Shown here: positions 1 through 64,000 of the stretch, piece by piece
Numbering within the stretch: position 1 is the stretch's first letter
Layout: every line of letters starts with the position of its first letter
Source of the DNA: a virus
Lineage: Duplodnaviria; Heunggongvirae; Uroviricota; Caudoviricetes
IMG/VR virus record: IMGVR_UViG_3300021255_002784
Coordinates: 24,416-88,415 of that record
DNA: 64,000 nt
Reading direction: 5' to 3' (one strand)
Program-made: the position numbers and the translations under genes
The notes under the pieces: generated by a model
Seen by the model: only the letters and a program-made list of their open reading frames with translations
Databases searched by the model: none
What the model was told of the DNA's origin: nothing

Positions 1-120
1 TCTACAACGATTCTGTGAATCTATTTCAGAGGGGGCGTCTGTTACCATATTCGACAATGTAGCCAAATGTCATGATACAGACATCTTGAATCTCGTCGTC
101 AATAAAAAAGGAATCCTGGT

Positions 121-438
121 ATGTTAAGTATAGCCAAGCTAAAACTTCAACTGGATATCAGTAGGGCACTCAGAAGTGACAAAGTGGCAAAAGTGTTCGA
201 AAATGCACTACTGAGCACCTTTCCAGTTGTCAATGACGAAAACGGAGCTCATGATATGGCAGAATCATTCGGTAAGTTATGTGCCAACGGATTATCTTCA
301 GCACTAGCTCAACCTATCACCGATGCAGTAGATGATTATGTCAAAGAGATAGGATTGCAGATCACGCCTACTATGTTGATGAGTCCGACCGGACCAGTGA
401 CAGGATCCATCAACCCAATAGATGTTAAAGTACTATGA
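121..438 (+). CDS. hypothetical protein (105 aa)
   Basis: ORF on + strand whose stop overlaps the next start (ATGA); no recognisable motif. Confidence 0.4.
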   Translation: MLSIAKLKLQLDISRALRSDKVAKVFENALLSTFPVVNDENGAHDMAESFGKLCANGLSSALAQPITDAVDDYVKEIGLQITPTMLMSPTGPVTGSINPIDVKVL

Positions 439-1952
439 GAAATATATTTGAAGAAGCGGGTGGTCAAAAATACGTTTCTGGATCTGAACGTCAGACCATG
501 GAGCGCGATAATAAAGGCAAACGCTGGGAGGATTATGATACTATCGTCTGCCCAGACGGTACTCGTATAGACATGGCCAACCTCCTCCAAGAACAAGCCA
601 AAGCCAAAGCAGCACTCATACACTTGGAGCCTATGTTCGCAGCCTTTGTTAATAGGCTTCAAATAGTATATACGTTTCGTATTAAAACACAAGCAACAGA
701 TGGTTTCCACCTGTTTGTCAATCCCCAATTTACTAATGTTCTAACTTTCGAAGGGAAAGTATTTGTCATGGCACATGAATGTATGCACTGTGTGCTTGAT
801 CACATGCGCAGGGGGCGCCAAGCGGGCCATGATCCCGAACGTAGTAACATCGCTGCGGACTACGAAGTAAACCAAACTCTGGTCGACCTAGGCCTGTTTA
901 GTGCTGCTACTATTCAAAAGATCAGAGGCCTCATCGATTCTAAATATTCAGGATGGGCATATGAACGTATTTACGATGATAGCCCAAAAGGAAATACATC
1001 AGGCAATAACAATAACAGTCAGAAAGGCAAATCTGATAATTCTCAGGGAGGCCAGAAAGGTCAATCCCAAGCGGATCCGAACAAAAATGAAGGTCAGGTC
1101 AAACCCGAAGACTGTGCCGGACAATACGGGAGTAACATGCCTGAGACACCGGGCGGATTCATGGATGCACGCGAAGGTAATGAACTCGCAGAAAAAGAAG
1201 GTTACGACAAAGGTCCTACCGATGATGCCAACTCTAATGAATGGAAACGGGTTGCCATCAATCAAGCACAAAAAGATAATCGTACAGATGCTCATGGAGC
1301 TCGTGGGCGGTTCTATAGTAAGATTCTCGATCTCTGGAAAACAAACACAGATTGGAAAAAAGCCTTTCGTAAGATCATAGGTCGTGCATTAAATACTCAG
1401 GACCGACGTCGTGCGTTTGCAAACAAAAACATACTCGCTACTCAACGGGACCCTAATGGTCGTGCTCGCATAGCTATGGCTGACTTCGATAAGTTCGACG
1501 CAGTAGACTACATGACCATATTCATTGATAGTTCGGGATCCATCTCCGACGACATGCTTCGATATATGCTGGGAGAGGTTTATAATATAGCCCTACAGCT
1601 CAAACCCGAGACTTTGGTGCTCGTTCAGTTGGATACTACTGTTCAAGAATGTCAAATTTTTCACGACTCTAATGAGTTCAAACGATATGCCAAAGTGGCT
1701 ACCGTCAAAGGGCGCGGCGGTAACTACCAACAAGCCTGCTGGGATTTCCTACGAAACGATAAACGTTTCTCACGAACTCAGTCAGAATTGGTTATTATGT
1801 TTACAGACGGTTGGCTGGATCAACACAAGCGGGATCCGAAAACCATGTCGAATTTGTGCTGGGCTATTATTGACAACCCATCATTCAAATTACAGTACCC
1901 AGAAACACGTACATCAGTCGTATATCTGAGTTCAAAAGACATCAAGAAGTAA
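435..1952 (+). CDS. putative metallopeptidase-like (HExxH) + von Willebrand factor A domain protein
   Basis: HECMH zinc-binding-like motif near the N-terminus; C-terminal DxSxS MIDAS-like motif (IFIDSSGSIS) typical of vWA domains; long Gly/Asn/Gln-rich low-complexity linker. Confidence 0.55.
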   Translation: MRNIFEEAGGQKYVSGSERQTMERDNKGKRWEDYDTIVCPDGTRIDMANLLQEQAKAKAALIHLEPMFAAFVNRLQIVYTFRIKTQATDGFHLFVNPQFTNVLTFEGKVFVMAHECMHCVLDHMRRGRQAGHDPERSNIAADYEVNQTLVDLGLFSAATIQKIRGLIDSKYSGWAYERIYDDSPKGNTSGNNNNSQKGKSDNSQGGQKGQSQADPNKNEGQVKPEDCAGQYGSNMPETPGGFMDAREGNELAEKEGYDKGPTDDANSNEWKRVAINQAQKDNRTDAHGARGRFYSKILDLWKTNTDWKKAFRKIIGRALNTQDRRRAFANKNILATQRDPNGRARIAMADFDKFDAVDYMTIFIDSSGSISDDMLRYMLGEVYNIALQLKPETLVLVQLDTTVQECQIFHDSNEFKRYAKVATVKGRGGNYQQACWDFLRNDKRFSRTQSELVIMFTDGWLDQHKRDPKTMSNLCWAIIDNPSFKLQYPETRTSVVYLSSKDIKK

Positions 1953-1955
1953 CCT

Positions 1956-2348
1956 ATGAAGAGCCTGACACAAATGATCATCGAAGACTGGATACTGTCG
2001 AATCTCTATTCGATGGTGAACGAGGACAAAGATCCAATCCAGGATAAGTATGAAAAGTACGGTGAGAAGTGGGTGAAGACAGACGAACTCAACAAGAAAT
2101 TGGATTCGTTGCTCAGCATCAAAAACTCCAAGGAGACTTCTAATATATCTATTGTAGATGTGTTCCTGGTGAACTCGGATCACTACATAATCAAATTATA
2201 TGGTGGACTCAATGGCTCGGGCAAATGGGAGTCTTACCTAAAAGACATGCAAGCCGTGGTAAAAGAGCTTGGTGATTGTTATGTGATAGGTGTAGAGGTA
2301 GATGTCCCTGATGATGTCTGGACACTATATCTTGGTTTGCATAAATAA
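1956..2348 (+). CDS. hypothetical protein (130 aa)
   Basis: tightly packed + strand ORF. Confidence 0.45.
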   Translation: MKSLTQMIIEDWILSNLYSMVNEDKDPIQDKYEKYGEKWVKTDELNKKLDSLLSIKNSKETSNISIVDVFLVNSDHYIIKLYGGLNGSGKWESYLKDMQAVVKELGDCYVIGVEVDVPDDVWTLYLGLHK

Positions 2349-2362
2349 AATACACTATATAT

Positions 2363-2815
2363 ATGAAAAGTCTAATCGAAACGATATACGAAAGCACCAT
2401 CAACGAATCTGCTGACAAAAAGATGAAGGAGTTGTTTGGTAAACCTCTCAAATTCTCTGAAAAGATGAGATCCAAGTTCAGCGAACTGGGTATGTACTAC
2501 ACACATATTGATGACAATTTCATTGTATACCAGGATGGTCATATTGAGTATCGTAATAAATGGTTGTTCACCATTCCTATTACAGGTAAAGTTCGCAAAA
2601 CTTATTTGAATAGGGTTATCCCAGCCAATGACGATAAGTTATTCGTACTGAATCCTGTAACTGGAAATGTGGCGGATGGATTGACACCATATAGATACCT
2701 ACGAGCGGTGCTTAACGCCTTTCCACAAGGATATATAGAAGTGCGCAATGGCGAAGGAGTCATTACAGACCTGGATTATACCAGAGGTGACTTTGAAAAA
2801 GATATGAAAAAATAA
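2363..2815 (+). CDS. hypothetical protein (150 aa)
   Basis: + strand ORF; promoter-like TATATATA box immediately upstream. Confidence 0.45.
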   Translation: MKSLIETIYESTINESADKKMKELFGKPLKFSEKMRSKFSELGMYYTHIDDNFIVYQDGHIEYRNKWLFTIPITGKVRKTYLNRVIPANDDKLFVLNPVTGNVADGLTPYRYLRAVLNAFPQGYIEVRNGEGVITDLDYTRGDFEKDMKK

Positions 2816-2840
2816 ATTAAGAAAAATACATAATACTAAT

Positions 2841-4001
2841 ATGGCAAAAATGACTATCGATGAAGTACTAGATAACAAGTACATAACAGATTCGAGCTTG
2901 GCACAACAACTCGTTGCAGGTACACTGTCACTAGATGATCAGATCATCAAGGATCACGTTCATCAGGTCGGCGCATATATTGCAATTTATGAATCAGGCG
3001 ACGAACGTTTGTTGAATAATCAAATAAAATATAATGCCACGCGTAAGTTAACCATACTAGATGGTGTGGATTATACCGAGCATACCTTTGACGACGGGGT
3101 CGGATTAGTCACGTTTAACAATGATTTGACGGAGCTTGAATCTGATTGGTTTAGTCACACATTTGATAATTATGCAGGTAACATAACATCATTAACTCTA
3201 CCAAACAGTGTTTCAGAGATCGGGATGGGTGCTCTAACTGGTGCAAATACGGCGTATTATGAAGGCACACAAAAAGAATGTGCTAGGATTGTTAAAGATG
3301 TGGTCTATGGAACAGGCGTAACTGAATATCATTGTTCCGATGGAATAGTTGATAGTGCTTATATCTCAAACAGAATAAATCCTTTGCTTTTAGCAAAATC
3401 AACCTGGTTCAAAGATCTGATCGGAGAAAATTTACAAGATTTTCTAAGTATCGTTAGCTCTGTTAAAATAGATGAGCATCCAGAAATTACAGCCAGAGAA
3501 TATATTACCATGCTTGTTAACGGTACGGAAGACAATCCTGGATTATCTACATATGGATTTCATGTTGCAACCAAAGAGATTAAAGGAGTAACAATCCCGT
3601 TTGCTGTGCGTGGCGAATTCGGACATTTTATAGGAATTACAAAAGCAACTAATTATGCACAGGTAGATTCTGAACATGTTGAACTTGTTGCTACAGATGA
3701 ATCATTAGACCCAGATTATATGTATGTATTATTTGATGATACATCTGTCATGGTGGATGTTACAATTGTTGATAAGGAAGGTTCAACAGAAACAATAACA
3801 TTAAATACTATTGAAACATATGCTGAACAGGGTTATAGTGGGCACTATAGTCAAAATACTTATAATTCTAGCGTAGGTGAAACTTCCAGTCAATTCTTAG
3901 TTGATGGTCGTTATCCTGTGGCTGACGATACTATATATAGCTACTGCGATGATACCGCTGAACCTGAAGGACCTGAAGTGATTGAAGAACCAACTGAATA
4001 A
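2841..4001 (+). CDS. hypothetical protein (386 aa), possibly structural
   Basis: long ORF; Thr/Ser-rich; acidic C-terminus. Confidence 0.45.
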   Translation: MAKMTIDEVLDNKYITDSSLAQQLVAGTLSLDDQIIKDHVHQVGAYIAIYESGDERLLNNQIKYNATRKLTILDGVDYTEHTFDDGVGLVTFNNDLTELESDWFSHTFDNYAGNITSLTLPNSVSEIGMGALTGANTAYYEGTQKECARIVKDVVYGTGVTEYHCSDGIVDSAYISNRINPLLLAKSTWFKDLIGENLQDFLSIVSSVKIDEHPEITAREYITMLVNGTEDNPGLSTYGFHVATKEIKGVTIPFAVRGEFGHFIGITKATNYAQVDSEHVELVATDESLDPDYMYVLFDDTSVMVDVTIVDKEGSTETITLNTIETYAEQGYSGHYSQNTYNSSVGETSSQFLVDGRYPVADDTIYSYCDDTAEPEGPEVIEEPTE

Positions 4002-4027
4002 TTCCAGAATTAAAAAAACATTCAAAT

Positions 4028-4285
4028 ATGCAAGACATAAAAGAGTTGTTGAATCAGAGTCTTAACGAAAGCTTCGCTGGAGCCAGGCAAATTACTGCTT
4101 ATCTGGAGTCCTGGACTAAGCAGCCTGATGACCAGCGCGAGATGCAAGAGATACTGGATGCTATAGTAAAGGGCCTCAAGGTGGGGCTTGCTTATCGCGA
4201 GGATCCTGAATACATAGACAGAATGGATAGCAAATACAAAAAAGCAACGGACGCTCTGAAAACGTTTGTTGGACAACTGGAGTAA
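4028..4285 (+). CDS. hypothetical protein (85 aa)
   Basis: ORF directly upstream of and overlapping the endolysin start. Confidence 0.4.
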   Translation: MQDIKELLNQSLNESFAGARQITAYLESWTKQPDDQREMQEILDAIVKGLKVGLAYREDPEYIDRMDSKYKKATDALKTFVGQLE

Positions 4286-4287
4286 TC

Positions 4288-5067
4288 ATGCTGCTCAAGA
4301 AAGGATCCAAAGGAGAAGACGTCAAGAGACTACAGGTTCTTCTGGGGTGTCGCCCGGATGGTGATTTTGGTCCTACTACTGAGAGGTTGGTTAAAGAATG
4401 GCAAGCCGCACATGATCTGGTACCTGATGGGATAGTGGGGGATAAGACTTGGTCGATGATGTGTGCCACCCCCCCACCTAGTCAAGTAGATTCGAGGGTT
4501 ATATATAATCCTATTGACGTCCACATCACACGCAAAGACGGTCGCCCTATCGAGTACCTCGTCATACACTTCACAGCTGGGTCATCTTCTGCAGGTGATG
4601 CTGATGAACTCAATCGTAATGTGTTCCTTAACAGAAATGCAAGTGCGGACTTTGTAGTGGATGATGACTCGATGCTGCAGGTCAATCCTGATCCTAAGAA
4701 CTACTATTGTTGGGCAGTAGGAGATGGCAAGGGTAAGTACGGTGTGACTAACCAGAACTCAATCAGCATTGAGATCTGTTCTAATCTGAAGAAAGGTACC
4801 ACGCCGAAGGTTCCTAATCATGAAGGATGGTACTTCACACAACCGTCAATAGACAATGCTGTACTGCTATCCAAAATTATTATGGAGAAGTACGACATCC
4901 CATTGGATAGGGTCATCCGTCATTACGATGCTACTCGTAAGTTGTGTCCAGGTATAATCGGATGGAACCCTGGTCCGATATATGATCCGAAAACTGGTAT
5001 CAAAACCGACAAACATAGTGATGAAAAAGCTTGGTTGACATTCAAAGATCGCCTGAAAGGCGCCTAA
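4288..5067 (+). CDS. endolysin: peptidoglycan-binding domain + N-acetylmuramoyl-L-alanine amidase (Amidase_2/PGRP fold)
   Basis: N-terminal PG_binding_1-like repeat (LKKGSKGEDVKRLQVLLG...DGIVGDKTW); amidase_2 signatures (HFTAG, EICSN, HYDATRKLCPG). Confidence 0.85.
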   Translation: MLLKKGSKGEDVKRLQVLLGCRPDGDFGPTTERLVKEWQAAHDLVPDGIVGDKTWSMMCATPPPSQVDSRVIYNPIDVHITRKDGRPIEYLVIHFTAGSSSAGDADELNRNVFLNRNASADFVVDDDSMLQVNPDPKNYYCWAVGDGKGKYGVTNQNSISIEICSNLKKGTTPKVPNHEGWYFTQPSIDNAVLLSKIIMEKYDIPLDRVIRHYDATRKLCPGIIGWNPGPIYDPKTGIKTDKHSDEKAWLTFKDRLKGA

Positions 5068-5078
5068 TTTTAATAGCC

Positions 5079-5112
5079 CATCTCAACAAACACAAAGATG
5101 GGCTATTATTAT
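5079..5112 (+). terminator. rho-independent terminator after the endolysin gene
   Basis: TAGCCCATCT...AGATGGGCTA hairpin followed by a T-rich run. Confidence 0.6.
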
Positions 5113-5133
5113 ATACTTACATAAACTGTATAT

Positions 5134-6837
5134 ATGGAACAAGAATCATCAATATCCTCAAGACTAATAGATGAAGGAGGCAGCATCCTAATTGGAGAAG
5201 GTCAATTACAGAACCCTTCTAATATACCAGGATTCAAGGAGACAACCAACTTCAAGCCTCGATATGCACAGGCCAAGCAGAAGAAGAAAGGTACCATCGC
5301 ACGGTTCTTCTCAAACATGTCTCGCCTGGGTATGACATACGATGAACAAGTCATTGCTAATATGCGTGCTATACCTGCAGATAAGAACTTCATTCCTAAA
5401 GAACAACAACTGATCAATCAGGACTTGTTCACATCGTTAGCTAACAACTGGAAGGTCAAACAGAACGCAGATAAGGATTTCTTTAGTAAAGACTTTCCTC
5501 AGAAACGTGACGCACTCCGCAAGTTGGCTATGCAACCCGAACTGGAAGATATCTTGGACACCATGTCTAACGAAGCTATCGTGTATGATAATGAAATGGT
5601 ATACTTCGCAGAACCTTTTGTTGAGGCTCAGGAGATCAATATGTTCACCAAAGAGGTCCAGGAGAAAATCACCAATACTATCAATACTAACTTCCGTCGT
5701 TTCTATAAGATGTTGAACTGGAAGTACAATGCCTGGGATGATTTCAAACGATTCCTCGTGGAGGGTATCCTGGCTTGGGAGATTGTTTATGATAATCTGG
5801 AGAAACCAACCAACATCATTGGGTTGGTTCCATTGGATCCGGCTACACTCACCAAGAAGTTCGATAACAACAAATGGTACTGGATACAATATAAGGGCAT
5901 GAATGGCAAGGAGCGCAAACTTCTCGATTCACAGGTTATTTATATATCTTATCAAGAGACCAACTGTCTGACTCGTTTGTCGTATCTGGAGCGTCTAATC
6001 AGACCGTTCAATATCTATCGTATCATCGAGCAAGCTCAGTTGATCTGGACCATTACCAACTCGTCCTATAAGATGAAGTTTACTATACCGGTTAAGGGTA
6101 TGAACCGCACACTTGGTATGCAGACTGTATCGTCCGCGATGAATAAATACAAGGAAGACATCAAGTTCATGCCGGATACTGGAGAATTGGAAATCAATGG
6201 ACAAGTGAACCTGCCGTTCAATAAAGAGTACTGGTTCCCCGAGAACGACTCTGGTACACCAAACATCGAGACACTGGGTGGCGAAGGACCTAACCTCAAT
6301 GATGACGACCAGTTACGTTACTTCAAGAATCAACTGTACAAGATATCTAAAATTCCTTTGAGTCGTTTTGAACAGGACAGTGGTGAGACCTGGTTTGGAT
6401 CCGATGCTACGTCGGTAGCTCGCACCGAGATTGATTTCGGACGATTCGTTACTCGTTTGCGTAACCGCTTCAGTCAAATCATTATCAAACCACTACAGAT
6501 GCAGTTAGCACTGTCTATCCCTGAACTACAAGACAACAGAGAGGTGCTCGAAGCTATCTCTTTGCAATACCACTCCTACAACCTCTTTGAAGAGATGATG
6601 GAAATGGAACTGATGCAGAAACGTGTCGACTTCATACAAACCATGAAAGATGGTATGGTGGACATGGACGCCAACGGAAATGAAATCAAATTTTGGTCAT
6701 CTAAATTCTTGGTACAGAAGTACTTGAAACTATCTGATGCTGACTTGAAGCTCAACGCTAAGTTGAAACAAGAAGAGATTGAAGAACTTAACCTTGCTGG
6801 AGGGGAGAACTCCGATGATGGTGGAGGTATGATGTAA
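5134..6837 (+). CDS. portal protein, T4 gp20-like
   Basis: C-terminal half aligns by eye with T4 gp20 (KIPLSRFEQDSGETWFGSDATSVARTEIDFGRFVTRLRNRF vs T4 [40 protein letters not shown]); size 567 aa. Confidence 0.75.
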   Translation: MEQESSISSRLIDEGGSILIGEGQLQNPSNIPGFKETTNFKPRYAQAKQKKKGTIARFFSNMSRLGMTYDEQVIANMRAIPADKNFIPKEQQLINQDLFTSLANNWKVKQNADKDFFSKDFPQKRDALRKLAMQPELEDILDTMSNEAIVYDNEMVYFAEPFVEAQEINMFTKEVQEKITNTINTNFRRFYKMLNWKYNAWDDFKRFLVEGILAWEIVYDNLEKPTNIIGLVPLDPATLTKKFDNNKWYWIQYKGMNGKERKLLDSQVIYISYQETNCLTRLSYLERLIRPFNIYRIIEQAQLIWTITNSSYKMKFTIPVKGMNRTLGMQTVSSAMNKYKEDIKFMPDTGELEINGQVNLPFNKEYWFPENDSGTPNIETLGGEGPNLNDDDQLRYFKNQLYKISKIPLSRFEQDSGETWFGSDATSVARTEIDFGRFVTRLRNRFSQIIIKPLQMQLALSIPELQDNREVLEAISLQYHSYNLFEEMMEMELMQKRVDFIQTMKDGMVDMDANGNEIKFWSSKFLVQKYLKLSDADLKLNAKLKQEEIEELNLAGGENSDDGGGMM

Positions 6838-6861
6838 TAGAATTTTTTAATAAAAAAAATC

Positions 6862-6895
6862 AACCGATACTATAAATGTGTCGGTTGTTTTTTAT
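6862..6895 (+). terminator. rho-independent terminator after the portal gene
   Basis: CAACCGATAC...GTGTCGGTTG hairpin followed by TTTTTTATTTT. Confidence 0.6.
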
Positions 6896-6922
6896 TTTAT
6901 ATAAAAAGAGAAGCTCATTGAT

Positions 6923-8611
6923 ATGGATGTAAAGTACCTACTAACCGCTCCAAGGAGTCGTTGCACGGAAAAGCATATTAAAAATAAATTTCCAGACGAA
7001 TATGTTATTATCAAAAATTTGGACGGGGAAACATTTGGAGAAAAACTTTATAATTACTGCTACAATTCTCCTGAACATGTGTGCCCTGTGTGTGGGAAAC
7101 AAACCAAATTTATGAATTTTATAAATGGATTTCATGAGTATTGCTCGACAAATTGTTCATACCGCAGTGAAAGGAGAACCAATAAAATTAAAAAGACTTG
7201 CATCGATAGATATGGTGTTTCCAATGCCTCCCAGCTTCAAGCGATTAAAGACAAAAAAAGACAGACGATAACTAAAAATTTCGGCGGATTTGGATTCGGA
7301 AGTCAAAAAATTTCTGAAAAATCAAACAAAACTATTCAAGAGAGATATGGTGTGGATAATATATCGACATTAGCTGAAATAAAAGATAAGAAAAAAGTAA
7401 CCACACAAAAACATTATGGCGTTGATAGTGTATTGTCCCTTCAGGAAAATAGAGAAAAAGCCAAACTGGCGATTCTAAAAAAGTACGGAAATGATTTTTT
7501 CAAGCATATAAACGCACTTTCAAGAGCATCAGTCAAACGAAATATACCCAGAATACATAATGACTTTATCTGTTATGATGAAAATGGGAATTGGATTATG
7601 AAATGCCCTCACCCTGAATGTAATAAGTGTGCTGAAAAAAGATACATCACCAAACAAAATATGTATCATGATCGACTAAGATGGGGAGCTGAGACGTGCA
7701 CACACTTGTTGGAACCGGGTAAATTTTCGAAGGGTTCGACAATAGAGTTGTTCGTAAGAGATATATTAGATCGATGCAACATAAATTATGAACCTAACGT
7801 TCGCAGTATTATAACACCAAAGGAATTAGACATATATATATCATCAAAAAATTTAGGGATTGAAATAAACGGTCTTCGATGGCACAGTACTGAGTTCAGA
7901 ACATTCAGTGATCATATAAATAAATTCTTACTGTGCAAACAACGAGGCATACGGCTGTTAAGCATTTGGCAAGATTGGATAGTTAATAAACCCCAAATTG
8001 TCGAGTCAATGATTTTGGATAAGCTAGGTCTCTGTTCTAACAAAATATATGCAAGAAAGTGCATTATTAAAGAAATTGATTCGAAAACGTGTAACTCATT
8101 TCTTGACCACAATCACATTCAAGGGGCATGTAAATCGGTTATCAGATTAGGCTTATATTATAATGATGAATTGATGAGTGTAATGTGTTTTTCCAAAAGA
8201 TCCAAATTATCTGGATCTAAAAGTATAAATAATGAAGAATGGGAGCTTATAAGATTTTGCAGTAAATTAAATCACGTTATTGTTGGAGGAGCCGGTAAGT
8301 TGTTGAATCATTTTATAAAAAATTGGAACCCTAAAATTATAACATCATTTTCTTGTAATGATATAAGTGATGGGGGATTGTATCGGATACTAGGATTCGA
8401 GGAGGAAGGCATAAATCCTTCATATTGGTATGTAGAAAAAAGTACCTATAAACGATATCATAGGGCTACTTTTACTAAAACCTGTATAAAGCAAAAATAT
8501 CCAGAATTAGATATTGAAAATCATACTGAAACAGAATTGATGTCATCCTTGCCTTACTGGAGGATATACGATAGTGGGACTACTAAATGGAAATTAAATG
8601 TAGAGTCCTGA
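6923..8611 (+). CDS. putative free-standing homing-endonuclease-like protein (Zn-finger, tandem ~30-aa repeats, Vsr/PD-(D/E)xK-like nuclease core)
   Basis: N-terminal Cys clusters (CPVCGK..., CSTNC); three tandem repeats RYGVxNxSxLxxIKDKKKxT; central region ELDIYISSKNLGIEINGLRWHS resembling Vsr/DUF559-type PD-(D/E)xK nucleases; C-terminal GGAGKLL-containing domain of unknown fold. Confidence 0.4.
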   Translation: MDVKYLLTAPRSRCTEKHIKNKFPDEYVIIKNLDGETFGEKLYNYCYNSPEHVCPVCGKQTKFMNFINGFHEYCSTNCSYRSERRTNKIKKTCIDRYGVSNASQLQAIKDKKRQTITKNFGGFGFGSQKISEKSNKTIQERYGVDNISTLAEIKDKKKVTTQKHYGVDSVLSLQENREKAKLAILKKYGNDFFKHINALSRASVKRNIPRIHNDFICYDENGNWIMKCPHPECNKCAEKRYITKQNMYHDRLRWGAETCTHLLEPGKFSKGSTIELFVRDILDRCNINYEPNVRSIITPKELDIYISSKNLGIEINGLRWHSTEFRTFSDHINKFLLCKQRGIRLLSIWQDWIVNKPQIVESMILDKLGLCSNKIYARKCIIKEIDSKTCNSFLDHNHIQGACKSVIRLGLYYNDELMSVMCFSKRSKLSGSKSINNEEWELIRFCSKLNHVIVGGAGKLLNHFIKNWNPKIITSFSCNDISDGGLYRILGFEEEGINPSYWYVEKSTYKRYHRATFTKTCIKQKYPELDIENHTETELMSSLPYWRIYDSGTTKWKLNVES

Positions 8612-8696
8612 GGACCATCAACTCAGGACTTTTTGTTTTATTATTTATACAAAGAAACCATACAGCAAACACCACTCAAAACGGTGGTGTTTTTTA
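8604..8696 (+). terminator. tandem rho-independent terminators
   Basis: AGTCCTGAG...CTCAGGACT hairpin + TTTTTG; second hairpin ACACCAC...GTGGTGT + TTTTTT. Confidence 0.6.
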
Positions 8697-8742
8697 TCTA
8701 AATTCATTTAATAAAGAAGACAAAACTTATATTTTATAGCAT

Positions 8743-10317
8743 ATGAGAAAAGTGATAAAACGAGACGGATCCAAGGAGATCTTCAATTTTAGTAAGATAT
8801 ACAATGCTGTTGATGCTGCATTCGTACACTGTAATCGAACGATGCCTGAAGGTTTCAAATCTGCATTGGAGAGTACATTCAAAAACGAGAACCCCCGCGA
8901 CATAAATGGTAAACTCCTTCCACTGACGGTAGAGTCTATTCAGGATCGAGTCCAGAACCTGCTGTTCAAACACGGATATCAAGATGTATATAACGAGTAC
9001 CTTATATATCGATATGAGCACAAGGTGACACGTGAATACGTCAAGTCCCAACGGGATTTCATCGACAGGTACATCCAATCAGATAACAATGCCAACGCCA
9101 CTATAGACGACAATTCTAATGTGGCCAGTAAAAACATAGGTACACTCAATAGTGAGATCCATAAACCATGGAACATCAAAATCTCTCGGGGCATGGTTAT
9201 GGACATGCTCAAGATACTGTATCCGGACTTCGATCACAAACAGTACATCAGGGATCTGGCCCATCATATAATATATAAACATGACGAGTCTACTTATGCC
9301 GGGCCTATCGCACCGTACTGTTGTAGTATTTCTATGTATCCATTTATTACTGGTGGTATCAAACATATCGGTGGTCTGTCAGCCTGCCCGCACAGTCTGA
9401 TGTCTTTCTGTGGTATATATATCAATCTGATATTCGCCATCAGTGGTCAGTTTGCAGGCGCTGTAGCTACGTCAGAGTTCTTCGTATACTTCGATTATTT
9501 CGCCCGAAAAGAATGGGGTGACGATTATTATAAGCGCACAGACGAACTCGTTGGAAAACGCACTTTACACAAGCTTATTCACCAGTATTTTCAACAGGTG
9601 GTGTACAGTATCAACCAGCCCGCAGCAGCACGAGGTATGCAGAGTGCTTTTGTGAACTTCTCATACTTCGACAAACCATTCTTTGATGGTATGTTTGGCA
9701 ACTTCATGTTCCCGGACGGAACCAAAGCATGCTGGGAGAGTGTTAACTGGCTACAACGCGATTTTATGCAGTGGTTCAATGAAGAGCGCTTACGCTGTAT
9801 GTTAACGTTCCCTGTAGAGTCTTTTGCTCTGGTATACAAGGACGGACACTTCGTGGATCAGGACAGCGCGGATTTCGTAGCGGCTGAGTATGCTCGAGGT
9901 CATTCCTTCTTTACGTACATATCTGATTCGGTGGATTCACTTTCTTCGTGTTGTTTTAATGGGGATGAAATTATCAAAATTAAAGATAAAAACGGTAATA
10001 ATTTTTCCACATCAATATCGGATTTTGTCAATTCAATAAGTTCTTCAGTTTGCCCATCAGGGAAAAAGATTGGGGAAAAAACATATTTTATAGATTCTTT
10101 TAATAAAAATGGTGGTTGCAAAGAGGTTCAGATTACGGGGGTTTTGAAAAAACAATACTGTGGCAAAATGTATAAGATTTGCGTGGATGAAAATAAATAC
10201 ATCACAGTAACACCAGACCATATTTTAATGGTGAGAAATCGAAAGGGGAATATTCTTTCCCTCCCTGCAGAAGATGTTGTAAGAAACCCAGATGACTATG
10301 AACTTGTTGTGGATTGA
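8743..10317 (+). CDS. nrdD: anaerobic ribonucleoside-triphosphate reductase NrdD, N-terminal fragment fused to the N-terminal half of an intein (IntN)
   Basis: ATP-cone at the N-terminus (MRKVIKRDGSKEIFNFSKIYNAVDAA); conserved NrdD SSCC(RL) motif split after the first Cys; from 9952 intein block A (CFNGDEIIKI) and block B (ITVTPDHILMV); stop after ~121 intein residues. Confidence 0.8.
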   Translation: MRKVIKRDGSKEIFNFSKIYNAVDAAFVHCNRTMPEGFKSALESTFKNENPRDINGKLLPLTVESIQDRVQNLLFKHGYQDVYNEYLIYRYEHKVTREYVKSQRDFIDRYIQSDNNANATIDDNSNVASKNIGTLNSEIHKPWNIKISRGMVMDMLKILYPDFDHKQYIRDLAHHIIYKHDESTYAGPIAPYCCSISMYPFITGGIKHIGGLSACPHSLMSFCGIYINLIFAISGQFAGAVATSEFFVYFDYFARKEWGDDYYKRTDELVGKRTLHKLIHQYFQQVVYSINQPAAARGMQSAFVNFSYFDKPFFDGMFGNFMFPDGTKACWESVNWLQRDFMQWFNEERLRCMLTFPVESFALVYKDGHFVDQDSADFVAAEYARGHSFFTYISDSVDSLSSCCFNGDEIIKIKDKNGNNFSTSISDFVNSISSSVCPSGKKIGEKTYFIDSFNKNGGCKEVQITGVLKKQYCGKMYKICVDENKYITVTPDHILMVRNRKGNILSLPAEDVVRNPDDYELVVD

Positions 10318-10358
10318 GTTTATCCAAAGAATAATTTATTATATTAAAAACCGATCAA

Positions 10359-11477
10359 ATGGAAGATTATTTAATTTGCCCAATATGTAGTTGTAAAAGT
10401 AAAAACCTAATATCACATATTAGAAGAACTCATGACAAAAATATAAAAAACAGAGTTGATTTTGAAAATAGATTTCCTGAATTAAAAGGTACAAAACTTC
10501 AGATATCTAGATACGATTTGTCAAAAGAATTTAAGTGTGAGTTTTGTGGAAAAATCTACCACAGATTGAATGACTTAAGAAACCATATTCGGCAAAATCA
10601 TCCGGATAAATACTTCAAAACAATACCTAACTTAAAAGCACCTCAACAAAAATGTCCTATATGCTCAAAACTGGTAGGAAACTTAAGACAACATGTTAAA
10701 GAATCTCATGATTTAGAATGGGAAGTATTTTGTAAAGAATATAATTGGGACGTTAATAAAGCAAAAATTATAACTGACGAGTACAGGAAAAAATTGTCGG
10801 AAAATAAAAAATTATATTATAGGAGTCCAGAAGGGTTGAAAAGAAGAAAGAAACAATCAGATTTCTGGAAAGAAAATAATCCAGTCTACAATCCAAAATG
10901 TTTAGAAAAATCAATGTTTACAAGAAGTTCAAATGGGCACCTACCAGTACGAAACCAGGATTGTAGAGGAATAAAAGTTAATTGTTTTGGAAAAACATTC
11001 AGAAGTTTTACCGAATTTAAGTTTTATATCTTGTGCAAAAAATACGGATTAAACATCAGATATGAACCAAACGATTATTGCGTCAAATGGTATTCAGAAG
11101 ATAAAAAATTTTATACTACATATCTCCCAGATTTCATCATAAATGAAAACGAACTGATCGAATTAAAACAAGACAAATATCAGGTTAAAAAATGTGTAAA
11201 TTTTGAGAAATACATAAAAGTTTCAGAAGCATATAAAAAATTAAATGTTAATTTTAAGATAGTTGATCCTATTGAATTTTTCAAAGAAAGGGGCGTAATT
11301 TTAGATTTTGAAGATAAACAGTACATTAAAGATAATATATTAAATTTGTATGATAAAAACGCTATACGAATAATAACCCCGTATAAAGAATCTTCCGAAT
11401 TAAGAGATCTTTTCGAAACGGACAATTTATCGAACATTTCTTGCATAACATTCACCAAAAATGCTAAAAAATCATAA
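10359..11477 (+). CDS. free-standing homing endonuclease (C2H2 zinc fingers + PD-(D/E)xK/Vsr-like domain) located between the IntN and IntC genes
   Basis: three CxxC...HxxxH fingers (CPICSCKSKNLISHIRRTHD, CEFCGKIYHRLNDLRNHIRQNHPD, CPICSKLVGNLRQHVKESHD); C-terminal YLPDFII...ELIELK nuclease-like motif; own ATG after a frame-0 stop, different frame from flanking ORFs. Confidence 0.6.
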   Translation: MEDYLICPICSCKSKNLISHIRRTHDKNIKNRVDFENRFPELKGTKLQISRYDLSKEFKCEFCGKIYHRLNDLRNHIRQNHPDKYFKTIPNLKAPQQKCPICSKLVGNLRQHVKESHDLEWEVFCKEYNWDVNKAKIITDEYRKKLSENKKLYYRSPEGLKRRKKQSDFWKENNPVYNPKCLEKSMFTRSSNGHLPVRNQDCRGIKVNCFGKTFRSFTEFKFYILCKKYGLNIRYEPNDYCVKWYSEDKKFYTTYLPDFIINENELIELKQDKYQVKKCVNFEKYIKVSEAYKKLNVNFKIVDPIEFFKERGVILDFEDKQYIKDNILNLYDKNAIRIITPYKESSELRDLFETDNLSNISCITFTKNAKKS

Positions 11478-12582
11478 TATGAAATATTGCAAAATTTATA
11501 AAATAGAGACTATAACTGTTGACCAACCAGTATATGATATAGAATTGGCAGAAAATCATTATTTTTCCGCCAATGGTATAATCACACATAATTGCAGGCT
11601 CAAGAACAAGGTGCAAACCAAAGAGTTCAATTTCACCAATGGTAATATGGGCGTCATGACTGGTAGCAAGTCAGTCATCACTCTGAATCTGAACCGTATT
11701 ATCCAAGACAGTTATAATGAGTGGTGTAAGATCTTCTCTAATGGTACACCTGACGAACTGAAAGAGACGTTCAAAGAAGACTACAGTGTTCTTTGCAACA
11801 GTCTCCAACAAGTACTCGAAAGAGTATATAAGTATCACACCGCCTACAACGAGAGCCTCTGGCGTATGTACGATGCACATATGTTACCTGTATATAGAGC
11901 AGGATTCATATCACTGGACAAGCAGTACCTGACTATCGGCATCAATGGTCTGAACGAAGCCGCTGAGTTCCTTGGTATATCCATCAATGACAACCCCGAG
12001 TATTCGAAGTTCTGTCAGACGGTGTTTAGCTGTATCAAAGATATGAACACCTCACACAACGGTAAGTTTAACGGACATAAACTGACATTCAATACCGAGT
12101 GTGTTCCTGCAGAATCGTTAGCTGCCAAGAACTACAACTGGGACAAGGCTGATGGATACTGGGTTCCTGAAGGACGTAATCTGTATGCATCTTATATATA
12201 TCTACCGTCTGACGAGAAAGTCAATCTGTTCGAGAAGATACGTATGCACGGTAAGAATTACATCGGCGACTACCTGGACGGAGGATCAGCAGCTCACCTC
12301 AACCTGGACAGTCACCTGAGTAAAGCCCAGTACGAGAAAGTGCTTCAGTACGCAGCTGAACAAGGATGTCAGTACCTGACTTTCAATATACCGAACAGTG
12401 AGTGTGCCGACTGTGGATATATTACGAAAGTACCTATTGCTCAATGCCCGAAGTGTGGATCAGAACATATCTGGTACTACGACAGACCGATTGGATATAT
12501 AACCCGAATAGATCGCTGGGCAACAGCAAGACAGATCGAACAAAAAACAAGAGTATACGAACACATTCCATCGGATTGTTAA
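11461..12582 (+). CDS. nrdD: IntC (C-terminal intein part) fused to the NrdD C-terminal fragment
   Basis: intein blocks F/G (VYDIELAENHYFSANGIITHN) then +1 Cys resuming CRLKNK (completes SSC|CRL); C-terminal Zn-ribbon CADCGY...CPKCGS and glycyl-radical region RPIGYITRI. Confidence 0.8.
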   Translation: MLKNHNMKYCKIYKIETITVDQPVYDIELAENHYFSANGIITHNCRLKNKVQTKEFNFTNGNMGVMTGSKSVITLNLNRIIQDSYNEWCKIFSNGTPDELKETFKEDYSVLCNSLQQVLERVYKYHTAYNESLWRMYDAHMLPVYRAGFISLDKQYLTIGINGLNEAAEFLGISINDNPEYSKFCQTVFSCIKDMNTSHNGKFNGHKLTFNTECVPAESLAAKNYNWDKADGYWVPEGRNLYASYIYLPSDEKVNLFEKIRMHGKNYIGDYLDGGSAAHLNLDSHLSKAQYEKVLQYAAEQGCQYLTFNIPNSECADCGYITKVPIAQCPKCGSEHIWYYDRPIGYITRIDRWATARQIEQKTRVYEHIPSDC

Positions 12583-12587
12583 TAAAA

Positions 12588-12619
12588 GAACCTAGATCCT
12601 AAAGATCTAGGTTCTTTTT
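12588..12619 (+). terminator. strong rho-independent terminator after nrdD
   Basis: AAGAACCTAGATC...GATCTAGGTTCTT perfect hairpin + TTTT. Confidence 0.7.
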
Positions 12620-12632
12620 AATATATTGATAT

Positions 12633-13556
12633 ATGCAAATAGTAATTCCTAGTGTAGAGATGTTGGTTCCGGAGACGGATCAGACATCTATGTTCAAGCA
12701 CATTGTCAAGTGTGCACAGACCTGTTATAAAGTTGATAAGGATGTGGACGATCCACGTGAATGGATCAAAACACATCTGTTGTCTAACTCACCTCGTCAT
12801 CTGAGTCCTCTGGAACACGGCACTGCTTATCTGACTATTCAGGTAGACAAAAATGCACCCACTGATATCGTCGATGAGGCAAACAGGCGCGATAATATTG
12901 TTCAATTTTATATTGATAACAAGTATTCTCATGTCAATACCTACGAGAGTCCTGTAGGATATACCGCTTATATCACTACTAACTATCGAGTGATCGAAGA
13001 GAACCATCGTTGGGGCGATCTGATCTATCTTACCAAACCATTCAAGAAACACGAGAAGCGTTATACCTTCCGATTCTCCTGCGATATCGGAGTCAGTCGC
13101 GAAGCTAATCGACATCGTTCCATCTCACCGAGCGAGCAGAGCACTCGGTACTGCAACTACAGCAATGATCGGTTCGGGAACTCACTGCAGATCGTCTTAC
13201 CAACTAATCTGTTTGATGCACCAGATGAACAACTGGTTCCTCGCAAACTGGATGAGTACTGCGCAGCTATTGCGGATGGAAAGGATTCCGGATTTCCTGA
13301 TATCGATTGGTGGATGTTCGCTAACATCGCTTGCGAGACTGCTTACATGAATCTGATTCGACTAGGATGGAAGCCCCAACAAGCTCGCCGCGTTCTTCCG
13401 TTAGACACTCATACTGAAGTGGTTTATACCGCATTCGAAAAAGACTGGAGACACTTCCTCTATTTGAGAGATGATAAGGCAGCTCATCCAGACATGCGTT
13501 TCCTGGCGCGTCAGGTACATATCCAACTACTGAAAGAAAAAGAAAAATACAAATAA
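12633..13556 (+). CDS. thyX: flavin-dependent thymidylate synthase ThyX
   Basis: ThyX signature RHRSISPSEQSTRY (RHRxxSxxxxSxRY) and N-terminal SPLEHG motif. Confidence 0.85.
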   Translation: MQIVIPSVEMLVPETDQTSMFKHIVKCAQTCYKVDKDVDDPREWIKTHLLSNSPRHLSPLEHGTAYLTIQVDKNAPTDIVDEANRRDNIVQFYIDNKYSHVNTYESPVGYTAYITTNYRVIEENHRWGDLIYLTKPFKKHEKRYTFRFSCDIGVSREANRHRSISPSEQSTRYCNYSNDRFGNSLQIVLPTNLFDAPDEQLVPRKLDEYCAAIADGKDSGFPDIDWWMFANIACETAYMNLIRLGWKPQQARRVLPLDTHTEVVYTAFEKDWRHFLYLRDDKAAHPDMRFLARQVHIQLLKEKEKYK

Positions 13557-13568
13557 ATCGATTTATAT

Positions 13569-14270
13569 ATGGATGGAAACAGAACATTCGTAGGAAAGGT
13601 CAACGGCAAAACCTACTATAGTATTGAGGATTATAACATGGCGTATCTGGATGCCATAGGCAAGGACGGAACGGTTACTGCGTCAATTGAATTCAAACCT
13701 GCGCACACTGAACAAGAACAGGCATTCGATTATTGCCTCCCAGATTTCGACCTAGATGAATTGACCGGCGTAGCCGAGACAGACACACCTATCATTGAAG
13801 ATTTTATCAAGCAAGATTTGGCCTCAGATCGGATTATAGATATCCTTGATCGATCCGATAAAATGAATGCTAAGGATCGTGCTGAACTGATTACTGATGT
13901 AAAGGACATGATTGAAAGTATTAAGGCGGATATCAATGACAACAATCGTTCGCATTCATCTTTGCTTAAGAGCATGGCGAGCAACGAGCAAGAGATCAAT
14001 CAGATCCGTGCAAAATTGGATAGTCTGAACGAAAACAAAAATAAAATTCAGACCCAAATCAATATTACCGAGGGTGCAGATCGAATACTAAGAGCCTCAC
14101 ACGGGTTCTACACCTCACTCTATGAAGATTTGAACAGTAGACTTCCAGCAGATGATTCGCACAACAAGGTTACCGGACGCGAGGTGGAAAAGGGTAACCC
14201 CGGATTTATCCTGGATCACGACCAGAAGGAAATCGCACGAAAATTGTTCAAAGAGATTTTAGGAATCTGA
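13569..14270 (+). CDS. hypothetical protein with coiled-coil (233 aa)
   Basis: ORF; acidic with a predicted coiled-coil segment. Confidence 0.45.
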   Translation: MDGNRTFVGKVNGKTYYSIEDYNMAYLDAIGKDGTVTASIEFKPAHTEQEQAFDYCLPDFDLDELTGVAETDTPIIEDFIKQDLASDRIIDILDRSDKMNAKDRAELITDVKDMIESIKADINDNNRSHSSLLKSMASNEQEINQIRAKLDSLNENKNKIQTQINITEGADRILRASHGFYTSLYEDLNSRLPADDSHNKVTGREVEKGNPGFILDHDQKEIARKLFKEILGI

Positions 14271-14278
14271 TACAGATC

Positions 14279-14312
14279 GAATGGAGTTACGGAACGGTAA
14301 CTCCATTTATTT
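14279..14312 (+). terminator. rho-independent terminator
   Basis: ATGGAGTTACGGAACGGTAACTCCAT hairpin + TTATTTTGTTTT. Confidence 0.6.
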
Positions 14313-14466
14313 TGTTTTATTGCGCGATTTCCTTTGATTTAACGCAATATCTATTTCGAGATGATAAATTATATTGTTTTTAATTTTTTTGCGCATAAAC
14401 ACTAAATATTTCGATTTATTTCTTATATATACTCATAAGAACAATATTTAAGAAAGGAATACGAAT

Positions 14467-14736
14467 ATGACAAAGAATGAAACAGTGAATTACGCAATTG
14501 ATCACTTGATGGACAACGGAAGCCTTACTGAAGTGATTAACGGACGCGCATTCAGCACATATACAGAGCACACACGTTTTGAATTGGAAGCCCTTTATGA
14601 CCGGCTCGCTCAGAAGGGTTACATTTCAGCAGAAAGTCTTGCCACTGCTTATGAGAAGCGCCTAACAGAGAATCGCAAACGGGTTCAGACGATGAAAAAC
14701 CATAATATCTCATTAGTTCGCAAGATGAGTAAGTAA
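14467..14736 (+). CDS. hypothetical protein (89 aa)
   Basis: ORF. Confidence 0.4.
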   Translation: MTKNETVNYAIDHLMDNGSLTEVINGRAFSTYTEHTRFELEALYDRLAQKGYISAESLATAYEKRLTENRKRVQTMKNHNISLVRKMSK

Positions 14737-14746
14737 TCAACAACGC

Positions 14747-14782
14747 ATCAGATTAGAAGAAGGCTTAAAAACCTTCTTCTTT
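14747..14782 (+). terminator. rho-independent terminator followed by a promoter box
   Basis: AGAAGAAGG...CCTTCTTCT hairpin + TTTTTTT, then TATATATTACATACATG reaching the next start codon. Confidence 0.65.
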
Positions 14783-14799
14783 TTTTATATATTACATAC

Positions 14800-15594
14800 A
14801 TGAAAAAGTATAATATCATAGGGGACACTCACGGTCGCACTCATTGGGGGCGCCTGGTACAGGAAGATTGCGTAAATATCTTTGTAGGAGATTACTTCGA
14901 TCCGTACGAGTGCATACCGTTCGAGAAACTCAAGGAAAACTTTGAAAATATCATCCAGTTCGCTCGCACACACCCCGACACTATCTTGCTGCTGGGTAAT
15001 CACGATCTCCACTATCTACATCACGAACCGGGCGGATCTCGTAAGGATCGAACTCATGAAAAAGAGATCGAGCGGCTATTCCTCGATAACATGCATCTGT
15101 TCGGAGGCATGGCATTCGCGATCAGCAAGAACATTTTGGTATCACATGCTGGTGTAACAAAAGAATGGTTGAAAAAGACCGAGTATGTTGGGTATCCCGG
15201 CAATGCATACGAGATTGCAACACACATCAACAACATTTTCTGGGATGGATATATGGAACGTTCTGATGGTACTGCGGATTGGGGTGAACGTCCGTGGGAA
15301 ACAGGTCTGGGTAAGTTCCGATTTGTATACGGCGCTACCAGTTGGGGAGATGTATACGGCACCTCACCGGAACAGTCACCAGCATGGATTCGTCCTACAA
15401 CATTAGTCAAACCCTGTCACAACGGACTACCTGATGGTAAACAGATCGTGGGGCATACTCAGGTAAGAACGATAATTCCTGATGCACATCCGCATATTAT
15501 TATAGTCGACTCCTTGGAACAAGGCTTCATTGCATCCCTGATTGTCGAACATGAAAATGGTAAAGATGTATTCAAAGTTAACCAAATACAGTAA
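14800..15594 (+). CDS. calcineurin-like metallophosphoesterase
   Basis: GDTHG, GDYFD and GNHD motifs in canonical order. Confidence 0.7.
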   Translation: MKKYNIIGDTHGRTHWGRLVQEDCVNIFVGDYFDPYECIPFEKLKENFENIIQFARTHPDTILLLGNHDLHYLHHEPGGSRKDRTHEKEIERLFLDNMHLFGGMAFAISKNILVSHAGVTKEWLKKTEYVGYPGNAYEIATHINNIFWDGYMERSDGTADWGERPWETGLGKFRFVYGATSWGDVYGTSPEQSPAWIRPTTLVKPCHNGLPDGKQIVGHTQVRTIIPDAHPHIIIVDSLEQGFIASLIVEHENGKDVFKVNQIQ

Positions 15595-16003
15595 GCACGA
15601 ATTTAGACAGGTGCATCAAAAAATAATTGATGTACTCAATTCGTGTGATGATGAGGCTCAGTTCGTCTCCGCTACTCATATGTGTAACAACTTTCGAAGA
15701 TGGATTGTATTTTGGAAAAACAAATGGAAACGAACCCTGATGAGATGTCCGTGGGAACTTTTCGATTATATCGATTGGTCTAATGAAATGAATATGCTTA
15801 TCAATGACATCGATGCTGTTGTACAACAGTTCTATAATTTTATAGAGCAGAAACATCGAGAAGAATCAGATCGGGCTCAAAAAGACGCAGATATAGCACA
15901 TCAAGTTCGTATGGAGAATGCTTGCTCTCTTAAATATCCTAAGTCTGTAGTGATAAAAGGGTTTGCGGATCCAGAACCTAAAAAACGAAAAAAAGAAACA
16001 TGA
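15542..16003 (+). CDS. hypothetical protein (true start probably downstream of 15542)
   Basis: ORF overlapping the end of the preceding gene. Confidence 0.35.
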   Translation: MSNMKMVKMYSKLTKYSKHEFRQVHQKIIDVLNSCDDEAQFVSATHMCNNFRRWIVFWKNKWKRTLMRCPWELFDYIDWSNEMNMLINDIDAVVQQFYNFIEQKHREESDRAQKDADIAHQVRMENACSLKYPKSVVIKGFADPEPKKRKKET

Positions 16004-16209
16004 ATAATCCACACATCAACTGGAAAGAAGTCCACATCAATGCTGCCATCAATTTCATGGGAGCAATTATTGAAACAACGAAACATTCAGTTTTGGAAAC
16101 AGAAGCCGTGAAAGATATATATGCTCGAGCTGCTGTACAGTATGCGGATGCGCTTGTCAAACAACTAATTGATTCAGTAGAGAACTATGACCAAGACACA
16201 AGTATCTAA
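16000..16209 (+). CDS. hypothetical protein (69 aa)
   Basis: ORF with ATGA overlap to the upstream gene. Confidence 0.35.
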   Translation: MNNPHINWKEVHINAAINFMGAIIETTKHSVLETEAVKDIYARAAVQYADALVKQLIDSVENYDQDTSI

Positions 16210-16927
16210 AATAGTGGGCTACGGCATAGTAGCCCTGATTATCATATTACTGCTATCCGGGTTAGGCAAGGTAAGTCATGATTTGAAGGTCGCACATCAC
16301 AACCTGGATGTATCTCGCGACTCGATTGAAGTACTAGAGCTCAAAAACGGGAACTTGGTGTACGAAATGAGTTCTTATATATTGGAAAAGAAAGAACTAG
16401 AGCACAGTCTAAACATCTCTAAATCAGAAGTAAATGAGCTGGAAAAGAAACTTAACTCTAAGTTGGCATACATATCCAATCTCGAAGCACATATCCGTTA
16501 TGACACATTGATTTTCAAAGACACATCTATCGTTTTTGACGACACTGTGTATATAAATATTGGATATAAGAATGATTGGATCGACATCGACGGTTTCACC
16601 ACCCTTCACAACGGTTGGTCCACTACTCAATATAATAGTATAACTGTGCCAGCTCCTCTTCGAGTAGGACTCACAGATAACTATAACATCTGGGTTGAGT
16701 CCAAGAATCCGTATCTGGTTATCACAGACATCGAAGGTGCTGCTATTCGGGGTAGTTCTATATATACCAAACCCAAACGATGGTCCTTATCCCTGCAGAT
16801 GGGTGTGGGTGGTCTGATCGGATACGGCTTGTGTGTTCCGCCTGATGGCACAGTCAACTCAGGAATCATCTCAGGTGGTGGTCTGTACTTCGGATTAGGT
16901 GCATCCTATAAGCTAATTGAATTCTAA
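16187..16927 (+). CDS. hypothetical membrane-anchored protein (246 aa)
   Basis: N-terminal TM helix (IVGYGIVALIIILLLSGLG) followed by a coiled-coil. Confidence 0.45.
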   Translation: MTKTQVSKIVGYGIVALIIILLLSGLGKVSHDLKVAHHNLDVSRDSIEVLELKNGNLVYEMSSYILEKKELEHSLNISKSEVNELEKKLNSKLAYISNLEAHIRYDTLIFKDTSIVFDDTVYINIGYKNDWIDIDGFTTLHNGWSTTQYNSITVPAPLRVGLTDNYNIWVESKNPYLVITDIEGAAIRGSSIYTKPKRWSLSLQMGVGGLIGYGLCVPPDGTVNSGIISGGGLYFGLGASYKLIEF

Positions 16928-16985
16928 ATCTAATATATTTTGGAGGTAGTCATATAAAGATTACCTCAGTTTTTTATATATTTAT

Positions 16986-17573
16986 ATGTGTATGACAGAC
17001 ATATATCACACAGACAATAAATACGAAATAGTATATGCTGATCCGGCCTGGTCGTATTACAATGATATGACAGTGGATCCTGACTGCACCACGATACGGG
17101 GTATGAGGAGACCACCATATCCGGTGATGTCTGTGAAAGATATCTGTAATCTACCAATAAAAGATATAACCGCAGACAACGCAATACTTTTTATCTGGAC
17201 CACAGATTACCATTTGGGACGCTGCATCAGTGAAGTGATTCCGGCTTGGGGATTTGAATACAAAACGATTGGATTTGTGTGGGCCAAGAAGGGTAAGCAA
17301 GGCAAACAAGTTTCATTTATGGGAGCCTACACCAAGAAGTCAGGCTGCGAATTATGCCTGATAGCTACCAAAGGAAAAGACGCACACAAGCTTGTACAAA
17401 AACACAATATAAATTCTTTTATAGAATACCCAAGACAAGAACATTCCAAAAAACCGGATATAATAAGAGATTCTATTGTTGAATTGTGTGGCGACCGAAA
17501 ACGCATTGAACTATTTGCTCGCGATAATTACGAGGGTTGGGATGTTTGGGGAAATGATTCGAAAATATCATAA
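16986..17573 (+). CDS. DNA N6-adenine methyltransferase, MT-A70-like
   Basis: IVYADPAW motif (DPPW family) and downstream conserved MT-A70 region. Confidence 0.6.
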   Translation: MCMTDIYHTDNKYEIVYADPAWSYYNDMTVDPDCTTIRGMRRPPYPVMSVKDICNLPIKDITADNAILFIWTTDYHLGRCISEVIPAWGFEYKTIGFVWAKKGKQGKQVSFMGAYTKKSGCELCLIATKGKDAHKLVQKHNINSFIEYPRQEHSKKPDIIRDSIVELCGDRKRIELFARDNYEGWDVWGNDSKIS

Positions 17574-17742
17574 AATACAAATATGACTGAATTAGAAAAG
17601 AAATTATTTTTCTCCAATGAGTTAGCGCTGCAAAATCCGGGCTATTTGCAAGCAAAACGCAACATAGAGGAGGCGTTTGAAAAACACAAACAAGAATACA
17701 AAGACTTAACTGGTAATGATTATATAACAAAATTGAAATAAT

Positions 17743-18147
17743 ATGCAAAAATCATTAAAAACACGCTGGAATGAGATCTGTAATGAATACCTTCGAGCAT
17801 TCTGTGAACGTCATGAGTACGAGTACGAACCGTACATGTGGGTAGGAAGTGATCCTGGCACCATTATCGAAGTGTGTGATATGTTTGTGACCATGGAAAA
17901 CATCCGATACGACGTGGATAACAATATCGATCCAGACATGTTCCACAGATGGTACTGGAAGAGTATTGAATTGAACCAGTTGGGTGTGGAGCACTGGATG
18001 AACTATCCCAGCTACTGCAAAGGGGCGCCTGATGAGTGGTCTGAAGAGCGTATACAACGCTTGCGCGAGGCTAACCAACGAGTTGAGGAAGCCAAGCAAG
18101 ACCTACGGAAAGAAATCGATTCGTGTAAACAAAACCACATCTTCTGA
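17743..18147 (+). CDS. hypothetical protein (134 aa)
   Basis: ORF. Confidence 0.4.
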   Translation: MQKSLKTRWNEICNEYLRAFCERHEYEYEPYMWVGSDPGTIIEVCDMFVTMENIRYDVDNNIDPDMFHRWYWKSIELNQLGVEHWMNYPSYCKGAPDEWSEERIQRLREANQRVEEAKQDLRKEIDSCKQNHIF

Positions 18148-18271
18148 TATGGATGATATCTCTGATATATTTCCGGAGTTCTATTTCGATGATGTGATTC
18201 GTCCTCCTGATATAGATTTTGAGGAAGCTATTGACAACGAGGACGATTTGTTCTATTTTTGCTGATAGATT

Positions 18272-18517
18272 TTGCTAAATGTTTCCACTTTTTTCTTATA
18301 TATATACATGAGGAAAAGAATATGCGAATATAAGAAACAAACAGTATTGAAACCCGGAGATTCTTACGGATCTTGCACAGTAAAATCTGTACACAAAATC
18401 CAAGGAGCACAGGCTCCTATCAAAGCATATTATGACGATGGTAAACCTATTGAGAACAAGGACGATGTTCTTCGGATGGTGCTCGACAACGGAATGATTC
18501 ATTATGTAAAACTCTAA
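18272..18517 (+). CDS. hypothetical protein (81 aa)
   Basis: ORF just downstream of a TTCTTATATATATACATG box. Confidence 0.4.
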   Translation: MLNVSTFFLYIYMRKRICEYKKQTVLKPGDSYGSCTVKSVHKIQGAQAPIKAYYDDGKPIENKDDVLRMVLDNGMIHYVKL

Positions 18518-18530
18518 AAACAAATAATAT

Positions 18531-18749
18531 ATGGACGGATGGAATAGAGAAAAGGTAAGCGATGTGATTCGTGTACTGAATGATGTATACGAAGCGAAAT
18601 ACGAACTGGAGAAATGTGTGCGAGGTTCGTTCACAGGATGCACCACCTATCAAGACTTAGGTGTACACTTGAAAGAACTGGCTAGTCGGTTGGAATCAAG
18701 TGCTGATTGTTTGTTTGCTCAAGAGGAGGAACCTGAAGATGAACAATAA
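18531..18749 (+). CDS. hypothetical protein (72 aa)
   Basis: ORF. Confidence 0.35.
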   Translation: MDGWNREKVSDVIRVLNDVYEAKYELEKCVRGSFTGCTTYQDLGVHLKELASRLESSADCLFAQEEEPEDEQ

Positions 18750-19254
18750 AGATACACATAGCCCAATGAAGGCATATCGTTTGAAACACATACCCACAGG
18801 TCTCTATTGGGTGAAAAAAAGCTACGGTCGTCTTTCTGATACAGGGACCTTGTTTACAACAGCTGCTAATTCGTTTAATGGATTAGGTCCTGATTCGAGT
18901 GTTCCTTTGTATATCTTACAGGACAAATTCATCCGTCAACACCTGGATGTATTTGAGAGAGTAGGTGAACTCGAAGAAATTCCTGAAACAGAATGGGATA
19001 TGAAAATCGGTAAATTTATCCCGACAGGTAAGTCGCACTTTCAATGGCACATGACATCTAAGGTATCGGATTTTGAGAAAGAATACGTGACCCTGGATCC
19101 CGAGGTACCAGAACCGCCTGTAAGCGAGAAGGATTCGGACCTTGTTGAGCAAGTAACACGTATCTGCTGGAACCAGATGTTTTCTATCTCAAAGGACTTG
19201 ATGCCTTACGAAGATCTATTGAAACGTGTTAAAAATCAATTGGATAAGAAATGA
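18739..19254 (+). CDS. hypothetical protein (~171 aa from the internal ATG)
   Basis: ORF; start chosen at MNNKDT after the upstream stop. Confidence 0.4.
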   Translation: MNNKDTHSPMKAYRLKHIPTGLYWVKKSYGRLSDTGTLFTTAANSFNGLGPDSSVPLYILQDKFIRQHLDVFERVGELEEIPETEWDMKIGKFIPTGKSHFQWHMTSKVSDFEKEYVTLDPEVPEPPVSEKDSDLVEQVTRICWNQMFSISKDLMPYEDLLKRVKNQLDKK

Positions 19255-19769
19255 AAGTCATTTTCCTGGACATAGATGGTGTGCTCAATTCAGAAGAATA
19301 CTTCAAACGCTGGCATGAGGAGAACCTAGGACAAAAAGGTCACGATCATTATGTAGATGAGATAGCTGTGGATAGACTGATGGACCTGATCCAGAAGACG
19401 GGTTGTTATATAATATTATCCTCTTCTTGGAGACGACACAACCTACCTGATACTATTTTATATCTATCCGAACACCGAAGTTTGGATAGGATACAACCTT
19501 ATCTGATTGGCATCACACCCCGTCTATGGCAGTACAGAGGTAGAGGTGACGAGATCAAACGTCTGATGAATGAATGGTCTGACTGGGTCAAGCGGGGTCT
19601 GATCAGCGAAAAATTCAAAGATGACAAGATCAATAACTACGTTATTCTGGATGATGATTCAGACATGCTGGATGAACAAAAAGAACATTTCATTCATACA
19701 AAGTGGGCAGTAGGGCTACAGGATTCTGATGTGGAGAAGTGCTTAAATATTTTGGGAGGAAATCACTAA
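19251..19769 (+). CDS. HAD-superfamily hydrolase-like protein
   Basis: N-terminal FLDIDGVLN (HAD motif I DxDGV); its stop codon lies inside the AATCACTAA repeat motif. Confidence 0.5.
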   Translation: MKVIFLDIDGVLNSEEYFKRWHEENLGQKGHDHYVDEIAVDRLMDLIQKTGCYIILSSSWRRHNLPDTILYLSEHRSLDRIQPYLIGITPRLWQYRGRGDEIKRLMNEWSDWVKRGLISEKFKDDKINNYVILDDDSDMLDEQKEHFIHTKWAVGLQDSDVEKCLNILGGNH

Positions 19770-19840
19770 CAAGGTCTTGAAAACCCTTGGGACTCCGTCA
19801 ACAAAGTCTTGAAAACCTTTGGGATTTCATTAAACATTTC
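19761..19840 (+). repeat. two tandem units of the intergenic repeat cassette + T-run + promoter box
   Basis: AATCACTAACAAGGTCTTGAAAACCCTTGGG...CAACAAAGTCTTGAAAACCTTTGGGATTTCATTAAAC then TTTTTTTCTTTTATATATACATAA. Confidence 0.7.
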
Positions 19841-19933
19841 CTCTTTTTTTCTTTTATATATACATAATAGCAATATACGACACGTCTACATATTGGAATC
19901 TTTGATATTCAACCATTCAGAACGGGTCCAATT

Positions 19934-21520
19934 ATGCTTGACACTTTTATTATATATAAAATTACCAGATCAACCATGATTGCACAATACGAAGCATTGA
20001 ACTACGGACCCGCAGGTGGAACGTATCCTATATCAATCAACACGGATGCCATAGTGTCTTACAGAAAGACCTACCAGAACAAACCTATGGTGAATATTCC
20101 GGCTTTCACTGACCACCATCACATCAAACCCGGAATGAACATCATATACTACACCCTCTCGAAAAGGTATCAGGAGTTCATAGATTTTATTCAGGTCTCT
20201 GAAGGAGGGCTGGTTGAGATGCAAGACAGCTGGAGGAGATGTCAGGAATTAACCTCACGAATACCTTCTCCGGATGAAGTGTCTGCGGACGATCTTATAG
20301 TTGAGATGCAAGGCATACAAGAAGAAATGACGAGTGCTATGAAGAGCTACCAGTGGACCGGTATTCCTGTGTTCGACACCCTTAAATTCGAGGTTTATGA
20401 AAATCACACATACAATTTTGACACATTGAACCCTGTAAGCCGTGCGGTTGAGACCTTGAGTCTTATGTTTGATGATTATCAGACGATGACATTGGAGGAT
20501 TTCCAGACCAGAGTAAGCGAGTACTATATCAATGAGCTTCAAATTCGTTATTCTGAAATCCACGAAGTGAAAAGTAACATGTCGTATTTTAGCGAACTCC
20601 TCGATTACCTTATCCAATGCTGTGACAGTATGTATGAAGACACGCGGATCGAAACAGGAACAGATTTGGATGAGATACGGATGAAAGCTCAGTTTAATGA
20701 AAGCGCTTATCAGATTTTTAATGATATACTTCAAAGGACTACTGAATATTTTAGTATCATAACATCGACCGAGGCCATAAGTTCTGACGATGTGAAGCAT
20801 CTCATACCTGCGGTCGGATACAACAACGATGCATTCGATATCATTAGGGATTTGTCATTCATCGAACTCGGGAGTAGTATTGGATTGACCCTTCCTGGGA
20901 GTGATTACAATATATATTCATCTGATTACTCAATTATTTTCCAGGAAAAAGACAATATGTATCATGAAGCATATGAACGAATGTATGAGTATGCCTACAA
21001 TGGTACAGATTGGTTGACGTTTGTTCAAGCCATGGACCCTATTAAAGGGAGTCTGCATAATATCACGGAGCAGTGCAATATTTACAGAAGTTCATTAGAT
21101 GATTTGACAAACACCATCGATGAATTGAAAGGCCTGAAAGACCTCTCAGACACGGATCTAATTGAACGCATCATTGACATCATGAACAGCTTATTGTTAT
21201 TGGAACACCACTCTGAATCGGATATCGACTCCGTGGTCAACCAACTGGATGTCACTAACATCATGCTTCGTTACTACTACGACAACGTGTCATCTGGTTA
21301 TGGGAAAGAATTGGGTACTTGTGGCCTGGTGGATGATGTGATCAGTACATGGTGCGCCTCCCATGACATACATAGTTTGCAATTAGCGGTGAACCACACC
21401 ATCCCTCAACTCATAAATATCCTGAACGAGATATATGAAAACGACAACGTGTCTTCGTTGTATGTTATCAGATTAACCAGCGGGGACACTATTCTCAGTA
21501 GAAGTGTCATCACAGGGTAG
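19934..21520 (+). CDS. hypothetical protein (528 aa)
   Basis: long ORF, acidic; no recognisable motif. Confidence 0.5.
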   Translation: MLDTFIIYKITRSTMIAQYEALNYGPAGGTYPISINTDAIVSYRKTYQNKPMVNIPAFTDHHHIKPGMNIIYYTLSKRYQEFIDFIQVSEGGLVEMQDSWRRCQELTSRIPSPDEVSADDLIVEMQGIQEEMTSAMKSYQWTGIPVFDTLKFEVYENHTYNFDTLNPVSRAVETLSLMFDDYQTMTLEDFQTRVSEYYINELQIRYSEIHEVKSNMSYFSELLDYLIQCCDSMYEDTRIETGTDLDEIRMKAQFNESAYQIFNDILQRTTEYFSIITSTEAISSDDVKHLIPAVGYNNDAFDIIRDLSFIELGSSIGLTLPGSDYNIYSSDYSIIFQEKDNMYHEAYERMYEYAYNGTDWLTFVQAMDPIKGSLHNITEQCNIYRSSLDDLTNTIDELKGLKDLSDTDLIERIIDIMNSLLLLEHHSESDIDSVVNQLDVTNIMLRYYYDNVSSGYGKELGTCGLVDDVISTWCASHDIHSLQLAVNHTIPQLINILNEIYENDNVSSLYVIRLTSGDTILSRSVITG

Positions 21521-21561
21521 TCCGTGTCGAATTAGGAATAACAAAATAATCCAACTAACAT

Positions 21562-21765
21562 ATGAAATCAATACCATCTGCCGACTGGCAACAAGCACAC
21601 TACAAACGCATGGTAGCACATAAGATCCATGAACGTTACAGTGTGGACGACGAGATAGCACTGCTGCGTCAGAAAGACGCCAAACCCGAAGAGTACGAAG
21701 CTTACGTGAAGTACGCAGATGGGTGTAAAGAAACAGTGAAGAAACTCGTTGCAAGAGAAAACTAA
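21562..21765 (+). CDS. hypothetical protein (67 aa)
   Basis: ORF. Confidence 0.35.
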   Translation: MKSIPSADWQQAHYKRMVAHKIHERYSVDDEIALLRQKDAKPEEYEAYVKYADGCKETVKKLVAREN

Positions 21766-21767
21766 AG

Positions 21768-21820
21768 AATTAAGAGGAAATCACTAAAGATTTCCTCTTT
21801 TTTCTTATATATATACATAA
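21768..21820 (+). promoter_or_regulatory. terminator hairpin with conserved ATCACTAAAGAT loop + promoter box
   Basis: GAGGAAATC-ACTAAA-GATTTCCTC hairpin, TTTTTT, then TTCTTATATATATACATAA. Confidence 0.65.
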
Positions 21821-21831
21821 AAGAACAATGT

Positions 21832-23085
21832 ATGGCACAACTTCAATTCACATTAGGAGAGAACATTAACGAGATTCTCTTAGACATAGCGCAGAACAAG
21901 ATGAAAACAGGAGACTTCGATGGCGCCTTACAAGTTTACACACAGTCATTCGAAGGGTTTCCTGAATCGTTAGCCGTAAGTATACTTCAAGGAGAGTACG
22001 CTATCAGACCTATCGATGGTGGACGAAACATTGATGTGACGGACGATGCCAGCGTAGTAGAAGAGAGCCGGTCTCACTTGCAGGATTGGAACTCGGTTAT
22101 CCGTTCTTCTATCAAGCAGATAAAAGAGTACTGCAAGTATATCACGTGGCTGAAGTCTAAAGTGCATATTGATCTCAACGACTATTGCTTAACTCAATAC
22201 ATGACTAATCTGACTAACAACCAGGAAGAGATGACTCCGTTGTGCACTCTGACAGCACGATACTTGGCTGGTCATTATATTGAGGGCAATTACAAACTGT
22301 CCTCTTTTCAACGAATGATGGCTCTGGGTGATGAGAACATCGAAGAGCTCAACAGTGACGAACTAAAGTGCTACTGCATTGTGCGCTATGTACACGCTAT
22401 AAAGAACCTGCATAACGAACTGATCACATTGAGTAAGCTGTATAAAGGATTGCTGAAATGGGATCTAATCGAAAGTGTTCCTTTCATTGCTGACGTGTAC
22501 GAGAACTGTCTACACAATTATCTATCCGACTTCTACGACACGGAAAAAGGTTATCATCATGTGATGTGCGATGAGGAGGTGATTAAGATGAAGGAACGGA
22601 TGTGCGAAGAGATGATCCAGACCGAGTTCGGCAAGGAGTTCTTCAGAAATGGTATCATAGCAAAGAACATCCTCGATGGATATGACGCTGGCTATCTTGC
22701 TCCGGACGGAACATTCTATGGTCTGAGAGGTGAGACTAACGAACTCCTCCACGTACAACTCGGCGACATGCTTGCAGAAAAGAAGTTCAAAGAGTTCAAA
22801 CAAGGTAACTCATTTGATATCGAATACGCTCTTATGCAAGAGGGTTACATGAAGATACACCATGACCGGGTGTTCGGACTGTACGCTTTCAAACGCGATG
22901 AGGTAGGTAAAAATTGCAAGCTGTGGTGTCCTACTGAGGCACAACTCCAGGCCATCTACGAATACGCCAACAAGTTCTATGGTGGGCAGATCAACACAGA
23001 TTCCACCTTCGGATACAAAATGGTATCGGTAAGCGCACTGCGCCAGATGGACGAGATCGCATTACGTAACACATTCAACATCTAA
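21832..23085 (+). CDS. hypothetical protein (417 aa)
   Basis: long ORF. Confidence 0.5.
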   Translation: MAQLQFTLGENINEILLDIAQNKMKTGDFDGALQVYTQSFEGFPESLAVSILQGEYAIRPIDGGRNIDVTDDASVVEESRSHLQDWNSVIRSSIKQIKEYCKYITWLKSKVHIDLNDYCLTQYMTNLTNNQEEMTPLCTLTARYLAGHYIEGNYKLSSFQRMMALGDENIEELNSDELKCYCIVRYVHAIKNLHNELITLSKLYKGLLKWDLIESVPFIADVYENCLHNYLSDFYDTEKGYHHVMCDEEVIKMKERMCEEMIQTEFGKEFFRNGIIAKNILDGYDAGYLAPDGTFYGLRGETNELLHVQLGDMLAEKKFKEFKQGNSFDIEYALMQEGYMKIHHDRVFGLYAFKRDEVGKNCKLWCPTEAQLQAIYEYANKFYGGQINTDSTFGYKMVSVSALRQMDEIALRNTFNI

Positions 23086-23086
23086 T

Positions 23087-23344
23087 ATGAAAGTAATCAA
23101 AGATAAGATAGTGATGGGCGATGCATACTACTTCGTGCTAGCTTATCTGAACGCAACAGATTTCCATCCTGTAATTGGTAGAGGAATTTGTGAATATGAT
23201 AAAATGACAGGTCGTCCAATGTTCAAGATGGACATGCTTGACTACGAGACGTTCCAGGAACTGTTCCGAGAGGGTGTGGAATACATGCTCAGTAAGTCTC
23301 AGGATCTGACATTAGAAAACATCGACAAATACCACTTACAATAA
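23087..23344 (+). CDS. hypothetical protein (85 aa)
   Basis: ORF. Confidence 0.4.
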   Translation: MKVIKDKIVMGDAYYFVLAYLNATDFHPVIGRGICEYDKMTGRPMFKMDMLDYETFQELFREGVEYMLSKSQDLTLENIDKYHLQ

Positions 23345-23922
23345 TGTACCACTTCGTATTACTTGACAATCACACCTGGTATCTCAAGCCAGAAACCGAA
23401 CAAGACGTCCTGGATCACTTCAACAAGGTGATGGGTCGAGAGTTTAGGTTAGGCTTCGAAGATCGTAAGGAGGGTACCCATATTATCAAAGGTATCAACG
23501 ACCCGTCCAAGCCTGAGATAATGTTCAATCACCCATCTAGCCCATGGCGCATAGCTGTGGAGATGGAAGAACTCATGAAAAACCAATCCTGGTTGGGTGC
23601 CGCTGATAGCCTTGAGAGACGAACACTCCAGGATAGGCTCAAACTGCAACGAGAAGGTAGAACGTTGTACCTGTCCAACAACCTCACATACTTCGTTCCG
23701 AACGATAAGAATCCTATGCAGGTCATTGATGAGGTTTGGAAAGAAGAGTTAGTCTATCCTAGCAAGTACGACTTCGATTCAGCACGGTGTGTACTGAACA
23801 CGGATGGTCGATGGGAGGTATATATAGGTGATACTCAGGTTCGTGATGAGTATGGTCACACATCCTGGAGCATCAAATCATACGCAATGGAAATGGCACG
23901 TAAATTCTGTAACAAGATATGA
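23344..23922 (+). CDS. hypothetical protein (192 aa)
   Basis: ORF with overlapping start/stop. Confidence 0.45.
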   Translation: MYHFVLLDNHTWYLKPETEQDVLDHFNKVMGREFRLGFEDRKEGTHIIKGINDPSKPEIMFNHPSSPWRIAVEMEELMKNQSWLGAADSLERRTLQDRLKLQREGRTLYLSNNLTYFVPNDKNPMQVIDEVWKEELVYPSKYDFDSARCVLNTDGRWEVYIGDTQVRDEYGHTSWSIKSYAMEMARKFCNKI

Positions 23923-24314
23923 CACAAGAAAAAGTACTCGAACTGCAGGGTCTGTATCCTGAGTTCCAAGCCGAATGTGAACGAGTAGGCAAAATCATTG
24001 CCGAAGTGAACTACGACGTCAACTCGAACTACACCGATTATGAGTATGCTGGTGAATGTACTCGTTGGTGGGTTGAGGGTGACAACGTGTGTGGTAACGG
24101 CTACGATAGCTGCGGCGACACTATCAGCTGTGAGTTTCCAATTCACTATCTCACTATGTCTGATGAAGCACTGTATCACAAGGTGCGCTGTATCAATGAT
24201 GAGATTCATGAAAAGCGTGAGCAAGCCGAGCAGAAAAAGAAAGACGAGATGCGCAAACGCGAGTTGTCTGAACTAAAACGTCTACAAGAGAAGTACAAAG
24301 ACGAGCTACTGTAA
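23919..24314 (+). CDS. hypothetical protein (131 aa), Cys-rich centre, basic/acidic coiled-coil tail
   Basis: ORF. Confidence 0.4.
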   Translation: MTQEKVLELQGLYPEFQAECERVGKIIAEVNYDVNSNYTDYEYAGECTRWWVEGDNVCGNGYDSCGDTISCEFPIHYLTMSDEALYHKVRCINDEIHEKREQAEQKKKDEMRKRELSELKRLQEKYKDELL

Positions 24315-24570
24315 GGGCGCTCCCGCAGGATAACAAACAAAAGCAGCAAAGACTCATCAAAAATCAATTCCATGGTAACAAAAGGGATATGTTCTATTTC
24401 ATTACCATGGACGGCGTTGCAAAGTTCTTTTATATGGTAGTCGAAGTTGGTTCCAGTGCTAAATCACACAAGCTTGTGAGTGAGTTCACCGAGATGGTAA
24501 CCTGTGATGGTGGATGGGATTGGACTATCATAAGATGCGAACGTTAATCCAGTCTCATAATTAAAAAATT

Positions 24571-24616
24571 CGAGAGAATCACTAAAGATTCTCTCGTTTT
24601 TCTTATATATACATAA
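24571..24616 (+). promoter_or_regulatory. terminator hairpin (loop ACTAAA) + promoter box
   Basis: GAGAGAATC-ACTAAA-GATTCTCTC, TTTTT, TCTTATATATACATAA. Confidence 0.65.
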
Positions 24617-24667
24617 AAGACACGGACGGACTCGTGTGTTAGCTTGAGGATTACATGATCGTTTGAA

Positions 24668-25150
24668 GTGAGTACAGTTCTTAAAAAACAACATGAAACA
24701 ATAAAACAATTCCGAAAAAGTAATATATTAACTCATGGCAAATATTTATATAACAGAAATGATATGATTGAAAATCACGAAACATATCTCGTACGCGAAG
24801 ACGCGGAGCGATTAGCTAAATTGGGGTTCGATTGGGGCAACAGCCGTAACAGTATCTTCTATCCCGAAGACGGATCAGAGGAATGCCCTGATGGTGTTTG
24901 GGCGCCACGAGTAGGTCTTGCTCGGACTTGGTTGTACAATACATACAATGCGGTGGTGATCATTGAGCCCTGGTGGCACAGCCTGGACGAGAAAAACATA
25001 CACGCGTTTAGGTATGCGATATACCTGGACAATGAGCGTATAGATTCCAGGCCCGAATATACGCATCCGGATGAAGCCCTGACCGAGGGTGTCAAGCTGT
25101 GTATAAAACTCATCGCAAAAAAGCATGCTCAATCAACTCAAGAAAGATAG
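24668..25150 (+). CDS. hypothetical protein (160 aa)
   Basis: ORF. Confidence 0.4.
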   Translation: MSTVLKKQHETIKQFRKSNILTHGKYLYNRNDMIENHETYLVREDAERLAKLGFDWGNSRNSIFYPEDGSEECPDGVWAPRVGLARTWLYNTYNAVVIIEPWWHSLDEKNIHAFRYAIYLDNERIDSRPEYTHPDEALTEGVKLCIKLIAKKHAQSTQER

Positions 25151-25463
25151 ACGAGCCGAATGGCCTATTGTTCGTTTCTGGTACACCAGATACAAAGGAT
25201 GCACCATTGAAGAACTGATAGACAAACACCCGGACTTCTTTCTTTGGGCAGTGGCCACGTTTCAAAATGTGACGCCGAATCAAGCTGAGTACTACTACAA
25301 GAAAACTGGACAAAGACTGAATCCAATTGTTATTCAAGATGTGGAGCCTTATGAGTGGCAGAAAGGTGATCCTGAAGAAGACCTGTACATGGAGATCTGT
25401 AGAACACAAGACTTATATGGAACATTACGTAAGTATCGAGGTGAGCAGTTATCTTTGTTTTGA
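25125..25463 (+). CDS. hypothetical protein (112 aa)
   Basis: ORF. Confidence 0.4.
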   Translation: MLNQLKKDRRAEWPIVRFWYTRYKGCTIEELIDKHPDFFLWAVATFQNVTPNQAEYYYKKTGQRLNPIVIQDVEPYEWQKGDPEEDLYMEICRTQDLYGTLRKYRGEQLSLF

Positions 25464-26149
25464 AACAACATATTATGAGTGTATTAGATATTGATGAACG
25501 AATAGAGCAAGCCAGCGAACAAGCCGACCTGTATCTGCGTTGGAAGGCTGAAGACGATGAGTTCCAAAAGAAACATCCAGACAGTCTTATATATTCATGG
25601 TTTGCAGAGCATTCGAAAACATGGAAGCCCGAACCCACATTGGATGTATTTATGGATCCTGATAATCCGCCAGCTCTCACAGAGATTGAAGAAGCATATG
25701 GTAGGCCTCATGTGAAGCTTGGCTGCGGCCATCCGGTTTTCTTTGTTACGTTTTTTTGTCTTGCAAAATACATGGTGGATATAATTCATCCAGGTATCCC
25801 GCCAGATAAGAGTAAAATACCAACTATTTATGCACTGACGACTTTTTCAAAGGTGGTTCAATTATCCATTGCAAATATGACCATATCGTCGCAGTGCGGA
25901 ACGCAAGTGAAGTTTGATATAGATTTTCCACCGATAATTGCCTTAAAAGACGTGACTGAATGGCCGGATTGGTTGATTGATAGCAGAAAATGTAGATGTA
26001 GACAACCATGGGACCGTGTCACATTCTGGATAGATGATAGCTGCGATACAAAATCAATCGATAAACTTATATATCAACCAGGCATATCGTATGGCGATCC
26101 TGCTGGATATAATTTTTTCAGACAATCAGACTATTTTCTTGTGTTCTAA
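25460..26149 (+). CDS. hypothetical protein (229 aa)
   Basis: ORF. Confidence 0.45.
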   Translation: MKQHIMSVLDIDERIEQASEQADLYLRWKAEDDEFQKKHPDSLIYSWFAEHSKTWKPEPTLDVFMDPDNPPALTEIEEAYGRPHVKLGCGHPVFFVTFFCLAKYMVDIIHPGIPPDKSKIPTIYALTTFSKVVQLSIANMTISSQCGTQVKFDIDFPPIIALKDVTEWPDWLIDSRKCRCRQPWDRVTFWIDDSCDTKSIDKLIYQPGISYGDPAGYNFFRQSDYFLVF

Positions 26150-26352
26150 TCACTAAAATTTTGGTTCTGTTTTCATATATTTATATATAAAACAATATAA
26201 CATATGACTACACAATTTCCAAAGCATAAGTTAGACAGAGTTTTCAAAGAATTATTTGAAGATCGGTACGGCGACAATGCCCTTGCCTATATCAGGATAG
26301 GTTGGAATGAAGCAGCCAAGTTTATGTTCAACGAAATGAATAAGGACAACGC

Positions 26353-27003
26353 ATGATAGAGATAGATAACTTTGAGGAAATAGGAAAGCTCCCGAAGTTC
26401 GATATGGAACACGCTTATGTAGTAGAGTTGGTCCTTCGTAAGAAAGACGGCAACACTCAAGCGAAGGGTAACAATAAAAACAGAACTGTCAAGTCTTATT
26501 TGTTCCAGTCGGAAAAACAATGGAATGAGGCACACGATGAGATCATCACTATGTGCAAAGCATTCAACTGTCGCACATATATCAGTTTGAACAGGAAGTC
26601 TGTGATGAACATTCTGTTAGGACTGAACACGAATATCAATGAGCGTCTTCGTCAGTTGTTCTATCACAACCCCACAAGGTTGAATGGGATGGTAGACTCC
26701 GCAGCAATGAAAGCCGCAGTTGATTCTCGAGACGAGCGCCTTTGGGTAGTGGATGTGGATAGTCAAGACCAGAACGATTTAGACGCTGCATTGAATTACA
26801 TCCAAAAGAAGTGTAACATTGTATATCCAAATCCGATAGTAGATCCAATTGTTGTTACTTTGCCAACAGCTCATGGAGTGCATATCATTACCAAGCCGTT
26901 CAACACCAAGGTTTTCAACGAAGAGTATCAACGAGATGGTCGGTACGAAAAACCCGAGATTAAGAAAGAAGCACTTACACTATTGTACGTATATTTACGC
27001 TAA
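26353..27003 (+). CDS. hypothetical protein (216 aa)
   Basis: ORF. Confidence 0.45.
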   Translation: MIEIDNFEEIGKLPKFDMEHAYVVELVLRKKDGNTQAKGNNKNRTVKSYLFQSEKQWNEAHDEIITMCKAFNCRTYISLNRKSVMNILLGLNTNINERLRQLFYHNPTRLNGMVDSAAMKAAVDSRDERLWVVDVDSQDQNDLDAALNYIQKKCNIVYPNPIVDPIVVTLPTAHGVHIITKPFNTKVFNEEYQRDGRYEKPEIKKEALTLLYVYLR

Positions 27004-27251
27004 TGAAGTATATTATGAAGAACCTATTGAAAAAACTATTTGCCATCATAACCCTGATATGTATCAGTGTTCCGTTATGTATAGCCGTATTAGTTATTGC
27101 TACAGTAACACTATGGCCTATATACATTGTTCTCCGTTTACTGGATTGGTCGAACAAAGGTTTCGCTGAACCGTTTGAAGAGTTCATCTTTGCCTGCTAC
27201 ATCTTCGCTGCACTACTTATTTATGATCCATGCGAAAACTTGAACAACTAA
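27003..27251 (+). CDS. small membrane protein (82 aa, two TM helices)
   Basis: hydrophobic segments LFAIITLICISVPLCIAVLVIATVTLWPIYIVL and FIFACYIFAALLIY. Confidence 0.45.
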   Translation: MKYIMKNLLKKLFAIITLICISVPLCIAVLVIATVTLWPIYIVLRLLDWSNKGFAEPFEEFIFACYIFAALLIYDPCENLNN

Positions 27252-27252
27252 T

Positions 27253-27711
27253 ATGGCACGCAAGGTAGAAGTACGAATACTGGAGTATTTCCCACAACTC
27301 AAAAAGAGTTCTTCCTGGGAGGAAGCCTGGGATGTAATGGTTGAGAACACCGAGATCGAAGGATCTCTGGAGGTCTCAGATATAGCAAAAGAAAAGAAAG
27401 TGCAGTTCGATCTGTTCAATCACGAACAGAAAGTTACCACTTTCGAACTTCCATATGAACGGTTTGTGAACAAGGATACCACATTCAACTTTGATATCTT
27501 GTTCAAAGAGGTATTCGACTACTGTATCAAATACAAACTAATTCGCAAACCACGTAAAGGAACAGCATCTACAGACAAACTGACAGAACTTCGGAACGAG
27601 CGAGACCGCCTGACAATGCGCATCTATAACCGGAGCAAGGACGGCAAGGACGTCACGGAACTGCTCAAACAAAAAGAGGCACTAGTGGCGCGCATAAAAG
27701 AACTGGCATGA
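27253..27711 (+). CDS. hypothetical protein (152 aa)
   Basis: ORF. Confidence 0.45.
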   Translation: MARKVEVRILEYFPQLKKSSSWEEAWDVMVENTEIEGSLEVSDIAKEKKVQFDLFNHEQKVTTFELPYERFVNKDTTFNFDILFKEVFDYCIKYKLIRKPRKGTASTDKLTELRNERDRLTMRIYNRSKDGKDVTELLKQKEALVARIKELA

Positions 27712-28406
27712 GTATAATAGACGATAATTTCGTAGAGCACACGGACGAGTTGTTTCTGTTAGGAAGATGGCTTCCGCTGACACCCCATGTATCAAGAATT
27801 TGGACTTGTCGTCCTCCGCTCATATGTAATGATGGAACCATCAATGATAATAGTATAAAAGTAGATGCGGATTATGCGGAATTGATATGCAATACTATGT
27901 TTGATGGTAGGATGACACTAAATGAATTTTGGAAATTGATAGGTGGAATCGAAGTATCTCCCGACTGGATAAATCAATGGAACTCTGTAGCCTGGCGAAC
28001 CGATCAAGAAGACATGGGAAGGTTTAATGAATTGGTCAATGGAGGTTTTATCTCAAAAATCGCAAATGCTTTAATAAAACGATTCACAGATTGTGATATG
28101 CATATCATATCACCAGATGAGTTCGATAGGATGTGCATGTTGTCGATTGAATGTAAAGATGATCAGTTATATAGCGAACCCAGCATACTATTGTGCGCCA
28201 ACTGGTTTGAATTTCCAACCTGTATCAAAATCATGATGACTATTAAAGGAATAGGTTTCAAACTGTTACGAATTTATGGCCAGTCTGATTCTTGGAAACC
28301 CGACATGTTTGTTCTGGACTTATCACCCGAAAAACGTCTATTGGATAAACCTCGAGACATCAATGAATTTATGACGTATCAACAACACAACAATTTTAAT
28401 CTATAA
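27708..28406 (+). CDS. hypothetical protein (232 aa)
   Basis: ORF. Confidence 0.45.
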   Translation: MSIIDDNFVEHTDELFLLGRWLPLTPHVSRIWTCRPPLICNDGTINDNSIKVDADYAELICNTMFDGRMTLNEFWKLIGGIEVSPDWINQWNSVAWRTDQEDMGRFNELVNGGFISKIANALIKRFTDCDMHIISPDEFDRMCMLSIECKDDQLYSEPSILLCANWFEFPTCIKIMMTIKGIGFKLLRIYGQSDSWKPDMFVLDLSPEKRLLDKPRDINEFMTYQQHNNFNL

Positions 28407-28410
28407 CAAT

Positions 28411-28659
28411 ATGAAAGAGAATGACCCTTATTACTTAGGTAACCAAGATTGCCCACCAATCAGAATTACTTTTCAAACTGGCGACAACACTATCATCCAA
28501 GAATTGCCTTGGGATGCGTCAGCTGAAGCCATCTTGACAGCAGTTCATGCTGCGATGATTGGTATGACGTTCCTGAACACCACAGTGATTCATTCCATGC
28601 ACGACTATGCAGAATCGCAGATAGCATCGGAGGAACCGGATTCTACTGAAGATGCATAA
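28411..28659 (+). CDS. hypothetical protein (82 aa)
   Basis: ORF. Confidence 0.4.
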   Translation: MKENDPYYLGNQDCPPIRITFQTGDNTIIQELPWDASAEAILTAVHAAMIGMTFLNTTVIHSMHDYAESQIASEEPDSTEDA

Positions 28660-28780
28660 TCGTAGAATCCACTATTTTTTTTACGTCGGAATCACTAACG
28701 AAGTCTTGAAAAAACCCGAGATTTCATTAAAGATTTCGGCGTTTTTTCTTATATATATTCATATTAGAGAAATAACATAT

Positions 28781-29062
28781 ATGAGCAAGAAGATTACTAT
28801 TTGGCATAACAGTAAGAAAAAGATATCTTTTGTTATCACCGATGAACAGAGTTACAATAGCAACACAATGAGTGCAGATGCCTTTGTTCAATCATTAGTA
28901 CACGTAAGTCAAAACTTTGCATCTGGTCTGTACTGTGAGATAGAGGATCTGAGTATTGCAGACTATGATAAGGTTATCACCTGTATCCGAGATGAGAAAG
29001 AACATAAACTGACTCAAATTCAGAACGAACAAGACAAAAGACAACTCGAAATACAATTTTGA
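28781..29062 (+). CDS. hypothetical protein (~93 aa; start at MSKKITIW after the promoter box)
   Basis: the upstream part of the 28652 ORF is the repeat cassette; an ATG follows TTCTTATATATATTCATATTAGAGAAATAACATAT. Confidence 0.4.
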   Translation: MSKKITIWHNSKKKISFVITDEQSYNSNTMSADAFVQSLVHVSQNFASGLYCEIEDLSIADYDKVITCIRDEKEHKLTQIQNEQDKRQLEIQF

Positions 29063-29393
29063 AATTATGGATGATGAATTAAAACTCCTACAGATCGCAG
29101 GATGGGTCCTTTGGGTCGCAGTAGTAGTAACAGCAGTATTAACTATTTAACAAAATAACCCATGAACAAAACTCTTATTATCGCAACAATCATATTAAGT
29201 CTGGTGAACGCAGGCTTATGCATTATGTCTGATAATTGGTCTGGTGTATGTGGATGGGTAGTAGCGGCTATATCCAATATCGAACTACTAGGAAAATAAT
29301 TTTTAGTTTTTCGCTAACGCAGTCTTGAAAATCTTTGATTTTCATTAAACATTTGACAGTAGTTTCAGATATATACATAAAGAACAATAACAT

Positions 29394-30701
29394 ATGACAA
29401 TAGTACAACTTTTCAACACAGTAAAGAATACAGCAGGGACAAACGACAAGCTCCTTCTTCTTAAAAACAATATGTCCGATCTGGTAAAAGACATCTTCGA
29501 ACAGACCTACGGAGAACACAAGTTCTATGTGACCAAAGTGGATGTTGAGGTGGTCGGTGATCTCACGATCGAAGATGGATGGGCTGACTACAAACAAGTC
29601 CTTTGGCAGTGTGAGTGCCATCACATCACTGGCAACGAAGCTCGTCTCGCACTACAAACAGAACTCGAGCGTTTCCAGGAAGAAGATCAGAAGATCTTAC
29701 TCAACGTGCTCGCACATAATCTGAAGATCGGTGTATCACGGGACAACTTCCAAAAGATCGCGCCGATCTTTGAGGTATATGAGGTATCTCTCGCAGAACA
29801 ACTTGTGGACACGAAAGGTGTTGATCCGGTAGATGGAACCTATTTCGCATCTCGTAAGTTAGATGGTGTACGCTGTGTGGCATTCGTACATAACTATATG
29901 GTCGGCGACAAATTCGTTCAAGAAATCAAATTCAAGAGCCGCCAGAATAAAGAGTTCACTACATTGAACAATCTTATTGAACCAGTAAAAGAGTTTACGG
30001 CAAAGCTATTGGGTAAGTGGGTTCTGGACGGTGAGGTTTGCATCTTGGACGAGAATGGTGATGAGCATTTTGATTGGGTAATGAAAGAAATCACTCGTAA
30101 GGATCATACTATTGAGAATCCTTGCTATAACATTTTTGACATCCTGAGATTGGAAGAGTTTAATATGTTTGACGAGTCACCACGATTCGAACTTCGATAT
30201 CGGACGCTCTTGGAACTGTTCTATCATTGCGCAGATAAAGAACACATTCATATACTCAAGCAAGAACGACTGACGAGCCAAGAGGACTTCGATCGCTGGT
30301 CCGGATACGTAGCAGAAGGGCATTGGGAGGGATTTATGTTGCGTAAGGACGTTCCGTATCAACGTGGACGCAGCAAGGATCTCTTGAAGGTCAAGAAGTT
30401 CAAGGATGCAGAATACGTAGTGGTAGGTACCTTGAACTCCAAAGTCACCTACAACGAAGACGGACACAAGGAGTTTGATGCTTGCCGGGCTCTGTTGATT
30501 GAGCATAAGGGTAACCAGGTGCAAGTAGGTAGTGGATTATCCAAAGAACAACGACTCCGCTGGTACGATTATCCAGAAGAGATTATAGGTAAGACCATCA
30601 CGGTACAGTACTTCGAAGAGACAAAAGACTCTAAAACGGGTGAGTACTCACTCCGTTTCCCGGTACTCAAATTCATTTATGAAAACGGACGTGACGTCTA
30701 A
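29394..30701 (+). CDS. ATP-dependent DNA ligase
   Basis: nucleotidyltransferase motifs I KLDGVR, III LDGEVCI, IV EGFMLRK, V LLKVKKF in order. Confidence 0.7.
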   Translation: MTIVQLFNTVKNTAGTNDKLLLLKNNMSDLVKDIFEQTYGEHKFYVTKVDVEVVGDLTIEDGWADYKQVLWQCECHHITGNEARLALQTELERFQEEDQKILLNVLAHNLKIGVSRDNFQKIAPIFEVYEVSLAEQLVDTKGVDPVDGTYFASRKLDGVRCVAFVHNYMVGDKFVQEIKFKSRQNKEFTTLNNLIEPVKEFTAKLLGKWVLDGEVCILDENGDEHFDWVMKEITRKDHTIENPCYNIFDILRLEEFNMFDESPRFELRYRTLLELFYHCADKEHIHILKQERLTSQEDFDRWSGYVAEGHWEGFMLRKDVPYQRGRSKDLLKVKKFKDAEYVVVGTLNSKVTYNEDGHKEFDACRALLIEHKGNQVQVGSGLSKEQRLRWYDYPEEIIGKTITVQYFEETKDSKTGEYSLRFPVLKFIYENGRDV

Positions 30702-30750
30702 AGAAGACTCCACTGTCATATATATATTAAAATTATAAAACAACACCTAT

Positions 30751-31239
30751 ATGAGACATCCATACACAACTGTGCACGATTTGAGAGATATCTTAATGAT
30801 TTACAAGGATTGCGATGATTGGCAGATGAAGTTTTGGAACTTCACTGATCAGAACTACCTGGAGTTAAGATACTTGAAGGTCGAATTAGGACTAGAACCA
30901 TCATCGGTGGTATTCGAAGCCTCCACTAAACAGACCGCATCTAACCCAGTACACTTATTCAAGTTGATGCTGACACACATAGACAGGCAAGCCGGTGCTA
31001 TAATGGATCCTCTTTCGGTTGAGAATCTCCGCATCAAGGTCATTAACGTGTCGAACGGTCAACCAATGCATATCTATTTTGTGGGTTCGAGCAAGCCGGA
31101 CAAGAGTGTGAATTGGTGTATAGACTACGATGACATAAACTTCCACAAACTCAAACGCTGGTTCCAATGGAAGAAACTGTATATCAAGTGCAGATTTGAG
31201 TCCACATTCAAACACCTCAAGAAATTCTTTAACAATTAA
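30751..31239 (+). CDS. hypothetical protein (162 aa)
   Basis: ORF. Confidence 0.45.
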   Translation: MRHPYTTVHDLRDILMIYKDCDDWQMKFWNFTDQNYLELRYLKVELGLEPSSVVFEASTKQTASNPVHLFKLMLTHIDRQAGAIMDPLSVENLRIKVINVSNGQPMHIYFVGSSKPDKSVNWCIDYDDINFHKLKRWFQWKKLYIKCRFESTFKHLKKFFNN

Positions 31240-31252
31240 ATTCAAATAACGA

Positions 31253-32755
31253 ATGGTAAACATTTCATTTATTATCGGAGGTGCGGTTTTGACACTCCTC
31301 GTTCTGATTCTGTGTCTTTCGTATGTGAAGGCAAGTCCTAACATGGCATTGGTAATCTCGGGTTGGCCATTGAAGAATCCTAAGTTCCTTAAAGGCACAG
31401 GTGGCCTTCGCATCCCAGGATTACAAAAAGTAGATGGTCTGTATCTCGGACAATTCTCTGTGGATATCAAAGCGTCATCTATCCCTACGAAGGACTTCAT
31501 CAACGTGAATGTCGACGCAGTGGCGAAGATTTGTGTCGACCAAGAACTTATTGCGACAGCAGCAACTAACTTCCTGAACTTCAGTCCTCAAGACATTGCA
31601 CGAAACATTCAAGAGTCATTGGAAGGTAACATGCGTGAGATTGTTGGTACACAGGAGCTCAAACAGTTGAACCTGGACCGAGATGGATTCTCCGACCAGA
31701 TCCGTAACAAGGCCGAGAAGGACATGCAACAGTTAGGTCTCCACATTCTTACCTGTAACATCCAGAACATCACTGATGAAAAAGGGCTTATTCAGGACCT
31801 AGGTGCAGACAACACTTACATGATTAAGAAGAACGCCTCCATCAACAAAGCTAATGCGGAACGCGATGTCGCTATTGCCGAAGCAAAAGCAAAGAAAGAG
31901 GCCAACGATGCCCGAGTAGCATCCGAGACGGAGATCGCTCAACGTAATACCGAGTTGGCAGTCAAACAGGCGGAACTGAAGCGTCAAGCGGATACCCAAA
32001 AGGCAATGGCCGATGCAGCTTACAAGATCCAGGAGCAAGAACAGGCCAAAGAGATTAACGTCAAGACAGTTGAGGCACAAGCAGCTAAGACGATCCGTAT
32101 CAACGAGCGCCAAAAGGAAATCAACCGTCTCGAGGTAGAGGCAAAGGTCGAGAAGGCCAAACAAGAGCAAGCCTTGAAAGAGCAAGAGATTGCTATTCAG
32201 GAGAAGACATTGGCTGCACAAGTCAACAAACAAGCCGATGCAGATAAGTACCAGAAAGAGGTCAATGCCGCCGCCGAATTGGAGCAACGTAAACGTAAGG
32301 CAGAAGCCGAGCGTTATGAGGCAGAACAGAAAGCACTGGCTGTCAAAGCCAAGGCGGAAGCGGATCTCTATGCGCGCCAGCAAGAAGCCGCAGGTATCAA
32401 GGCTGTAGGTGAGGCAGAAGCAGCTGCCATCTTGGCTAAGGGAGAGGCAGAAGCCAAAGCAATGGACAAGAAAGCAGAGGCGTACAAGAAGTACGGACAC
32501 GCCGCACTCGCACAAATGGTTGTGGACAAGCTCCCTGAGGTAGCCGCATCAGTCGCAGAACCACTCAAGTCTATCAAGGACGTTCACGTCTATGGCACGA
32601 ACGGTAGTGAGGTATCAGGTATCTCAGGCAACGTTCCGGTGCTGGTGAAACAGTCGATGGATGTGATGGAACAGGCTACCGGTGTAAACCTCGGAAAGAT
32701 TATGGAAGAGAACTCCAAAGTGATCTCTGCAGGAGCCAAAGTGGAAGGTAAGTAA
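31253..32755 (+). CDS. SPFH/band-7 (flotillin-like) membrane protein with long Ala/Lys/Glu-rich coiled-coil
   Basis: N-terminal TM helix, SPFH-like core (ALVISGWPL...GLRIPGLQKVDGLYLGQFSVDIK...), then ~250 aa of AEAKAKKEA-type heptad repeats (flotillin/YqiK architecture). Confidence 0.6.
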   Translation: MVNISFIIGGAVLTLLVLILCLSYVKASPNMALVISGWPLKNPKFLKGTGGLRIPGLQKVDGLYLGQFSVDIKASSIPTKDFINVNVDAVAKICVDQELIATAATNFLNFSPQDIARNIQESLEGNMREIVGTQELKQLNLDRDGFSDQIRNKAEKDMQQLGLHILTCNIQNITDEKGLIQDLGADNTYMIKKNASINKANAERDVAIAEAKAKKEANDARVASETEIAQRNTELAVKQAELKRQADTQKAMADAAYKIQEQEQAKEINVKTVEAQAAKTIRINERQKEINRLEVEAKVEKAKQEQALKEQEIAIQEKTLAAQVNKQADADKYQKEVNAAAELEQRKRKAEAERYEAEQKALAVKAKAEADLYARQQEAAGIKAVGEAEAAAILAKGEAEAKAMDKKAEAYKKYGHAALAQMVVDKLPEVAASVAEPLKSIKDVHVYGTNGSEVSGISGNVPVLVKQSMDVMEQATGVNLGKIMEENSKVISAGAKVEGK

Positions 32756-32820
32756 TATACCGATTCACGAAAAAGAAAGGACTTAGGTAAATAACCTGGG
32801 TCCTTTTTATATATTTATCT

Positions 32821-33120
32821 ATGAAAGATGCAATTATGAAAAGTCCGCACCAATTACATACATATGGTTGGACTGAGGTAACGATGGAAGACTTAAGAAA
32901 AGGAAAATATTGTGAAGGTGTTTTCTATGGATGGCAAATGCACACACATGATATTGGAAATGTATATCATGATATGGAAACATGGAATTATCCAGATAAA
33001 CAAATCGAAAAGAAGATTGAAGACAATAAACAATACAAAGTATGGGCTGATTATCGCAGTGCAGCGGATCCATTGGATTCGTCTCGCACATATACAATAA
33101 TTTATATAGAGGAGGTTTAA
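32821..33120 (+). CDS. hypothetical protein (99 aa)
   Basis: ORF. Confidence 0.4.
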   Translation: MKDAIMKSPHQLHTYGWTEVTMEDLRKGKYCEGVFYGWQMHTHDIGNVYHDMETWNYPDKQIEKKIEDNKQYKVWADYRSAADPLDSSRTYTIIYIEEV

Positions 33121-33123
33121 TTT

Positions 33124-33372
33124 ATGAGTAGATATAGAATAGTCATGAAGAAAACGGTTTGGCGAGAGCCCAATCCTAACGAACCCTATTCATTTATACA
33201 ACACTGTTATATTGGTTTCATACCACAAAAACGCTTTCTCGGTTTTCTTTGGCGTAGTATGATTGAAAATATTTCCGATATCAGTGGTTATGAGACTGAA
33301 GAAGAAGCTCGATCTGTAATTATGAAAGATATGATTGAAAAAAACGAACAAACAGTAATATGTGAATATTAA
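33124..33372 (+). CDS. hypothetical protein (82 aa), paralog of the next gene
   Basis: shares (K)YRIV..T.W.EP...QKRFLGFLW...E...A with 33381..33629. Confidence 0.45.
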   Translation: MSRYRIVMKKTVWREPNPNEPYSFIQHCYIGFIPQKRFLGFLWRSMIENISDISGYETEEEARSVIMKDMIEKNEQTVICEY

Positions 33373-33380
33373 AACAGCTT

Positions 33381-33629
33381 ATGAAAAAGTACAGAATAGT
33401 AAAACACACAACTGAATGGATTGAGCCGGCACAATACGGAGCGGGTATTAGATACAATCGCACATCATATGAAGTACAGAAACGATTTCTGGGATTCCTT
33501 TGGTGGTACAATCCTTTTGACATTGATGGAATGGCCACCGGACAATACGATACTCTACTCGAGGCGCAAGCCGTTGTAAATAGGATCAATGCAAAAACAA
33601 AAGATGGAGTAATCGGCGAATATGAATAA
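33381..33629 (+). CDS. hypothetical protein (82 aa), tandem paralog of 33124..33372
   Basis: see the paralog entry above. Confidence 0.45.
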   Translation: MKKYRIVKHTTEWIEPAQYGAGIRYNRTSYEVQKRFLGFLWWYNPFDIDGMATGQYDTLLEAQAVVNRINAKTKDGVIGEYE

Positions 33630-33846
33630 TGAAACAAGAAAGCCTAGAACTGCTACTAACAGACACTGGAATGTATGGTTAGAAGATCACAATCATAAAA
33701 ACGAATGCGATTATTTCGATGGATTCACTGACAACGGTCATCCCATGACTGAATGTAATGCTCCTTGGAGTGATAAATGTAATGGTAATGTGTTTGAATG
33801 CGTAAAATTAAAATACAAATACTTCGCGTATAACAAAAACAAATGA
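33622..33846 (+). CDS. hypothetical protein (74 aa)
   Basis: ORF. Confidence 0.35.
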   Translation: MNNETRKPRTATNRHWNVWLEDHNHKNECDYFDGFTDNGHPMTECNAPWSDKCNGNVFECVKLKYKYFAYNKNK

Positions 33847-33910
33847 CCGTACCAATATATTTATATATCTTAATATCGATCGTTGATTAAACTCAAAATA
33901 AACTCGGTTT

Positions 33911-34168
33911 TTGCGAGATTATTCAAGCGCCTTTCTATATTATATACACATGACAAGTATAACGATATTAAGAAAGCCTGGATTTATATTGAATCCTGAT
34001 GATAGAACAGTTAACTCTATCTTTAGATTACTGAATAAGAATAACGGTCATTGTCCATGCAACAATCCTGATAAGGGTACAGATAATGATATATGTCCAT
34101 GTCGTAGTTATAGAGAAGGCAATCATTGTTGCTGTACACTGTATGTACCTTGTCCACAACAGAAATGA
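33911..34168 (+). CDS. hypothetical Cys-rich protein (85 aa)
   Basis: CPCNNP...CPCRSY...HCCCTLYVPC cluster. Confidence 0.35.
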   Translation: MRDYSSAFLYYIHMTSITILRKPGFILNPDDRTVNSIFRLLNKNNGHCPCNNPDKGTDNDICPCRSYREGNHCCCTLYVPCPQQK

Positions 34169-34174
34169 TATGTT

Positions 34175-34453
34175 ATGATAGATATGAGTATAATAGACGA
34201 GAATGAGATTGATGTAGTTACCCTACAAAAAGAGTTGAACGAACTGCACAAAGAAAACCAAAGTCTTCGACAGGAAAATGTTCGATTGAAAGCCAAGGAG
34301 AATCTTTTTGAACTATGGTCGCAAGATATAGATAACTTGTATCTTATAATATGTGGAGAGGATGCCGAAGAGAACGAACACATCAAGATGATGAAGATGA
34401 TAAACCTGTTTTCCACTAAAAAAGGTAAACTGCTCCTTAAATTTCTGACATAA
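34175..34453 (+). CDS. hypothetical protein (92 aa), coiled-coil
   Basis: ORF. Confidence 0.4.
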   Translation: MIDMSIIDENEIDVVTLQKELNELHKENQSLRQENVRLKAKENLFELWSQDIDNLYLIICGEDAEENEHIKMMKMINLFSTKKGKLLLKFLT

Positions 34454-34680
34454 CCTTTATATATTAGTTAAAATTTAGAACAACCTGTTTATTATAGTAT
34501 TGATATGACACGATTACAACCCAGCAATATTATGAAACAACATGATGCACGTCCAAATTTCTTGGGCTGGTATCCATGTGCTTTTTAACATATTGCGGCT
34601 TGTAAGTCACATCGATACATACACGCAACCACAACTACCAAGATACAAGCCGCAATCTAATGATTGGGGCTTTTTTATTT

Positions 34681-34766
34681 ACCGCAATGGCGGAATTGGT
34701 AGACGCACCAGACTTAAAATCTGATGGACCAAAAGGTCCGTGTGGGTTCGAGTCCCACTTGCGGCA
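34681..34766 (+). tRNA. tRNA-Leu (anticodon TAA), type II
   Basis: cloverleaf: TG + GCG/CGC D-stem, anticodon loop CTTAAAA, variable arm hairpin, GTGGG-TTCGAGT-CCCAC T-arm; A1.C72 mismatch. Confidence 0.7.
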
Positions 34767-35126
34767 CAGTGTAAAAAAATTAAAAAAAAATATAAAGATC
34801 ACTAAAATTTAGAAAAGTTTTCTTATATATTATTGTAGAAGGACAGAAGCAAAAGTTCTAATACAAAACGATCTTTGACATATTGGAAATAGCAAAAAAG
34901 AAACTACATTGCTAAGGAAGGATAGTAAAACTATCCTGACAAAGCAATCGCAATACAAACAGGCGTAACGCTACTGTTTCTCGTGAGAGTTCAGTTACGA
35001 AAGGATGGGTCGAAAGACTTTCTTATCACATCCCGGACCACTTAGATCGATGAGGTGGACATTACGTAACGCTTTGACACAACGAGCGTATTTCTAGAAA
35101 TAGAATTTTGGAGTTGAGTTATCAAT

Positions 35127-35201
35127 AGGGTAGTGGCTCAGTCCGGTTAGAGCACTTGATTTGGGATCAAGGGGTCGCAGGTTCGAATCCTGTCTACCCT
35201 A
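35127..35201 (+). tRNA. tRNA-Pro (TGG)
   Basis: canonical cloverleaf, anticodon loop TTTGGGA. Confidence 0.85.
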
Positions 35202-35367
35202 CATACAGTTTGACATTGCGACGAAGAGCAAATCACGCAAAGTTACTTGAACAGTTCGGTGGCAGATATTGGAGATATATTGGTGAGACGGACGAAGACC
35301 AAGAAGGATGGTGATCGTAGCGCTTGAAATAACTCTAACGTATGGTAATGAGAATGTCAATCTTTTA

Positions 35368-35439
35368 GGGGAGTTAGCTCAATGGTAGAGCAATTGGCCG
35401 TTAACCAATAGGTTGTAGGTTCGAATCCTGCACTCCCCG
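35368..35439 (+). tRNA. tRNA-Asn (GTT)
   Basis: canonical cloverleaf, loop CCGTTAA. Confidence 0.85.
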
Positions 35440-35598
35440 CAAGTGGCGGGCGATTGATAGTTCTTACCGTCCAAGTTATAAGAACTATACAAAGAGCGAA
35501 ACGCAGGAGGCTCCATGAGAGGTGACTTTAAGCAAGACTCTCAAATCCAAAAACTTTATCTCGTAGAAGTTCCGGACACGGTTTTCATATGAGAGGTA

Positions 35599-35675
35599 CG
35601 TCTTTAAGCTTTGCACGGAGTGAAGTAGTATTGGGCTCTGTCCGGTAGAACGAGGTTCGAATCCTTGAAAGACGG
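35599..35675 (+). tRNA. tRNA-like element, possibly Arg (TCT), non-canonical
   Basis: 7-bp acceptor CGTCTTT/AAAGACG, good T-arm (CGAGG-TTCGAAT-CCTTG), D-stem GCTT/AAGT, anticodon arm with two G.U pairs and loop GCTCTGT (C33, G37). Confidence 0.35.
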
Positions 35676-35684
35676 CAATCGTAT

Positions 35685-35757
35685 TGGGAGATCTTCTAAA
35701 CGGTTAGGAAATCGGTCTGATACACCGGCAATCCGAGTTCGAGTCTCGGCCTCCCAA
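35685..35757 (+). tRNA. tRNA-Ile (GAT)
   Basis: cloverleaf, loop CTGATAC; A7.C66 mismatch. Confidence 0.75.
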
Positions 35758-35774
35758 CATAGTAAATACACTAA

Positions 35775-35847
35775 TGCCCTCTAGTATATCGAATTAGTAC
35801 ATCAGATTTTGATTCTGAGGGGCGAGGTTTGACTCCTCGGAGGGCAA
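35775..35847 (+). tRNA. tRNA-Gln (TTG)
   Basis: cloverleaf, loop TTTTGAT, U1-A72 pair typical of Gln; D-loop lacks GG. Confidence 0.75.
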
Positions 35848-36180
35848 CTTACAAATAAAACAATTTATGTGCAGCGCCTGACGACACATATCTTAGGAAT
35901 TGTAGGAACAACAATTTGGCAAATGTTGGGCACGGATAGTTGAAGGAAAACAACTTAAATAAACCAGAGTGCAGCGCCGAATGTGCCGTTGGGGATGGGG
36001 ACACACCTCTATAAATGAACAAAATGAATTATCTCCACCAACAAATCAACATGTCATTACGAACCAGCATAAGGTACGTACAATGTTCGTTTCTGAAAAG
36101 ATATAGGACTCTCAAAAAGACCAAGCTCCAGTTTGGCCACTGACTTGGGTGAGGAGAGGAAAATGAATGTTGATTTATAT

Positions 36181-36251
36181 TGCCTTTTGGTGTAATGGCA
36201 GCACATAGGGTTCTGGTCCCTAGAATCCGGGTTCGAGTCCTGGAGAGGCAA
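36181..36251 (+). tRNA. tRNA-Gln (CTG)
   Basis: cloverleaf, loop TTCTGGT, U1-A72. Confidence 0.75.
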
Positions 36252-36371
36252 CAAAAGCAATAAGTTGATGGTTCAAATCCATCTCGCGCGGAAGCGTTCA
36301 GTCAGACTTCCAAGTGATAGTTGGCCTGAAATTGGTCTTCGAAGATAAATGGTGTAAAACGTATTGCTCAC

Positions 36372-36455
36372 GGGAGAGCGCCAACGATGGTGAGTTGGGA
36401 TGGACTGTAAATCCATTGTCTTTTGACTCAGGGGGTTCGAATCCCTCCTCTCCCA
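36372..36455 (+). tRNA. tRNA-Tyr (GTA), type II
   Basis: loop CTGTAAA, long variable arm. Confidence 0.8.
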
Positions 36456-36483
36456 CATATGAAGATACTGGAATAAAATATAT

Positions 36484-36559
36484 ACCTCGGTAGGCAAATG
36501 TTGGTAAAGCCGATAGACTTAGGATCTGTTGTTTGTGGGTTCGAATCCCACTCGGGGTA
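36484..36559 (+). tRNA. tRNA with anticodon TAG (Leu by the code) but a type-I (short variable arm) structure
   Basis: acceptor ACCTCGG/TCGGGGT with two G.U pairs, loop CTTAGGA, 5-nt variable region, A73. Confidence 0.55.
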
Positions 36560-36582
36560 CAACAGATGAAATAGTATTGCAA

Positions 36583-36657
36583 GACTCCGTAGCTCAGTTG
36601 GATGAGAGCAACGCACTTTTAATGCGTGGGTCCTGGGTTCAAGTCCCAGCGGGGTCA
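36583..36657 (+). tRNA. tRNA-Lys (TTT)
   Basis: canonical, loop CTTTTAA. Confidence 0.85.
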
Positions 36658-36869
36658 CAATTATAACTAAAGTTAGAGGAAGAAGTCTTTTAGTTGTTCT
36701 CAGGAGAACGGCGGTTCGTTGAGGTACTGGGTCTGATAATGAAAAGGTTCCTCGTCAAAGGTTTAGGTCATAACCTTAGGATAATAACCCATAACTACTT
36801 TGAATGACCAGAGACTGTTATGGCAAAGGGGTCTTGACTAAAAGAGCGCATCACAAATCTAACTTATTT

Positions 36870-36942
36870 GGACCGGTAGCTCAGTTGGTAGAGCGCAGGC
36901 CTGAAGAGCCTGGCGTCGGCGGTTCGATCCCGTCCTGGTCCG
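36870..36942 (+). tRNA. tRNA-Phe (GAA)
   Basis: canonical, loop CTGAAGA. Confidence 0.85.
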
Positions 36943-36975
36943 CAATGAATAATGTGGCAGAGTGAAACGGATACG

Positions 36976-37051
36976 AGCTTTGTAATTATTGCTCAGAAAT
37001 CATTGGGGGCCCATAACCCACAGATAGCAGGTTCGACTCCTGCAGCCGCAA
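36976..37051 (+). tRNA. degenerate tRNA-like element (Met-like anticodon loop CCCATAA; no matching 5' acceptor)
   Basis: good T-arm GCAGG-TTCGACT-CCTGC and anticodon-like hairpin, but no complementary 5' acceptor or D-stem found. Confidence 0.25.
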
Positions 37052-37071
37052 CAAAATAAAAATATATAAAT

Positions 37072-37145
37072 GGTGTCATAGTTCAGCTGATTAGAATGCC
37101 TGACTGTCGATCAGGAGGTCGCGGGTTTGAGTCCCGCTGGCACCG
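37072..37145 (+). tRNA. tRNA-Asp (GTC)
   Basis: canonical, loop CTGTCGA. Confidence 0.85.
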
Positions 37146-37155
37146 CTAATATATG

Positions 37156-37227
37156 GGCCATGTAGTGTAACGGCTAGCACTTCACATTTGCAATGTGACG
37201 GAGGGGTTCGAATCCCACATGTGTCCA
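37156..37227 (+). tRNA. tRNA-Ala (TGC)-like element with defective T-stem/acceptor; ends in TCCA
   Basis: perfect anticodon arm TCACA-TTTGCAA-TGTGA, D-arm GTGT/GCAC, but T-stem and acceptor pairing are poor. Confidence 0.3.
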
Positions 37228-37237
37228 CAAACATCAT

Positions 37238-37319
37238 ACCCTGGTGGCGGAATTGGTAGACGCGCTTGACTCAAAATCAGGTCCGAAAGGGTGTGTGGGT
37301 TCGAGTCCTACCTAGGGTA
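37238..37319 (+). tRNA. tRNA-Leu (CAA), type II
   Basis: TG + GCG D-stem, loop CTCAAAA, variable hairpin, GTGGG-TTCGAGT-CCTAC. Confidence 0.8.
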
Positions 37320-37338
37320 CACGTAAAATAATATAAGT

Positions 37339-37662
37339 ATGAGAAAAATTATCAATGCGTTCGCAGTCTTGTTTATATTGATTGGATTAAATGCATGTCA
37401 GGTACAGAAAATCAATCCAAAATGGACACAGGATCCGCGAGTAGAAGTAGTAAATGAACAGACAGTCATATTCCGGGATGTGATTAGGATTGAAATTATT
37501 TCAAACAATCCAGCGCAAATCACATACGTTTACGATTTGAAACATGGTAGACCGGTCAAGACAGCACGAAGTTCATTTGAAGTAAACGTAAAACACGGCG
37601 ACTATCTTATTCAGTCGAATCGCAAAATCACCAAAACACAGTACGAGGTCGTTATTGAATGA
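37339..37662 (+). CDS. small secreted/lipoprotein-like protein (107 aa) embedded in the tRNA array
   Basis: signal-peptide-like N-terminus MRKIINAFAVLFILIGLNAC (lipobox-like LNAC). Confidence 0.4.
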   Translation: MRKIINAFAVLFILIGLNACQVQKINPKWTQDPRVEVVNEQTVIFRDVIRIEIISNNPAQITYVYDLKHGRPVKTARSSFEVNVKHGDYLIQSNRKITKTQYEVVIE

Positions 37663-37901
37663 CCTCTGCTCATGAGGCTATTATCACAATTGGTTAATAT
37701 GGTGGGTTCGAATCCCTCTAGTCCCACAACCGGTAAAAAGACATATGTCTAGCGCAAAGCCGAGTGTCCTGCGCGATATAAAAAGGACTGCCAAGTCATC
37801 TTGAGGAGCTATAGATGAGCTACACGCTGTTGTGGTAAGTGAACAGAAAAGCTTTAGGGGTTTCAAAATTTGTAAATCTTTGTGTTGATGAGAAGCAACT
37901 A

Positions 37902-37971
37902 GTCTCGGTAGCTCAGTTGGTTAGAGCTCTCCGCGGAGGAGAGGTCGCTGGTTCAAGTCCAGTCTGAGACG
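37902..37971 (+). tRNA. tRNA-like gene with truncated anticodon arm (70 nt; possible anticodon CGG)
   Basis: perfect acceptor, D-arm (GCTC-AGTTGGTTA-GAGC) and T-arm, but only 19 nt between D and T arms (CTCTCC-GCGGA-GGAGAG, 5-nt loop). Confidence 0.4.
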
Positions 37972-37975
37972 ATGT

Positions 37976-38048
37976 GCCCGGATAGCTCAGTTGGTAGAGC
38001 AACTGATTTGTAATCAGTCGGTCGTCAGTTCGAGTCTGACCCCGGGCT
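37976..38048 (+). tRNA. tRNA-Thr (TGT)
   Basis: canonical, loop TTTGTAA; A7.C66. Confidence 0.8.
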
Positions 38049-38141
38049 CGCATGCATTTCCAGGATTCAATTGGAATCGAATTTCATATTTGGCGGGTGA
38101 CTAAAATTGATTATGGTGTTAATACTGGCAGAACACCCCAT

Positions 38142-38215
38142 GCAGGAATAGCTCAGTTGGCCAGAGCGGGACCTTGCCAAGGTTCAGGTCGCGAGTTCGA
38201 GTCTCGTTTCCTGCT
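38142..38215 (+). tRNA. tRNA-Gly (GCC)
   Basis: canonical, loop TTGCCAA. Confidence 0.85.
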
Positions 38216-38430
38216 CCAGGATATAGCCCAGATACGGGTCTGATGAAGACATTCGTTAGTAGTTGCGGGACGCCAATACGAAACAGTTTGTTGGATTCTA
38301 AAACATGAAGTTTATGGAGACTGTGGTGGTTGCAAACTCCGCAGTGGAAATGATGATGTATGTAAATAGAGTGCTCCCTGTGGAGGGGAGAGGTCGAAGA
38401 ATAACCCGTAAAAACTTCTGTCCTGACCAT

Positions 38431-38502
38431 GACCAATGAGTCCAGGCGGTTAGGCACCAATCTGCAAAATTGGGTAGCGGGGTTCAACTCCCTGATTGGT
38501 CA
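38431..38502 (+). tRNA. tRNA-Cys (GCA)
   Basis: loop CTGCAAA, T-loop TTCAACT. Confidence 0.75.
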
Positions 38503-38730
38503 CAAAATGGGTTCAAGCTGTACATAGGACCCTCCGGTAATTCCAGGTATGTATGTTTAGACCGGACGCTCGGGAGCTTATAGTCCTGCGATAGTGCGAC
38601 TAAATTACGGGACATGGTGTACGGTGCATATCTAGGGGGCTAGAAGGTGAGGGGTAAATAATGCTAGTTGCGAATAACCTCTTTATCAGCAATGGTACAG
38701 GTTCGACTCCTGATGTCTCGACAAATATAT

Positions 38731-38804
38731 GGCCTTATCGTCTAACCTGCGCAGGACGTTACTCTCTCAAGGTAAAAATCCGAGTTCGATCCTCGGTGAG
38801 GCTA
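38731..38804 (+). tRNA. tRNA-Glu (CTC)-like
   Basis: acceptor with two G.U pairs, loop CTCTCAA, D-loop without GG, T-arm CCGAG-TTCGATC-CTCGG. Confidence 0.5.
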
Positions 38805-38936
38805 CTATTGCAACTGGATTGGAAAACAGAGCACCATTCTAATCTCATGAGAGTTAGTAGGCAGGCATAGAAGATTCAGACTCTCAGACCCCGAGATAGC
38901 TCAGCTGGTTAGAGTCCAGTTCTCGGGACGCATTAT

Positions 38937-39011
38937 TGGTTCTGAGCTCGGCTGGTGCGTAGCGGCGGTCTCATAAACCGAGGGACGTGGGTTCAAATCC
39001 CACAGAGCCAA
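38937..39011 (+). tRNA. tRNA-Met (CAT), elongator-type
   Basis: loop CTCATAA, U1-A72 paired, large D-loop. Confidence 0.7.
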
Positions 39012-39086
39012 CACACAAAAAATTAAATGATCCATTAAAGATCAGAAGAGAGCTTCTATATATTATTATAGAAGAACGAAACATAC

Positions 39087-39159
39087 TGGGGTATAGTTCA
39101 GCTGGTAGAATGTTGGTCTCCAAAACCGAAGGTCGCGGGTTCGAATCCTGCTGCCCCTG
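39087..39159 (+). tRNA. tRNA-Trp (CCA)
   Basis: loop CTCCAAA, 3' CGCCCCT-like acceptor as in E. coli Trp; U1.U72 mismatch. Confidence 0.75.
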
Positions 39160-39264
39160 CTAAAGTTCGAAAGTCCTTAACGAAAGCGGTGTGATCAACA
39201 TGTCAACCTTAAACAAGTTGAAGACGCAGTGAAAATCTGACATCGTAAGAGGGAAGAACTTTTT

Positions 39265-39345
39265 ACTCCCATGCTGGAAATGGTAGACAGGCCAGACTAA
39301 GGATCTGGTGTCTTCGACGTGCGGGTTCGAGTCCCGCTGGGAGTA
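39265..39345 (+). tRNA. type-II tRNA with anticodon AAG (Leu by the code; unusual A34)
   Basis: TG + CTG/CAG D-stem as in the other Leu tRNAs, loop CTAAGGA, variable hairpin GTC-TTCG-GAC, perfect acceptor ACTCCCA/TGGGAGT. Confidence 0.6.
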
Positions 39346-39404
39346 CGTAAAACGGTAATCTAGTATACATTTGAAAAAGTTAGACTACCATTTTATTATA
39401 GATC

Positions 39405-39878
39405 ATGAGAAAAGATTTAATTGGAAGAACCCAGGATATTCTTAAATGGGTTGCTGAAGGATGGTCATTTACAGAAATGTACAAGGAACTCGGTTGTTCC
39501 CGAGATGCACTTCATTATTTCTTGAAAACCAGAAAGATCGAATATAAAGGTAATCAGAGTAGAAAAGGGAGAAAAATAGATCCTAAAAGAAAAACGGCTC
39601 TTCAACTTATAGATGGAATTGAAAATGGGCTCAGTATCGGTAATTCTACATTAAGGGACAGACTCATCCAAGACAAGCTCAAAGAATATAAGTGTGAAGT
39701 ATGTGGGGCGAATGAATGGTTCGGAAAACCCATACCGTTAGAGTTGCATCACAAGGATTTCAATCATCACAACTCTAAATTAGAAAATCTTCAAATACTA
39801 TGTCCAAATTGCCACGCATATATTCATAAATACAATATAATCACTCCTATGTTGGAAATGGTAGACAGGCCAGACTAA
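39405..39878 (+). CDS. HNH homing endonuclease (HTH + HNH) inserted in the tRNA array
   Basis: C-terminal HNH motif CEVCGANEW...LELHHKDFNHHNSKLENLQILCPNCH; the last 9 codons are encoded by a duplicated tRNA 5' half. Confidence 0.7.
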   Translation: MRKDLIGRTQDILKWVAEGWSFTEMYKELGCSRDALHYFLKTRKIEYKGNQSRKGRKIDPKRKTALQLIDGIENGLSIGNSTLRDRLIQDKLKEYKCEVCGANEWFGKPIPLELHHKDFNHHNSKLENLQILCPNCHAYIHKYNIITPMLEMVDRPD

Positions 39879-39923
39879 GGAGTTGGTGTCTTTGACGTGA
39901 GGGTTCGAGTCCCTCTTTGGGCA
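39844..39923 (+). pseudogene. chimeric/pseudo tRNA (5' half copied from the 39265 tRNA, 3' half from a different type-II tRNA)
   Basis: 33-nt near-identity to the 39265 tRNA up to the anticodon loop, then divergent 3' half with compensatory T-stem (GAGGG/CCCTC) and acceptor 3' TTTGGGC that cannot pair with the 5' end. Confidence 0.5.
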
Positions 39924-40286
39924 CAGGTCTTTGACATATTGATACCGCAAGAAAAGAATAAGTTCAAAGATTCAACACGTTTTTATGCGATTGAGTAGGC
40001 AGTTGGAATAATAAGCGTCATAAGATGAGGGAGTCGACGTTGAAATCGAATTGTTACCAGAGCAGCACTTACTGGGAGTATTAACAAAGTCTTGAAAGCT
40101 TCGAGATTTCATTGATGAACATAGCCCGAAGTCAACAAAACGAGAACGATTCAACGGGTTCGAATCCGATGAATCCAACACAAACCGGATGGTGCAACCG
40201 GATAGTCACGGGATTGAAACTTACTGAGTATGTTCCGCTTCAGAGTACTTCGGAGAACCCCTATATCTTTTAAGCGGTATCTTTTT

Positions 40287-40358
40287 GCCCCGATAGTTCA
40301 ACGGATAGAACATGTGGCTACGGACCACAGGATCCGGGTTCGAATCCTGGTCGGGGTA
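40287..40358 (+). tRNA. tRNA-Arg (ACG)
   Basis: canonical, loop CTACGGA. Confidence 0.85.
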
Positions 40359-40366
40359 CTTTTTAT

Positions 40367-40439
40367 GCGGGAGTAGCTCAGCTGGTAGAGCATCTGCCCT
40401 CCAAGCAGAGGGTCGCGAGTTCGAGTCTCGTCTCCCGCT
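40367..40439 (+). tRNA. tRNA-Gly (TCC)
   Basis: canonical arms; loop CCTCCAA (C33). Confidence 0.7.
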
Positions 40440-40514
40440 CAATCCTTCCAGGTTTAAGTTGAAAGAGCGGCCTGGTAGCTATGTTCTGGAATAGCAAAAA
40501 ACTCATCGCTCCAC

Positions 40515-40541
40515 AAGGATTTTGAAGGTTGAATCCTTTTT
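40515..40541 (+). terminator. rho-independent terminator-like hairpin inside the tRNA array
   Basis: AAGGATT-TTGAAGGTTG-AATCCTT + TTTTTT. Confidence 0.5.
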
Positions 40542-40544
40542 TAT

Positions 40545-40618
40545 GGTGTCTGTAGCTCAGCTGGTAGAGTGGAGGATTGTGGTTCCTAAGGTCGTGGGTC
40601 CGAGTCCCACCTGACACC
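40545..40618 (+). tRNA. tRNA-His (GTG) with encoded G-1
   Basis: loop TTGTGGT, extra 5' G opposite C73, T-loop TCCGAGT. Confidence 0.75.
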
Positions 40619-40638
40619 CATACACAAAACTATTCCAA

Positions 40639-41032
40639 TATGAATTTCAAAACGATAACACATCGTCAATCATGGAAAGATGCTGAAAGTATCTATATCA
40701 TGGAGAGTACAGGCGGCGCAATGATCAGAATCACCAAATACACTGATAATGAAGCCTATCTGTTATCTGACTTGTACGTCAATCCGGTATTGAGAAAACG
40801 TGGACTGGGTACTCTGATGATTGAAAGTGCTATCAAGGAGTGTCGTACTCATGCGCAGCTGAATGACATTGAGCCATGTGTCGTTGAGATGGCAGTTAAT
40901 GATCATTCCGAGAAGTTCTGTGCTGAATGGTATCAACGAATGGGGTTCGTTCTTAATAGAAGTGAAGCACCGATCGATACAACATTCGACAATGAACTTG
41001 AGTGGTGTGATATCTATAGACTCGTTGTCTGA
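40639..41032 (+). CDS. GNAT-family N-acetyltransferase
   Basis: motif A-like VNPVLRKRGLGTLMIESAI; the ORF as listed starts inside tRNA-His, so the start was moved to MNFKT. Confidence 0.55.
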
Positions 41033-41040
41033 TGTTTACA

Positions 41041-41115
41041 AGACTCCGTAACGGAGTCCCGCTGCACGGTCTCCGTGACTGCGTTAATGAAATCCGGAGG
41101 CTTTCAAGACTCCGT
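41041..41115 (+). repeat. inverted copy of the intergenic repeat cassette plus a GC-rich hairpin sub-element, abutting a tRNA 5' end
   Basis: reverse complement reads CGGAGTCTTGAAAGCCTCCGGATTTCATTAACGCAGTCACGGAGACCGTGCAGCGGGACTCCGTTA; palindrome GACTCCGTAACGGAGTC. Confidence 0.6.
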
Positions 41116-41180
41116 AGCTCAGTGTATAGAGCAGCAGTTTTCTAAACTGCCGGTCCTGGGTTAGAGTCCCAGCGGAGCCA
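41108..41180 (+). tRNA. tRNA-Arg (TCT) lacking G18G19 and C56
   Basis: loop TTTCTAA, D-loop AGTGTATA, T-loop TTAGAGT, A2.C71 mismatch; the first 15 nt are identical to tRNA-Lys. Confidence 0.6.
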
Positions 41181-41327
41181 CATTTTCTATTATTTTTTTC
41201 TTCATCAACGAAGTCCTGAAAAACTTTAGTTTTTTCACTAAATATTTTTCGTGTTTTCATATATTTATACATAACGCAGTCATAAATTCCTACGGGATTT
41301 CATTAACACTCAAAACAATATAGATAT

Positions 41328-41684
41328 ATGAAGCACATTCTTTGGATAGATGACCTGAGGGATCCACATTCTCCGAAGTGGAAAGAGTATCTCGATTATG
41401 CCGCAGAAGAGTTCTTAGATGTTCCTCTGAATGAGTGTACAGTAAGCTGGGCACGGAGCAAGAACGAGTTTATCCAGCATCTCATTCTTGAGACCTGGCC
41501 GGATCTAGTTTGTTTCGATCACGATCTCGGACTTGGTCCTACAGGGTACGACTGTGCCAAGTACTTAGTAGATATGTGCATGGAGACAGGCAATCCTCTT
41601 CCAGAGTTTGTATCCCAGTCGTCTAATCCAGTCGGGCGAGAAGACATCATTCGTTTACTTGAAAACTATAGGAAACACTTATAA
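41328..41684 (+). CDS. hypothetical protein (118 aa)
   Basis: ORF after a promoter box. Confidence 0.45.
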   Translation: MKHILWIDDLRDPHSPKWKEYLDYAAEEFLDVPLNECTVSWARSKNEFIQHLILETWPDLVCFDHDLGLGPTGYDCAKYLVDMCMETGNPLPEFVSQSSNPVGREDIIRLLENYRKHL

Positions 41685-41694
41685 TAACATTTCA

Positions 41695-42609
41695 ATGAAA
41701 AGACAAATCATTCTATTACAAGGACCGCCTCGAAGTGGTAAGACGACTTGGGCGAAAACACACTGGGACACAGCACCTCTAGATACCTACGTATATATGA
41801 TCAGCACCCACGACCTGAGCTGGAAGTCCACAGATAGGGGTTATATTATAAATACTCTGGACACTGTTCTAGAGACAGAGCGTAAAGCTATCATGGAGCG
41901 CCTCAGTTATTATGATAGAGACTGGGACATCATTGTCGACGCTTACAACGCCAATCCTAAGCGGGTTCAGGAGTTCGAAAAACTCGCGAACAAGATGGGT
42001 GCAGAATTGGTAATCAAGCAGTTCTATATTCCTTACTCTGAAAGTTACAAACGCAACAAAGAGGTTGGAGTCCATTCCAAAGAATACATTCCTCGGGACG
42101 TTTTGGCCGGGTTCTATGATACGTACTACCACGAATGGTACCGGGACGAGCTCACAGACAAGAGAGTCATCAGACAACCGGAACCTACTCTTCCTCCTTG
42201 CATCATCTGCGACCTGGATGCTACACTAGCCTTACATCAGGGACGGGAACCATTCGAATGGGACCGACTCCTGACTGACAAGATCGACCCTCGCTTGCGA
42301 GATCTGTTGAACTTCCATATGACGTCCGGCACCAAGGTGTTCTTTCTAACAGGTCGCACCCAACGCGCACGACTGGATACCTTGATGTGGTTGCAAAATC
42401 CGAAACAGGGTCTGTGTGATGGGTGGGAACTGATCACTCGCAGTCAAGGAGATTTCTCTTCGGGTGATGTATACAAACTCAAGATGTACGAGCAACTCAT
42501 ACAAGGCAAGTACAATGTACTGTGCGTCTTCGAAGACAGTAACAAGTGTGTGAAAATGTGGAGAGAACTCGGTCTCTTGACTTGCCAGGTAGCAAATTCA
42601 GAATACTAA
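41695..42609 (+). CDS. polynucleotide 5'-kinase/3'-phosphatase (T4 Pnk/PseT-like)
   Basis: N-terminal P-loop GPPRSGKTT kinase domain; C-terminal HAD phosphatase with IICDLDATLA (DxDxT). Confidence 0.65.
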   Translation: MKRQIILLQGPPRSGKTTWAKTHWDTAPLDTYVYMISTHDLSWKSTDRGYIINTLDTVLETERKAIMERLSYYDRDWDIIVDAYNANPKRVQEFEKLANKMGAELVIKQFYIPYSESYKRNKEVGVHSKEYIPRDVLAGFYDTYYHEWYRDELTDKRVIRQPEPTLPPCIICDLDATLALHQGREPFEWDRLLTDKIDPRLRDLLNFHMTSGTKVFFLTGRTQRARLDTLMWLQNPKQGLCDGWELITRSQGDFSSGDVYKLKMYEQLIQGKYNVLCVFEDSNKCVKMWRELGLLTCQVANSEY

Positions 42610-42610
42610 T

Positions 42611-42841
42611 ATGCTTGATATGACACCCGAAGAGTTCGAAGCCGAAGTGCAAGGTACCATAGGTCTCATCTGCGACTGTGTTCCGTACGACACACCTAAC
42701 TATCACGAAGAGGTTCGTAAGCTGGCTGAAGACATAGTACGCGAACTACACGATCCGGATTCGGAAACCAATCAAAAAATTGCAAGCGAACAGGTCGAAC
42801 ACGATGATATTATGTTCGATGCCGGATACATAGACTTCTAA
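42611..42841 (+). CDS. hypothetical acidic protein (76 aa)
   Basis: ORF. Confidence 0.4.
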   Translation: MLDMTPEEFEAEVQGTIGLICDCVPYDTPNYHEEVRKLAEDIVRELHDPDSETNQKIASEQVEHDDIMFDAGYIDF

Positions 42842-42963
42842 TATATGACCGAACAAGAACTCGCACTCTATCGTAAGTGTACTCGAAAGAAAAGATGTAC
42901 CAGATACGACTACGAGTCTGTCCATGAATATGATAACGAAACCAACGAAAACGATTATATACT

Positions 42964-43476
42964 ATGACAAAAGAAGAACAACGCACAAACATCCTTAATA
43001 TGCTGAGAGACAACAAGATCAACGTCAACGATGCCCTGTTGATGCTCAACCGATTAGATGAAGAGGACTCACCTGTCGGCGAAGGTGTTCCTGTAACAGC
43101 CAAAACCCAAAAATCTTATCAGGACCTGATTGAGGATATCGTGGACCAAGTCATATCTGGCATGGACATGGATCGCGTATATCAGATTATGAAAGATATG
43201 GATTGGAACTATGTGAGTAAACCTGTGACATACGATGATATCGTCGAATGTGCCAAAGATAATGTTCGACACACTCTGGAATATCTGGTGAATAATAGAA
43301 TCAAAACAGGCGACGCATCAGCCATGTCTGGTACGGGAGGGTTCTTGTGCCGAGCCTGGGTGGACGAGGATGACGAAGACAACATCCAGGTGGAACTCGG
43401 GTTCCAACCGATAACTGGGATCGGAGACGGTCATTTAGATAAGTTGGTCGCAGCCAAAATAGAAATGGCGTCGTAA
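42964..43476 (+). CDS. hypothetical protein (170 aa)
   Basis: ORF. Confidence 0.45.
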   Translation: MTKEEQRTNILNMLRDNKINVNDALLMLNRLDEEDSPVGEGVPVTAKTQKSYQDLIEDIVDQVISGMDMDRVYQIMKDMDWNYVSKPVTYDDIVECAKDNVRHTLEYLVNNRIKTGDASAMSGTGGFLCRAWVDEDDEDNIQVELGFQPITGIGDGHLDKLVAAKIEMAS

Positions 43477-43683
43477 AAAAGATCCAAACAACAAATACGC
43501 CAGGCCTAAAATCTTCGATCATTTCTATATATTATAATTGAGGATGATACCGAAGGATAGTGCCCTATAGTTTTTCTACTAAAATTAGATGTTCTTTCTT
43601 ATCTATTATATAGAAGAACAACAAATACGAGATATGCGACTTGTGCTTGCACATGAGGGACCCTATATCACGTATTTGTTATA

Positions 43684-43773
43684 TGGAGAGTTGTCAGAGT
43701 CCGGTTTATTGTGCGAATCTTGAAAATTCGTGGGCGTGATGAGCGCTCCGGGGGTTCGAATCCCTCACTCTCC
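43684..43773 (+). tRNA. tRNA-Ser (TGA), type II, with encoded CCA
   Basis: loop CTTGAAA, long variable arm, 3' ACTCTCC-T-CCA. Confidence 0.8.
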
Positions 43774-43786
43774 TCCAGAGTTATAT

Positions 43787-43874
43787 TGGTGAGTTGGCCG
43801 AGTGGCTTAAGGCGCTGGTTTGCTAAACCAGTGATCTCGAAAAGAGATCCGTAGGTTCGAATCCTGCACTCACC
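43787..43874 (+). tRNA. tRNA-Ser (GCT), type II
   Basis: loop TTGCTAA, variable hairpin GATCTC-GAAAA-GAGATC. Confidence 0.8.
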
Positions 43875-44215
43875 GCACCAGTTACTTGAGCTGGTCACCA
43901 GAAGAGTAACAGCCTTTGGACAAAGACCAATGTCGCGAAGGAGTGGTTGGAGAGGTTCTAAATACAAACCCGAGAAACCTGAAAAGGCGAAGAACGCAGT
44001 TTCCTCAAATTAGGTACCATAAGTTAGATAACACCTTAAAGCCTAATGAACATCGGTAATAATATCAATTCCACCGATAATCAAAATGGAGTGGTCGCGG
44101 CTGAGTCGAGAGAAAGCTGAGATTTATTAGAGAGCTCATATAATATCTCTTTTCGGTACGAACTTACCGTTAGTGGATGATTACCACGGGTTATACAGCC
44201 CTATCGTCTAGCGGA

Positions 44216-44288
44216 CCAGGACGCCTCTCTTTCACGGAGGAAACACGAGTTCGAATCTCGTTGGGGCTACTTGTGGGATGAGTAGCAG
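44216..44288 (+). tRNA. tRNA-Glu (TTC)
   Basis: loop CTTTCAC, canonical arms. Confidence 0.8.
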
Positions 44289-44290
44289 TG

Positions 44291-44397
44291 GTAACAAGGT
44301 CCTGAATGACCCTTGGGTCTTCGATAGCTCGCCAGGCTCATAACCTGAAGGTCGGTGGTTCGATCCCACCTCCCGCAACTACATTTTTAGAGGAGAC
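44291..44397 (+). tRNA. tRNA-Met (CAT)-like with a ~30-nt insertion in the D-arm region (or a pseudo-tRNA)
   Basis: 3' two-thirds resemble bacterial initiator/elongator Met (TAGCTCG-CCAGG-CTCATAA-CCTGA-AGGTC-GGTGG-TTCGATC-CCACC-TCCCGCA-A); the only complementary 5' acceptor (TGTGGGA) lies 107 nt upstream. Confidence 0.35.
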
Positions 44398-44407
44398 CTG
44401 TATGGTC

Positions 44408-44437
44408 TCCTTTTTTTAATGCAATCTCAAAGATACG
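44408..44437 (+). terminator. rho-independent terminator closing the tRNA array
   Basis: AGGAGACC-TGTAT-GGTCTCCT + TTTTTTT. Confidence 0.7.
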
Positions 44438-44976
44438 CAAGACTTTGTTATTATATATACATGAAGACACTGTATGAAAGCATACTGGATGCTGATACCA
44501 AAATAATGAACCGTGCTGATAAAAAAGCAGCGACATATCTGAAGCGAAAAAAGAAGATTGATCTTGTCCTGGATGCGTTTGAAGATTTGGTGATTGATTG
44601 GGGTCTCAAATTCTCACATGATGCGGATTTCGGTCCAAATCATAGTATAAATTCAAAAAAGACTATTGCTCGATACTTTAACAAACGTGGTAAAACTAAT
44701 GCCCTCAAACAAGAGTTTATGGATGGTTACCGTTTTTTGAAAGACAAATTCGTAAGCATCTGGGATGAATGTGCACCAGAGGAAAACCTGTTATTAAATG
44801 ATCCGAGTGCATCTTTTGTATTCAAAGGTCTAGGAATAAAGGTTTGGATCAGCTTGCAAATAATTGATTGGGGCGGATCGAAATCTACTTATAATCTTTT
44901 CCTTATGGCATGTTTTGACCAGAACGATAAGTATATCGAAGATGTCACCAATAAACTTATAAAGAAGATATCATGA
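44419..44976 (+). CDS. hypothetical protein (185 aa), paralog of the next gene
   Basis: shares N-terminus MKTLYESILD.DT with 44973..45464. Confidence 0.45.
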   Translation: MQSQRYARLCYYIYMKTLYESILDADTKIMNRADKKAATYLKRKKKIDLVLDAFEDLVIDWGLKFSHDADFGPNHSINSKKTIARYFNKRGKTNALKQEFMDGYRFLKDKFVSIWDECAPEENLLLNDPSASFVFKGLGIKVWISLQIIDWGGSKSTYNLFLMACFDQNDKYIEDVTNKLIKKIS

Positions 44977-45464
44977 AAACACTATACGAAAGCATATTAG
45001 ACATCGACACACCTAGTCGTTGGGAGAATGATGTAAAGGTAGGTATTAAGCGTCAAAAACACATACAAGATGTACTGAAACCTATAGAGGATATCATTAA
45101 GATGTATCATTATAGTACTCAGAGTATTAGGACAAATAATACTGATATATATGGATTATCTGGGAATGTATATTGGTATGAATTTACGTCCACCGGAAAA
45201 CTGGCGCAAGACAAAAAGGGTGTGGGTGTATTACAAAGTATACTGAAACAAGATTATCGCAAATACAGACCAAAAAATATAAACGATTCGAACTCACCAG
45301 TCTTTCCGATGTCTCAATTTATTTTTGAAGATTTGGGTATGTCTATAGTTATATTCGTTGTGGACCACACTGGCGTAAACATTCGCCTATGTTATCAATC
45401 AGATAACAAGCAAACAGGTAAGTACATACAAGATCTGGTGGACAAATATACAGAACCATTCTAA
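44973..45464 (+). CDS. hypothetical protein (163 aa), tandem paralog
   Basis: see the paralog entry above. Confidence 0.45.
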   Translation: MKTLYESILDIDTPSRWENDVKVGIKRQKHIQDVLKPIEDIIKMYHYSTQSIRTNNTDIYGLSGNVYWYEFTSTGKLAQDKKGVGVLQSILKQDYRKYRPKNINDSNSPVFPMSQFIFEDLGMSIVIFVVDHTGVNIRLCYQSDNKQTGKYIQDLVDKYTEPF

Positions 45465-45496
45465 TCAGAAGACATAAACGGAAATATCAATAAACT

Positions 45497-45531
45497 AAAA
45501 AAGATCGCTTTTAACGAGCGATCTTTTTTTA
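45497..45531. terminator. bidirectional terminator between convergent gene blocks
   Basis: AAAAAGATCGCT-TTTAAC-GAGCGATCTTTTTTT. Confidence 0.65.
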
Positions 45532-45594
45532 GCTATATAATTTATTAGTTTTGATATTTTATCTCATTATACGCGAAATATATACGATTTATGC

Positions 45595-46143
45595 TTATTC
45601 TTCCTCAGGGATGGTAACGTCATCATCATCCACATTACTCATATCCTCGATGAATGCTTTAGAACCACGATGTATGCTGGCTTGTTGACCATTTTCTGGT
45701 TGTGCTTCTTGTTGAGGTTCAAAATTTATCTCCATTTGATAAGCTTTCATCATAGCATTGAGACGCTGAATAGTCTCCTCTATCTTGGATGTGATATTAA
45801 GGATGGTACGCTGGGTCTCGGTCAGGGCGCGGTACAGACTAGCGTTACCAGGGTTACATCCGATGTTCTTTAGAAGGATGTCATGCGCCTGCTCATCAGC
45901 CTTACGCATCTTGAGATTGATACGTATAGACTCCAAGTCTGCATCTACCCGTTTCTTAAAAGCTGGATGTTCCTTCATGAAATCAGGATCGTAGTAGAAA
46001 CGTGATATGTCTGTAATAAGCTGATGGGCCTCGTCCTTAGACTCCTCACCAATCGCATCGATATCAATGTTTACTATTTGATCCGGATCGATTAAATCTG
46101 TAACCTGCTTTTCCGCCTGTTCAAATATATCATCCATGTCCAT
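45595..46143 (-). CDS. hypothetical acidic protein (182 aa)
   Basis: minus-strand ORF. Confidence 0.45.
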   Translation of the reverse strand: MDMDDIFEQAEKQVTDLIDPDQIVNIDIDAIGEESKDEAHQLITDISRFYYDPDFMKEHPAFKKRVDADLESIRINLKMRKADEQAHDILLKNIGCNPGNASLYRALTETQRTILNITSKIEETIQRLNAMMKAYQMEINFEPQQEAQPENGQQASIHRGSKAFIEDMSNVDDDDVTIPEEE

Positions 46144-46146
46144 GAT

Positions 46147-46812
46147 TTACTTCTTTTTTGTGGTAGTTTTGGTCTTCACATCCGATTCTTCTTTTGGAAT
46201 TATCTTCTCAATCAGATAATTGCTAAGTTGTTTCTTGATGTTGTTGATAAAAGAGTCGAACTCCTGAGTGATGTTATCCAAATAATAATCAGCAATCTCA
46301 TCGATAGGTATATCCATAGAACGATGTAATAAGGCTATCTCGTTCTGGGGAAAGTTCGGCCATTTCATGACTATACTCCAGTTTGGGAATTTAGCTTTAC
46401 TCAATGCCTTCTCAATGAACGCACGATTGGATGTTTGTGGTTTGGACACGGGTAAGTTCAATTGACGAGACTCCTTTGGAGCTACCGGTTGGGCTCCACT
46501 GATCATAGCAAGATCCTCTGGGTCGATGAGTTCTTCTTCAGGCGCATCCCCGATCTCTGCTGCGATTTCTGGTGGGAGTTCTTCTGTTTTGGAAGATTGC
46601 GAGATAGGTTTCTTGGGTGGGAGATCCTTGCCTGTCCATTGAACGTATTCTGTTAATTGATTAAGATTGAGTCGACGACCGTCATAGGTCTGAACAATCA
46701 TGTTATTGTCTTCAAAATAGTTACTGCGAACTTTGAACGAATCACCAGTCTTAGCATTGTACCATACGGTATCATCGAGTACTGGTCCGTCTATTCCAAA
46801 TTGTGGCATCAT
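46147..46812 (-). CDS. hypothetical protein (221 aa)
   Basis: minus-strand ORF. Confidence 0.45.
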   Translation of the reverse strand: MMPQFGIDGPVLDDTVWYNAKTGDSFKVRSNYFEDNNMIVQTYDGRRLNLNQLTEYVQWTGKDLPPKKPISQSSKTEELPPEIAAEIGDAPEEELIDPEDLAMISGAQPVAPKESRQLNLPVSKPQTSNRAFIEKALSKAKFPNWSIVMKWPNFPQNEIALLHRSMDIPIDEIADYYLDNITQEFDSFINNIKKQLSNYLIEKIIPKEESDVKTKTTTKKK

Positions 46813-46832
46813 AATCTTACTGATATTTTTGT

Positions 46833-47423
46833 TTAACTGCTAAATGCTTGACTGAATGCAGGTAACAAGTCCTCATGTTGAACTAATGCAAATACGATGG
46901 CCGCGATACGAACGGGATCATCATTCATAAAATAAAGTACTCGGTTTTTGTCGTATGAGTACATGTTTCTAATAAAAATGTTGAGATCCTGACGCTCGAG
47001 ATCCTCTCGTTCATTGAAATTATACGAGCAACGCTCATCTCGATAACGATTGTAGCGGTTGGCTTTGGTGTTGTCCAACCAGATGAAACACACATCTTCA
47101 GGCATGAGTTTTGGAGAGATGGCCACCAGTTGATCTGGTGATAATACGAACACGTCATTGTTTTCCACATCGTAAGTGGATAGCCCTTCGTAGTACTTCT
47201 CTGTACCGTGTTTTAGTTCGCGTAAGAACACGTAGGCATTGTTTTCGAATACTTCATTGATATCGGTTGTGCTGACGAGTTCGTAGTTGTAGCTGCCATA
47301 TATAGTATCTGATGGAGCCTCAATATTCGAGAACAACTTTCCACATGCGACGCCTTGGTGTTCAAGAATATCCACTACCTCTTGCTTGCCACTACCATGA
47401 AGTCCAACAATAAAATACTTCAT
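46833..47423 (-). CDS. P-loop NTPase, nucleotide-kinase-like
   Basis: N-terminal Walker A GLHGSGKQEV; 196 aa. Confidence 0.45.
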   Translation of the reverse strand: MKYFIVGLHGSGKQEVVDILEHQGVACGKLFSNIEAPSDTIYGSYNYELVSTTDINEVFENNAYVFLRELKHGTEKYYEGLSTYDVENNDVFVLSPDQLVAISPKLMPEDVCFIWLDNTKANRYNRYRDERCSYNFNEREDLERQDLNIFIRNMYSYDKNRVLYFMNDDPVRIAAIVFALVQHEDLLPAFSQAFSS

Positions 47424-47494
47424 TTACTTGATAGGTTTGATTTCCTAAAAAATAAATGAAGTATTTTGACAATTTTCGGTATTTTGCAATAAAA

Positions 47495-50400
47495 TTACGT
47501 TGTGCTAACTAATATCTTACCATCATTGGTTCTGAAGAAGTTGCGCAATGCTGACTCGATCTGTGAAGATATATCAATCTGTGCAGCTGCCTGAACATCC
47601 TTATTTTGACCAGCTCCTTGTAGGGTTGGATTAGCACCTCCTGGAGGAACAGGACCGCCAGTTGTTGGGGCATTTGCAAGTTTCTCAAAGGCTTCACCAG
47701 TACGTTGGGTCACTTGTTCTTGCCGTTCGGTATATTCTTGGATGTGTTGATCAGCATCGTCGATAGTCTTTCGGAGACCCTCTAGGATTGGTGCCAACTT
47801 CTCATTGATGACGTCTGCAAGCTTGTCGAAGTTGCCGTTGATCGCTTGTGCGAACGCAGCCGCATGACCAAACATCTTGGCGAGTGAATCCAACTTGTTG
47901 ATATTCAGACCGTTGATTCGGTTGATCAACTTATCGGTGTCCTTGACTACAGCACTATAGGATTGTGAATGTTCTACCACAAATGGTAGGAGACCTTCTT
48001 CACCATTCAATAGTTTATTGAACGATTCAGATATCTTCTTGCAGGTAATGTCTATCTTTTGTAGGTTAGCATCGTCAATACCTTGTAGCTCGTCCACAGC
48101 CTTCTTCATGAGTTTGGTGATGTTCATGATGGTTGTGAACAATGGAATAGTGGCTTGCAATGAATCTAGTCCTCCGTCCACATCACCAAGTTTGACTTTG
48201 GAATCGTTGAGAGTAGTGATGATAGAATCCAGCCCAACCAACAAACCGTTGGTCATGGTTGCAGCATTAGTTCCGATCTTTTCACCACCCATCTCATTGT
48301 AAGTCTCCCAACAAGTCTTCATGATGTTTGCTGCTGCTAGTACAACAGATAGTGCAGCTACGGATATACCGATTCGTACGAAGGCACACAACAGATCCAC
48401 GATGTCTGCCAGATTGCCGAGGCCTATGGTCTGAAGTAGTTTGGACAATCCCTTACGTGGCTTGCCGTTCGGTTCTTCAATAGGCTCTGATAAGATACCT
48501 ATGATATTACCCACGGCCTTCATAATCTCCCCAACTCGCGTCTCTACCATATTGAAGTCCAAACCATCTGTGGTCTCAACCATCCATTTCATCTCCTTCA
48601 CCAGTACGGCTAACATAGCCAATACAACGATCGATAGTGCTACAACCACTACTTTGGTGAGCAGTTTGAATATGGTTACAAAGTCCGAGCCAGAAACATA
48701 GGATATCAACTTGGAGAACTTATCATCCTCTTCACCCATTTCAGCGTTAGGCTTATAGTTTATAACTGTGTCTATAATACGATAAGCGCCTTCGATGATA
48801 GAGACTACCACGGTGGGTGCATTGTCTAGGATTGATTTGTTAGCCTCGTATATCTTAGTTAGCCCTATGATAACTCCTACTAATACGATCAAAGTGATTA
48901 CCACAAACACGGTCAAGAATAATATAGTGACCTTAACAATCAGATCGAATATGCCTAGTGCTTCTTGACCTAGTACTGTTCCGAGTATGGTTCTAATCCA
49001 ACTCCTATCAGTATCTTCTTTGGTGCGTTTGAAATCGGCGTTGAGAACTGTTTGGATTACTTGTTCAGCAGTGTTTATGATCTTATCAACTGATATTATA
49101 ACAGCATCTACATCCAAAAATTTTGCAATCCATACAATCATTATCAGCATGGTTGCAAGTGCCAACAATGCCAAAATGCCTATAGTGATCGCAGCCATTG
49201 CTATAACACCAATCAACATAAATGGTGCAACAAAAGATGCCAGTGTCATAAATCCAGCAATAGCTAACACTATCAATCCCATGAATCCTATAGTGATAAG
49301 AGTACTCAATAGATTATCTTGCAATACCTTGCCCGCTAATACAATCATCATTAGTGTAGTGGCTATAATCATGAGCACACCGCATACTACTATCATAGGC
49401 ACCACCACTTTTATAGCTTGGAATGCTGCTCTTCTCGCTAGTTTCGCCATCAACCTAATCATTTTAACCATGATCCCAAATGCTACTACTATAGATGCCA
49501 ATCCTAAGATGAATGGGATGAACAGCAACAATACCAACATACCGATTACTGATATGACCGCGACAGTTATGGCTATCTGTTTTATGGCTATTTTCAAAAG
49601 AGCGAACATCACCGTCATATTAAGGACAGACATCATCAGCTTGTCACGGCGTTTCTTATTGAAGTTTATGCTGATAGTTTTTGCTATTTCATTCAACCCG
49701 GCTATTAGTATTCTTGTTATTCTAGACAACCTTCTCATTCTTCTTCGAATCGATATGGCCGTTGGTACATCCAATTTCATGAACTGATTGACTGATTCAG
49801 TGAATGATCTCAGAGCAGAAATAACAGTTGATGTTGACGTAATAAATTGTTTTATAATTGTAAGTTGAATGTTTTTTTGAGCATAGTTATTGAGTCTGTT
49901 TATAAATTCTGCAAGTATCTTTAAGTCCAGATATAGCACAATAGTTTTGTAGAGCATGACAACACTATTCGGTGTGTCTATAGCTACAAAATCATGCATT
50001 TTGGTTGCCAGTGTCATAACCATGTTGACCATATTATTGATGCTGGTCAAAATCAATTTTCTTGCACCAGAATTTAGAATTGCCGCCATTGTGCCAGCAG
50101 ACGATGTCAATCCTAGTATACCTATGGCAAGAATGTCAACATTCAACTTCAACATGGTCATTTTCCACATCAATGAGATTTGACTAGGAACTTCCATATT
50201 GATGATGTTTTCTATCATCTTGAATATCCCTATTAGTAATTGAAGTATGCCTGCTTTAGAAAAATCCGTTTTTGTGATATCAGCAGAAGGATCATATCCA
50301 GTTAGAATAGATTGAAGATTTTTTGCAGAGTCTCCATCATTCAACTCTTTTAAGTTCGCGAGTGATTCTTGAATATATGTAAACAGGTCAGTCATAATAT

Positions 50401-50578
50401 GCATCAGATTATGTACGTTTTTGCTAGCCTGATCTGCTTTTTTGTTTATAGAAGCATAGTCGCAGTTGGCATTGATCGCATCGATAATGCCAGCCAAATC
50501 CTCAGTAACAGATGTAATCTGATTGATGATATCACTTAAATTCACTACTCCACCATGCACTTCTTTACTTTTAGCCAT
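47495..50578 (-). CDS. large multi-TM, Ala/Ile-rich protein (1027 aa), tape-measure-like
   Basis: more than 10 hydrophobic helices interspersed with coiled-coil-like segments, Gly/Pro-rich C-terminus; this composition is typical of phage tape-measure or ejection proteins. Confidence 0.35.
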   Translation of the reverse strand: MAKSKEVHGGVVNLSDIINQITSVTEDLAGIIDAINANCDYASINKKADQASKNVHNLMHIMTDLFTYIQESLANLKELNDGDSAKNLQSILTGYDPSADITKTDFSKAGILQLLIGIFKMIENIINMEVPSQISLMWKMTMLKLNVDILAIGILGLTSSAGTMAAILNSGARKLILTSINNMVNMVMTLATKMHDFVAIDTPNSVVMLYKTIVLYLDLKILAEFINRLNNYAQKNIQLTIIKQFITSTSTVISALRSFTESVNQFMKLDVPTAISIRRRMRRLSRITRILIAGLNEIAKTISINFNKKRRDKLMMSVLNMTVMFALLKIAIKQIAITVAVISVIGMLVLLLFIPFILGLASIVVAFGIMVKMIRLMAKLARRAAFQAIKVVVPMIVVCGVLMIIATTLMMIVLAGKVLQDNLLSTLITIGFMGLIVLAIAGFMTLASFVAPFMLIGVIAMAAITIGILALLALATMLIMIVWIAKFLDVDAVIISVDKIINTAEQVIQTVLNADFKRTKEDTDRSWIRTILGTVLGQEALGIFDLIVKVTILFLTVFVVITLIVLVGVIIGLTKIYEANKSILDNAPTVVVSIIEGAYRIIDTVINYKPNAEMGEEDDKFSKLISYVSGSDFVTIFKLLTKVVVVALSIVVLAMLAVLVKEMKWMVETTDGLDFNMVETRVGEIMKAVGNIIGILSEPIEEPNGKPRKGLSKLLQTIGLGNLADIVDLLCAFVRIGISVAALSVVLAAANIMKTCWETYNEMGGEKIGTNAATMTNGLLVGLDSIITTLNDSKVKLGDVDGGLDSLQATIPLFTTIMNITKLMKKAVDELQGIDDANLQKIDITCKKISESFNKLLNGEEGLLPFVVEHSQSYSAVVKDTDKLINRINGLNINKLDSLAKMFGHAAAFAQAINGNFDKLADVINEKLAPILEGLRKTIDDADQHIQEYTERQEQVTQRTGEAFEKLANAPTTGGPVPPGGANPTLQGAGQNKDVQAAAQIDISSQIESALRNFFRTNDGKILVSTT

Positions 50579-50664
50579 ATATCAAAATTTCAATAAAATA
50601 ATAAGGGTCAAAGTATAAATATGTCAACGACTTTATATATATTATTACCTAACACAAATAGACA

Positions 50665-50961
50665 ATGAACAACAGTTTCGAAAGCATCAAGAATCACTTA
50701 TTAGAACAGGGATTCAAATACGAAGGCAATTCGTTTATCAAAATCCAACAACGTCAACAGCTGGTAATAGTTAACGGGCAACAACATCCGGTTGTTCAGG
50801 AGACTAAAATAGAATTCGAGTATCTGGGAGACGGGTACATTGAGAGCTCGAACGGAGCCCAAGAAGAGACGTGTGGAATGAGTCTTAAGGTCAATGGACA
50901 ATCAATGGTGGAAGTATGGGCTCGGGATGCAAAAGAGTTCCAACAGTTGTTAAATGTATAA
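50665..50961 (+). CDS. hypothetical protein (98 aa)
   Basis: ORF. Confidence 0.4.
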   Translation: MNNSFESIKNHLLEQGFKYEGNSFIKIQQRQQLVIVNGQQHPVVQETKIEFEYLGDGYIESSNGAQEETCGMSLKVNGQSMVEVWARDAKEFQQLLNV

Positions 50962-51030
50962 ATATTTGTTGATTCATCACTAAAATATTCATAGATTTTT
51001 CAGATATATACAACAAAAGAAATAAACAAT

Positions 51031-51225
51031 ATGGAAGAAAGATACACCTTGGTAGGAGTTGACGGAAACGCTTTTTCAGTAATGGGTTATGTAAGACAAG
51101 CAATGAAAGAGTGTCGCAAGACCAAAGCAGAGATCGAGGCCTACACAAAAGATGCGATGAGTTCCGATTACCACCATCTGTTAATGGTAAGTATGAGTGT
51201 GATCGACAATCTGAATGAAGAATGA
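51031..51225 (+). CDS. hypothetical protein (64 aa)
   Basis: ORF after ATATATACAA box. Confidence 0.4.
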   Translation: MEERYTLVGVDGNAFSVMGYVRQAMKECRKTKAEIEAYTKDAMSSDYHHLLMVSMSVIDNLNEE

Positions 51226-51579
51226 TTATGACGGCACTAGAACTGACCAGCATCCTGATGGAACATCCTGATAACGAAGTGTTTGTTATTGATTACAATT
51301 CTCCGGTGGGTGAAGACCTGAAACCGATAAATGTTTATAACGAAGAAGGTAAAACTGTTATAAGTTTCGAATGATATGAAAACTATCCACCTAGATTCCG
51401 ATGGTGATGCGGTGATCACCACCAACGAAGAACTTCAAGAGTACATGTCCGAGTTCAATTGTTTCACCGAAAAAGAACTGCAGAAACGATTCTGGTGTAC
51501 ATTTGGGGTAGCACTCGTAATCGATATTAAGTGATATGGAAAAAGAACCTTGGGATGAGTACGAAAAAGAAGATTTCCA

Positions 51580-52080
51580 ATGAACGAACCAAAGAAACAT
51601 TCAAAAGCATACTGGATCTGGAGACGATTCAGAGCCAAGTTATATGATATACGGAGTTTCTTCGTGTATCTATTTTATCGTTTACCACGTAACTATTATT
51701 TGATAAAACGATATCCATTTTTGAAGTTGTATCAAGGATACAAAGAGACCTGGTTGGACTACATGCCTATCGGATGGTGTAAGGCATTTGGTCTTCAGAT
51801 ATGTCGTGAGATTCAAGAGGTGATTGATCGCGACCATATTACAGACTATTCGATTAGTCAAGTAAAAGAAAAGTTCGGTGGGCTCCGATGGTATGATAGT
51901 GGTGGCAATCAAGCCATTCAGGACATTATTAGCAAGTACGAAAAGCTCAGTATGCAGATATGTATGATATGCGGTCGCCCTGCTGAATACATAACTACTG
52001 GTTGGATCGGTTGTTACTGTGACAAATGCATAAAGAATTTCAGGCCTGGCACCTATACAAAAACAATAAAAGAGTCCTAA
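51580..52080 (+). CDS. hypothetical protein with C-terminal Cys cluster (166 aa)
   Basis: CMICGRPAEY...CYCDKC. Confidence 0.4.
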   Translation: MNEPKKHSKAYWIWRRFRAKLYDIRSFFVYLFYRLPRNYYLIKRYPFLKLYQGYKETWLDYMPIGWCKAFGLQICREIQEVIDRDHITDYSISQVKEKFGGLRWYDSGGNQAIQDIISKYEKLSMQICMICGRPAEYITTGWIGCYCDKCIKNFRPGTYTKTIKES

Positions 52081-52100
52081 AATTTTAGGACTTTTTTCAT
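52072..52100 (+). terminator. rho-independent terminator
   Basis: AGTCCTAAAAT/ATTTTAGGACT palindrome + TTTTTTC. Confidence 0.6.
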
Positions 52101-52131
52101 ATATATATTTATATAAACAAAACAAGTATAT

Positions 52132-52620
52132 ATGATACAAGTAGTTATAGTACGAGGCTTGCAAGGCTCGGGTAAGTCGACTTGGGCAAAGAATTGGGTA
52201 AAAGAAGATCCGGAACGCCGTATTCGTATCAATTGGGATGATCTCCGTGTAATGATGGGTGGTACAGACTGCTATTGGATTCCGAGTCGAGAAAAGATCC
52301 CGTTCCTGAATCGAGTGATGAACACGATGTTGATCACAGCGTTCGAACACGATATCAGCGTGGTGATCGACAACCTGAACCTGAATCCTAAAACGATCAA
52401 GTCTATCCTGAGCATGATAAAGAGTGCCACTTTGAAGGACGTTCAAATTTTTTACAAGAACATACTGACTCCTATCGAGGAATGTATCAAGAGGGACGCA
52501 CAACGAGAACGTCCTATCGGTGAGAAAGGTATACGCGACACTGCAGCACGTTATCCAGATTTCTATTCCGAGACTGATGAGGGTACCAAGATATTGGAGT
52601 CTATTGGCAAAAAACTTTAA
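52132..52620 (+). CDS. P-loop kinase resembling the Pnk kinase domain (AAA_33-like)
   Basis: VVIVRGLQGSGKSTWAKNW Walker A at the N-terminus, like the T4 Pnk kinase domain. Confidence 0.5.
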   Translation: MIQVVIVRGLQGSGKSTWAKNWVKEDPERRIRINWDDLRVMMGGTDCYWIPSREKIPFLNRVMNTMLITAFEHDISVVIDNLNLNPKTIKSILSMIKSATLKDVQIFYKNILTPIEECIKRDAQRERPIGEKGIRDTAARYPDFYSETDEGTKILESIGKKL

Positions 52621-52623
52621 GTC

Positions 52624-52896
52624 GTGAGTAAATTAAAATTTCCAAACGTATCCGGACTAGACATGCTCGGTCGCGACCTTAAAGAAGGTGACCTGGTGCT
52701 TATCATCAGCGCAACTACCTCACACGGATTGGATCGTAGGATAGGCACGGTCATCCGTTTCACTGAACAAAAGACCACAGTTAAAACCATCGACCGATGG
52801 TCTGGCACGAATTTTGTCACGATCAGTGTACAACCAAATCATCTTATCAAAGTAACTGATGAAGATATAGATATTATCAAACGGATAAGCCAATGA
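52624..52896 (+). CDS. hypothetical protein (90 aa)
   Basis: ORF. Confidence 0.4.
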   Translation: MSKLKFPNVSGLDMLGRDLKEGDLVLIISATTSHGLDRRIGTVIRFTEQKTTVKTIDRWSGTNFVTISVQPNHLIKVTDEDIDIIKRISQ

Positions 52897-52959
52897 AAAT
52901 AACACAAAAAATATATTTGAAGTGCATTCGTTTCACATTAGTTATCTATATATAAATAT

Positions 52960-53397
52960 ATGAGATGTAATTGTGGTATAAATCCCAAGAACTTGACGGA
53001 TGAGCATTTGTTTGCCGAATCGCGTGAGTTAAAAATGTTGCCATCGCTATACAAACGTATAGGCACCAGAAGTATTTCAAGGGTTCCTAAGGAGTTCACC
53101 CTTGGACAAGGACATATATTGTTTTTCCTATATAAAGCAGCATATGTTTTGCAAAGATATGATATTGTGTTGCAAGAACTTAAAAATCGAGGATATAATA
53201 TTAAGGATGAACATTATAGATGGGATGCATATAATGGGTGTAATTGTTTAGAACATTATACTGAAACGGGCAAAGAATCTGAAATCATTAAACAACGAAT
53301 TATTGAAAGAATTACTTCATCTCCTAAAGAGTACTTCCATTACAATCATAAACGAATCACAAAGGATGAAGCAATAAAGTTACTTGGTGGTTTTTAG
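52960..53397 (+). CDS. hypothetical protein (145 aa)
   Basis: ORF. Confidence 0.4.
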   Translation: MRCNCGINPKNLTDEHLFAESRELKMLPSLYKRIGTRSISRVPKEFTLGQGHILFFLYKAAYVLQRYDIVLQELKNRGYNIKDEHYRWDAYNGCNCLEHYTETGKESEIIKQRIIERITSSPKEYFHYNHKRITKDEAIKLLGGF

Positions 53398-53436
53398 ATT
53401 TTTCAAAATATTTACCTTTTATATATAAAAACACAT

Positions 53437-53718
53437 ATGACATTAGAATTTGATTGGCGTTGCACGTGCGGTGCGTGTCCCGAACAGTACGACATTTACT
53501 TATTTGGTAGACCAGTCGCTTACTTCAGACTACGTTGGGGTCATATATCTGTCACAGAGTATGACGAGTACGGTAGTTTTGGGGACCGAATATTTGAAAT
53601 GGATTATTGCGACTCCATGTGTGGGTCGTTGTACCCCGAAGACGAAGAACGCATCAGGCGCAGAGTAGAACAGGAAATTATCAAACATTGGTTAAAACAA
53701 ACAGACAAACAAATATGA
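53437..53718 (+). CDS. hypothetical Cys-rich protein (93 aa)
   Basis: CTCGACPEQ... Confidence 0.4.
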   Translation: MTLEFDWRCTCGACPEQYDIYLFGRPVAYFRLRWGHISVTEYDEYGSFGDRIFEMDYCDSMCGSLYPEDEERIRRRVEQEIIKHWLKQTDKQI

Positions 53719-54032
53719 ATTATTTCAAAAGCTTATGCCAACGGCTACTGTATGTAGTGGCCACTGTTCTTAATTGGTTAGCATACATAATAATATTAGT
53801 ATTCTTTTTGGTATTCAATTCAGTATTCATCTTGTGTCTCCGACCCATTTTGTGGGTGCTGATTGGTGGTAAAAACCTTGATGTGCTGTACGACAAATTG
53901 TATAAACATTCCAATGATGAATTGTGGTTGAGGGATGTTGGTGATGATCCTGGTGACTTCATTTCTCTATGGCCGCGGTGGGGATTTTACATTCAAGAAC
54001 ATTATCTGGATAAACTTATCGAAGATGATTAA
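53715..54032 (+). CDS. small membrane protein (~105 aa)
   Basis: TM helices YVVATVLNWLAYIIILVFFLVFNSVFILCL; start moved to MNYFK. Confidence 0.4.
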   Translation: MNYFKSLCQRLLYVVATVLNWLAYIIILVFFLVFNSVFILCLRPILWVLIGGKNLDVLYDKLYKHSNDELWLRDVGDDPGDFISLWPRWGFYIQEHYLDKLIEDD

Positions 54033-54035
54033 AGA

Positions 54036-54110
54036 TGAAATCATTAACGCAGTCTTGAAAATCTTTGATTTTCATTAAACATTTCCTCTTTTTTCATATA
54101 TTTATACATA
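54036..54110 (+). promoter_or_regulatory. repeat cassette + promoter box
   Basis: TCATTAACGCAGTCTTGAAAATCTTTGATTTTCATTAAACATTTCCTC-TTTTTT-CATATATTTATACATAA. Confidence 0.65.
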
Positions 54111-54283
54111 ACCAAAACAAATTCAAACATGACAGGTTTAGTATTAGCAATCTTAATACAAGCACCTATGAGGTCTAAGTTTCCAGAACCAATCAAACCC
54201 ATGCCGATCGAGCGCTTTATGCTCAAAGGCGAGGAGTGTCGAATGAATAGACCTGTGTATCATCAATTTTTATTCTAATCAGT

Positions 54284-54778
54284 ATGGAGCTTACAGTAAA
54301 AAAGAAAGTAGTTGTTACCGGATGGTTCCTCAGAGCTTCATTGGGTCGCATTGCCGAATGGTGGGAAGAGGAACCGTTCGAGTTCAACGGTAAAGAGTAT
54401 ACCAGTATTGATGATTTCGAAAAAGACTATCCGTATCTGGTAGGTATTCAACCACCATATTACCGCTCGGATCCCGAAGAGGGTACTAAGACCATTAAAT
54501 TGTGCATCGATTTGCGTACAGGTAAAGTACTTAATTGGCCGAACAACGTCGACTTTGATTTCAACGATTACAAGTTAATCGATACAGGTCGATACGAAAT
54601 ATGCTTGCCTGATGGTAAACTTCAAGCCGGGTATACCGGGTACGTTCCCGGTTTTTTCAGTATTGATGGTGACGGATACGGTGATTACCTTCGGTTTCAT
54701 ATCCAAGATGCTTATGTAGTTGGCTGGAACTTCGATCAAGACGATTACGATTTATTTATGGAGGAATGCAATGAATAA
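54284..54778 (+). CDS. hypothetical protein (164 aa)
   Basis: ORF. Confidence 0.45.
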   Translation: MELTVKKKVVVTGWFLRASLGRIAEWWEEEPFEFNGKEYTSIDDFEKDYPYLVGIQPPYYRSDPEEGTKTIKLCIDLRTGKVLNWPNNVDFDFNDYKLIDTGRYEICLPDGKLQAGYTGYVPGFFSIDGDGYGDYLRFHIQDAYVVGWNFDQDDYDLFMEECNE

Positions 54779-55040
54779 CAAAAGAAAAGAAGAGTTAAAG
54801 ATTGCGTCCAAAGAGTACATTGCTCATCATTCTGGAACGCCGCGAGTTATGTGGATGGCTGGTGCAGAGTACGCAGACTCACATCCATCTACTGAACTGA
54901 TGCTTGATCTGTTCTGGTTTTTTGATAAGAAAGGATTGATTGACCCCGATCTATGTTTCGATCCCGAACATTGGATGGAGACCGTAGCCAAAGAATTATT
55001 TCCTGAATTTAGAAAACAAAGACATGAAAATAGAAATTGA
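54771..55040 (+). CDS. hypothetical protein (~89 aa)
   Basis: ORF, start at MNNKRKEE. Confidence 0.4.
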   Translation: MNNKRKEELKIASKEYIAHHSGTPRVMWMAGAEYADSHPSTELMLDLFWFFDKKGLIDPDLCFDPEHWMETVAKELFPEFRKQRHENRN

Positions 55041-55257
55041 AATTTTTACCCTTGCCGAGCAAGAACCCAGACAAGACGAACGTGTAATGGTCTGGAGAGA
55101 AAAGTGGAAAGGTTGGTGCCCACAGGTATTTAACAAAGAATATGAGTGTTGGGACACCGAAGATGGTGATGATTACGAATGCGATCTCGATCCGCAAGAC
55201 ATATGGTTCAGTTTGCCTTCAAATCCGAGGCTGATGCAGAGTGGGAATCCTTTGTAA
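55024..55257 (+). CDS. hypothetical protein (77 aa)
   Basis: ORF. Confidence 0.4.
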   Translation: MKIEIEIFTLAEQEPRQDERVMVWREKWKGWCPQVFNKEYECWDTEDGDDYECDLDPQDIWFSLPSNPRLMQSGNPL

Positions 55258-55281
55258 AATAAGGATTCCTCTAACAAAGTC

Positions 55282-55650
55282 TTGAAAACCTTTGGGATTT
55301 CATTAACGCAGCATCATAAAGGCTGCAATCCCCATCACTATGAACATTGGACGGACAACTATGACAAAGGTACTACCTGTATTAGAATGCCATATAAGTA
55401 TGCAGTAGAACTTATTTGTGATTGGATAGGTGCTGGTCGGGCCTACCAAGGTAAGAACTTTACTTATGCTGGCGAGTACGTGTACGTACATAGTAAACTC
55501 CAGACATCCAAGATGCATCCGGACACCAAGTTCTTCATTGATTTCATCTTTGAAAAGTTAGCGGAGTGTGAGGAGGATGGGATTAAAGAGGATTTTATAC
55601 TTTGCGAAAAGATCCTTAAAAAGACATACAACAAATTTAATTCTAAATAG
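55282..55650 (+). CDS. hypothetical protein (start uncertain; the annotated ATG lies inside a repeat cassette)
   Basis: ORF; His/Cys-containing N-terminus. Confidence 0.3.
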   Translation: MKTFGISLTQHHKGCNPHHYEHWTDNYDKGTTCIRMPYKYAVELICDWIGAGRAYQGKNFTYAGEYVYVHSKLQTSKMHPDTKFFIDFIFEKLAECEEDGIKEDFILCEKILKKTYNKFNSK

Positions 55651-55848
55651 TAATGATTACATTCCACTGCAACAGTTTTAACGAGTGTCGTAACGGAAAC
55701 GTAAAAATATTCTCTATTCTTCCGTATCTGGATTTCAAATGGAACTACGAGGCAGGTATTCGAGTACGAACATTTGTGTTTGGTTGGTTAGTCTGGAGTG
55801 TGGCACTCGGTTGGACGATAACCAAGACAAGGATAAAAATTAACGATC

Positions 55849-56130
55849 ATGTGTGATACTGTAATAGAAGAAATAGACAATTGGATTCAGGAACTCGAAA
55901 ACGATGCAATTCGTTTAGGAGACGAAAAACTCGCAAAAGATATTTGTGAATTATCATATTACGTACTTGCGTTAAAGAATGGAGTTTCTCCTATGGAGGA
56001 CTCGGGTGTCGCATCTGAAATCATGAAGAATGATCATCCTATGAATTTCAAAACCTGGAATAGGCATGTTGAATATATCATCAAGATGGTTCAGATTAAA
56101 AGAAAGTCGAATGAATTAAAAACGCGATAA
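55849..56130 (+). CDS. hypothetical protein (93 aa)
   Basis: ORF. Confidence 0.35.
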   Translation: MCDTVIEEIDNWIQELENDAIRLGDEKLAKDICELSYYVLALKNGVSPMEDSGVASEIMKNDHPMNFKTWNRHVEYIIKMVQIKRKSNELKTR

Positions 56131-56765
56131 TGATATGAAAAAAAGATTATACGCGGTACGTCATATCGCGAATTGCTAACGGACGCCGAGGTTATCTGAT
56201 AGAAAACTAATGAAAAAATCAAACGAACATGACCAATAAAGAACTGAAACGCTACGATTATATCTTAGCCAAGAAAGACGCAAACATTCTTTTGTCTTTG
56301 TCTGAACAGCAGTTCCTAATCCTACATAAGAAAGAGTATGAGGAGGTCTGGACACCAGGAAGAACTGTTGAATGAAGTTGATGCATCAATCCTTCGTAAG
56401 ATGTATCAATTGCCGGAGGACACCGATATGAATGATTTTCTTAAAGAACACAGACGTATCGTGCTTCGAAAAAAGTTCTCACATCTATTGATGGATGAAG
56501 AGAATATCCGGTTGAAACAATTGAAAAACTCTGATAAAAAATGAGTAGGCAAAAGTTTTTTCAGGCGACAAGGTCGTTCTTAAACGCCGTTGGCAAATCC
56601 TATACAACAGAATAGGCGACAGTGCCGGAACAGTTGTCGAAGCCGAGAAAGTATCTAGTCGATTGAAATATTGGATAGTGTTTGAAGGAAAGAATTTTTC
56701 CAAAAGTGCATACAGCTATCAATTGGATCTGGTTCTTTGTGACTATAATTAAAAAAAATATGGAG

Positions 56766-56905
56766 AAATCACTAACGCAGTCTTGAAAATCTTTGATTTT
56801 TATTAACAAAGTCATAAATTCCTTTGGAATTTCATTAACAAAGTCATAAATTCCTTTGGAATTTCATTAAATATTTCTCCATTTTTCATATATTTATATG
56901 TAGCA
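56766..56905 (+). repeat. repeat cassette with two tandem 32-bp AACAAAGTCATAAATTCCTTTGGAATTTCATT units + promoter box
   Basis: each unit carries a perfect AAATTCC-TTT-GGAATTT hairpin; followed by TTTTTCATATATTTATATG. Confidence 0.7.
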
Positions 56906-56920
56906 CAAAGATAATATACT

Positions 56921-57253
56921 ATGAACATTACCACATTCAAAAAAGGAGAGTCAGTCATTGCATATCCAAGTGATTCACGCAAACGTGTGATGCACTTGAC
57001 AGTCAAATCAGTCACGGATAAGTACGTTTCCTGCGTGGACAACGGGTCAAGCAAAGTGCATCGGTTCAACAACGATGGGAAGTGGTTTCACTGGTCTGAA
57101 TGGATGTCCTATCGTCTCTACCACGATATGAATGAGGTCCATAAGGAATATGAGAATGAACAACTCTTATTTCAGTTCCGAGAGGATGCTGATAGGAATT
57201 TGTTCACTCCTGACGAGATCAGAAAGTTTTACGAAATCCATAATGCACAATGA
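56921..57253 (+). CDS. hypothetical protein (110 aa)
   Basis: ORF. Confidence 0.45.
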   Translation: MNITTFKKGESVIAYPSDSRKRVMHLTVKSVTDKYVSCVDNGSSKVHRFNNDGKWFHWSEWMSYRLYHDMNEVHKEYENEQLLFQFREDADRNLFTPDEIRKFYEIHNAQ

Positions 57254-57551
57254 AAAGGCTAGAATATCACTACCAAAACGTAGATGGGCGGACGTATATG
57301 AAACCCGCAAAGAATAGACGCATCAAAAAATCTCTTGCAGAGATGGACCGCACTGTTAAGAAAAGTAAGGCTGCAATCTAACAGATGTACGAATCGGCAG
57401 AAGAAATGGAACGAAGTGGTTCCTTTGGTAAGTTAGGGGCCTGGTTCGTTCGCGCGGTATACATTCCAATTATGGAATATTTAGTAAAGGTGTCTGAAAA
57501 GATGTACAGGGACTGTAAAAATCAGATCAAATCACAATATATTATTTCGAA

Positions 57552-58235
57552 ATGAGCAAACGGAAATTCAAAATCGGTGATAACATTCTCGTTACCAAAG
57601 GTATACATAAAGGCTTGAGAGGCACTATCTCAAACGTCTTCAAAGACGTTGATCGAGCTCGATATTTGATATCATTCAAGTCTTTCAAGGCCCATTTGTA
57701 CAGCTACCAGATGAAACTCGATGCTGTGGATGAATCTGAAGCAATCAAACGTGCTGTGGAATCCATAGGTAACCTTGAGGAACCTAAGATGAAACCGGGT
57801 ACACATGTGATGCTCTCCAAACAAGGTCTAGCAAAAATTTATATAAGCGGCCCGACCAACTCAGGTCACAGTTATGAATGGGTGCTCGATCACAATTTCC
57901 ATACGATAAATAGTGTGACCACGGTTGGTGGTGTAAACTTCTATACATTGATAGGGTTTGCCAATACCTATCTCTTCACTGAATCAGACTTGCTGTGTGC
58001 TAAATACGGGATGGGTGAGAAAGTTCGTTTCACTCGAGAAACATTAGTCAAACTTGGTGTCGAATTATCTCAGTACTACGGAAATGACACTATAAACAAA
58101 CTACCGCAGGATATAATAGGTCCACGTAAGATATTGGGTGTATGTCAAGAGAGCAACAAGGTATTGTATCAGTTGGATGGTAAATGCTTCGGCAAGTTTT
58201 TCTACGAACACGAAATAGAACCAGCAAATGATTAA
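57552..58235 (+). CDS. hypothetical protein with N-terminal KOW-like motif (227 aa)
   Basis: KFKIGDNILVTKGIHKGLRGTI resembles KOW (NusG/L24) motifs. Confidence 0.4.
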   Translation: MSKRKFKIGDNILVTKGIHKGLRGTISNVFKDVDRARYLISFKSFKAHLYSYQMKLDAVDESEAIKRAVESIGNLEEPKMKPGTHVMLSKQGLAKIYISGPTNSGHSYEWVLDHNFHTINSVTTVGGVNFYTLIGFANTYLFTESDLLCAKYGMGEKVRFTRETLVKLGVELSQYYGNDTINKLPQDIIGPRKILGVCQESNKVLYQLDGKCFGKFFYEHEIEPAND

Positions 58236-58273
58236 CAACAGACGTTATATGCAAATAAATCATAGCTATATAT

Positions 58274-58885
58274 ATGACAAGAGAAGAATGGTTAAGACAT
58301 GCTGTTGAAGAACTGAATATCACTATCTTCGGTGGTGATTTGGACCTACTCAATCACGACTTCCAGATTGCTTGTGGACGTGTTCGCGGTTCTAAGCCTA
58401 CAGAAACAATCCAACCCTACGAAGGTGAGGATGTACATTTGGATGACTTCTTCCCAACCACAATCAGTGTCAACTTCACTATCAAAGATCCTATCGAGAT
58501 GCTTACGACCCTGACTTATGAGTGCATCCATGCTTTTTTCAATGTGAAAGGAACAGGTAAGGCATTCAAGAAACTGGCCGACACGTACTATTTCGAGGCA
58601 CCTTACAAAGAGGTTCATCCGAGTGATCATCTCCAGGAGTTGATTCAGACCTCCTATGAACACCTGGTAAAGAACTACGGTAAGTTCCCTGGTGTCCCTG
58701 TTGTGTTTCCAAAAGAAGAATCTAAGCAAGGTAAGAAAAACGTACTAGTAGCTTTCTGTCCTGAATGTGGATACGAGCTCAAAATCTCTCGCAAAACTCT
58801 GGAGAAGTACAACAACGGATTGCCGACATGTCCATGTGGTACAAAGATGGCACTGGATCTGTCTGACGAAGAAGAAAACAACTAA
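58274..58885 (+). CDS. hypothetical protein with C-terminal zinc ribbon (203 aa)
   Basis: CPECGYELK...CPCGTKM. Confidence 0.45.
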   Translation: MTREEWLRHAVEELNITIFGGDLDLLNHDFQIACGRVRGSKPTETIQPYEGEDVHLDDFFPTTISVNFTIKDPIEMLTTLTYECIHAFFNVKGTGKAFKKLADTYYFEAPYKEVHPSDHLQELIQTSYEHLVKNYGKFPGVPVVFPKEESKQGKKNVLVAFCPECGYELKISRKTLEKYNNGLPTCPCGTKMALDLSDEEENN

Positions 58886-58911
58886 CAACTAACACTAACA
58901 TTTTTATTCTA

Positions 58912-60192
58912 ATGAAGAAATTTTTTATTGCGATTTTGATATCGCTCATGACTGTGTTCTCAGTGAACGCTGCAGACCGAGCACACACACTCAAAGTGTT
59001 GAACTGGGCCGACTACATTGACCCGCAGGTGCTGGAAGACTTCCCGGCTTGGTATCAAGAACAAACCGGCGAAACGGTAGAGGTCATCTATCAGACGTTC
59101 GATATCAACGAGACAGCGCTGACGTCTATTGAGATGGGTAAGGAAGATTACGACTTGTTCTGTCCTTCGGAGTACATCATCGATCAAATGATCAAGAAAA
59201 ATCTACTATTGCCTATTGATCGAGATTTCGGTAATACTTGGGACTATACACAATATATTGCACCGTTCGCTGCTGAGAAACTCCGTTTAATGAGTGATAC
59301 TGTGGATGTATTGCAGTACACTGTAGGATATATGTGGGGTACAGCTGGATTTCTTTATAACATAGACAAGGTACGTCCCGAGGAGGTTAGTAGCTGGTCT
59401 GCTATTCTTAATCCGCAATACAAAGACAAACTCCTAATGAAAGACGCATACCGCGATGTATATTCAGTACTGGTACAGTATGCCTATCGAGAGGATATTG
59501 CTAACGGAAACGTAAACCGACAGGAACTGGTCGAGAATCCTATACAAGAACGTATAGACACGGTCCTAAGTATTCTTCTTGCTGCTAAAGATAATATCGC
59601 AGGATGGGAGGTAGACTTCGGCAAGGAGGAAATGATCAAAGGTGAAATGCTAATTGATCTCATGTGGTCCGGTGATGCTCAATGGGCTATTGATGAGTCT
59701 CCTGATGCTCCGCTCGATTACATAGTGCCAAATGAAGGATCTATCGTATGGTTCGATGGGTGGGTTATTCCTAAGTACGCGAAGAACGTCCAGGCGGCAC
59801 GTTACTTTATTAACTATATGTGTATGCCGGAGAACGCTATTGCAAACATGGAAGAAGCAGGGTACGTATCTGTAATAGCATCACCAGAGATTGTTGAAGC
59901 AATGATTGACTCTACATACGACCCAGTAGATGTGCGTTATTTCTTTGGTTCTGAGTACTATGATGTTCCCCTGAATCCTATATTCTACCCAGATCAATCG
60001 GTTATTGATCGATGTGCACTTATGCATGACTGTGATAGTAAACAGATCGATTCTCTGTTGGCTATGTGGGGCAAAGCCAAACACACTAATCACGGATGGA
60101 CGATGTGGTTTTTTGGCGCAGCTATTTTAGTAGTACTAATAGGATGTCTCATCTCCATGATCTCACCCGGTTTCAAAAATAAACACTCTTGA
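58912..60192 (+). CDS. PotD/PotF-like periplasmic polyamine-binding protein homolog with signal peptide and C-terminal TM anchor
   Basis: signal peptide MKKFFIAILISLMTVFSVNA; LKVLNWADYIDP...F resembles the PotD N-terminal signature; C-terminal hydrophobic helix WTMWFFGAAILVVLIGCLISMI. Confidence 0.55.
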   Translation: MKKFFIAILISLMTVFSVNAADRAHTLKVLNWADYIDPQVLEDFPAWYQEQTGETVEVIYQTFDINETALTSIEMGKEDYDLFCPSEYIIDQMIKKNLLLPIDRDFGNTWDYTQYIAPFAAEKLRLMSDTVDVLQYTVGYMWGTAGFLYNIDKVRPEEVSSWSAILNPQYKDKLLMKDAYRDVYSVLVQYAYREDIANGNVNRQELVENPIQERIDTVLSILLAAKDNIAGWEVDFGKEEMIKGEMLIDLMWSGDAQWAIDESPDAPLDYIVPNEGSIVWFDGWVIPKYAKNVQAARYFINYMCMPENAIANMEEAGYVSVIASPEIVEAMIDSTYDPVDVRYFFGSEYYDVPLNPIFYPDQSVIDRCALMHDCDSKQIDSLLAMWGKAKHTNHGWTMWFFGAAILVVLIGCLISMISPGFKNKHS

Positions 60193-60442
60193 TATGGAAA
60201 CTCTTTCTGGACAATATATCACAGATACTATCCAAATGAAAGGCATCATGAGGATACTTAATAGCACAGGAACACCAGGACTGAAAGGTATATACATATC
60301 CGAAGATGGGAGACATGTCAGGTTTGATCTAAAAGATGAAGACGAATTCTAACAAGATAAAGGTGTCTCAAGTGGATATGGAGCACTTTCCTTACGAAAG
60401 TCTTAAGATAGATCCTTATTGGGACGATTTATATAACCCCAG

Positions 60443-60662
60443 AAATCACTAACGCAGTCGCGGAGACCGCGCAGCGGGACTCCGTTAACAAGGTCTTGAA
60501 AGTCCTTGGGATTTCATTAACAAAGTCTTGAAAGTCCTTGGGATTTCATTAACAAAGTCTTGAAAGTCCTTGGGATTTCATTAACAAAGTCTTGAAAGCC
60601 TTTGGAATTTCATCAACGAATGTCTTGAAAGAACCCCAGAATTTCATTAAAGATTTCTGGGG
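60443..60662 (+). repeat. five tandem 32-bp repeat units (AACAAAGTCTTGAAAGTCCTTGGGATTTCATT) ending in a terminator hairpin; preceded by a GC-rich hairpin sub-element
   Basis: units at 60487, 60519, 60551, 60583 and 60615 (the last two diverged); upstream CGCGG-AGA-CCGCG hairpin; terminal AACCCCAGAA...TTCTGGGGTT stem. Confidence 0.8.
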
Positions 60663-60701
60663 TTATTTATATTTTAATCATATTTCAAATAATTATATGA
60701 T

Positions 60702-61310
60702 ATGAACGGCAAGATATTCTATTTTATTCTTATTTTTATCTGGTTCTTTTTCATCACGACCTATATGGTTATGGGTCCACGGAACACAGAATCTCAAAAA
60801 CAACAAGTAGAAATCGCTCAAGACACGGTATCACTGGACTCACTCATATCAGAAGTTGATGCATACATTCAAACCATTGCACCTGGTTCAAATTTATCAG
60901 GTTGCGCCGTGGTAGATGCCTGTCTCAAACATAATATGGATATTGTGTTTGTATTGGCGCAAGGACAGAAAGAATCTCATTTTGGTACAGCCGGTGTAGC
61001 CCGAAAGACGAACTCGGTGTTCAATGTGATGTCTTATGACAATCGATCGGCTGACGAGATATTGACTCGAGGGCACGGTTACGCTCATCCGGATCAATCC
61101 GTAGAACCCTATATACATTTGATTCGTAATGACTATATGGTGGACGGTAAGACAGAGCAGGACCTGTTGACATGTTTCGTTAACAAGAACGGACATCGAT
61201 ACGCTAGCAATCCTCATTACGAAGAATCACTACAAAGATTATACAATAAGATAGATAGTACCACCAGGATATCTGAGTTGTACAGCAAATACTCTTATAA
61301 TTTTCACTAA
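60702..61310 (+). CDS. peptidoglycan hydrolase, N-acetylglucosaminidase (GH73/FlgJ-like) with N-terminal TM anchor
   Basis: VLAQGQKESHFGTAG...NSVFNV and RYASNPHYEESL resemble glucosaminidase-domain signatures; N-terminal TM. Confidence 0.55.
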   Translation: MNGKIFYFILIFIWFFFITTYMVMGPRNTESQKQQVEIAQDTVSLDSLISEVDAYIQTIAPGSNLSGCAVVDACLKHNMDIVFVLAQGQKESHFGTAGVARKTNSVFNVMSYDNRSADEILTRGHGYAHPDQSVEPYIHLIRNDYMVDGKTEQDLLTCFVNKNGHRYASNPHYEESLQRLYNKIDSTTRISELYSKYSYNFH

Positions 61311-61313
61311 AAT

Positions 61314-62030
61314 TTGAGATGTCTTTTTATATATTTATGCATGATGCACAATATGGAATTAACAAAGATGCAAACAGAAGACGGCATAAAAAGATTTGAG
61401 TTCAAGGACGGGTCTAAGGTATGGTTCACTTCCGATACTCACTTCTCACACGCAAATATCATTCGTTTTTGCAAACGCCCGTTCGCTAACGTAGAAGAGA
61501 TGAACGATCACATCATCAACGAATGGAATAATGTGATCGGACCGGATGACACTATTTTCCATTTAGGAGATTTTGCTTGGGGTGGCTCCACAGTATGGAA
61601 TGATGTCCTCTCTCGTTTGAACGGCCATAAGATTCTGATTATTGGCAACCACGACATCAAGAACTTACGCGATAATTATTCAAAGTATTTTGACGCTATC
61701 ACGTTCCAAATGCAGATCCTGGTAGAAGGACAAACGATTATCCTCAATCATTATCCATTCCTCGCGTTCGGTGGTGCTTATCGTGATCAACCGGTATGGC
61801 AGTTGTTTGGACACGTTCACTCTCAGAAACATCAGTACAACTTTCAGGATATTACCGATGAGGAGGTAAAAGAAATCCTTGGCAAAGACACGTATCGCCT
61901 CCGTTATCTACTCCCAACTCAGTACGACGTAGGTGTCGACAACAACGACTACAAGCCAGTCAACTTCTATCAGGTACGAGACATCATCAACAAACAAATA
62001 CAGAATGCGCATGACAATAAATGCAATTAA
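61314..62030 (+). CDS. calcineurin-like metallophosphoesterase
   Basis: FTSDTHFSH, HLGDFAWG and IIGNHD motifs. Confidence 0.6.
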   Translation: MRCLFIYLCMMHNMELTKMQTEDGIKRFEFKDGSKVWFTSDTHFSHANIIRFCKRPFANVEEMNDHIINEWNNVIGPDDTIFHLGDFAWGGSTVWNDVLSRLNGHKILIIGNHDIKNLRDNYSKYFDAITFQMQILVEGQTIILNHYPFLAFGGAYRDQPVWQLFGHVHSQKHQYNFQDITDEEVKEILGKDTYRLRYLLPTQYDVGVDNNDYKPVNFYQVRDIINKQIQNAHDNKCN

Positions 62031-62507
62031 AAACATCCTTGACTTCGCTGAAGGCGGAGCTATTCAAACATTAGTAGTAAGCGGCGAACGACTCTCATTC
62101 TTCAAAGAAAAAAGTCATGGTGCTCGAGAGTATTCACTGAACGAAGAAGATGGTATTCTACAGATCAGTGATCAGTGCGGTACATTATTCGCTAACGTAG
62201 AAAACATAAACGCCATTCAAATAACACTATAATATATGAAAATTTTTCATCTTCGTTACCTCAAGTCCATGAGATGGAGCCTTCCGTTATCCTGTAACAT
62301 CCAGTGCTTACTGCAGTTCTTCGGAATAGCCGTGCACAACCCGTTCCGGGATGAGTGCTGTATGGATTTCGAGTGCTGCAGTCCACGAGAAAATTCTACT
62401 TGCTGGTTGCATATCAGTGCTCACGATCTACCATTCAGACGAGTAGTATGGTACGAAGCCACAGCGCCGATAGGTGAGTCCAATCGTAAGTTCATCAAAA
62501 AAACCAA

Positions 62508-63467
62508 ATGGGTACAGAAATGCTGAGAGTACTATTCACAGATACACACTTTGGGGTACGCCAAAACTCCATCACCTGGTTGGAATCTCAAATGACTTTT
62601 CTGGACAACGAGCTTATTCCATGGTTGGAATCGCATCAGGACGAAGAGATTCGACTCATACATCTTGGTGATGTGTTTGATTCGCGTTCCAGTATATCCC
62701 CGATGGTAGCCAAGAGGGTTCGAGAAAAGTTCCTCGAGTTAAGATCCTTGGTAAAAGAGTTCTATATCGTAGCAGGTAACCACGACTTTTATTCACCAGA
62801 ACGCGATGATATTGACTCATTGAATCTGGTGTTCAAAGACTGCGATATCAGATTGGTTGTAAATGAATGTGTAATCGATGGAGAGGACATGTTTGTTCCG
62901 TGGTACGAGTTCAAGAAGCAGAAAGACGTACTAAAGTTGATATCGGATCATCCCGGGGTCAAAAATATATATACTCACGCAGACATTTTTGGAGAAGACA
63001 AATGTGAACTCGGAGTCAAGGTGTTTTCGGGACACATCCATATACCTCAAATAGATGTGAACCAGGGTCTGTACAATCTCGGATCTTGTTATGCATTGAA
63101 CTTCGCAGATCACAATCACTACAGATACTGGTACGTATATAATGGTGAATACCTCAATACGATGGTTAACGAATCCAGTATTATGTTCTGGCGCCTATAT
63201 AATGATGAGATTTTCGATGTTCCCGGCACTTCAAAAGACTACTACGAACTGTATGTAAATCAACTCAATATGCAGAATCCCAAATATGCTAATCGAATAT
63301 CAGAGTTGGCCAAGATATACAAGAACCTCTGGGTCATCCCGATTATCAAATCTAGCTTGGATGAGAGTGAAGAACTTGCATCGTACGACATTGACGAGAT
63401 TTGTCGAAGCATGATTCCGAAACATCTTAAAAAGAAATTTAAGATGGTGGAAGAAACTATAAAGTAA
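62508..63467 (+). CDS. SbcD/Mre11-family nuclease, T4 gp47-like
   Basis: motifs FTDTHFG, LGDVFD, VAGNHDF and SGHIH in the order and spacing of T4 gp47; 319 aa. Confidence 0.65.
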   Translation: MGTEMLRVLFTDTHFGVRQNSITWLESQMTFLDNELIPWLESHQDEEIRLIHLGDVFDSRSSISPMVAKRVREKFLELRSLVKEFYIVAGNHDFYSPERDDIDSLNLVFKDCDIRLVVNECVIDGEDMFVPWYEFKKQKDVLKLISDHPGVKNIYTHADIFGEDKCELGVKVFSGHIHIPQIDVNQGLYNLGSCYALNFADHNHYRYWYVYNGEYLNTMVNESSIMFWRLYNDEIFDVPGTSKDYYELYVNQLNMQNPKYANRISELAKIYKNLWVIPIIKSSLDESEELASYDIDEICRSMIPKHLKKKFKMVEETIK

Positions 63468-63505
63468 GGTTCGGATTCTTATATATTATATCAAACCAAA
63501 AATAT

Positions 63506-64000
63506 ATGTCAAGATTTATATTCACTGGAGCACAAGGAACGGGTAAGACAACTATCCTGAATCACTTTAAGGAATGCGGTATGAATGTGATTATCGAAGT
63601 GGTTCGCAACCTCTCCAAACAAGGGGTACAAATCAATGAACAAGGAACCCAACCAGGTCAAGAAACCATATTCAACGAGTACGTCAAGTTGTTGGGTCAA
63701 AAAGGCCCGTACATTTCCGATCGAGGTCTGACTGATGTGATCTCATATTCATGTTGCCTACAAGAGAATGGACGAGTGTCTATGGATTTCGTTCGCAATC
63801 AGATTAAAACGCTCAAACAATTCACCAAAGACAATCCGGATATAATCTATTTCTATTTCCCAATTGAGTTCCCGGTAGTCAATGATGGTGTACGTAGTAT
63901 GGACGAAGCGTTTCGTCTCAAGGTGGACGCATATATCTTGGATCTGTTGGAACGTGTAGGTCTCCCATACATCAAAGTGACTGGTACTGTCGAAGAGCGA
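63506..64000 (+). CDS. P-loop NTPase (partial; runs off the window end)
   Basis: Walker A GAQGTGKTT near the N-terminus. Confidence 0.45.
   Translation, partial: MSRFIFTGAQGTGKTTILNHFKECGMNVIIEVVRNLSKQGVQINEQGTQPGQETIFNEYVKLLGQKGPYISDRGLTDVISYSCCLQENGRVSMDFVRNQIKTLKQFTKDNPDIIYFYFPIEFPVVNDGVRSMDEAFRLKVDAYILDLLERVGLPYIKVTGTVEER

What the first reader, a model, noticed from the sequence alone, without database searches (positions are those of the whole stretch)
39265..39923. HNH homing-endonuclease gene inserted in the tRNA array, flanked by a 33-nt direct repeat of a tRNA 5' half, producing a chimeric downstream tRNA
The 5' half of the type-II tRNA at 39265 (ATGCTGGAAATGGTAGACAGGCCAGACTAAGGA) is repeated, with one mismatch, at 39850-39882. 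That second copy encodes the last nine residues (MLEMVDRPD*) of the HNH endonuclease ORF 39405-39878. Downstream, the second copy continues into a different tRNA 3' half. That half has compensatory T-stem changes (GCGGG/CCCGC to GAGGG/CCCTC) and a different acceptor 3' strand (TTTGGGC) that cannot pair with the duplicated 5' end. This looks like the footprint of homing-endonuclease invasion into a tRNA gene with target duplication. It also leaves a recombinogenic direct repeat that could excise the endonuclease gene and regenerate a single tRNA.
Basis: seen in the sequence. Interest (0 to 1): 0.7.

Follow-up and report, generated by a model that had tools for sequence, protein, structure and literature searches.

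The report
Homing endonuclease beside hybrid tRNA-Leu pseudogene
A selfish nuclease gene from a family that specialises in leucine-tRNA genes sits between a working tRNA-Leu and a broken hybrid tRNA-Leu in a large rumen phage, and the hybrid is most likely the repair scar of the nuclease cutting that tRNA gene.

Summary
The 33-mer occurs twice (39271-39303 and, with one mismatch, 39849-39881; chance expectation 0). The repeat is larger than reported: the whole 81-nt tRNA-Leu(AAG) is repeated at 39843-39923 (70/81 identical). Copy 1 is a good tRNA (51.6 bits). Copy 2 fails Rfam (22.4 bits, cutoff 29). All four of its broken base pairs join its 5' half to its 3' half. Its 3' end matches a common GCCCARA-type tRNA-Leu, so it is a hybrid pseudogene.

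ORF 39405-39878 is an intact HTH+HNH protein, a homologue of T5/BF23 F-TflIV. Its last 11 codons and its stop codon lie inside copy 2.

In 57 dereplicated related loci, 24 of 30 tRNAs abutting the gene's 3' end are tRNA-Leu(UAG). A sister subfamily is encoded inside group I introns that split tRNA-Leu(UAA) at position 34/35. The hybrid junction in copy 2 falls in that same anticodon loop.

Best reading: a free-standing tRNA-Leu-targeting homing endonuclease, with copy 2 as a repair scar, not a target-site duplication. Deletion between the repeats would leave a dead tRNA, not a restored one. This is a new member of a known kind.

The parts
39265..39345 (+). Copy 1: functional type-II tRNA-Leu(AAG). 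Acceptor stem ACTCCCA/TGGGAGT, discriminator A.
   Evidence: ARAGORN. Rfam tRNA 51.6 bits against a cutoff of 29. All 23 cloverleaf pairs are standard, cloverleaf energy -27.6 kcal/mol. It is the only phage tRNA for CTY codons, which make up 29% of Leu codons in 20 large ORFs.
39347..39404 (+). 58-nt spacer that belongs to the endonuclease unit. It carries a promoter-like site, TTGAAA-17-TATTAT (39371-39399).
   Evidence: The spacer aligns with the tRNA-to-HNH spacers of the closest homologues, L012 and L093. Promoter-like match 10/12; this is a consensus match only, and such sites are not enriched over shuffles.
39405..39878 (+). Free-standing HNH homing-endonuclease gene (157 aa). N-terminal NarL/LuxR-like HTH at about residues 5-45. 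HNH/zinc-finger nuclease at about residues 92-143. Residues 147-157 are read-through into copy 2.
   Evidence: phrog_10822 E=1.5e-22. 40% identity to BF23 hegA / F-TflIV. It retains all columns that are invariant or at least 90% conserved in the alignment, including H115, H116, N128, C97/C100/C133/C136 and H137. HTH match to NarL, E=0.004. Homologues end 3-8 residues after CHxxxHxY.
39843..39881 (+). 5' part of copy 2: acceptor 5' strand, D arm, anticodon-stem 5' strand and anticodon loop. It differs from copy 1 at 2 of 39 positions. 39853-39881 is a perfect 29-nt match to 39275-39303. It also encodes TPMLEMVDRPD and the stop codon.
39882..39923 (+). 3' part of copy 2: anticodon-stem 3' strand GTTGG, variable arm, T arm GAGGG/CCCTC, acceptor 3' strand TTTGGGC and discriminator A. 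It derives from a different, GCCCARA-type tRNA-Leu.
   Evidence: It differs from copy 1 at 9 of 42 positions. Its 3' end GGTTCGAGTCCCTCTTTGGGCA fits the search pattern GGTTCRANTCCCTCTTTGGGCA, which hit 35 bacterial contigs. Of the 33 complete genes, 32 are type-II tRNA-Leu starting GCCCA(A/G)(A/G).
39843..39923 (+). Copy 2 as a whole: a hybrid tRNA-Leu pseudogene. ARAGORN miscalls 39851-39924 as tRNA-Pro(tgg).
   Evidence: Rfam tRNA 22.4 bits, below the cutoff of 29. It is the only one of the 29 ARAGORN calls in the array that falls below threshold. Non-pairs are 1:80 A-C, 5:76 C-T, 6:75 T-T and 32:40 A-G, all between the two halves. Cloverleaf energy is -9.2 kcal/mol. The 'Pro' fold needs 3 G-U pairs and 1 mismatch in the acceptor stem.
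39874..39880 (+). Anticodon loop CTAAGGA of copy 2. It holds the HNH stop codon (39876-39878). The hybrid junction must lie in or at the edge of this loop. Position 34/35 (39877/39878) is where sister HNH genes sit inside tRNA-Leu group I introns.
   Evidence: Pairing logic. Intron-split tRNA-Leu(UAA) loci. Position 34/35 as given in PMC13011429.

Best explanation
What it is (shown). The window comes from a large uncultured rumen phage. At 39347-39842 it carries a free-standing homing-endonuclease unit: a 58-nt spacer with a promoter-like site, then an intact HTH+HNH gene. The protein belongs to an HNH family, related to T5/BF23 F-TflIV, that lives next to tRNA-Leu genes in unrelated phages. 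In a sister subfamily the gene sits inside group I introns that interrupt tRNA-Leu(UAA) between anticodon positions 34 and 35. In the window the unit lies between two tRNA-Leu genes. The upstream gene is the phage's working tRNA-Leu(AAG). The downstream gene is a hybrid: positions 1-39 are copy-1-like, and positions 40-81 come from a GCCCARA-type tRNA-Leu.

How it arose (inferred). The endonuclease nicks or cuts tRNA-Leu DNA at or near the anticodon loop. The break in the downstream tRNA-Leu was then repaired by recombination. The template was either the neighbouring tRNA-Leu(AAG) or an endonuclease-carrying donor genome. The stretch between the endonuclease gene and the cut (the tRNA 5' half) was co-converted. 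The crossover resolved right at the cut, so the resident 3' half was kept. The two halves do not match in the acceptor and anticodon stems, so the product is a dead tRNA.

Consequences.
- The HNH reading frame now runs 11 codons into the pseudogene and stops at a TAA that overlaps the anticodon (shown).
- Any deletion between the two repeats would leave only a dead tRNA. This should select against loss of the endonuclease gene (inferred).
For: The protein is an intact HNH endonuclease:
- phrog_10822 E=1.5e-22.
- 40% identity to F-TflIV/hegA.
- All conserved catalytic and zinc-binding residues are kept.
- NarL-like HTH at the N terminus.

Copy 2 is a hybrid, not a decayed duplicate:
- All 4 broken pairs join the 5' half to the 3' half. 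The D, variable and T stems are intact, and the T stem carries a compensatory C-G to A-T change.
- Its 3' end is an exact match to the T-arm and acceptor design of GCCCARA-type tRNA-Leu genes: 32 of 33 complete hits.
- A model with GCCCAAA and CCAAC restored pairs perfectly, at -23.2 kcal/mol.
- It scores 22.4 bits in Rfam, against 32.8-73.3 bits for all other tRNAs of the array.
- Among the distinct tRNA-Leu genes next to homologous HNH genes, all have 0-1 acceptor mismatches except one with 2.

The family is tied to tRNA-Leu:
- Among 57 dereplicated IMG/VR loci, 24 of 30 tRNAs abutting the stop codon are tRNA-Leu(UAG) (p=5e-11). 17 of 33 upstream neighbours are tRNA-Leu. 38 of 57 loci have a tRNA-Leu adjacent.
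- Nine further distinct loci give a bona fide tRNA-Leu(UAA) after removal in silico of a 713-768-nt insertion that contains the HNH ORF, located between U34 and A35. This is the classical intron site (PMC13011429).

The family is mobile:
- crAss001 and cr112_1 have tRNA-Phe directly followed by tRNA-Leu.
- cr126_1 has tRNA-Phe, HNH, then a different tRNA-Leu.
- L073 has tRNA-Phe, the resident tRNA-Leu, HNH, then that same different tRNA-Leu, which is the window's layout.

Other loci carry similar tRNA scars:
- Orphan 5' fragments of tRNA-Leu (acceptor strand plus D arm) lie upstream of the HNH gene in L031, L047/L050 and L001/L015-19. L067 has a tRNA-Leu split around a missing anticodon arm.
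- Orphan Leu D-arm motifs: 21 in 17 kb upstream of the HNH genes, against 11 in 173 kb elsewhere. Many of the 21 are the 5' exons of the intron-split genes.

Precedents:
- T4 SegB cuts inside tRNA genes and its ORF overlaps the next tRNA (PMC2330249).
- Free-standing endonucleases co-convert the DNA between their gene and a distant cut.
- One-sided repair gives junctions at limited homology (PMC2988022).
Against: - No cleavage data exist for this protein or for any close relative. That the target is the anticodon-loop region is inferred from the intron-encoded cousins (about 43% identity) and from where the scars lie.
- No relative of this phage was found with an empty site or with an intact GCCCAAA...TTTGGGC tRNA-Leu at this position. 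The direction and the template of the conversion therefore cannot be settled.
- The uneven spread of differences between the halves (2/39 vs 9/42) is only marginal on its own (Fisher p=0.05).
- The two 5' differences in copy 2 (T6, T10) are shared with the tRNA-Leu that abuts homologue P0006. The 5' half may therefore have arrived with the endonuclease gene and not from copy 1.
- The array shows strain-level mosaicism with a breakpoint at a tRNA border. Ordinary recombination between tRNA genes could therefore also produce a chimera.
Confidence: 0.6

Rival explanations
1. The chimera was made by ordinary recombination or gene conversion between tRNA genes of the array, or between co-infecting strains. 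The HNH enzyme had no role and merely happens to sit between two tandem tRNA-Leu genes.
For: - tRNA arrays often hold tandem tRNA-Leu genes (L013, L063, L094, L102).
- Contig L004 is 100% identical to the window from 36869 onward but carries different tRNA-Lys and tRNA-Leu genes upstream. The switch falls 1 nt before tRNA-Phe. So recombination at tRNA genes does occur here.
Against: - The junction falls within the 7-8 nt anticodon loop. That is the homing site of the intron-encoded relatives.
- The defective gene is the one fused to the endonuclease ORF.
- Several independent loci of the family carry tRNA-Leu fragments next to the HNH gene.
Confidence: 0.2
2. A duplication of the copy-1 tRNA followed by decay of the second copy. 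The duplication could be a target-site-like duplication on insertion. It could also be the collapsed remnant of a SegB-style tandem amplification of a [tRNA + endonuclease] unit.
For: - In phage T6, SegB drives tandem amplification of a 718-bp tRNA-Tyr + segB unit. Its junction joins the 3' end of segB to the 5' end of the tRNA (PMC13096335). That is the same topology as HNH joined to copy 2.
- The two copies share a perfect 29-nt block.
Against: - The differences are not random decay. The T stem changed by a compensatory pair.
- The acceptor 3' strand plus T arm exactly matches a natural GCCCARA-type tRNA-Leu design.
- No trace of a second spacer or HNH copy follows copy 2.
- The HNH ORF is full length, not truncated at the junction.
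- The repeat borders coincide with tRNA borders, and the upstream copy is complete, so nothing was inserted 'into' a tRNA.
Confidence: 0.12
3. The downstream element is a functional tRNA: either ARAGORN's tRNA-Pro(UGG) at 39851-39924, or a mismatch-tolerant tRNA-Leu.
For: - ARAGORN reports it.
- The T arm, variable arm and D arm are intact.
Against: - Rfam gives 22.4 bits, below the cutoff of 29. It is the only call in the array below threshold.
- The Leu fold has three non-pairs in the acceptor stem. The Pro fold needs 3 G-U pairs plus a G-G mismatch in the acceptor stem and a poor D arm.
- A good tRNA-Pro(UGG) already exists at 35127-35202 (70.6 bits).
- No GCCCAAA strand lies upstream. The only near match, GTCCAAA at 39802, is the Cys-Pro-Asn codons of the HNH motif, 34 nt out of register.
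Confidence: 0.04

Closest known systems
F-TflIV (hegA) and F-TflI/II, HNH endonucleases of the tRNA gene region of phages T5 and BF23
   Same: Sequence homologue: 40% identity over residues 1-138, E=6e-26. Both are HNH enzymes. Both are free-standing genes inside a phage tRNA cluster.
   Different: hegA is longer (227 aa). In BF23 it follows tRNA-Ser and tRNA-Ile, not tRNA-Leu. No flanking tRNA repeat or hybrid tRNA is annotated there.
SegB of phages T4 and T6 (GIY-YIG free-standing homing endonuclease in the tRNA cluster)
   Same: It cuts inside tRNA genes. Its ORF end overlaps the next tRNA, so tRNA processing is proposed to limit its expression. It drives preferential inheritance of the tRNA region and tandem amplification of tRNA+endonuclease units (PMC2330249, PMC13096335).
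   Different: It belongs to an unrelated nuclease family. It recognises the universal T-psi-C motif and shows no isotype preference. The present family is tied to tRNA-Leu.
HNH-encoding group I introns in tRNA-Leu(UAA) at position 34/35 (reported in Bacteroidota, PMC13011429; ORF-less versions are classical in cyanobacteria and plastids)
   Same: The intron-borne HNH proteins found here in viral contigs are homologues of the window protein, at about 38-44% identity. The target gene and the site (the anticodon loop of tRNA-Leu) match the hybrid junction in the window.
   Different: The window gene is free-standing. Both tRNA copies are contiguous. No group I core is detectable (no Intron_gpI match at E<=10 in 39150-40300). 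The flanking spacer is only 58 nt.
Free-standing endonucleases with co-conversion from a distant cut (T4 SegG/gene 32, MobE/nrdB) and one-sided illegitimate double-strand-break repair
   Same: The DNA between the endonuclease gene and the cut is copied along with the gene, and junctions can form at limited homology (review PMC2988022). This is the pattern inferred for the 5' half of copy 2.
   Different: Those cases involve protein-coding genes and usually leave a working gene. Here the product is a non-functional hybrid tRNA, tolerated because a working paralogue sits 0.5 kb upstream.

Membership tests
HNH (His-Me finger) homing endonuclease, F-TflIV-like / phrog_10822 | HNH motif with catalytic His and Asn, plus two CxxC zinc-binding pairs | tested here: met
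   H115, H116, N128, C100 and C133 are invariant, and C97, C136 and H137 are at least 90% conserved, across 42 homologues. The window protein has all of them. phrog_10822 E=1.5e-22. Pfam HNH scores only 19.1 bits against a cutoff of 21.4.
HNH (His-Me finger) homing endonuclease, F-TflIV-like / phrog_10822 | Significant similarity to an experimentally characterised member | tested here: met
   BF23 hegA, annotated 'H-N-H endonuclease F-TflIV': 40.3% identity over residues 1-138, E=6e-26.
HNH (His-Me finger) homing endonuclease, F-TflIV-like / phrog_10822 | Presence/absence polymorphism at an otherwise conserved site (mobility) | tested here: inconclusive
   Met for the family in crAss-like phages: crAss001 and cr112_1 lack the gene, cr126_1 and L073 have it. 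For the window phage itself, every contig found carries the gene and is 100% identical at the locus. No close relative was found.
HNH (His-Me finger) homing endonuclease, F-TflIV-like / phrog_10822 | Site-specific cleavage of the endonuclease-less allele | not testable with these tools
   This needs purified protein and DNA substrates.
Group I intron-encoded endonuclease in tRNA-Leu | The tRNA is split into a 5' exon and a 3' exon that flank the ORF | tested here: not met
   Copy 1 is complete upstream of the ORF. The two halves of copy 2 are contiguous downstream of it. Sister loci do show the split.
Group I intron-encoded endonuclease in tRNA-Leu | Group I catalytic core around the ORF | tested here: not met
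   No Intron_gpI match at E<=10 in 39150-40300. The ORF is flanked by only 58 nt upstream and by none downstream before copy 2.
Functional tRNA (copy 2, 39843-39923) | Score above the Rfam tRNA gathering threshold and a paired 7-bp acceptor stem | tested here: not met
   22.4 bits against a cutoff of 29. Three of 7 acceptor pairs and 1 of 5 anticodon-stem pairs are non-standard.
Transposition-type target-site duplication | Short direct repeats that directly abut both ends of the inserted element and derive from a single pre-insertion site | tested here: not met
   The upstream repeat is followed by its own tRNA 3' half and a 58-nt spacer before the ORF. The repeated unit is a whole tRNA. The 3' half of copy 2 has a different origin.
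SegB-type segmental amplification of a [tRNA + endonuclease] unit | Tandem repetition of the unit, including a second (possibly truncated) endonuclease copy | tested here: not met
   No DNA or protein similarity to the spacer or HNH gene in 39925-40290. The HNH ORF is not truncated.

The most novel reading that the evidence does not exclude
This HNH family may be a single lineage of tRNA-Leu-specific homing endonucleases that has switched repeatedly between three lifestyles in unrelated phages (crAss-like, jumbo and others):
- encoded inside a group I intron at position 34/35 of tRNA-Leu(UAA);
- free-standing and abutting tRNA-Leu(UAG), travelling with its own replacement tRNA-Leu;
- free-standing downstream of a tRNA-Leu.

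In this reading tRNA-derived sequence serves as portable homology arms. The window's hybrid pseudo-tRNA would then be a natural snapshot of one co-conversion tract, and it would map the cleavage site to the anticodon loop. It would also lock the selfish gene in place, because any repeat-mediated deletion destroys the phage's only tRNA-Leu(AAG).
Probability: 0.3. Interest if true: 0.65.

Novelty: new member of a known kind. Interest (0 to 1): 0.5.

Why it matters
Homing endonucleases in phage tRNA clusters are known from T4/T6 SegB and T5 F-Tfl. Recent work shows they can reshape tRNA gene dosage during the arms race with host defences.

This locus adds an HNH family with a clear isotype preference for tRNA-Leu, and it appears in both intron-encoded and free-standing forms. 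That combination bears on how mobile introns and free-standing endonucleases exchange targets.

The locus also shows a concrete cost of such elements, a tRNA gene turned into a hybrid pseudogene. And it gives a way to infer an endonuclease's cut site from sequence alone.

There is a practical point for annotation. ARAGORN called the pseudogene 'tRNA-Pro', and with the settings used here (no intron search) it did not report the intron-split tRNA-Leu genes of sister loci.

Tried and rejected
Searches for close relatives or an empty site all came up empty:
- megablast of 38900-40450 against GenBank phages: no match.
- Exact tRNA patterns in IMG/VR: none.
- Protein-based locus search with the single HNH protein: none confirmed.
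- A metagenome scan with a degenerate variable-arm + T-arm pattern returned only unrelated tRNA-Leu genes and not even the source contig. It also showed that the variable arm GTCTTYGAC is common and therefore not diagnostic.
- Exact-protein look-ups of the HNH protein and of the neighbouring acetyltransferase found only contigs of the same phage, all carrying the HNH gene.

Ideas considered and rejected:
- An upstream GCCCAAA strand for copy 2. The only near match, GTCCAAA at 39802, is the Cys-Pro-Asn codons of the HNH motif and is out of register.
- A remnant of a second HNH copy after copy 2.
- tRNA remnants downstream of the HNH gene in loci where the gene follows a tRNA-Leu. Rfam found none.
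- The ARAGORN tRNA-Pro call.

One correction to my own working view. I first counted about 23 loci as 'not tRNA-Leu-associated'. A motif scan showed that many of them are HNH genes inside intron-split tRNA-Leu(UAA) genes.

Structure prediction and fold search were not run, because the sequence evidence for the HNH fold was sufficient.
Full report
**Setting.** The window is part of a large uncultured phage. Its portal protein is 42% identical to that of a 462-kb metagenomic phage, and more distantly related to those of Lak megaphages and Sphingomonas phage PAU. It encodes NrdD, a DNA ligase, a polynucleotide kinase and several homing-endonuclease-like ORFs. ARAGORN finds 29 tRNA genes between 34.6 and 44.3 kb. 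The exact HNH protein occurs only on contigs of the same phage from sheep-rumen-type samples, and these are 100% identical to the window at this locus.

**Checking the observation.** The 33-mer lies at 39271-39303. With one mismatch it lies at 39849-39881. There are no other matches at up to 3 mismatches, and none in 100 shuffles. ORF 39405-39878 ends ...ITPMLEMVDRPD*. Codons 147-157 and the stop codon lie in the second copy. The similarity is wider than reported. It starts at tRNA position 1 (39843) and runs through the T arm, with 70 of 81 positions identical. It stops exactly at both tRNA borders. The locus therefore holds two tRNA-Leu-type genes with the ORF between them, not a tRNA gene with an insertion.

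**The two copies.**
- Copy 1 (39265-39345) is a canonical type-II tRNA-Leu(AAG). It scores 51.6 bits in Rfam, and all 23 cloverleaf pairs are standard.
- Copy 2 (39843-39923) scores 22.4 bits, below the cutoff of 29. It is the only one of the 29 ARAGORN calls in the array that fails; the others score 32.8-73.3 bits.
- ARAGORN's 'tRNA-Pro(tgg)' fold of 39851-39924 needs three G-U pairs and a mismatch in the acceptor stem. A good tRNA-Pro(UGG) already exists elsewhere in the array.
- Copy 2 has four non-standard pairs: 1:80, 5:76 and 6:75 in the acceptor stem, and 32:40 in the anticodon stem. Each joins a base of the 5' half (position 39 or lower) to a base of the 3' half (position 40 or higher).
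- The D, variable and T stems, each lying within one half, are intact. The T stem differs from copy 1 by a compensatory C-G to A-T change.
- The 3' end of copy 2 fits the pattern GGTTCRANTCCCTCTTTGGGCA. That pattern hit 35 bacterial contigs. Of the 33 complete genes, 32 are type-II tRNA-Leu that begin GCCCA(A/G)(A/G). The Bacteroidia examples also share the D arm of the window copies.
- Putting GCCCAAA and CCAAC back into copy 2 gives a perfectly paired cloverleaf.

Copy 2 is therefore a hybrid of a copy-1-like 5' half and the 3' half of a GCCCARA-type tRNA-Leu. The join lies within or at the edge of the anticodon loop. No alternative 5' acceptor strand exists upstream.

**The protein.** It matches HNH endonuclease families in PHROGs (phrog_10822, E=1.5e-22). 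It is 40% identical to BF23 hegA, annotated F-TflIV. It keeps the conserved His, Asn and Cys residues shared with 41 homologues. It has a NarL-type helix-turn-helix domain at the N terminus. Homologues end 3-8 residues after the CHxxxHxY motif. The last 11 residues here are therefore read-through into the tRNA-like DNA.

**The family and tRNA-Leu.**
- The closest GenBank hits lie in tRNA arrays directly upstream of a tRNA-Leu(UAG).
- A profile-based scan of IMG/VR gave 80 loci, which dereplicate to 57 clusters. In these, 24 of the 30 tRNAs that abut or overlap the stop codon are tRNA-Leu(UAG). The background frequency of tRNA-Leu is 23% (p=5e-11). Also, 17 of 33 tRNAs within 220 nt upstream are tRNA-Leu.
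- The closest homologues (59% and 56% identity) follow a tRNA after a 58-81-nt spacer that aligns with the window's spacer.
- A motif scan showed that many loci without an annotated neighbour carry an orphan tRNA-Leu 5' part about 170-250 nt upstream of the ORF, and an orphan T arm about 90-130 nt downstream.
- Their sequences show a tRNA-Leu(UAA) interrupted between U34 and A35 by 713-768 nt that contain the HNH ORF and group I-like core motifs. Joining the exons in silico gave an ARAGORN tRNA-Leu(taa) in nine distinct loci.
- Position 34/35 is the classical tRNA-Leu group I intron site. HNH genes in such introns were recently reported for Bacteroidota (PMC13011429).
- Rfam's group I model gave only one weak hit. 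'Group I intron' therefore rests on position and motifs, not on a model score.

**Mobility and scars elsewhere.**
- In crAss-like phages, crAss001 and cr112_1 have tRNA-Phe directly followed by tRNA-Leu. cr126_1 has tRNA-Phe, the HNH gene, and then a different tRNA-Leu allele.
- Contig L073 has tRNA-Phe, the resident tRNA-Leu, the HNH gene and then that same different allele. This is the window's layout. The gene is therefore mobile and can travel with its abutting tRNA-Leu.
- Orphan 5' fragments of tRNA-Leu (acceptor strand plus D arm) lie upstream of the gene in L031 (19 nt perfect), L047/L050 (20 nt perfect, with a different acceptor strand) and L001/L015-19 (15 of 17).
- In L067/L068 a tRNA-Leu is split around a missing anticodon arm, and the gene is flanked by a direct repeat of a tRNA-like element: about 85 nt by eye, of which BLAST aligned 55 nt.
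- All these junctions lie between the D loop and the variable arm.
- The distinct tRNA-Leu genes next to homologous HNH genes have 0-1 acceptor mismatches, with one exception at 2. Copy 2, with three non-pairs, is the most defective.

**Mechanism.** The facts above are shown. The mechanism is inferred. The enzyme cuts or nicks tRNA-Leu DNA near the anticodon loop, and the break in the downstream gene was repaired by recombination. The 5' half, which lies between the endonuclease gene and the cut, was co-converted, and the crossover resolved at the cut. This is what free-standing endonucleases with a cut outside their own gene do, and one-sided repair with limited homology is documented in T4 (PMC2988022). 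T4/T6 SegB gives the closest functional parallel. It cuts in tRNA genes, its ORF overlaps the next tRNA, and it drives co-inheritance and amplification of tRNA genes (PMC2330249, PMC13096335).

I cannot tell whether the template was copy 1 in the same or a sister genome, or a donor genome's own abutting tRNA-Leu. The two 5' differences in copy 2 are shared with the tRNA-Leu next to homologue P0006, which hints at the second option.

There is no target-site duplication. Deletion between the repeats would not regenerate a tRNA: every crossover product pairs ACTCCCA with TTTGGGC. CTT and CTC make up 29% of Leu codons in 20 large ORFs, and copy 1 is the only phage tRNA that reads them. Such a deletion should therefore be selected against.

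**Limits.**
- There is no biochemical evidence for this protein or its close relatives.
- No relative of this phage was found with an empty site or an ancestral site.
- The uneven spread of differences between the halves is only marginally significant on its own (p=0.05).
- The array is mosaic between strains, so endonuclease-independent recombination remains a real rival.

**Verdict.** The element is a new member of a known kind: a free-standing homing endonuclease in a phage tRNA cluster. It belongs to a family with an unusually clear link to tRNA-Leu, and the locus carries an instructive hybrid-tRNA scar.

Noticed in passing
window 36405-36869; L004 1-464: Contig L004, from the same sample set, is 100% identical to the window from 36869 onward. 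Upstream it carries a different tRNA-Lys(ttt) (84% identity) and a different type-II tRNA-Leu(tag). The switch falls 1 nt before tRNA-Phe. This is either strain-level mosaicism of the tRNA array or a chimeric assembly.
   Followed up: partly
L022, L024, L026, L029, L030, L033, L037-L039, L045, L046, L051, L089 (about 1250-2110 in each): Viral contigs carry tRNA-Leu(UAA) genes split at position 34/35 by 713-768-nt insertions that encode a homologous HNH protein (probable group I introns). ARAGORN, as run here without intron search, did not report them. Rfam's group I model gave only one weak hit (23 bits, in L033).
   Followed up: partly
L067/L068 1329-1445, 1958-1999, 2091-2178: The HNH gene lies between a 5' fragment and a 3' fragment of a tRNA-Leu whose anticodon arm is missing. 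It is also flanked by a direct repeat of a tRNA-like element (about 85 nt by eye; 55 nt at 94.5% in BLAST). The anticodon loops of the two repeats read CTTAGAA and CTAAGAA.
   Followed up: partly
L073 vs L002 (L073 1699-3384 = L002 2732-4416): Two crAss-like phages share the C-terminal half of the HNH gene, its abutting tRNA-Leu and the downstream DNA at 98% identity. Their N-terminal (DNA-binding) halves are unrelated. A recombination breakpoint therefore lies inside the endonuclease gene, which suggests domain swapping.
   Followed up: no
window 34681-44270 (tRNA array): Eleven of the 28 good tRNAs start with A or T at position 1 (for example ACTCCCA, ACCTCGG, TGGGGTA, TGCCCTC). Only two encode a 3' CCA. 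This bias in the acceptor ends is unusual.
   Followed up: no
window 36484-36560; L012 2868-2942: tRNA-Leu(tag) genes of only 75-77 nt with a short variable region. They have a class-I shape, although tRNA-Leu is normally class II. Rfam scores are good (56-60 bits).
   Followed up: no
window 37156-37228 and 44323-44372: tRNA-Ala(tgc) scores only 32.8 bits, and the acceptor ends are left out of the Rfam alignment (model positions 4-67). A sub-threshold tRNA-like fragment (25.1 bits, model positions 6-65) follows tRNA-Glu(ttc). Both may be further damaged or remnant tRNAs.
   Followed up: no
window 34872-34886 and 39928-39942: The motif (A/G)TCTTTGACATATTG, which contains TTGACA, occurs after tRNA-Leu(taa) and directly after copy 2. 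Both sites give weak matches to the 5' end of Rfam DUF2693 RNA. They may be array-internal promoters.
   Followed up: partly
window 39802-39809: GTCCAAAT, the Cys-Pro-Asn codons of the HNH CPNCH motif, matches 7 of 8 bases of the 5' end (GCCCAAAT) of the GCCCARA-type tRNA-Leu that supplied the 3' half of copy 2. In phage T6, microhomology between the 3' end of segB and the 5' end of a tRNA mediates amplification. The match here is probably coincidence.
   Followed up: no
window 435-1952, 6923-8611, 8743-10317: There are further homing-endonuclease-like ORFs (phrog_1314, phrog_3339). One lies directly upstream of an NrdD-like gene whose PHROG match covers only part of the profile. This may be a split or invaded nrdD.
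   Followed up: no
L022 1-221 and 2121-2233; L024 and L089 2122-2250; L046 2106-2175: ROOL, RAGATH-33 and skipping-rope RNAs score above Rfam thresholds right next to the intron-split tRNA-Leu genes in these viral contigs.
   Followed up: no

Follow-up and report, generated by a model that had tools for sequence, protein, structure and literature searches.

The segment at positions 41041-41115 of the window, by which we mean the whole stretch of 64,000 nucleotides of viral DNA analyzed here, is best explained as an inverted two-unit fragment of a clade-specific family of TA-bounded hairpin repeats that are inserted in terminator-promoter cassettes. We put the probability of this reading at roughly 0.55.

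The phage

The window comes from an uncultured, T4-related jumbo phage of the rumen (the portal, gp2 and gp13 are T4-like). It encodes a T4-type portal, a split NrdD, a DNA ligase, PNKP, several homing endonucleases and 29 tRNA genes, which lie between 34.6 and 44.3 kb and are every one on the + strand. The sequence is identical to ~72-136 kb of the 197-kb contig ERZ12302814 NODE_40, and to shorter contigs from JGI 3300002641, NCBI AUXO01 and SRR873598; contigs with the same genes from independent samples (L006-L011) are also sequence-identical, with zero variation. The nearest portals, at 32-42% identity, are those of 'huge phages', phage PAU and Prevotella Lak megaphages, and a megablast search with an 8-kb query against GenBank phages gave no match, so that GenBank is without a close relative. 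Read directly from the sequence, start codons are not preceded by a Shine-Dalgarno motif, and sigma70-type sites are not enriched in a consensus scan (25 found vs 30.4±5.3 expected), from which we infer a Bacteroidota-type host. Beyond this, the consensus scan for sigma70 promoters and terminators was uninformative.

Putative terminator-promoter cassettes

Many intergenic regions of the phage contain the same cassette, consisting of a hairpin, a T-run, the box (C)ATATATTTATA(C/T) and, ~20 nt later, an ATG. The box, which is promoter-like, was found at 16 sites, with the start codon about 20 nt downstream. The hairpin, which we call basal, has a variable, covarying base and an invariant apex, …GAAATC-ACTAAA-GATTTC…; its consensus fold comprises 11 pairs, 7 of them with compensatory changes among orthologues and paralogues, and then the T-run. 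The compensatory pairs, the invariant apex and the T-run together speak for a predicted terminator-type hairpin that is joined to a promoter-like motif. A stable hairpin followed by a U-run, the hallmark of intrinsic terminators, is found in the basal hairpin only. Plain cassettes are present at 21772-21816 and 24570-24610.

Most of the repeat units described below lie within the basal hairpin's loop, with CAC-TA before and TA-AAG after them. The basal stem closes around the arrays (56755-56890, z -3.6; 60430-60672, z -5.2), and the cassette at 28684-28750, which holds one unit, folds as one long hairpin (z -4.9). Judged by such modeled folds, a palindrome inserted in the loop would extend the terminator rather than destroy it.

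The repeat units

With nhmmer, about 22 units were detected in the window, nearly all of them intergenic, 19 on the + (coding) strand and three inverted. The orientation bias thus concerns 19/22 units and, counted by locus, 10/12 loci (p 0.04). Units start with TAAC(R)(M)AGTC, follow the consensus TAAC-AAAGTCTTGAAAGTCCTTGGGATTTCAT-TAAC and contain two conserved blocks, AGTCTTGAAA and ATTTCATTAA. Tandem arrays of the 32-nt unit reach up to 5 copies, 93% matching. Apart from those at the two loci treated separately below, the units are as follows.

19767-19834, + strand: two units in the loop of a basal hairpin (nhmmer)
28696-28731, + strand: single unit in the loop of a basal hairpin
41272-41307, + strand: standard unit between a promoter-like box (41258-41270) and the ATG at 41328
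54045-54080, + strand: one unit in a basal loop, with T-run and box downstream
56773-56871, + strand: three units in the loop of the basal hairpin GGAGAAAT/ATTTCTCC
29315, 40082, 41207 (degenerate), 44292, 44415 (- strand) and 55272: further units (nhmmer)

The first unit of 19767-19834 ends in GGGACTCCGTCAAC and is chimeric, its 5' arm being standard and its 3' arm GC-type. The unit at 28696 has an orthologue with a different core in a relative (L001). A TTG start codon at 55282 falls within a unit.

Each unit contains an inner hairpin, TTGAAA…/…TTTCAT. In an alignment of 20 distinct units, 5/8 of its pairs change on both sides, and its covariation score of 0.304 compares with 0.169±0.022 in shuffles, of which 0/500 reach the observed value; slid controls stay at ≤0.152. 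The termini of standard units are inverted repeats at 7/10 positions, and their end-to-end pairing shows no covariation, 103/500 shuffles being as good. Chance matching is ruled out by shuffles for the unit family as well as for the GC-rich element described below. We also rejected a CRISPR-like array, since there are no spacers, and a single replication origin, since arrays occur at many loci.

Filled and empty sites in related phages

Diverged relatives were gathered via flanking proteins and DNA patterns. At 60450 (locus B), upstream of a glucosaminidase gene, the window has a GC-rich element and five units within a basal hairpin:

60435-60447, + strand: 5' arm of the basal hairpin, AACCCCAGAAATC
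60450-60487, + strand: GC-rich element, copy B, TAACGCAGTC-GCGGAGACCGC-GCAGCGG-GACTCCGTTA, with its apical hairpin at 60459-60471
60486-60617, + strand: four tandem standard 32-nt units
60618-60652, + strand: hybrid last unit of the array, in which the local 5' arm is present once more, as AACCCCAGAATTTC, at 60632-60645
60652-60669, + strand: 3' arm of the basal hairpin, GATTTCTGGGG, plus T-rich tail

The same locus has only a plain covarying hairpin and a T-run in six related contigs from four lineages (L014, L023/24, L025/26/27). In L042 and in the independently assembled IMG/VR contig L043, it has the GC-rich element only, with TA…TA flanks; the L043 sequence reads CAC-TA-[36 nt]-TA-AAG, a perfect TA duplication when set against the empty site CAC-TA-AAG. 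A further relative (L012) has a 10-nt remnant, TAACG-A-CCGTTA, that matches both termini. Where the window has the 56773 array, L012 and L014 have a plain hairpin, and in L014 one diverged unit follows the box. Both the inverted element at 41041-41115 and the unit at 41272 are missing in L013. A 131-kb IMG/VR relative has two single units, each exactly between TA…TA in the basal loop.

As orthologous sites are found empty, filled and with a remnant, this comparison of sequences shows units that are insertions, presence/absence polymorphic, clade-wide and greatly amplified in the lineage of the window, which has at least 22 units per 64 kb vs 0-1 per 4-20 kb stretch of its relatives. TA flanks every loop insertion as well as an insert in a tRNA gene (see below). 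The unit junctions themselves read TAA(C/A), which leaves the cut point ambiguous, and at insertions after the box the empty-site boundaries are not clean.

The GC-rich element and its hairpin

The segment at 41041-41115 and its surroundings (locus A) contain the following features.

41049-41086, - strand: GC-rich element, copy A, TAACGCAGTC-ACGGAGACCGT-GCAGCGG-GACTCCGTTA, inverted with respect to all nearby genes
41065-41077: apical 5-bp hairpin of copy A, CACGG-TCT-CCGTG on the + strand, with an A-T pair that is G-C in copy B
41083-41115, - strand: standard 32-nt unit, ACGGAGTCTTGAAAGCCTCCGGATTTCATTAAC (nhmmer E 8e-8)
41108-41181, + strand: tRNA-Arg(TCT), a paralogue of the window's tRNA-Lys(TTT)
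41039-41050, + strand: left copy of a 12-nt exact direct repeat, CAAGACTCCGTA
41105-41116, + strand: right copy of CAAGACTCCGTA, which includes the first 9 nt of tRNA-Arg(TCT)
41042-41058, + strand: perfect 7-bp hairpin GACTCCG-TAA-CGGAGTC, part of the minimum free energy (MFE) fold of 41033-41107

A sequence-only reading of the window had described the GC-rich hairpin as present twice. Both copies are real, although the coordinates given for them (41041-41082 and 60450-60485) need shifting by a few bases: the 34-nt pattern GCAGTCRCGGAGACCGYGCAGCGGGACTCCGTTA has exactly 2 matches, at 41049-41082 (- strand) and 60454-60487 (+ strand), and none in any dinucleotide shuffle (0 expected). Counted with both termini, the element comprises 38 nt and is nearly palindromic, TAACGCAGTC-N18-GACTCCGTTA, with terminal inverted repeats that match at 9/10 positions. 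It is a subtype of the unit family, whose termini it has and whose hairpin it keeps through three double substitutions (UA>CG, AU>GC and AU>GC); its size is 36 nt plus TA, that of standard units ~32 nt.

Copies A and B differ at 2 positions only (G/A and C/T), which are the partners of one pair in cRCGG-aga-CCGYg. Related phages add a third, distinct and diverged copy in L042/L043, with two additional substitutions: a G→A change in the triloop and a C→T change that gives G·U. Here, too, the changes are confined to the apex and the hairpin is kept. Among the 3 distinct copies, all four substitutions (4/4) therefore fall within the 11-nt apical hairpin with pairing kept, an outcome with a chance of roughly 1% if substitutions were random over the 38 nt, estimated as (11/38)^4. 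As the element is represented by two independent lineages only, its own covariation evidence consists of these four substitutions.

Structure prediction agreed in part with the hairpin that had been proposed. On the transcribed + strand of locus A, the MFE fold does contain the 5-bp apical hairpin, with the upstream GACUCCGU sequestering the ACGGAGUC that flanks the hairpin. On the GCAGTC strand, however, the best fold of the window copies is a longer, two-tier hairpin, RCGGAG/CUCCGU plus CCGY-GCA-GCGG (-15.4 and -15.3 kcal/mol, z about -2.2). The A/B double change is compatible with both folds. The substitutions in L042/L043 keep the apical hairpin and cost the two-tier fold one pair, which becomes A·C. 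In the context of the L042 locus, basal stem, element termini and apex are stacked in one long hairpin (-32.5 kcal/mol, z -6.1).

The claim that the compensatory change implies selection on structure is thus partly right: conservation of the hairpin through change is supported by the pairing of 4/4 changes and by the covariation of the family, with the reservation that template switching in a palindrome can mimic such a pattern. In the family hairpin, G·U and A·C combinations number 9 vs 12. There is no excess of G·U and no bias toward a folded strand, so that the data favor neither RNA nor DNA as the selected form.

The junction with tRNA-Arg(TCT)

The GC-rich element and the inverted unit do run directly into tRNA-Arg(TCT), as had been noticed from the sequence: the initial 8 nt of the tRNA are also part of the unit at 41083-41115, whose 5' end is the reverse complement of that of the tRNA. 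The identity of this 5' end with that of tRNA-Lys(TTT, 36583), which had been put at 15 nt, even extends to 16 nt. Outside the anticodon arm the two tRNAs are identical at 48/57 positions, so that the common 5' end reflects paralogy of the whole tRNAs. The acceptor stem of tRNA-Arg(TCT) has an A2·C71 mismatch, and that of tRNA-Lys, with the same 5' strand, is fully paired.

The 8-mer GACTCCGT occurs 8 times in the window vs 1.3 expected, and exceeds in this respect the 5' 8-mer of any other tRNA. It differs from the ordinary unit end, GATTTCAT, by three transitions that are each matched in the opposite arm, and is therefore explained as an altered unit end and not as a piece of a tRNA. In other respects the units are unlike tRNAs: only GACTCCGT(A) is common to both, Rfam tRNA models do not match the units even at E<=5-10, and the alignment of the units has no tRNA-like arms.

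The 12-nt direct repeat is the core of a longer similarity, with 17/20 positions identical between 41031-41050 and 41097-41116. The period of 66 nt corresponds to one unit plus one GC-rich element, which places the first 9 nt of tRNA-Arg(TCT) in a duplicated block. The perfect hairpin at 41042-41058 arises from pairing between the terminus of the GC-rich element and the copied tRNA 5' strand. At the same site, L013 has a tRNA-Arg(TCT) of quite different sequence, with no repeat upstream. The terminus of the GC-rich element apparently now supplies, or has overwritten, the 5' strand of the tRNA in the window. The leader of this tRNA has anti-acceptor and anti-anti-acceptor complementarity.

A unit-like insert in a tRNA gene

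One more tRNA gene, missed by ARAGORN, is interrupted by a sequence that resembles the units.

44271-44383: tRNA(CAT) gene
44294-44326, + strand: unit-like 33-nt insert in the D-loop of tRNA(CAT), with TA…TA flanks

In silico deletion of 29-36 nt restores a called tRNA-Met. Infernal recognizes only the 3' two-thirds of the gene, and phage tRNA-Met genes in GenBank align only 3' of the insert. None of 20,000 shuffles or random 33-mers of the window reach the score of the insert for likeness to the units. A syntenic relative (L031) also has the interrupted gene, with one substitution in the insert, otherwise canonical stems and diverged flanks. Retention of the insert despite the divergence of the flanks suggests that the interrupted gene is old, and probably tolerated or functional. 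The insert may simply be an enlarged D-arm.

Searches beyond the clade

Exact patterns for the GC-rich element, the unit junction and the tRNA insert had 0 matches each in IMG/VR, an IMG/VR locus search built on PNKP found nothing, and a blastn search with the array of locus B gave no match. A metagenome scan with a unit pattern containing an N10 spacer returned L001 as the sole real relative, together with four chance matches. In GTDB genomes, a scan for the GC core found nothing, and the same unit pattern matched 8 singletons in unrelated taxa; with such scattered matches there is no sign of a host-borne family. As the core of the commonest units is 9 nt long, the N10 spacer passes over them, and the negatives of these unit-pattern scans are weaker than they appear; a scan with a variable gap was repeated on IMG/VR only. 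Rfam searches at the gathering threshold returned tRNAs only, and searches of 41033-41107 and 60300-60750 at permissive thresholds returned nothing meaningful. In ~80 kb of the 197-kb contig, Pfam and PHROGs searches found no transposase, RAYT, Y1_Tnp or other obvious mobilizing domain.

Discussion

The findings suggest a scenario in which the repeats would insert at the TA of the basal hairpin loop, less often just after the box, and once in a tRNA D-loop. Slippage or unequal recombination would afterwards amplify inserted units locally, giving tandem arrays; signs of local recombination are the duplicated 5' arm in the hybrid unit of the locus B array and the repeat with 66-nt period at locus A. 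Upstream of the glucosaminidase gene, the GC-rich element would have entered the terminator loop long ago. Later, another copy would have been placed, inverted, before tRNA-Arg(TCT), an event that would have duplicated 12-17 nt and left the terminal GACTCCG(TA) as the 5' strand of the tRNA. We regard the elements as probably selfish or neutral palindromes, essentially REP- or MITE-like, that may persist because in a hairpin loop they extend the terminator. Their hairpin might be kept up by a requirement for it in spreading or tolerance, or else by template-switch mutation. What speaks against this scenario is the lack of an obvious mobilizing gene in the ~80 kb with Pfam hits, a size that is far below that of any recognized MITE, the ambiguous cut point at the TAA(C/A) junctions, the unclean boundaries of the insertions after the box and the small number of lineages of the GC-rich element. 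Moreover, the orientation bias and the conserved insert in the tRNA D-loop would also fit a functional RNA element.

Along these lines, it is possible, though clearly less probable than insertion of selfish or neutral palindromes, that the units, the GC-rich element included, are cis-acting RNA modules that tune termination or read-through, shield 3' ends, or act as sites where a phage protein binds or processes the RNA. A ProQ_C-like protein or an RNA-repair or nuclease factor would be a candidate binder, and the copy number per cassette would set the strength. Such a function is consistent with the bias of the units toward the coding strand, the covariation of their hairpin, the closure of the basal stem around the arrays (z -3.6 to -5.2) and the conservation of the insert in tRNA(CAT). 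Further, the apex and loop of the basal hairpin are invariant across diverged phages, which suggests sequence-specific recognition, and a ProQ_C-like gene, scored above the Pfam threshold, lies directly downstream of the array of three units. However, in close relatives the same genes are served by plain hairpins, so that the units are dispensable at every site compared, and their copy number is wildly different between sister lineages. A role as RNA also does not sit well with the lack of a G·U excess over A·C (9 vs 12), the three inverted units and the lack of an Rfam match.

Somewhat less probable again is that the "compensatory" change is a mutational artefact, with template switching or hairpin-templated repair copying one arm onto the other in the absence of any selection for structure. 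The mechanism is documented in the literature, and a near-perfect palindrome with several alternative pairings, such as the GC-rich element, would lend itself to it. Other signs of fold-back and duplication are present as well (GACTCCG-TAA-CGGAGTC and the 66-nt repeat), and a strand-specific G·U signal is absent. What argues against the artefact is that the changes in L042/L043 are single-sided (a G·U wobble and a loop change) and yet confined to the apex, and that the family-wide covariation covers several independent types of pairs.

A more far-reaching combination of ideas, which we consider doubtful, starts from the insert in tRNA(CAT). The family would represent undescribed, ultra-small mobile palindromes (about 30-36 nt plus TA) that target TA in single-stranded hairpin loops, with the conserved D-loop insert of tRNA(CAT) as the oldest member. 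This insert would be a functional extra arm or an intron-like segment, in the latter case removed by the phage heal-and-seal enzymes (PNKP and HAD_SAK). At locus A, an element terminus would have regenerated the 5' strand of tRNA-Arg(TCT), and the structured leader could modulate processing.

It is unlikely that the units are binding sites in double-stranded DNA, that is, operators, "stoperators" or iterons, with the array at 60486-60650 forming a regulatory cluster or an origin of the iteron type. Such sites would be in keeping with the tandem arrangement of the 32-nt unit (up to 5 copies, 93% matching), the conserved blocks AGTCTTGAAA and ATTTCATTAA and the placement beside a promoter-like box, and mycobacteriophage stoperators show a similar orientation bias. 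However, compensatory changes in the arms are unexpected for a double-stranded site that is read by sequence, the arrays are found at many loci and are missing in sister phages, and the GC-rich subtype shares the structure of the units and not their core sequence.

That the repeat is derived from a tRNA (SINE-like) or acts as a 5'-processing signal for tRNA-Arg(TCT), as the sequence-only reading had suggested, is very improbable, for although the element abuts and overlaps a tRNA 5' end, GACTCCGT is common to the GC-type unit end and two tRNAs, the tRNA(CAT) gene contains a unit and the leader includes 8 nt that are perfectly complementary to the acceptor 5' strand, the likeness covers only 8-9 nt and is 5/8 identical to the ordinary unit end GATTTCAT, most units lie far from tRNAs and flank protein genes, 27/29 tRNAs have no adjacent unit, the Arg/Lys identity is due to paralogy, and the tRNA-Arg(TCT) of L013 has no such leader. 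As an explanation for the whole family, a tRNA origin is largely refuted.

Comparison with known elements

Palindromic interspersed repeats (REP, MITE, Correia) are familiar from bacteria but, to our knowledge, hardly described in phages. By analogy, the closest counterparts of what we find appear to be REP/MITE-like elements nested in PeSL-like cassettes.

Like REP/BIME sequences, which are short (20-40 nt), extragenic palindromes in many copies, the units of 32-38 nt are imperfect palindromes of ~35 nt that lie extragenically just past stop codons, singly or in clusters, are transcribed as 3'-end hairpins and vary in copy number between lineages. REP/BIME sequences, however, have enterobacteria and pseudomonads with RAYT Y1 transposases as hosts, whereas these units lie in a phage genome, with no RAYT gene found in ~80 kb. 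The units also have no GTAG-type 5' tetranucleotide, are arranged in direct tandem and not as inverted REP pairs, and are nested in the loop of another conserved hairpin. With Correia elements (CREE) and TA-target MITEs they share TA on both flanks, terminal inverted repeats (9/10 in the GC-rich element), a non-coding, intergenic and presence/absence polymorphic character, and the ability to carry or modify terminators and promoters. At 32-38 nt, though, they are much smaller than Correia elements (roughly 100-155 nt or more) and MITEs (50-800 nt). They differ further in the weaker terminal repeats of standard units (7/10), in tandem amplification and in the lack of a partner transposase in ~80 kb.

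The cassettes themselves resemble the PeSL of T4-like phages (Arbiol 2010; Comeau 2014, PMC4122927), in which a stem-loop and a promoter motif are reiterated intergenically. Both are associated with indels, and degraded or multiplied PeSL copies have been attributed to recombinational slippage (PMC4122927). PeSL promoters are sigma70-like (-35/N17/-10), however, unlike the box (C)ATATATTTATA(C/T) of this phage, and PeSL have no described counterpart of 32-nt units nested in the loop of the stem-loop.

Rickettsia palindromic elements (RPE) are palindromes within functional genes, including RNA genes, which their insertion need not inactivate, and recall in this respect the unit in the tRNA(CAT) D-loop. 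They differ in size (100-150 nt), in residing in a bacterial genome and in lying mostly in frame in protein genes. Like the insert in tRNA(CAT), tRNA introns (group I in the anticodon loop; archaeal BHB) interrupt an otherwise canonical, conserved tRNA gene, but 33 nt is too short for group I, and the D-loop position and the bacterial virus are unlike BHB. Mycobacteriophage stoperators and the repeats of halovirus HF2 (PMC8707807) are also short, orientation-biased, intergenic repeats of viruses, but are sequence-conserved sites for protein binding or promoters, and not covarying hairpins or insertion-polymorphic tandem units.

Implications

The unit in the D-loop of tRNA(CAT), near phage RNA-repair genes, is the most surprising by-product of this work. 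If the combined reading that starts from this insert is true, phage RNA-repair genes would be linked to tRNA maturation, and if tRNA(CAT) is functional or spliced, its organization would be of a new kind for tRNA genes of bacterial viruses. Repeats of this type also account for tRNAs that annotation misses and for wrongly called start codons (e.g. the TTG at 55282).

Under our preferred reading, this phage clade shows a recent burst of elements below any recognized MITE size in the loops of terminator-promoter cassettes. The empty, singly filled and remnant sites in sister genomes form a clean natural series. This series may be used to study how mini-palindromes originate and spread, how intergenic regulation and gene order are reshaped in jumbo phages, and whether hairpins are kept up by selection or by template switching.

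Promoter-like box and start codons

The intergenic cassettes of the window carry a promoter-like box, (C)ATATATTTATA(C/T), which is conserved at 16 window sites with a T-run just 5' of it, and which lies about 20 nt upstream of start codons that are devoid of Shine-Dalgarno sequences. Examples are:

21804-21816, box
41258-41270, box
54095-54107, box
56887-56899, box

Sigma70-type promoters are not enriched in the window. The box is probably an actual promoter element of the phage or of its host. Just beyond the window, the minus strand of the stretch L040 (483-1892) encodes a protein of 469 aa that matches Sigma70_r2 weakly. For the DUF5662 gene (55282-55650) the called start, a TTG at 55282, falls within a repeat unit (55272-55307), one of the hairpin repeats of about 32 nt; translation probably begins instead at an ATG near 55340.

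Diverged and remnant repeat copies

One repeat copy is inverted and diverged:

44415-44450, minus strand, diverged inverted unit

It is placed between a strong terminator (44391-44416, AGGAGACC-TGTAT-GGTCTCCT-T7) and a box that comes immediately 5' of the ATG at 44461, and its hairpin carries a compensatory change from A-T to C-G. In the related stretch L012, the terminator-type hairpin of locus B, which in the window (around 60450) holds units and the 38-nt GC-rich element, has a palindromic 10-nt remnant in its loop, ATTA-ACGACCG-TTA-AAG (region 9938-9965). The remnant agrees with both termini of the GC-rich element and looks like the footprint of an excision or deletion.

tRNA genes and possible tRNA remains

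Three tRNA genes of the window, one of them interrupted, deserve comment:

41108-41181, tRNA-Arg(TCT); syntenic counterpart at 640-714 of L013, a relative
39851-39924, second tRNA-Pro(TGG), called by ARAGORN
44271-44383, plus strand, tRNA(CAT); counterpart at 1058-1168 of L031, a diverged syntenic relative
44294-44326, unit-like hairpin of 33 nt in the tRNA(CAT) D-loop

The tRNA-Arg(TCT) gene has been replaced at its syntenic position: the window gene is a paralogue of the window's own tRNA-Lys(TTT), and the L013 gene is unrelated to it in sequence. The 3' end of an HNH-endonuclease ORF (39405-39878) runs into the second tRNA-Pro(TGG), a degenerate or doubtful tRNA whose score against the Rfam tRNA model, just 22.4 bits, falls short of the gathering threshold. 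The unit at 40082-40113 falls in a 360-nt inter-tRNA stretch (region 39980-40280) that has tRNA-like fragments, such as GGTTCGAATCC at about 40158, and that may be what remains of a further tRNA gene.

The tRNA(CAT) gene was missed by ARAGORN, and by Rfam at the gathering threshold, because the unit-like hairpin splits its D-loop. L031 keeps the gene in interrupted form, and the fold predicted by RNAfold is a cloverleaf whose D-arm is long. The gene may encode a tRNA with an extra arm, hold an intron-like insert, or be a pseudogene.

RNA-repair genes, NrdD and a ProQ-like protein

Four protein-coding genes of the window also deserve comment:

19251-19769, RNA-repair gene with HAD_SAK_2 domain
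41608-42609, RNA-repair gene PNKP (kinase and HAD phosphatase)
8743-12582, split anaerobic ribonucleotide reductase NrdD
56921-57253, gene whose 110-aa product has a Phage_ProQ_C_like domain (30.4 bits against a cutoff of 27)

The stop codon of the HAD_SAK_2 gene is the TAA of a repeat leader at 19767, and the PNKP gene is enclosed by the tRNA cluster. Between the two parts of NrdD lies a 372-aa zinc-finger ORF (10359-11477), and the second part begins with residues matching an intein splicing domain.

The Phage_ProQ_C_like gene is located directly 3' of the three-unit array (56773-56871). Terminator hairpins are binding targets of ProQ-type proteins, which makes its product a candidate binder of the conserved apex of the basal terminator-type hairpin.

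Follow-up and report, generated by a model that had tools for sequence, protein, structure and literature searches.

A host-derived potD-like gene in a T4-like phage, probably of Bacteroidales, encodes a candidate membrane-tethered polyamine receptor

The potD-like gene and its surroundings

The window analysed here, a 64-kb stretch of phage DNA, contains a potD-like gene at exactly the position and on the strand given in the initial annotation; its features and those of its neighbours are listed in Table 1. That the gene belongs to a phage, as the same annotation had assumed, is confirmed by its genomic setting. The window encodes a portal protein, an endolysin, NrdD, a ligase, PNK, homing endonucleases and 29 tRNAs, while T4_baseplate, Terminase_6N and T4 gp2 matches lie just outside it, on the same 197,476-bp contig or in relatives. 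The identical PotD protein is found in the middle of this 197-kb contig with phage genes on both flanks. The carrier is a large T4-like phage, probably of gut and rumen Bacteroidales.

Table 1. Coordinates of the potD-like gene, its predicted parts and the neighbouring features (positions in the window)
Feature	Position	Strand	Description
203-aa gene	58274..58885	+	phrog_6361 (function not assigned); C-terminal Cys-rich zinc-ribbon-like motif; 26 nt before potD; syntenic in relatives
potD-like gene	58912..60192	+	ATG start, 426 aa + stop; signal peptide, PotD/PotF-type polyamine-binding domain, C-terminal TM anchor
Predicted Sec-type signal peptide, aa 1-20	58912..58971	+	MKKFFIAILISLMTVFSVNA; cut predicted after A20 or A21; no lipobox Cys
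Mature domain, aa 21-393, predicted periplasmic	58972..60090	+	bilobed type II solute-binding fold; ~70-aa C-terminal extension ending in helix 376-390
Pocket segment N-W-A-D-Y, aa 31-35	59002..59016	+	equivalent to E. coli PotD N33-W34-T35-E36-Y37, part of the polyamine pocket
Docking-loop equivalent, aa 233-245	59608..59646	+	EVDFGKEEMIKGE; equivalent to the E. coli PotD N210-E222 stretch
Predicted C-terminal TM helix, aa 396-417	60097..60162	+	WTMWFFGAAILVVLIGCLISMI; from hydropathy and AF2 model
Predicted cytoplasmic tail	60163..60189	+	SPGFKNKHS; 2 K, no R
52-aa ORF	60194..60352	+	starts 1 nt after the potD stop; conserved in related phages
Micro-ORF, 24 aa	60378..60452	+	MEHFPYESLKIDPYWDDLYNPRNH; kept in three related phages, changes mostly third-position
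Terminator-like hairpin	60632..60675	+	AACCCCAGAA...TTCTGGGGTT then ATTTATATTTT; equivalent hairpin + T-run in related phages
Peptidoglycan glucosaminidase, membrane-anchored	60702..61310	+	N-terminal hydrophobic anchor aa 1-27; PF01832 at aa 71-185, 8e-10

The 52-aa ORF, in which we found neither a TM segment nor a family match, is likely to be translationally coupled to potD. The hairpin further downstream probably marks the end of the potD transcription unit, and the next gene, correctly described in the initial annotation as a glucosaminidase with a TM anchor, is probably transcribed separately. Since a conserved terminator-like hairpin lies between the two genes, functional coupling of potD and the glucosaminidase is not indicated, and we judged it unlikely. 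Scans for sigma-70 promoters and terminators and for the Bacteroidota -7 motif TAnnTTTG gave no enrichment over shuffles, and thus neither informs the timing of expression.

A Kyte-Doolittle scan of the potD product detected two hydrophobic segments only, at aa 3-22 and aa 394-423, and the AF2 model places helices at residues 2-24 and 395-422. The first segment (MKKFFIAILISLMTVFSVNA, followed by AD) consists of a basic n-region and a hydrophobic core with V-N-A at positions -3 to -1. The N-terminal region aligns with the E. coli PotD signal peptide, and the boundary motif AADR(A/E)HTLK, with the cut between the two alanines, is kept across 120 homologues. Our assignment of signal peptide and TM helix thus draws on hydropathy and the -3/-1 rule, on the alignment with the cleavage region of E. 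coli PotD and on conservation throughout the family, and by these heuristics the protein is predicted to be exported to the periplasm or extracytoplasmic face. The cleavable-looking signal peptide and the C-terminal TM helix noted earlier are both upheld as predictions, the former by its n-h-c organisation and the latter by hydropathy together with the modelled helix. Taken together, these predicted features support a type I topology, consistent with the suggestion of the initial annotation that the binding domain is displayed on the inner membrane, facing the periplasm.

Fold, ligand pocket and permease-docking surface

Tested against unrelated solute-binding families, the PotD/PotF assignment held. 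The protein matches Pfam SBP_bac_8 (1e-23), and its two best NCBIfam families are PotD (3e-38) and PotF (7e-30), followed at a great distance by YdcS (1e-4) and PhnS2 (1e-3). The scores of both stay well short of the equivalog cutoffs; that for PotD, 131 bits against 582, denotes membership at the family level and not orthology with E. coli PotD, a level at which spermidine, putrescine and other polyamines are not told apart as ligands. Sequence matches in the PDB were polyamine binders in 22 cases out of 22, including 4gl0 (2e-44), 4eqb and E. coli PotD 1pot (2e-31). A Foldseek search of the PDB with the AF2 model (pLDDT 87, pTM 0.81) likewise returned polyamine receptors at all ranks from 1 to 30 (PotD, PotF, SpuD/E, VcPotD1 and TpPotD; E 2e-27 to 1e-19, target-normalised TM 0.77-0.87), among them the PotD of the PotD-PotABC complex (8y5i_E). 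The scores drop sharply after rank 30, the next family being YdcS at 9e-17.

The motif LNWADYIDP, on which the initial assignment to PotD/PotF had been based, occupies aa 30-38 and aligns with Y-N-W34-T35-E36-Y37-V-P-P in the polyamine-pocket segment of E. coli PotD. To describe the pocket we used the 12 spermidine-contact positions of E. coli PotD (W34, T35, E36, Y37, S83, Y85, D168, E171, W229, W255, D257 and Y293). In the phage protein eight are identical (W34, Y37, S83, Y85, W229, W255, D257 and Y293), two are Glu to Asp changes (E36 and E171) and two are Ala (T35 and D168), and all six phage sequences carry the cellular-family consensus at 12/12 positions. The residues of E. coli PotD that were reportedly most critical in the 1996 mutagenesis by Kashiwagi and Sugiyama, E171, W255 and D257, correspond to D182, W280 and D282. 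Profile, modelled fold and pocket residues thus support the identification of the phage product as a PotD/PotF-type polyamine-binding protein; it is homology, and homology only, that points to a polyamine as its ligand.

The loop D212-E222 of E. coli PotD docks between PotB and PotC (PMC11414716). In the phage equivalent, 242 and 245 vary, and positions 233-241, 243 and 244 are the same or nearly so in all six phage sequences and in 92% or more of 114 cellular homologues, with 99-100% at most of these positions. The phage protein and essentially all cellular homologues also agree exactly in the core of the loop and in the residues corresponding to Y56 and T58 of E. coli PotD. The E. coli triple mutant E220A/G221A/E222A binds PotABC weakly (PMC11414716), and E220 is a Lys in phage PotD. 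Given this Lys and the two Ala replacements in the pocket, the docking argument rests on conservation within the Bacteroidales family and not on identity with E. coli. Homology mapping onto the interface described in PMC11414716 indicates that phage PotD keeps the host-permease docking surface.

Host origin and retention in the phage lineage

The 114 nearest cellular homologues, from Paludibacteraceae and other Bacteroidales, are 54-67% identical to the phage copies and have the same architecture throughout, most of them being encoded fourth in a potABCD operon. The best 80 loci in named genomes come nearly all from Paludibacteraceae or Bacteroidales MAGs (53-62% identity), and in about 68 of these 80 potA-potB-potC lies directly upstream, potD then being the fourth gene of the operon. 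A solo potD also occurs in six cellular loci with full 6-kb upstream flanks, and linkage to potABC is thus typical of the family but not obligatory. We considered whether the orphan loci in MAGs might be prophages and rejected this, since their neighbours are ordinary bacterial genes without similarity to the proteins of this phage. Judged by these relationships, the phage potD is host-derived, and the phage host probably belongs to the Bacteroidales, to Paludibacteraceae or close relatives in rumen and hindgut.

The C-terminal TM anchor is present in 120/120 of the nearest homologues and in 83 of 131 wider representatives, and the wider PotD subfamily includes both TM-anchored and permease-fused forms. 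The view that the anchor is a phage adaptation was therefore rejected: PotD of the host family is built this way natively. Thus, of the initial picture of a membrane-anchored PotD in a phage, the anchor itself stands as predicted, but not its standing as a feature special to the phage. In a large Bacteroidales subfamily, PotD normally carries a C-terminal TM tether, which should help annotation.

In the phage DNA examined, the potABC linkage is missing. By tblastn, neither the 64-kb window nor any of five phage loci (L005, L007, L008, L089 and L090) yielded potA, potB or potC, a search that covers about 75 kb of the 197-kb phage genome, and a Pfam scan of 20 additional ORFs in the window revealed no further polyamine or transport genes.

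The phage copies are 74-88% identical to each other and form a clade of their own (monophyletic in 94/100 bootstraps), apart from every cellular sequence sampled; identity to these does not exceed 67%. Five contigs have the 203-aa gene, potD, small ORF, glucosaminidase and phosphoesterases in this order, and the insertion point is shared by four further independent assemblies from different samples (71-86% protein identity). These observations show a single acquisition of potD followed by syntenic retention. The dN/dS ratio is 0.07-0.11 at a near-saturated dS of 0.7-1.6, with comparable values for neighbouring genes; the gene is under strong purifying selection and has long been selected within the phage lineage. 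A megablast of the 56-64 kb part of the window against INPHARED phages gave no match, an IMG/VR scan with the family alignment gave pattern matches but no confirmed relative, and we found no public name for the exact PotD protein.

All six phage copies keep 154 of the 195 family-conserved positions, including the whole pocket and docking loop. In addition, 18 positions with a conservation of 95% or more elsewhere carry fixed differences in the clade, none of them among the mapped pocket or docking-loop positions. A KHT(D/N)HGW juxtamembrane motif in the phage copies stands against KGDNL in the cellular family, and the phage tails have 5-22 aa with 2-6 K/R compared to about 20 aa with about 10 K/R. 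The fixed differences and the shorter, less basic tail could reflect an altered function of phage PotD.

A candidate receptor for the host polyamine importer

Collectively, these results lead us to favour, as rather likely, the reading that potD serves the phage as an auxiliary metabolic gene: its product would work with the PotABC importer of the host and raise polyamine uptake, comparable to cyanophage PstS. This was one of the options offered in the initial annotation, and it fits both the agreement with host PotD at 12/12 pocket positions and the retained docking loop under a dN/dS of about 0.1. As with PstS, a host-derived solute-binding protein gene is found in a bona fide phage with no transporter genes in the DNA examined, and it has been maintained there by selection (syntenic in five contigs at 71-100% identity). 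A T4-like phage ancestor would have captured the substrate-binding subunit of the host PotABCD spermidine/putrescine importer, taking potD only and leaving behind the genes for the permease (PotB, PotC) and the ATPase (PotA). During infection, phage PotD would be exported via Sec, lose its signal peptide and, like host PotD, be tethered through its C-terminal TM helix to the outer side of the inner membrane, where it would bind periplasmic polyamine and dock onto the host PotBC permease. The extra receptor copies would raise or maintain polyamine import during the shutdown of host gene expression, and the imported polycations may serve phage DNA replication, translation and charge neutralisation of the packaged ~197-kb genome. 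Productive docking on host PotBC, higher uptake and a benefit to the phage are the inferred parts of this scheme.

A demand of phages for polyamines speaks for this reading: some phages package polyamines in the virion, and in polyamine-depleted E. coli T4 DNA synthesis and maturation are reduced (review PMC7226272). Against it, T4 infection leaves cellular polyamine synthesis and accumulation unchanged (review PMC7226272), and phage genome replication in P. aeruginosa is inhibited when polyamine levels inside the cell are high (PMC9992862). Higher polyamine uptake is thus not necessarily good for a phage, and phage PotD might have the opposite effect: sitting on PotBC as a blocker, or sequestering polyamine at the membrane as a decoy, it would lower polyamine entry and evade a polyamine danger response. 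We regard this as improbable. P. aeruginosa does take up polyamines from lysed kin, with sustained high levels being inhibitory to phage genome replication (PMC9992862), and the 18 fixed substitutions at family-conserved positions and the truncated, less basic tail of the phage clade could be changes of this kind; the retained docking loop would be required by a blocker as well. However, the danger-signal mechanism has been shown solely in a gamma-proteobacterium with Gac/Rsm signalling, the phage clade has no fixed difference in the mapped pocket or docking-loop positions, and the ligand contacts are kept under strong purifying selection, as would be the case for a working receptor. Furthermore, cyanophage PstS, to our knowledge the only experimentally characterised phage-encoded solute-binding protein, goes with increased uptake.

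It is very unlikely that the tethered protein blocks the DNA entry or envelope penetration of competing phages, possibly together with the glucosaminidase. Such a role in receptor masking or superinfection exclusion had been proposed in the initial annotation, and a periplasmic domain on an inner-membrane anchor does resemble some exclusion proteins, T4 Imm and Sp being those behind the comparison; potD also adjoins another envelope-directed gene in a block of small, early-type genes. The proposal nevertheless found no support: PADLOC gave 0 matches for potD, the 52-aa ORF, the glucosaminidase and the 203-aa gene, and the sole PHROG match of phage PotD is phrog_22867, an SBP-like family without an assigned function. 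An exclusion factor would have no reason to preserve the family-conserved positions, polyamine pocket and docking loop included, and the conserved hairpin parts potD from the glucosaminidase.

We give still less credence to a periplasmic polyamine sensor that would relay a ligand cue (host density or kin lysis) via the TM helix and tail, or via a partner, to phage development. Solute-binding proteins of the same fold feed sensors in other systems, as polyamine-binding NspS does with MbaA in Vibrio, and a new partner could be reflected in the phage juxtamembrane motif and altered tail; the 52-aa ORF, likely to be translationally coupled, is conserved and uncharacterised. Yet no signalling domain or recognisable partner was found, a tail of 5-22 residues is short, and conservation of the PotBC-docking loop is more simply explained by transport.

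Finally, the reading that potD is host DNA, mis-assembled or mis-binned, or a recent functionless passenger, is effectively refuted by synteny (mid-contig position between phage genes, with the same insertion point in four further assemblies), phylogeny (a clade of its own at no more than 67% identity to cellular sequences) and dN/dS (about 0.1 at near-saturated dS), even though artefacts of this kind do exist: in a tblastn search of phage-database records for PotD (26 records, of which five were followed up, including the UNVERIFIED Pseudomonas phage Y10, and Listeria, Staphylococcus, Enterococcus and Salmonella records were left out), three UNVERIFIED virome contigs carried complete potABCD operons, and an E. 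coli 'phage' record with PotD was a prophage plus flanking host potC-potD.

The full-text literature that we searched yielded no relevant description of a phage-encoded potD or of potD as an auxiliary metabolic gene, and none of a phage gene acting on polyamine import. If the receptor reading is correct, a more far-reaching proposal can be made, which we put forward tentatively and consider possible though doubtful: that this is the first polyamine-uptake auxiliary gene in a phage, with which ~200-kb T4-like Bacteroidales phages hijack host PotABC by means of their own tethered receptor, that the tail, the juxtamembrane motif and the 18 changes are tuned to out-compete host PotD or escape its regulation, and that polyamine is a limiting, contested resource for the replication of large-genome phages in the gut. 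T4 needs polyamines for DNA synthesis, and packaged phage DNA is neutralised by them; in Pseudomonas, on the other hand, they also serve as a danger signal directed against phages. As a single gene whose pocket and docking loop are defined, phage potD would offer a practical way to ask whether polyamine supply limits the replication of large phages. A conserved and selected phage potD would carry the strategy of combining a phage receptor with a host pump, known from cyanophage PstS, over to another substrate class and another host phylum, and into the anaerobic gut and rumen.

The closest known counterparts are the PotDs of Bacteroidales and Paludibacteraceae, proteins of 431-450 aa encoded by the fourth gene of potABCD and labelled 'ABC transporter substrate-binding protein' or 'spermidine/putrescine transport system substrate-binding protein'. 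They share with the phage protein the signal peptide and its boundary motif, the SBP domain, the C-terminal extension, the TM helix and a positive tail, at 54-67% identity, with 12/12 pocket positions and the docking-loop core identical. Unlike them, phage PotD is encoded alone and forms a separate clade with 18 fixed substitutions, a new juxtamembrane motif and a shorter tail. E. coli PotD (1POT; complex 8Y5H/8Y5I), Lmo0810 (4GL0) and S. pneumoniae PotD (4EQB) have the same bilobed fold (target-normalised TM 0.81-0.87) but only 25-28% identity, and the phage protein is longer by about 50-100 residues, among them those of the C-terminal extension and the TM anchor. The docking loop reads EVDFGKEEMIKGE in phage PotD and NSDNPANPYMEGE in E. 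coli PotD. Whereas E. coli PotD is a free periplasmic protein, phage PotD is predicted to be membrane-tethered; Gram-positive PotDs are usually lipid-anchored. A binding protein is likewise tethered to the membrane in C-terminally TM-anchored or permease-fused SBPs (archaeal and actinobacterial forms, and PotCD-type fusions of Mycoplasma), but these are cellular and encoded with their own transporters, and phage PotD is new only in being phage-carried and alone.

In its mode of action, phage PotD would be analogous to cyanophage PstS (e.g. that of P-SSM2): there, too, a T4-like phage carries only the solute-binding subunit, which derives from the host and is presumed to join a host ABC permease. 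A preprint (bioRxiv 10.1101/2021.07.20.453049) describes PstS as a high-affinity binder present in abundance during infection; once infected, the host takes up phosphate at a higher rate, and a complex of PstS with host PstCA was modelled by the authors as a chimeric transporter. The two differ in SBP family, in substrate (phosphate versus polyamine) and in host phylum, and PstS is backed by experiment while phage PotD is known from sequence. Moreover, PstS is periplasmic as described in the preprint (bioRxiv 10.1101/2021.07.20.453049), whereas phage PotD is predicted to stay tethered to the membrane.

Architecture and predicted polyamine pocket of the phage PotD

The initial annotation had described a secreted, membrane-anchored PotD-like protein, and both the reading frame and the two predicted membrane-directed elements were recovered. 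A hydropathy scan detected exactly two hydrophobic segments in the product (see the table), matching helices 2-24 and 395-422 of an AF2 model built from 30 homologues (confident, with pLDDT 87 and pTM 0.81). Together with the -3/-1 rule and alignment to the known signal region of E. coli PotD, these features predict a type I topology: the signal peptide would be cleaved after Sec export, leaving the bulk of PotD on the periplasmic side, and the C-terminal helix with its short, positively charged cytoplasmic tail would tether it to the membrane.

Profile and structure searches agree on the family. The product matches SBP_bac_8 (Pfam, 1e-23), and the NCBIfam models PotD (3e-38) and PotF (7e-30) rank far above all other substrate-binding protein (SBP) models, with scores well under the equivalog cutoffs; this bears out the earlier PotD/PotF assignment at the family level. 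All 22 sequence-level PDB matches are polyamine-binding proteins, as are the best 30 Foldseek PDB matches (PotD, PotF, SpuD/E, VcPotD1 and TpPotD; target-normalised TM 0.77-0.87), after which there is a clear drop to other SBP families. The LNWADYIDP motif corresponds to the W34-Y37 segment of E. coli PotD. We mapped, after verifying the E. coli numbering, 12 residues that we take, following the 1996 structure and mutagenesis papers, to be the spermidine contacts: 8 are identical in the phage protein, 2 are Glu to Asp changes and 2 are Ala, and at 12/12 positions the phage copies carry the consensus of the cellular family. The contact list is partly corroborated by PMC11414716.

Phage setting and gene neighbourhood

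The window is phage DNA, as the initial annotation had assumed. PHROG matches include a portal, an endolysin/amidase, NrdD, DNA ligase, polynucleotide kinase, a ThyX-type thymidylate synthase and several homing endonucleases, alongside 29 tRNA genes. An identical PotD protein lies mid-contig in a 197,476-bp metagenomic contig that carries T4_baseplate and terminase genes beyond the window, and a related contig encodes a T4 gp2 homologue. The portal shares no more than 34-42% identity with those of Sphingomonas phage PAU, the Lak phages and uncultured huge phages, and megablast of the DNA against the phage database gave no match. The lineage is undescribed.

Features of the window (nucleotide positions unless marked aa)
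Feature	Position	Strand	Details
HNH/homing endonuclease ORFs	435-1952; 6923-8611		
Amidase-type endolysin	4288-5067		separate from the glucosaminidase
NrdD	8743-12582	+	anaerobic ribonucleotide reductase, seemingly split: N-terminal part 8743-10317, C-terminal part 11461-12582
Zinc-finger ORF	10359-11477		372 aa; C2H2/Di19-type; between the NrdD parts
Flotillin-like protein	31253-32755	+	500 aa; SPFH/Band_7 (8e-10), Flotillin (2e-7)
29 tRNA genes	34681-44270	all +	most amino acids; duplicates for Leu, Pro, Gln, Gly, Arg, Ser, Glu
Largest ORF	47495-50578	-	1027 aa; amid mostly plus-strand genes
potD-like ORF	58912-60192	+	426 aa
N-terminal hydrophobic segment of PotD	aa 3-22		MKKFFIAILISLMTVFSVNA, then AD at predicted cut; basic n-region, V-x-A at -3/-1, no lipobox cysteine
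C-terminal hydrophobic segment of PotD	aa 394-423		WTMWFFGAAILVVLIGCLISMI, then SPGFKNKHS
52-aa ORF	60194-60352	+	starts 1 nt past potD stop; conserved in related phages, dN/dS 0.2-0.28
Micro-ORF	60378-60452	+	MEHFPYESLKIDPYWDDLYNPRNH; 24 codons; conserved in related phage loci L007, L008, L089, differences mostly third-codon
Tandem repeat	60485-60631		32 bp x 4.6, consensus TTAACAAAGTCTTGAAAGTCCTTGGGATTTCA, 93% matches; intergenic, potD unit to glucosaminidase
Terminator-like hairpin	60632-60675		T-rich tail; -17 kcal/mol, z = -2.8; equivalent in all four aligned phages
Glucosaminidase	60702-61310	+	PF01832; strongly hydrophobic N-terminal anchor aa 1-27, IFYFILIFIWFFFITTYMVM

Upstream, a 203-aa gene (phrog_6361) ends 26 nt before potD. 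The 52-aa ORF that follows, which lacks a TM segment and had no match in a family search, is likely translationally coupled to potD. The micro-ORF probably represents a genuine, very small gene, whose 3′ end runs into the terminator hairpin in related phages. Just before the hairpin, the tandem array forms an insertion of about 195 bp that is specific to the window and missing in three related phages. Given the conserved hairpin, the glucosaminidase probably starts a new transcription unit, and its adjacency to potD, although syntenic, is not evidence for joint function. The anchor noted earlier on this enzyme is present and resembles a stable signal-anchor more closely than it does a SAR domain; since an amidase-type endolysin is encoded separately, the glucosaminidase may give the phage a second peptidoglycan hydrolase, this one tethered to the membrane.

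Elsewhere in the window, the zinc-finger ORF inside NrdD is possibly a mobile-element insertion. The flotillin-like membrane-scaffold protein had neither a PHROG nor a PADLOC match, and PHROG and Pfam searches with the largest ORF returned nothing. The terminase of the related phage locus L005 gave a faint, below-threshold Intein_splicing match in Pfam.

Cellular relatives and a separate phage clade

Homologues in a large protein database fell into a small group (P0001-P0006, 71-100% identity) and hundreds of proteins of 431-450 aa at 55-63% identity. The best 80 loci in species-representative genomes (53-62% identity) are nearly all from Paludibacteraceae/Bacteroidales MAGs of rumen, horse and human gut. 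In these cells the SBP gene takes fourth place in canonical potABCD operons, after genes for a TOBE-domain ABC ATPase and two BPD_transp_1 permeases, and tblastn placed potA-potB-potC directly upstream in about 68 of the 80. The same TM-anchored potD stands without potABC within 6 kb upstream on six such MAG contigs (L017, L027, L039, L067, L079 and L085); the few solo loci have ordinary chromosomal neighbourhoods unrelated to the phage. The L067 ORF is longer (577 aa), and in one MAG, JAZNJI01, the gene is present twice (L051 and L065).

A signal peptide, the A|ADR(A/E)HTLK boundary, a C-terminal TM helix and a basic tail occur in 120/120 nearest homologues. When 1.84 billion cluster representatives were searched exhaustively, the top 150 included 131 full-length proteins. 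Of these, 83 finish with a TM helix, at identities as low as about 31%, whereas others have none and a few are permease fusions. A membrane anchor is thus what this PotD subfamily normally has, inherited rather than invented by the phage: the earlier description of the protein as anchored stands, but the anchor is not special to phage.

The order 203-aa gene, potD, small ORF, glucosaminidase, phosphoesterases was found in 5/5 clade-bearing contigs examined, and tblastn detected no potABC in these five or in the 64-kb window. The six phage sequences group as one clade in an NJ tree of the ectodomain (94/100 bootstraps), outside all sampled cellular sequences; they are 74-88% identical to one another and at most 67% to any cellular sequence. 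With three phage copies compared in pairs, dN/dS comes to 0.07-0.11 (dS 0.7-1.6), similar to the values for the 203-aa gene and the SbcD-like neighbour. Taken together, synteny, monophyly and dN/dS rule out both an assembly error and a passenger gene of recent arrival; potD in these phages is a stable lineage kept by selection.

Possible roles of PotD in infection

E. coli PotD docks onto PotABC mainly via loop D212-E222, with a further contribution from Y56 and T58 of the N-lobe, and the triple mutant E220A/G221A/E222A binds PotABC weakly (cryo-EM study, PMC11414716). By homology, the phage equivalents are aa 233-245 (EVDFGKEEMIKGE), Y60 and T62. This stretch is among the most conserved of the whole family: its core is identical in 6/6 phage copies and in essentially every one of the 114 cellular homologues. 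Of the columns at least 95% conserved in cellular proteins, 154/195 are unchanged in every phage copy, and 18 hold fixed phage differences. The juxtamembrane sequence is KGDNL in cellular PotD, whereas phage copies have KHT(D/N)HGW, and the cytoplasmic tail of about 20 aa with about 10 K/R is reduced to 5-22 aa with 2-6 K/R.

With the pocket (12/12) and docking core preserved, and with PstS as a precedent, the simplest reading is the first option of the initial annotation, that potD would act as an auxiliary metabolic gene, through which the phage would supply its own membrane-tethered receptor for polyamines to the host PotBC-PotA machinery. A phage demand for polyamines is plausible, because some phages package them in the virion, depleting E. 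coli of polyamines lowers both the synthesis and the maturation of T4 DNA (PMC7226272), and there is about 197 kb of DNA to condense. However, T4 infection leaves cellular polyamine synthesis and accumulation unchanged (PMC7226272), and in P. aeruginosa the replication of phage genomes is inhibited when intracellular polyamine stays high (PMC9992862). Increased uptake need therefore not benefit a phage, and the alternative that PotD is a blocker or decoy stays alive, but a pocket preserved at every position speaks for a working receptor. Superinfection exclusion or receptor masking, the other earlier suggestion, has no support: PADLOC returned no match, and such a role gives no reason for pocket conservation.

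Full-text literature searches returned no relevant report of a phage potD, an IMG/VR search gave no confirmed relative, and PotD matches in the phage database were cellular DNA among the records checked (5 of 26). The protein is an ordinary member of a large family already known in cells; what is new is its carriage by a phage, and the strategy itself is known from cyanophage PstS. [quoted passage not shown]
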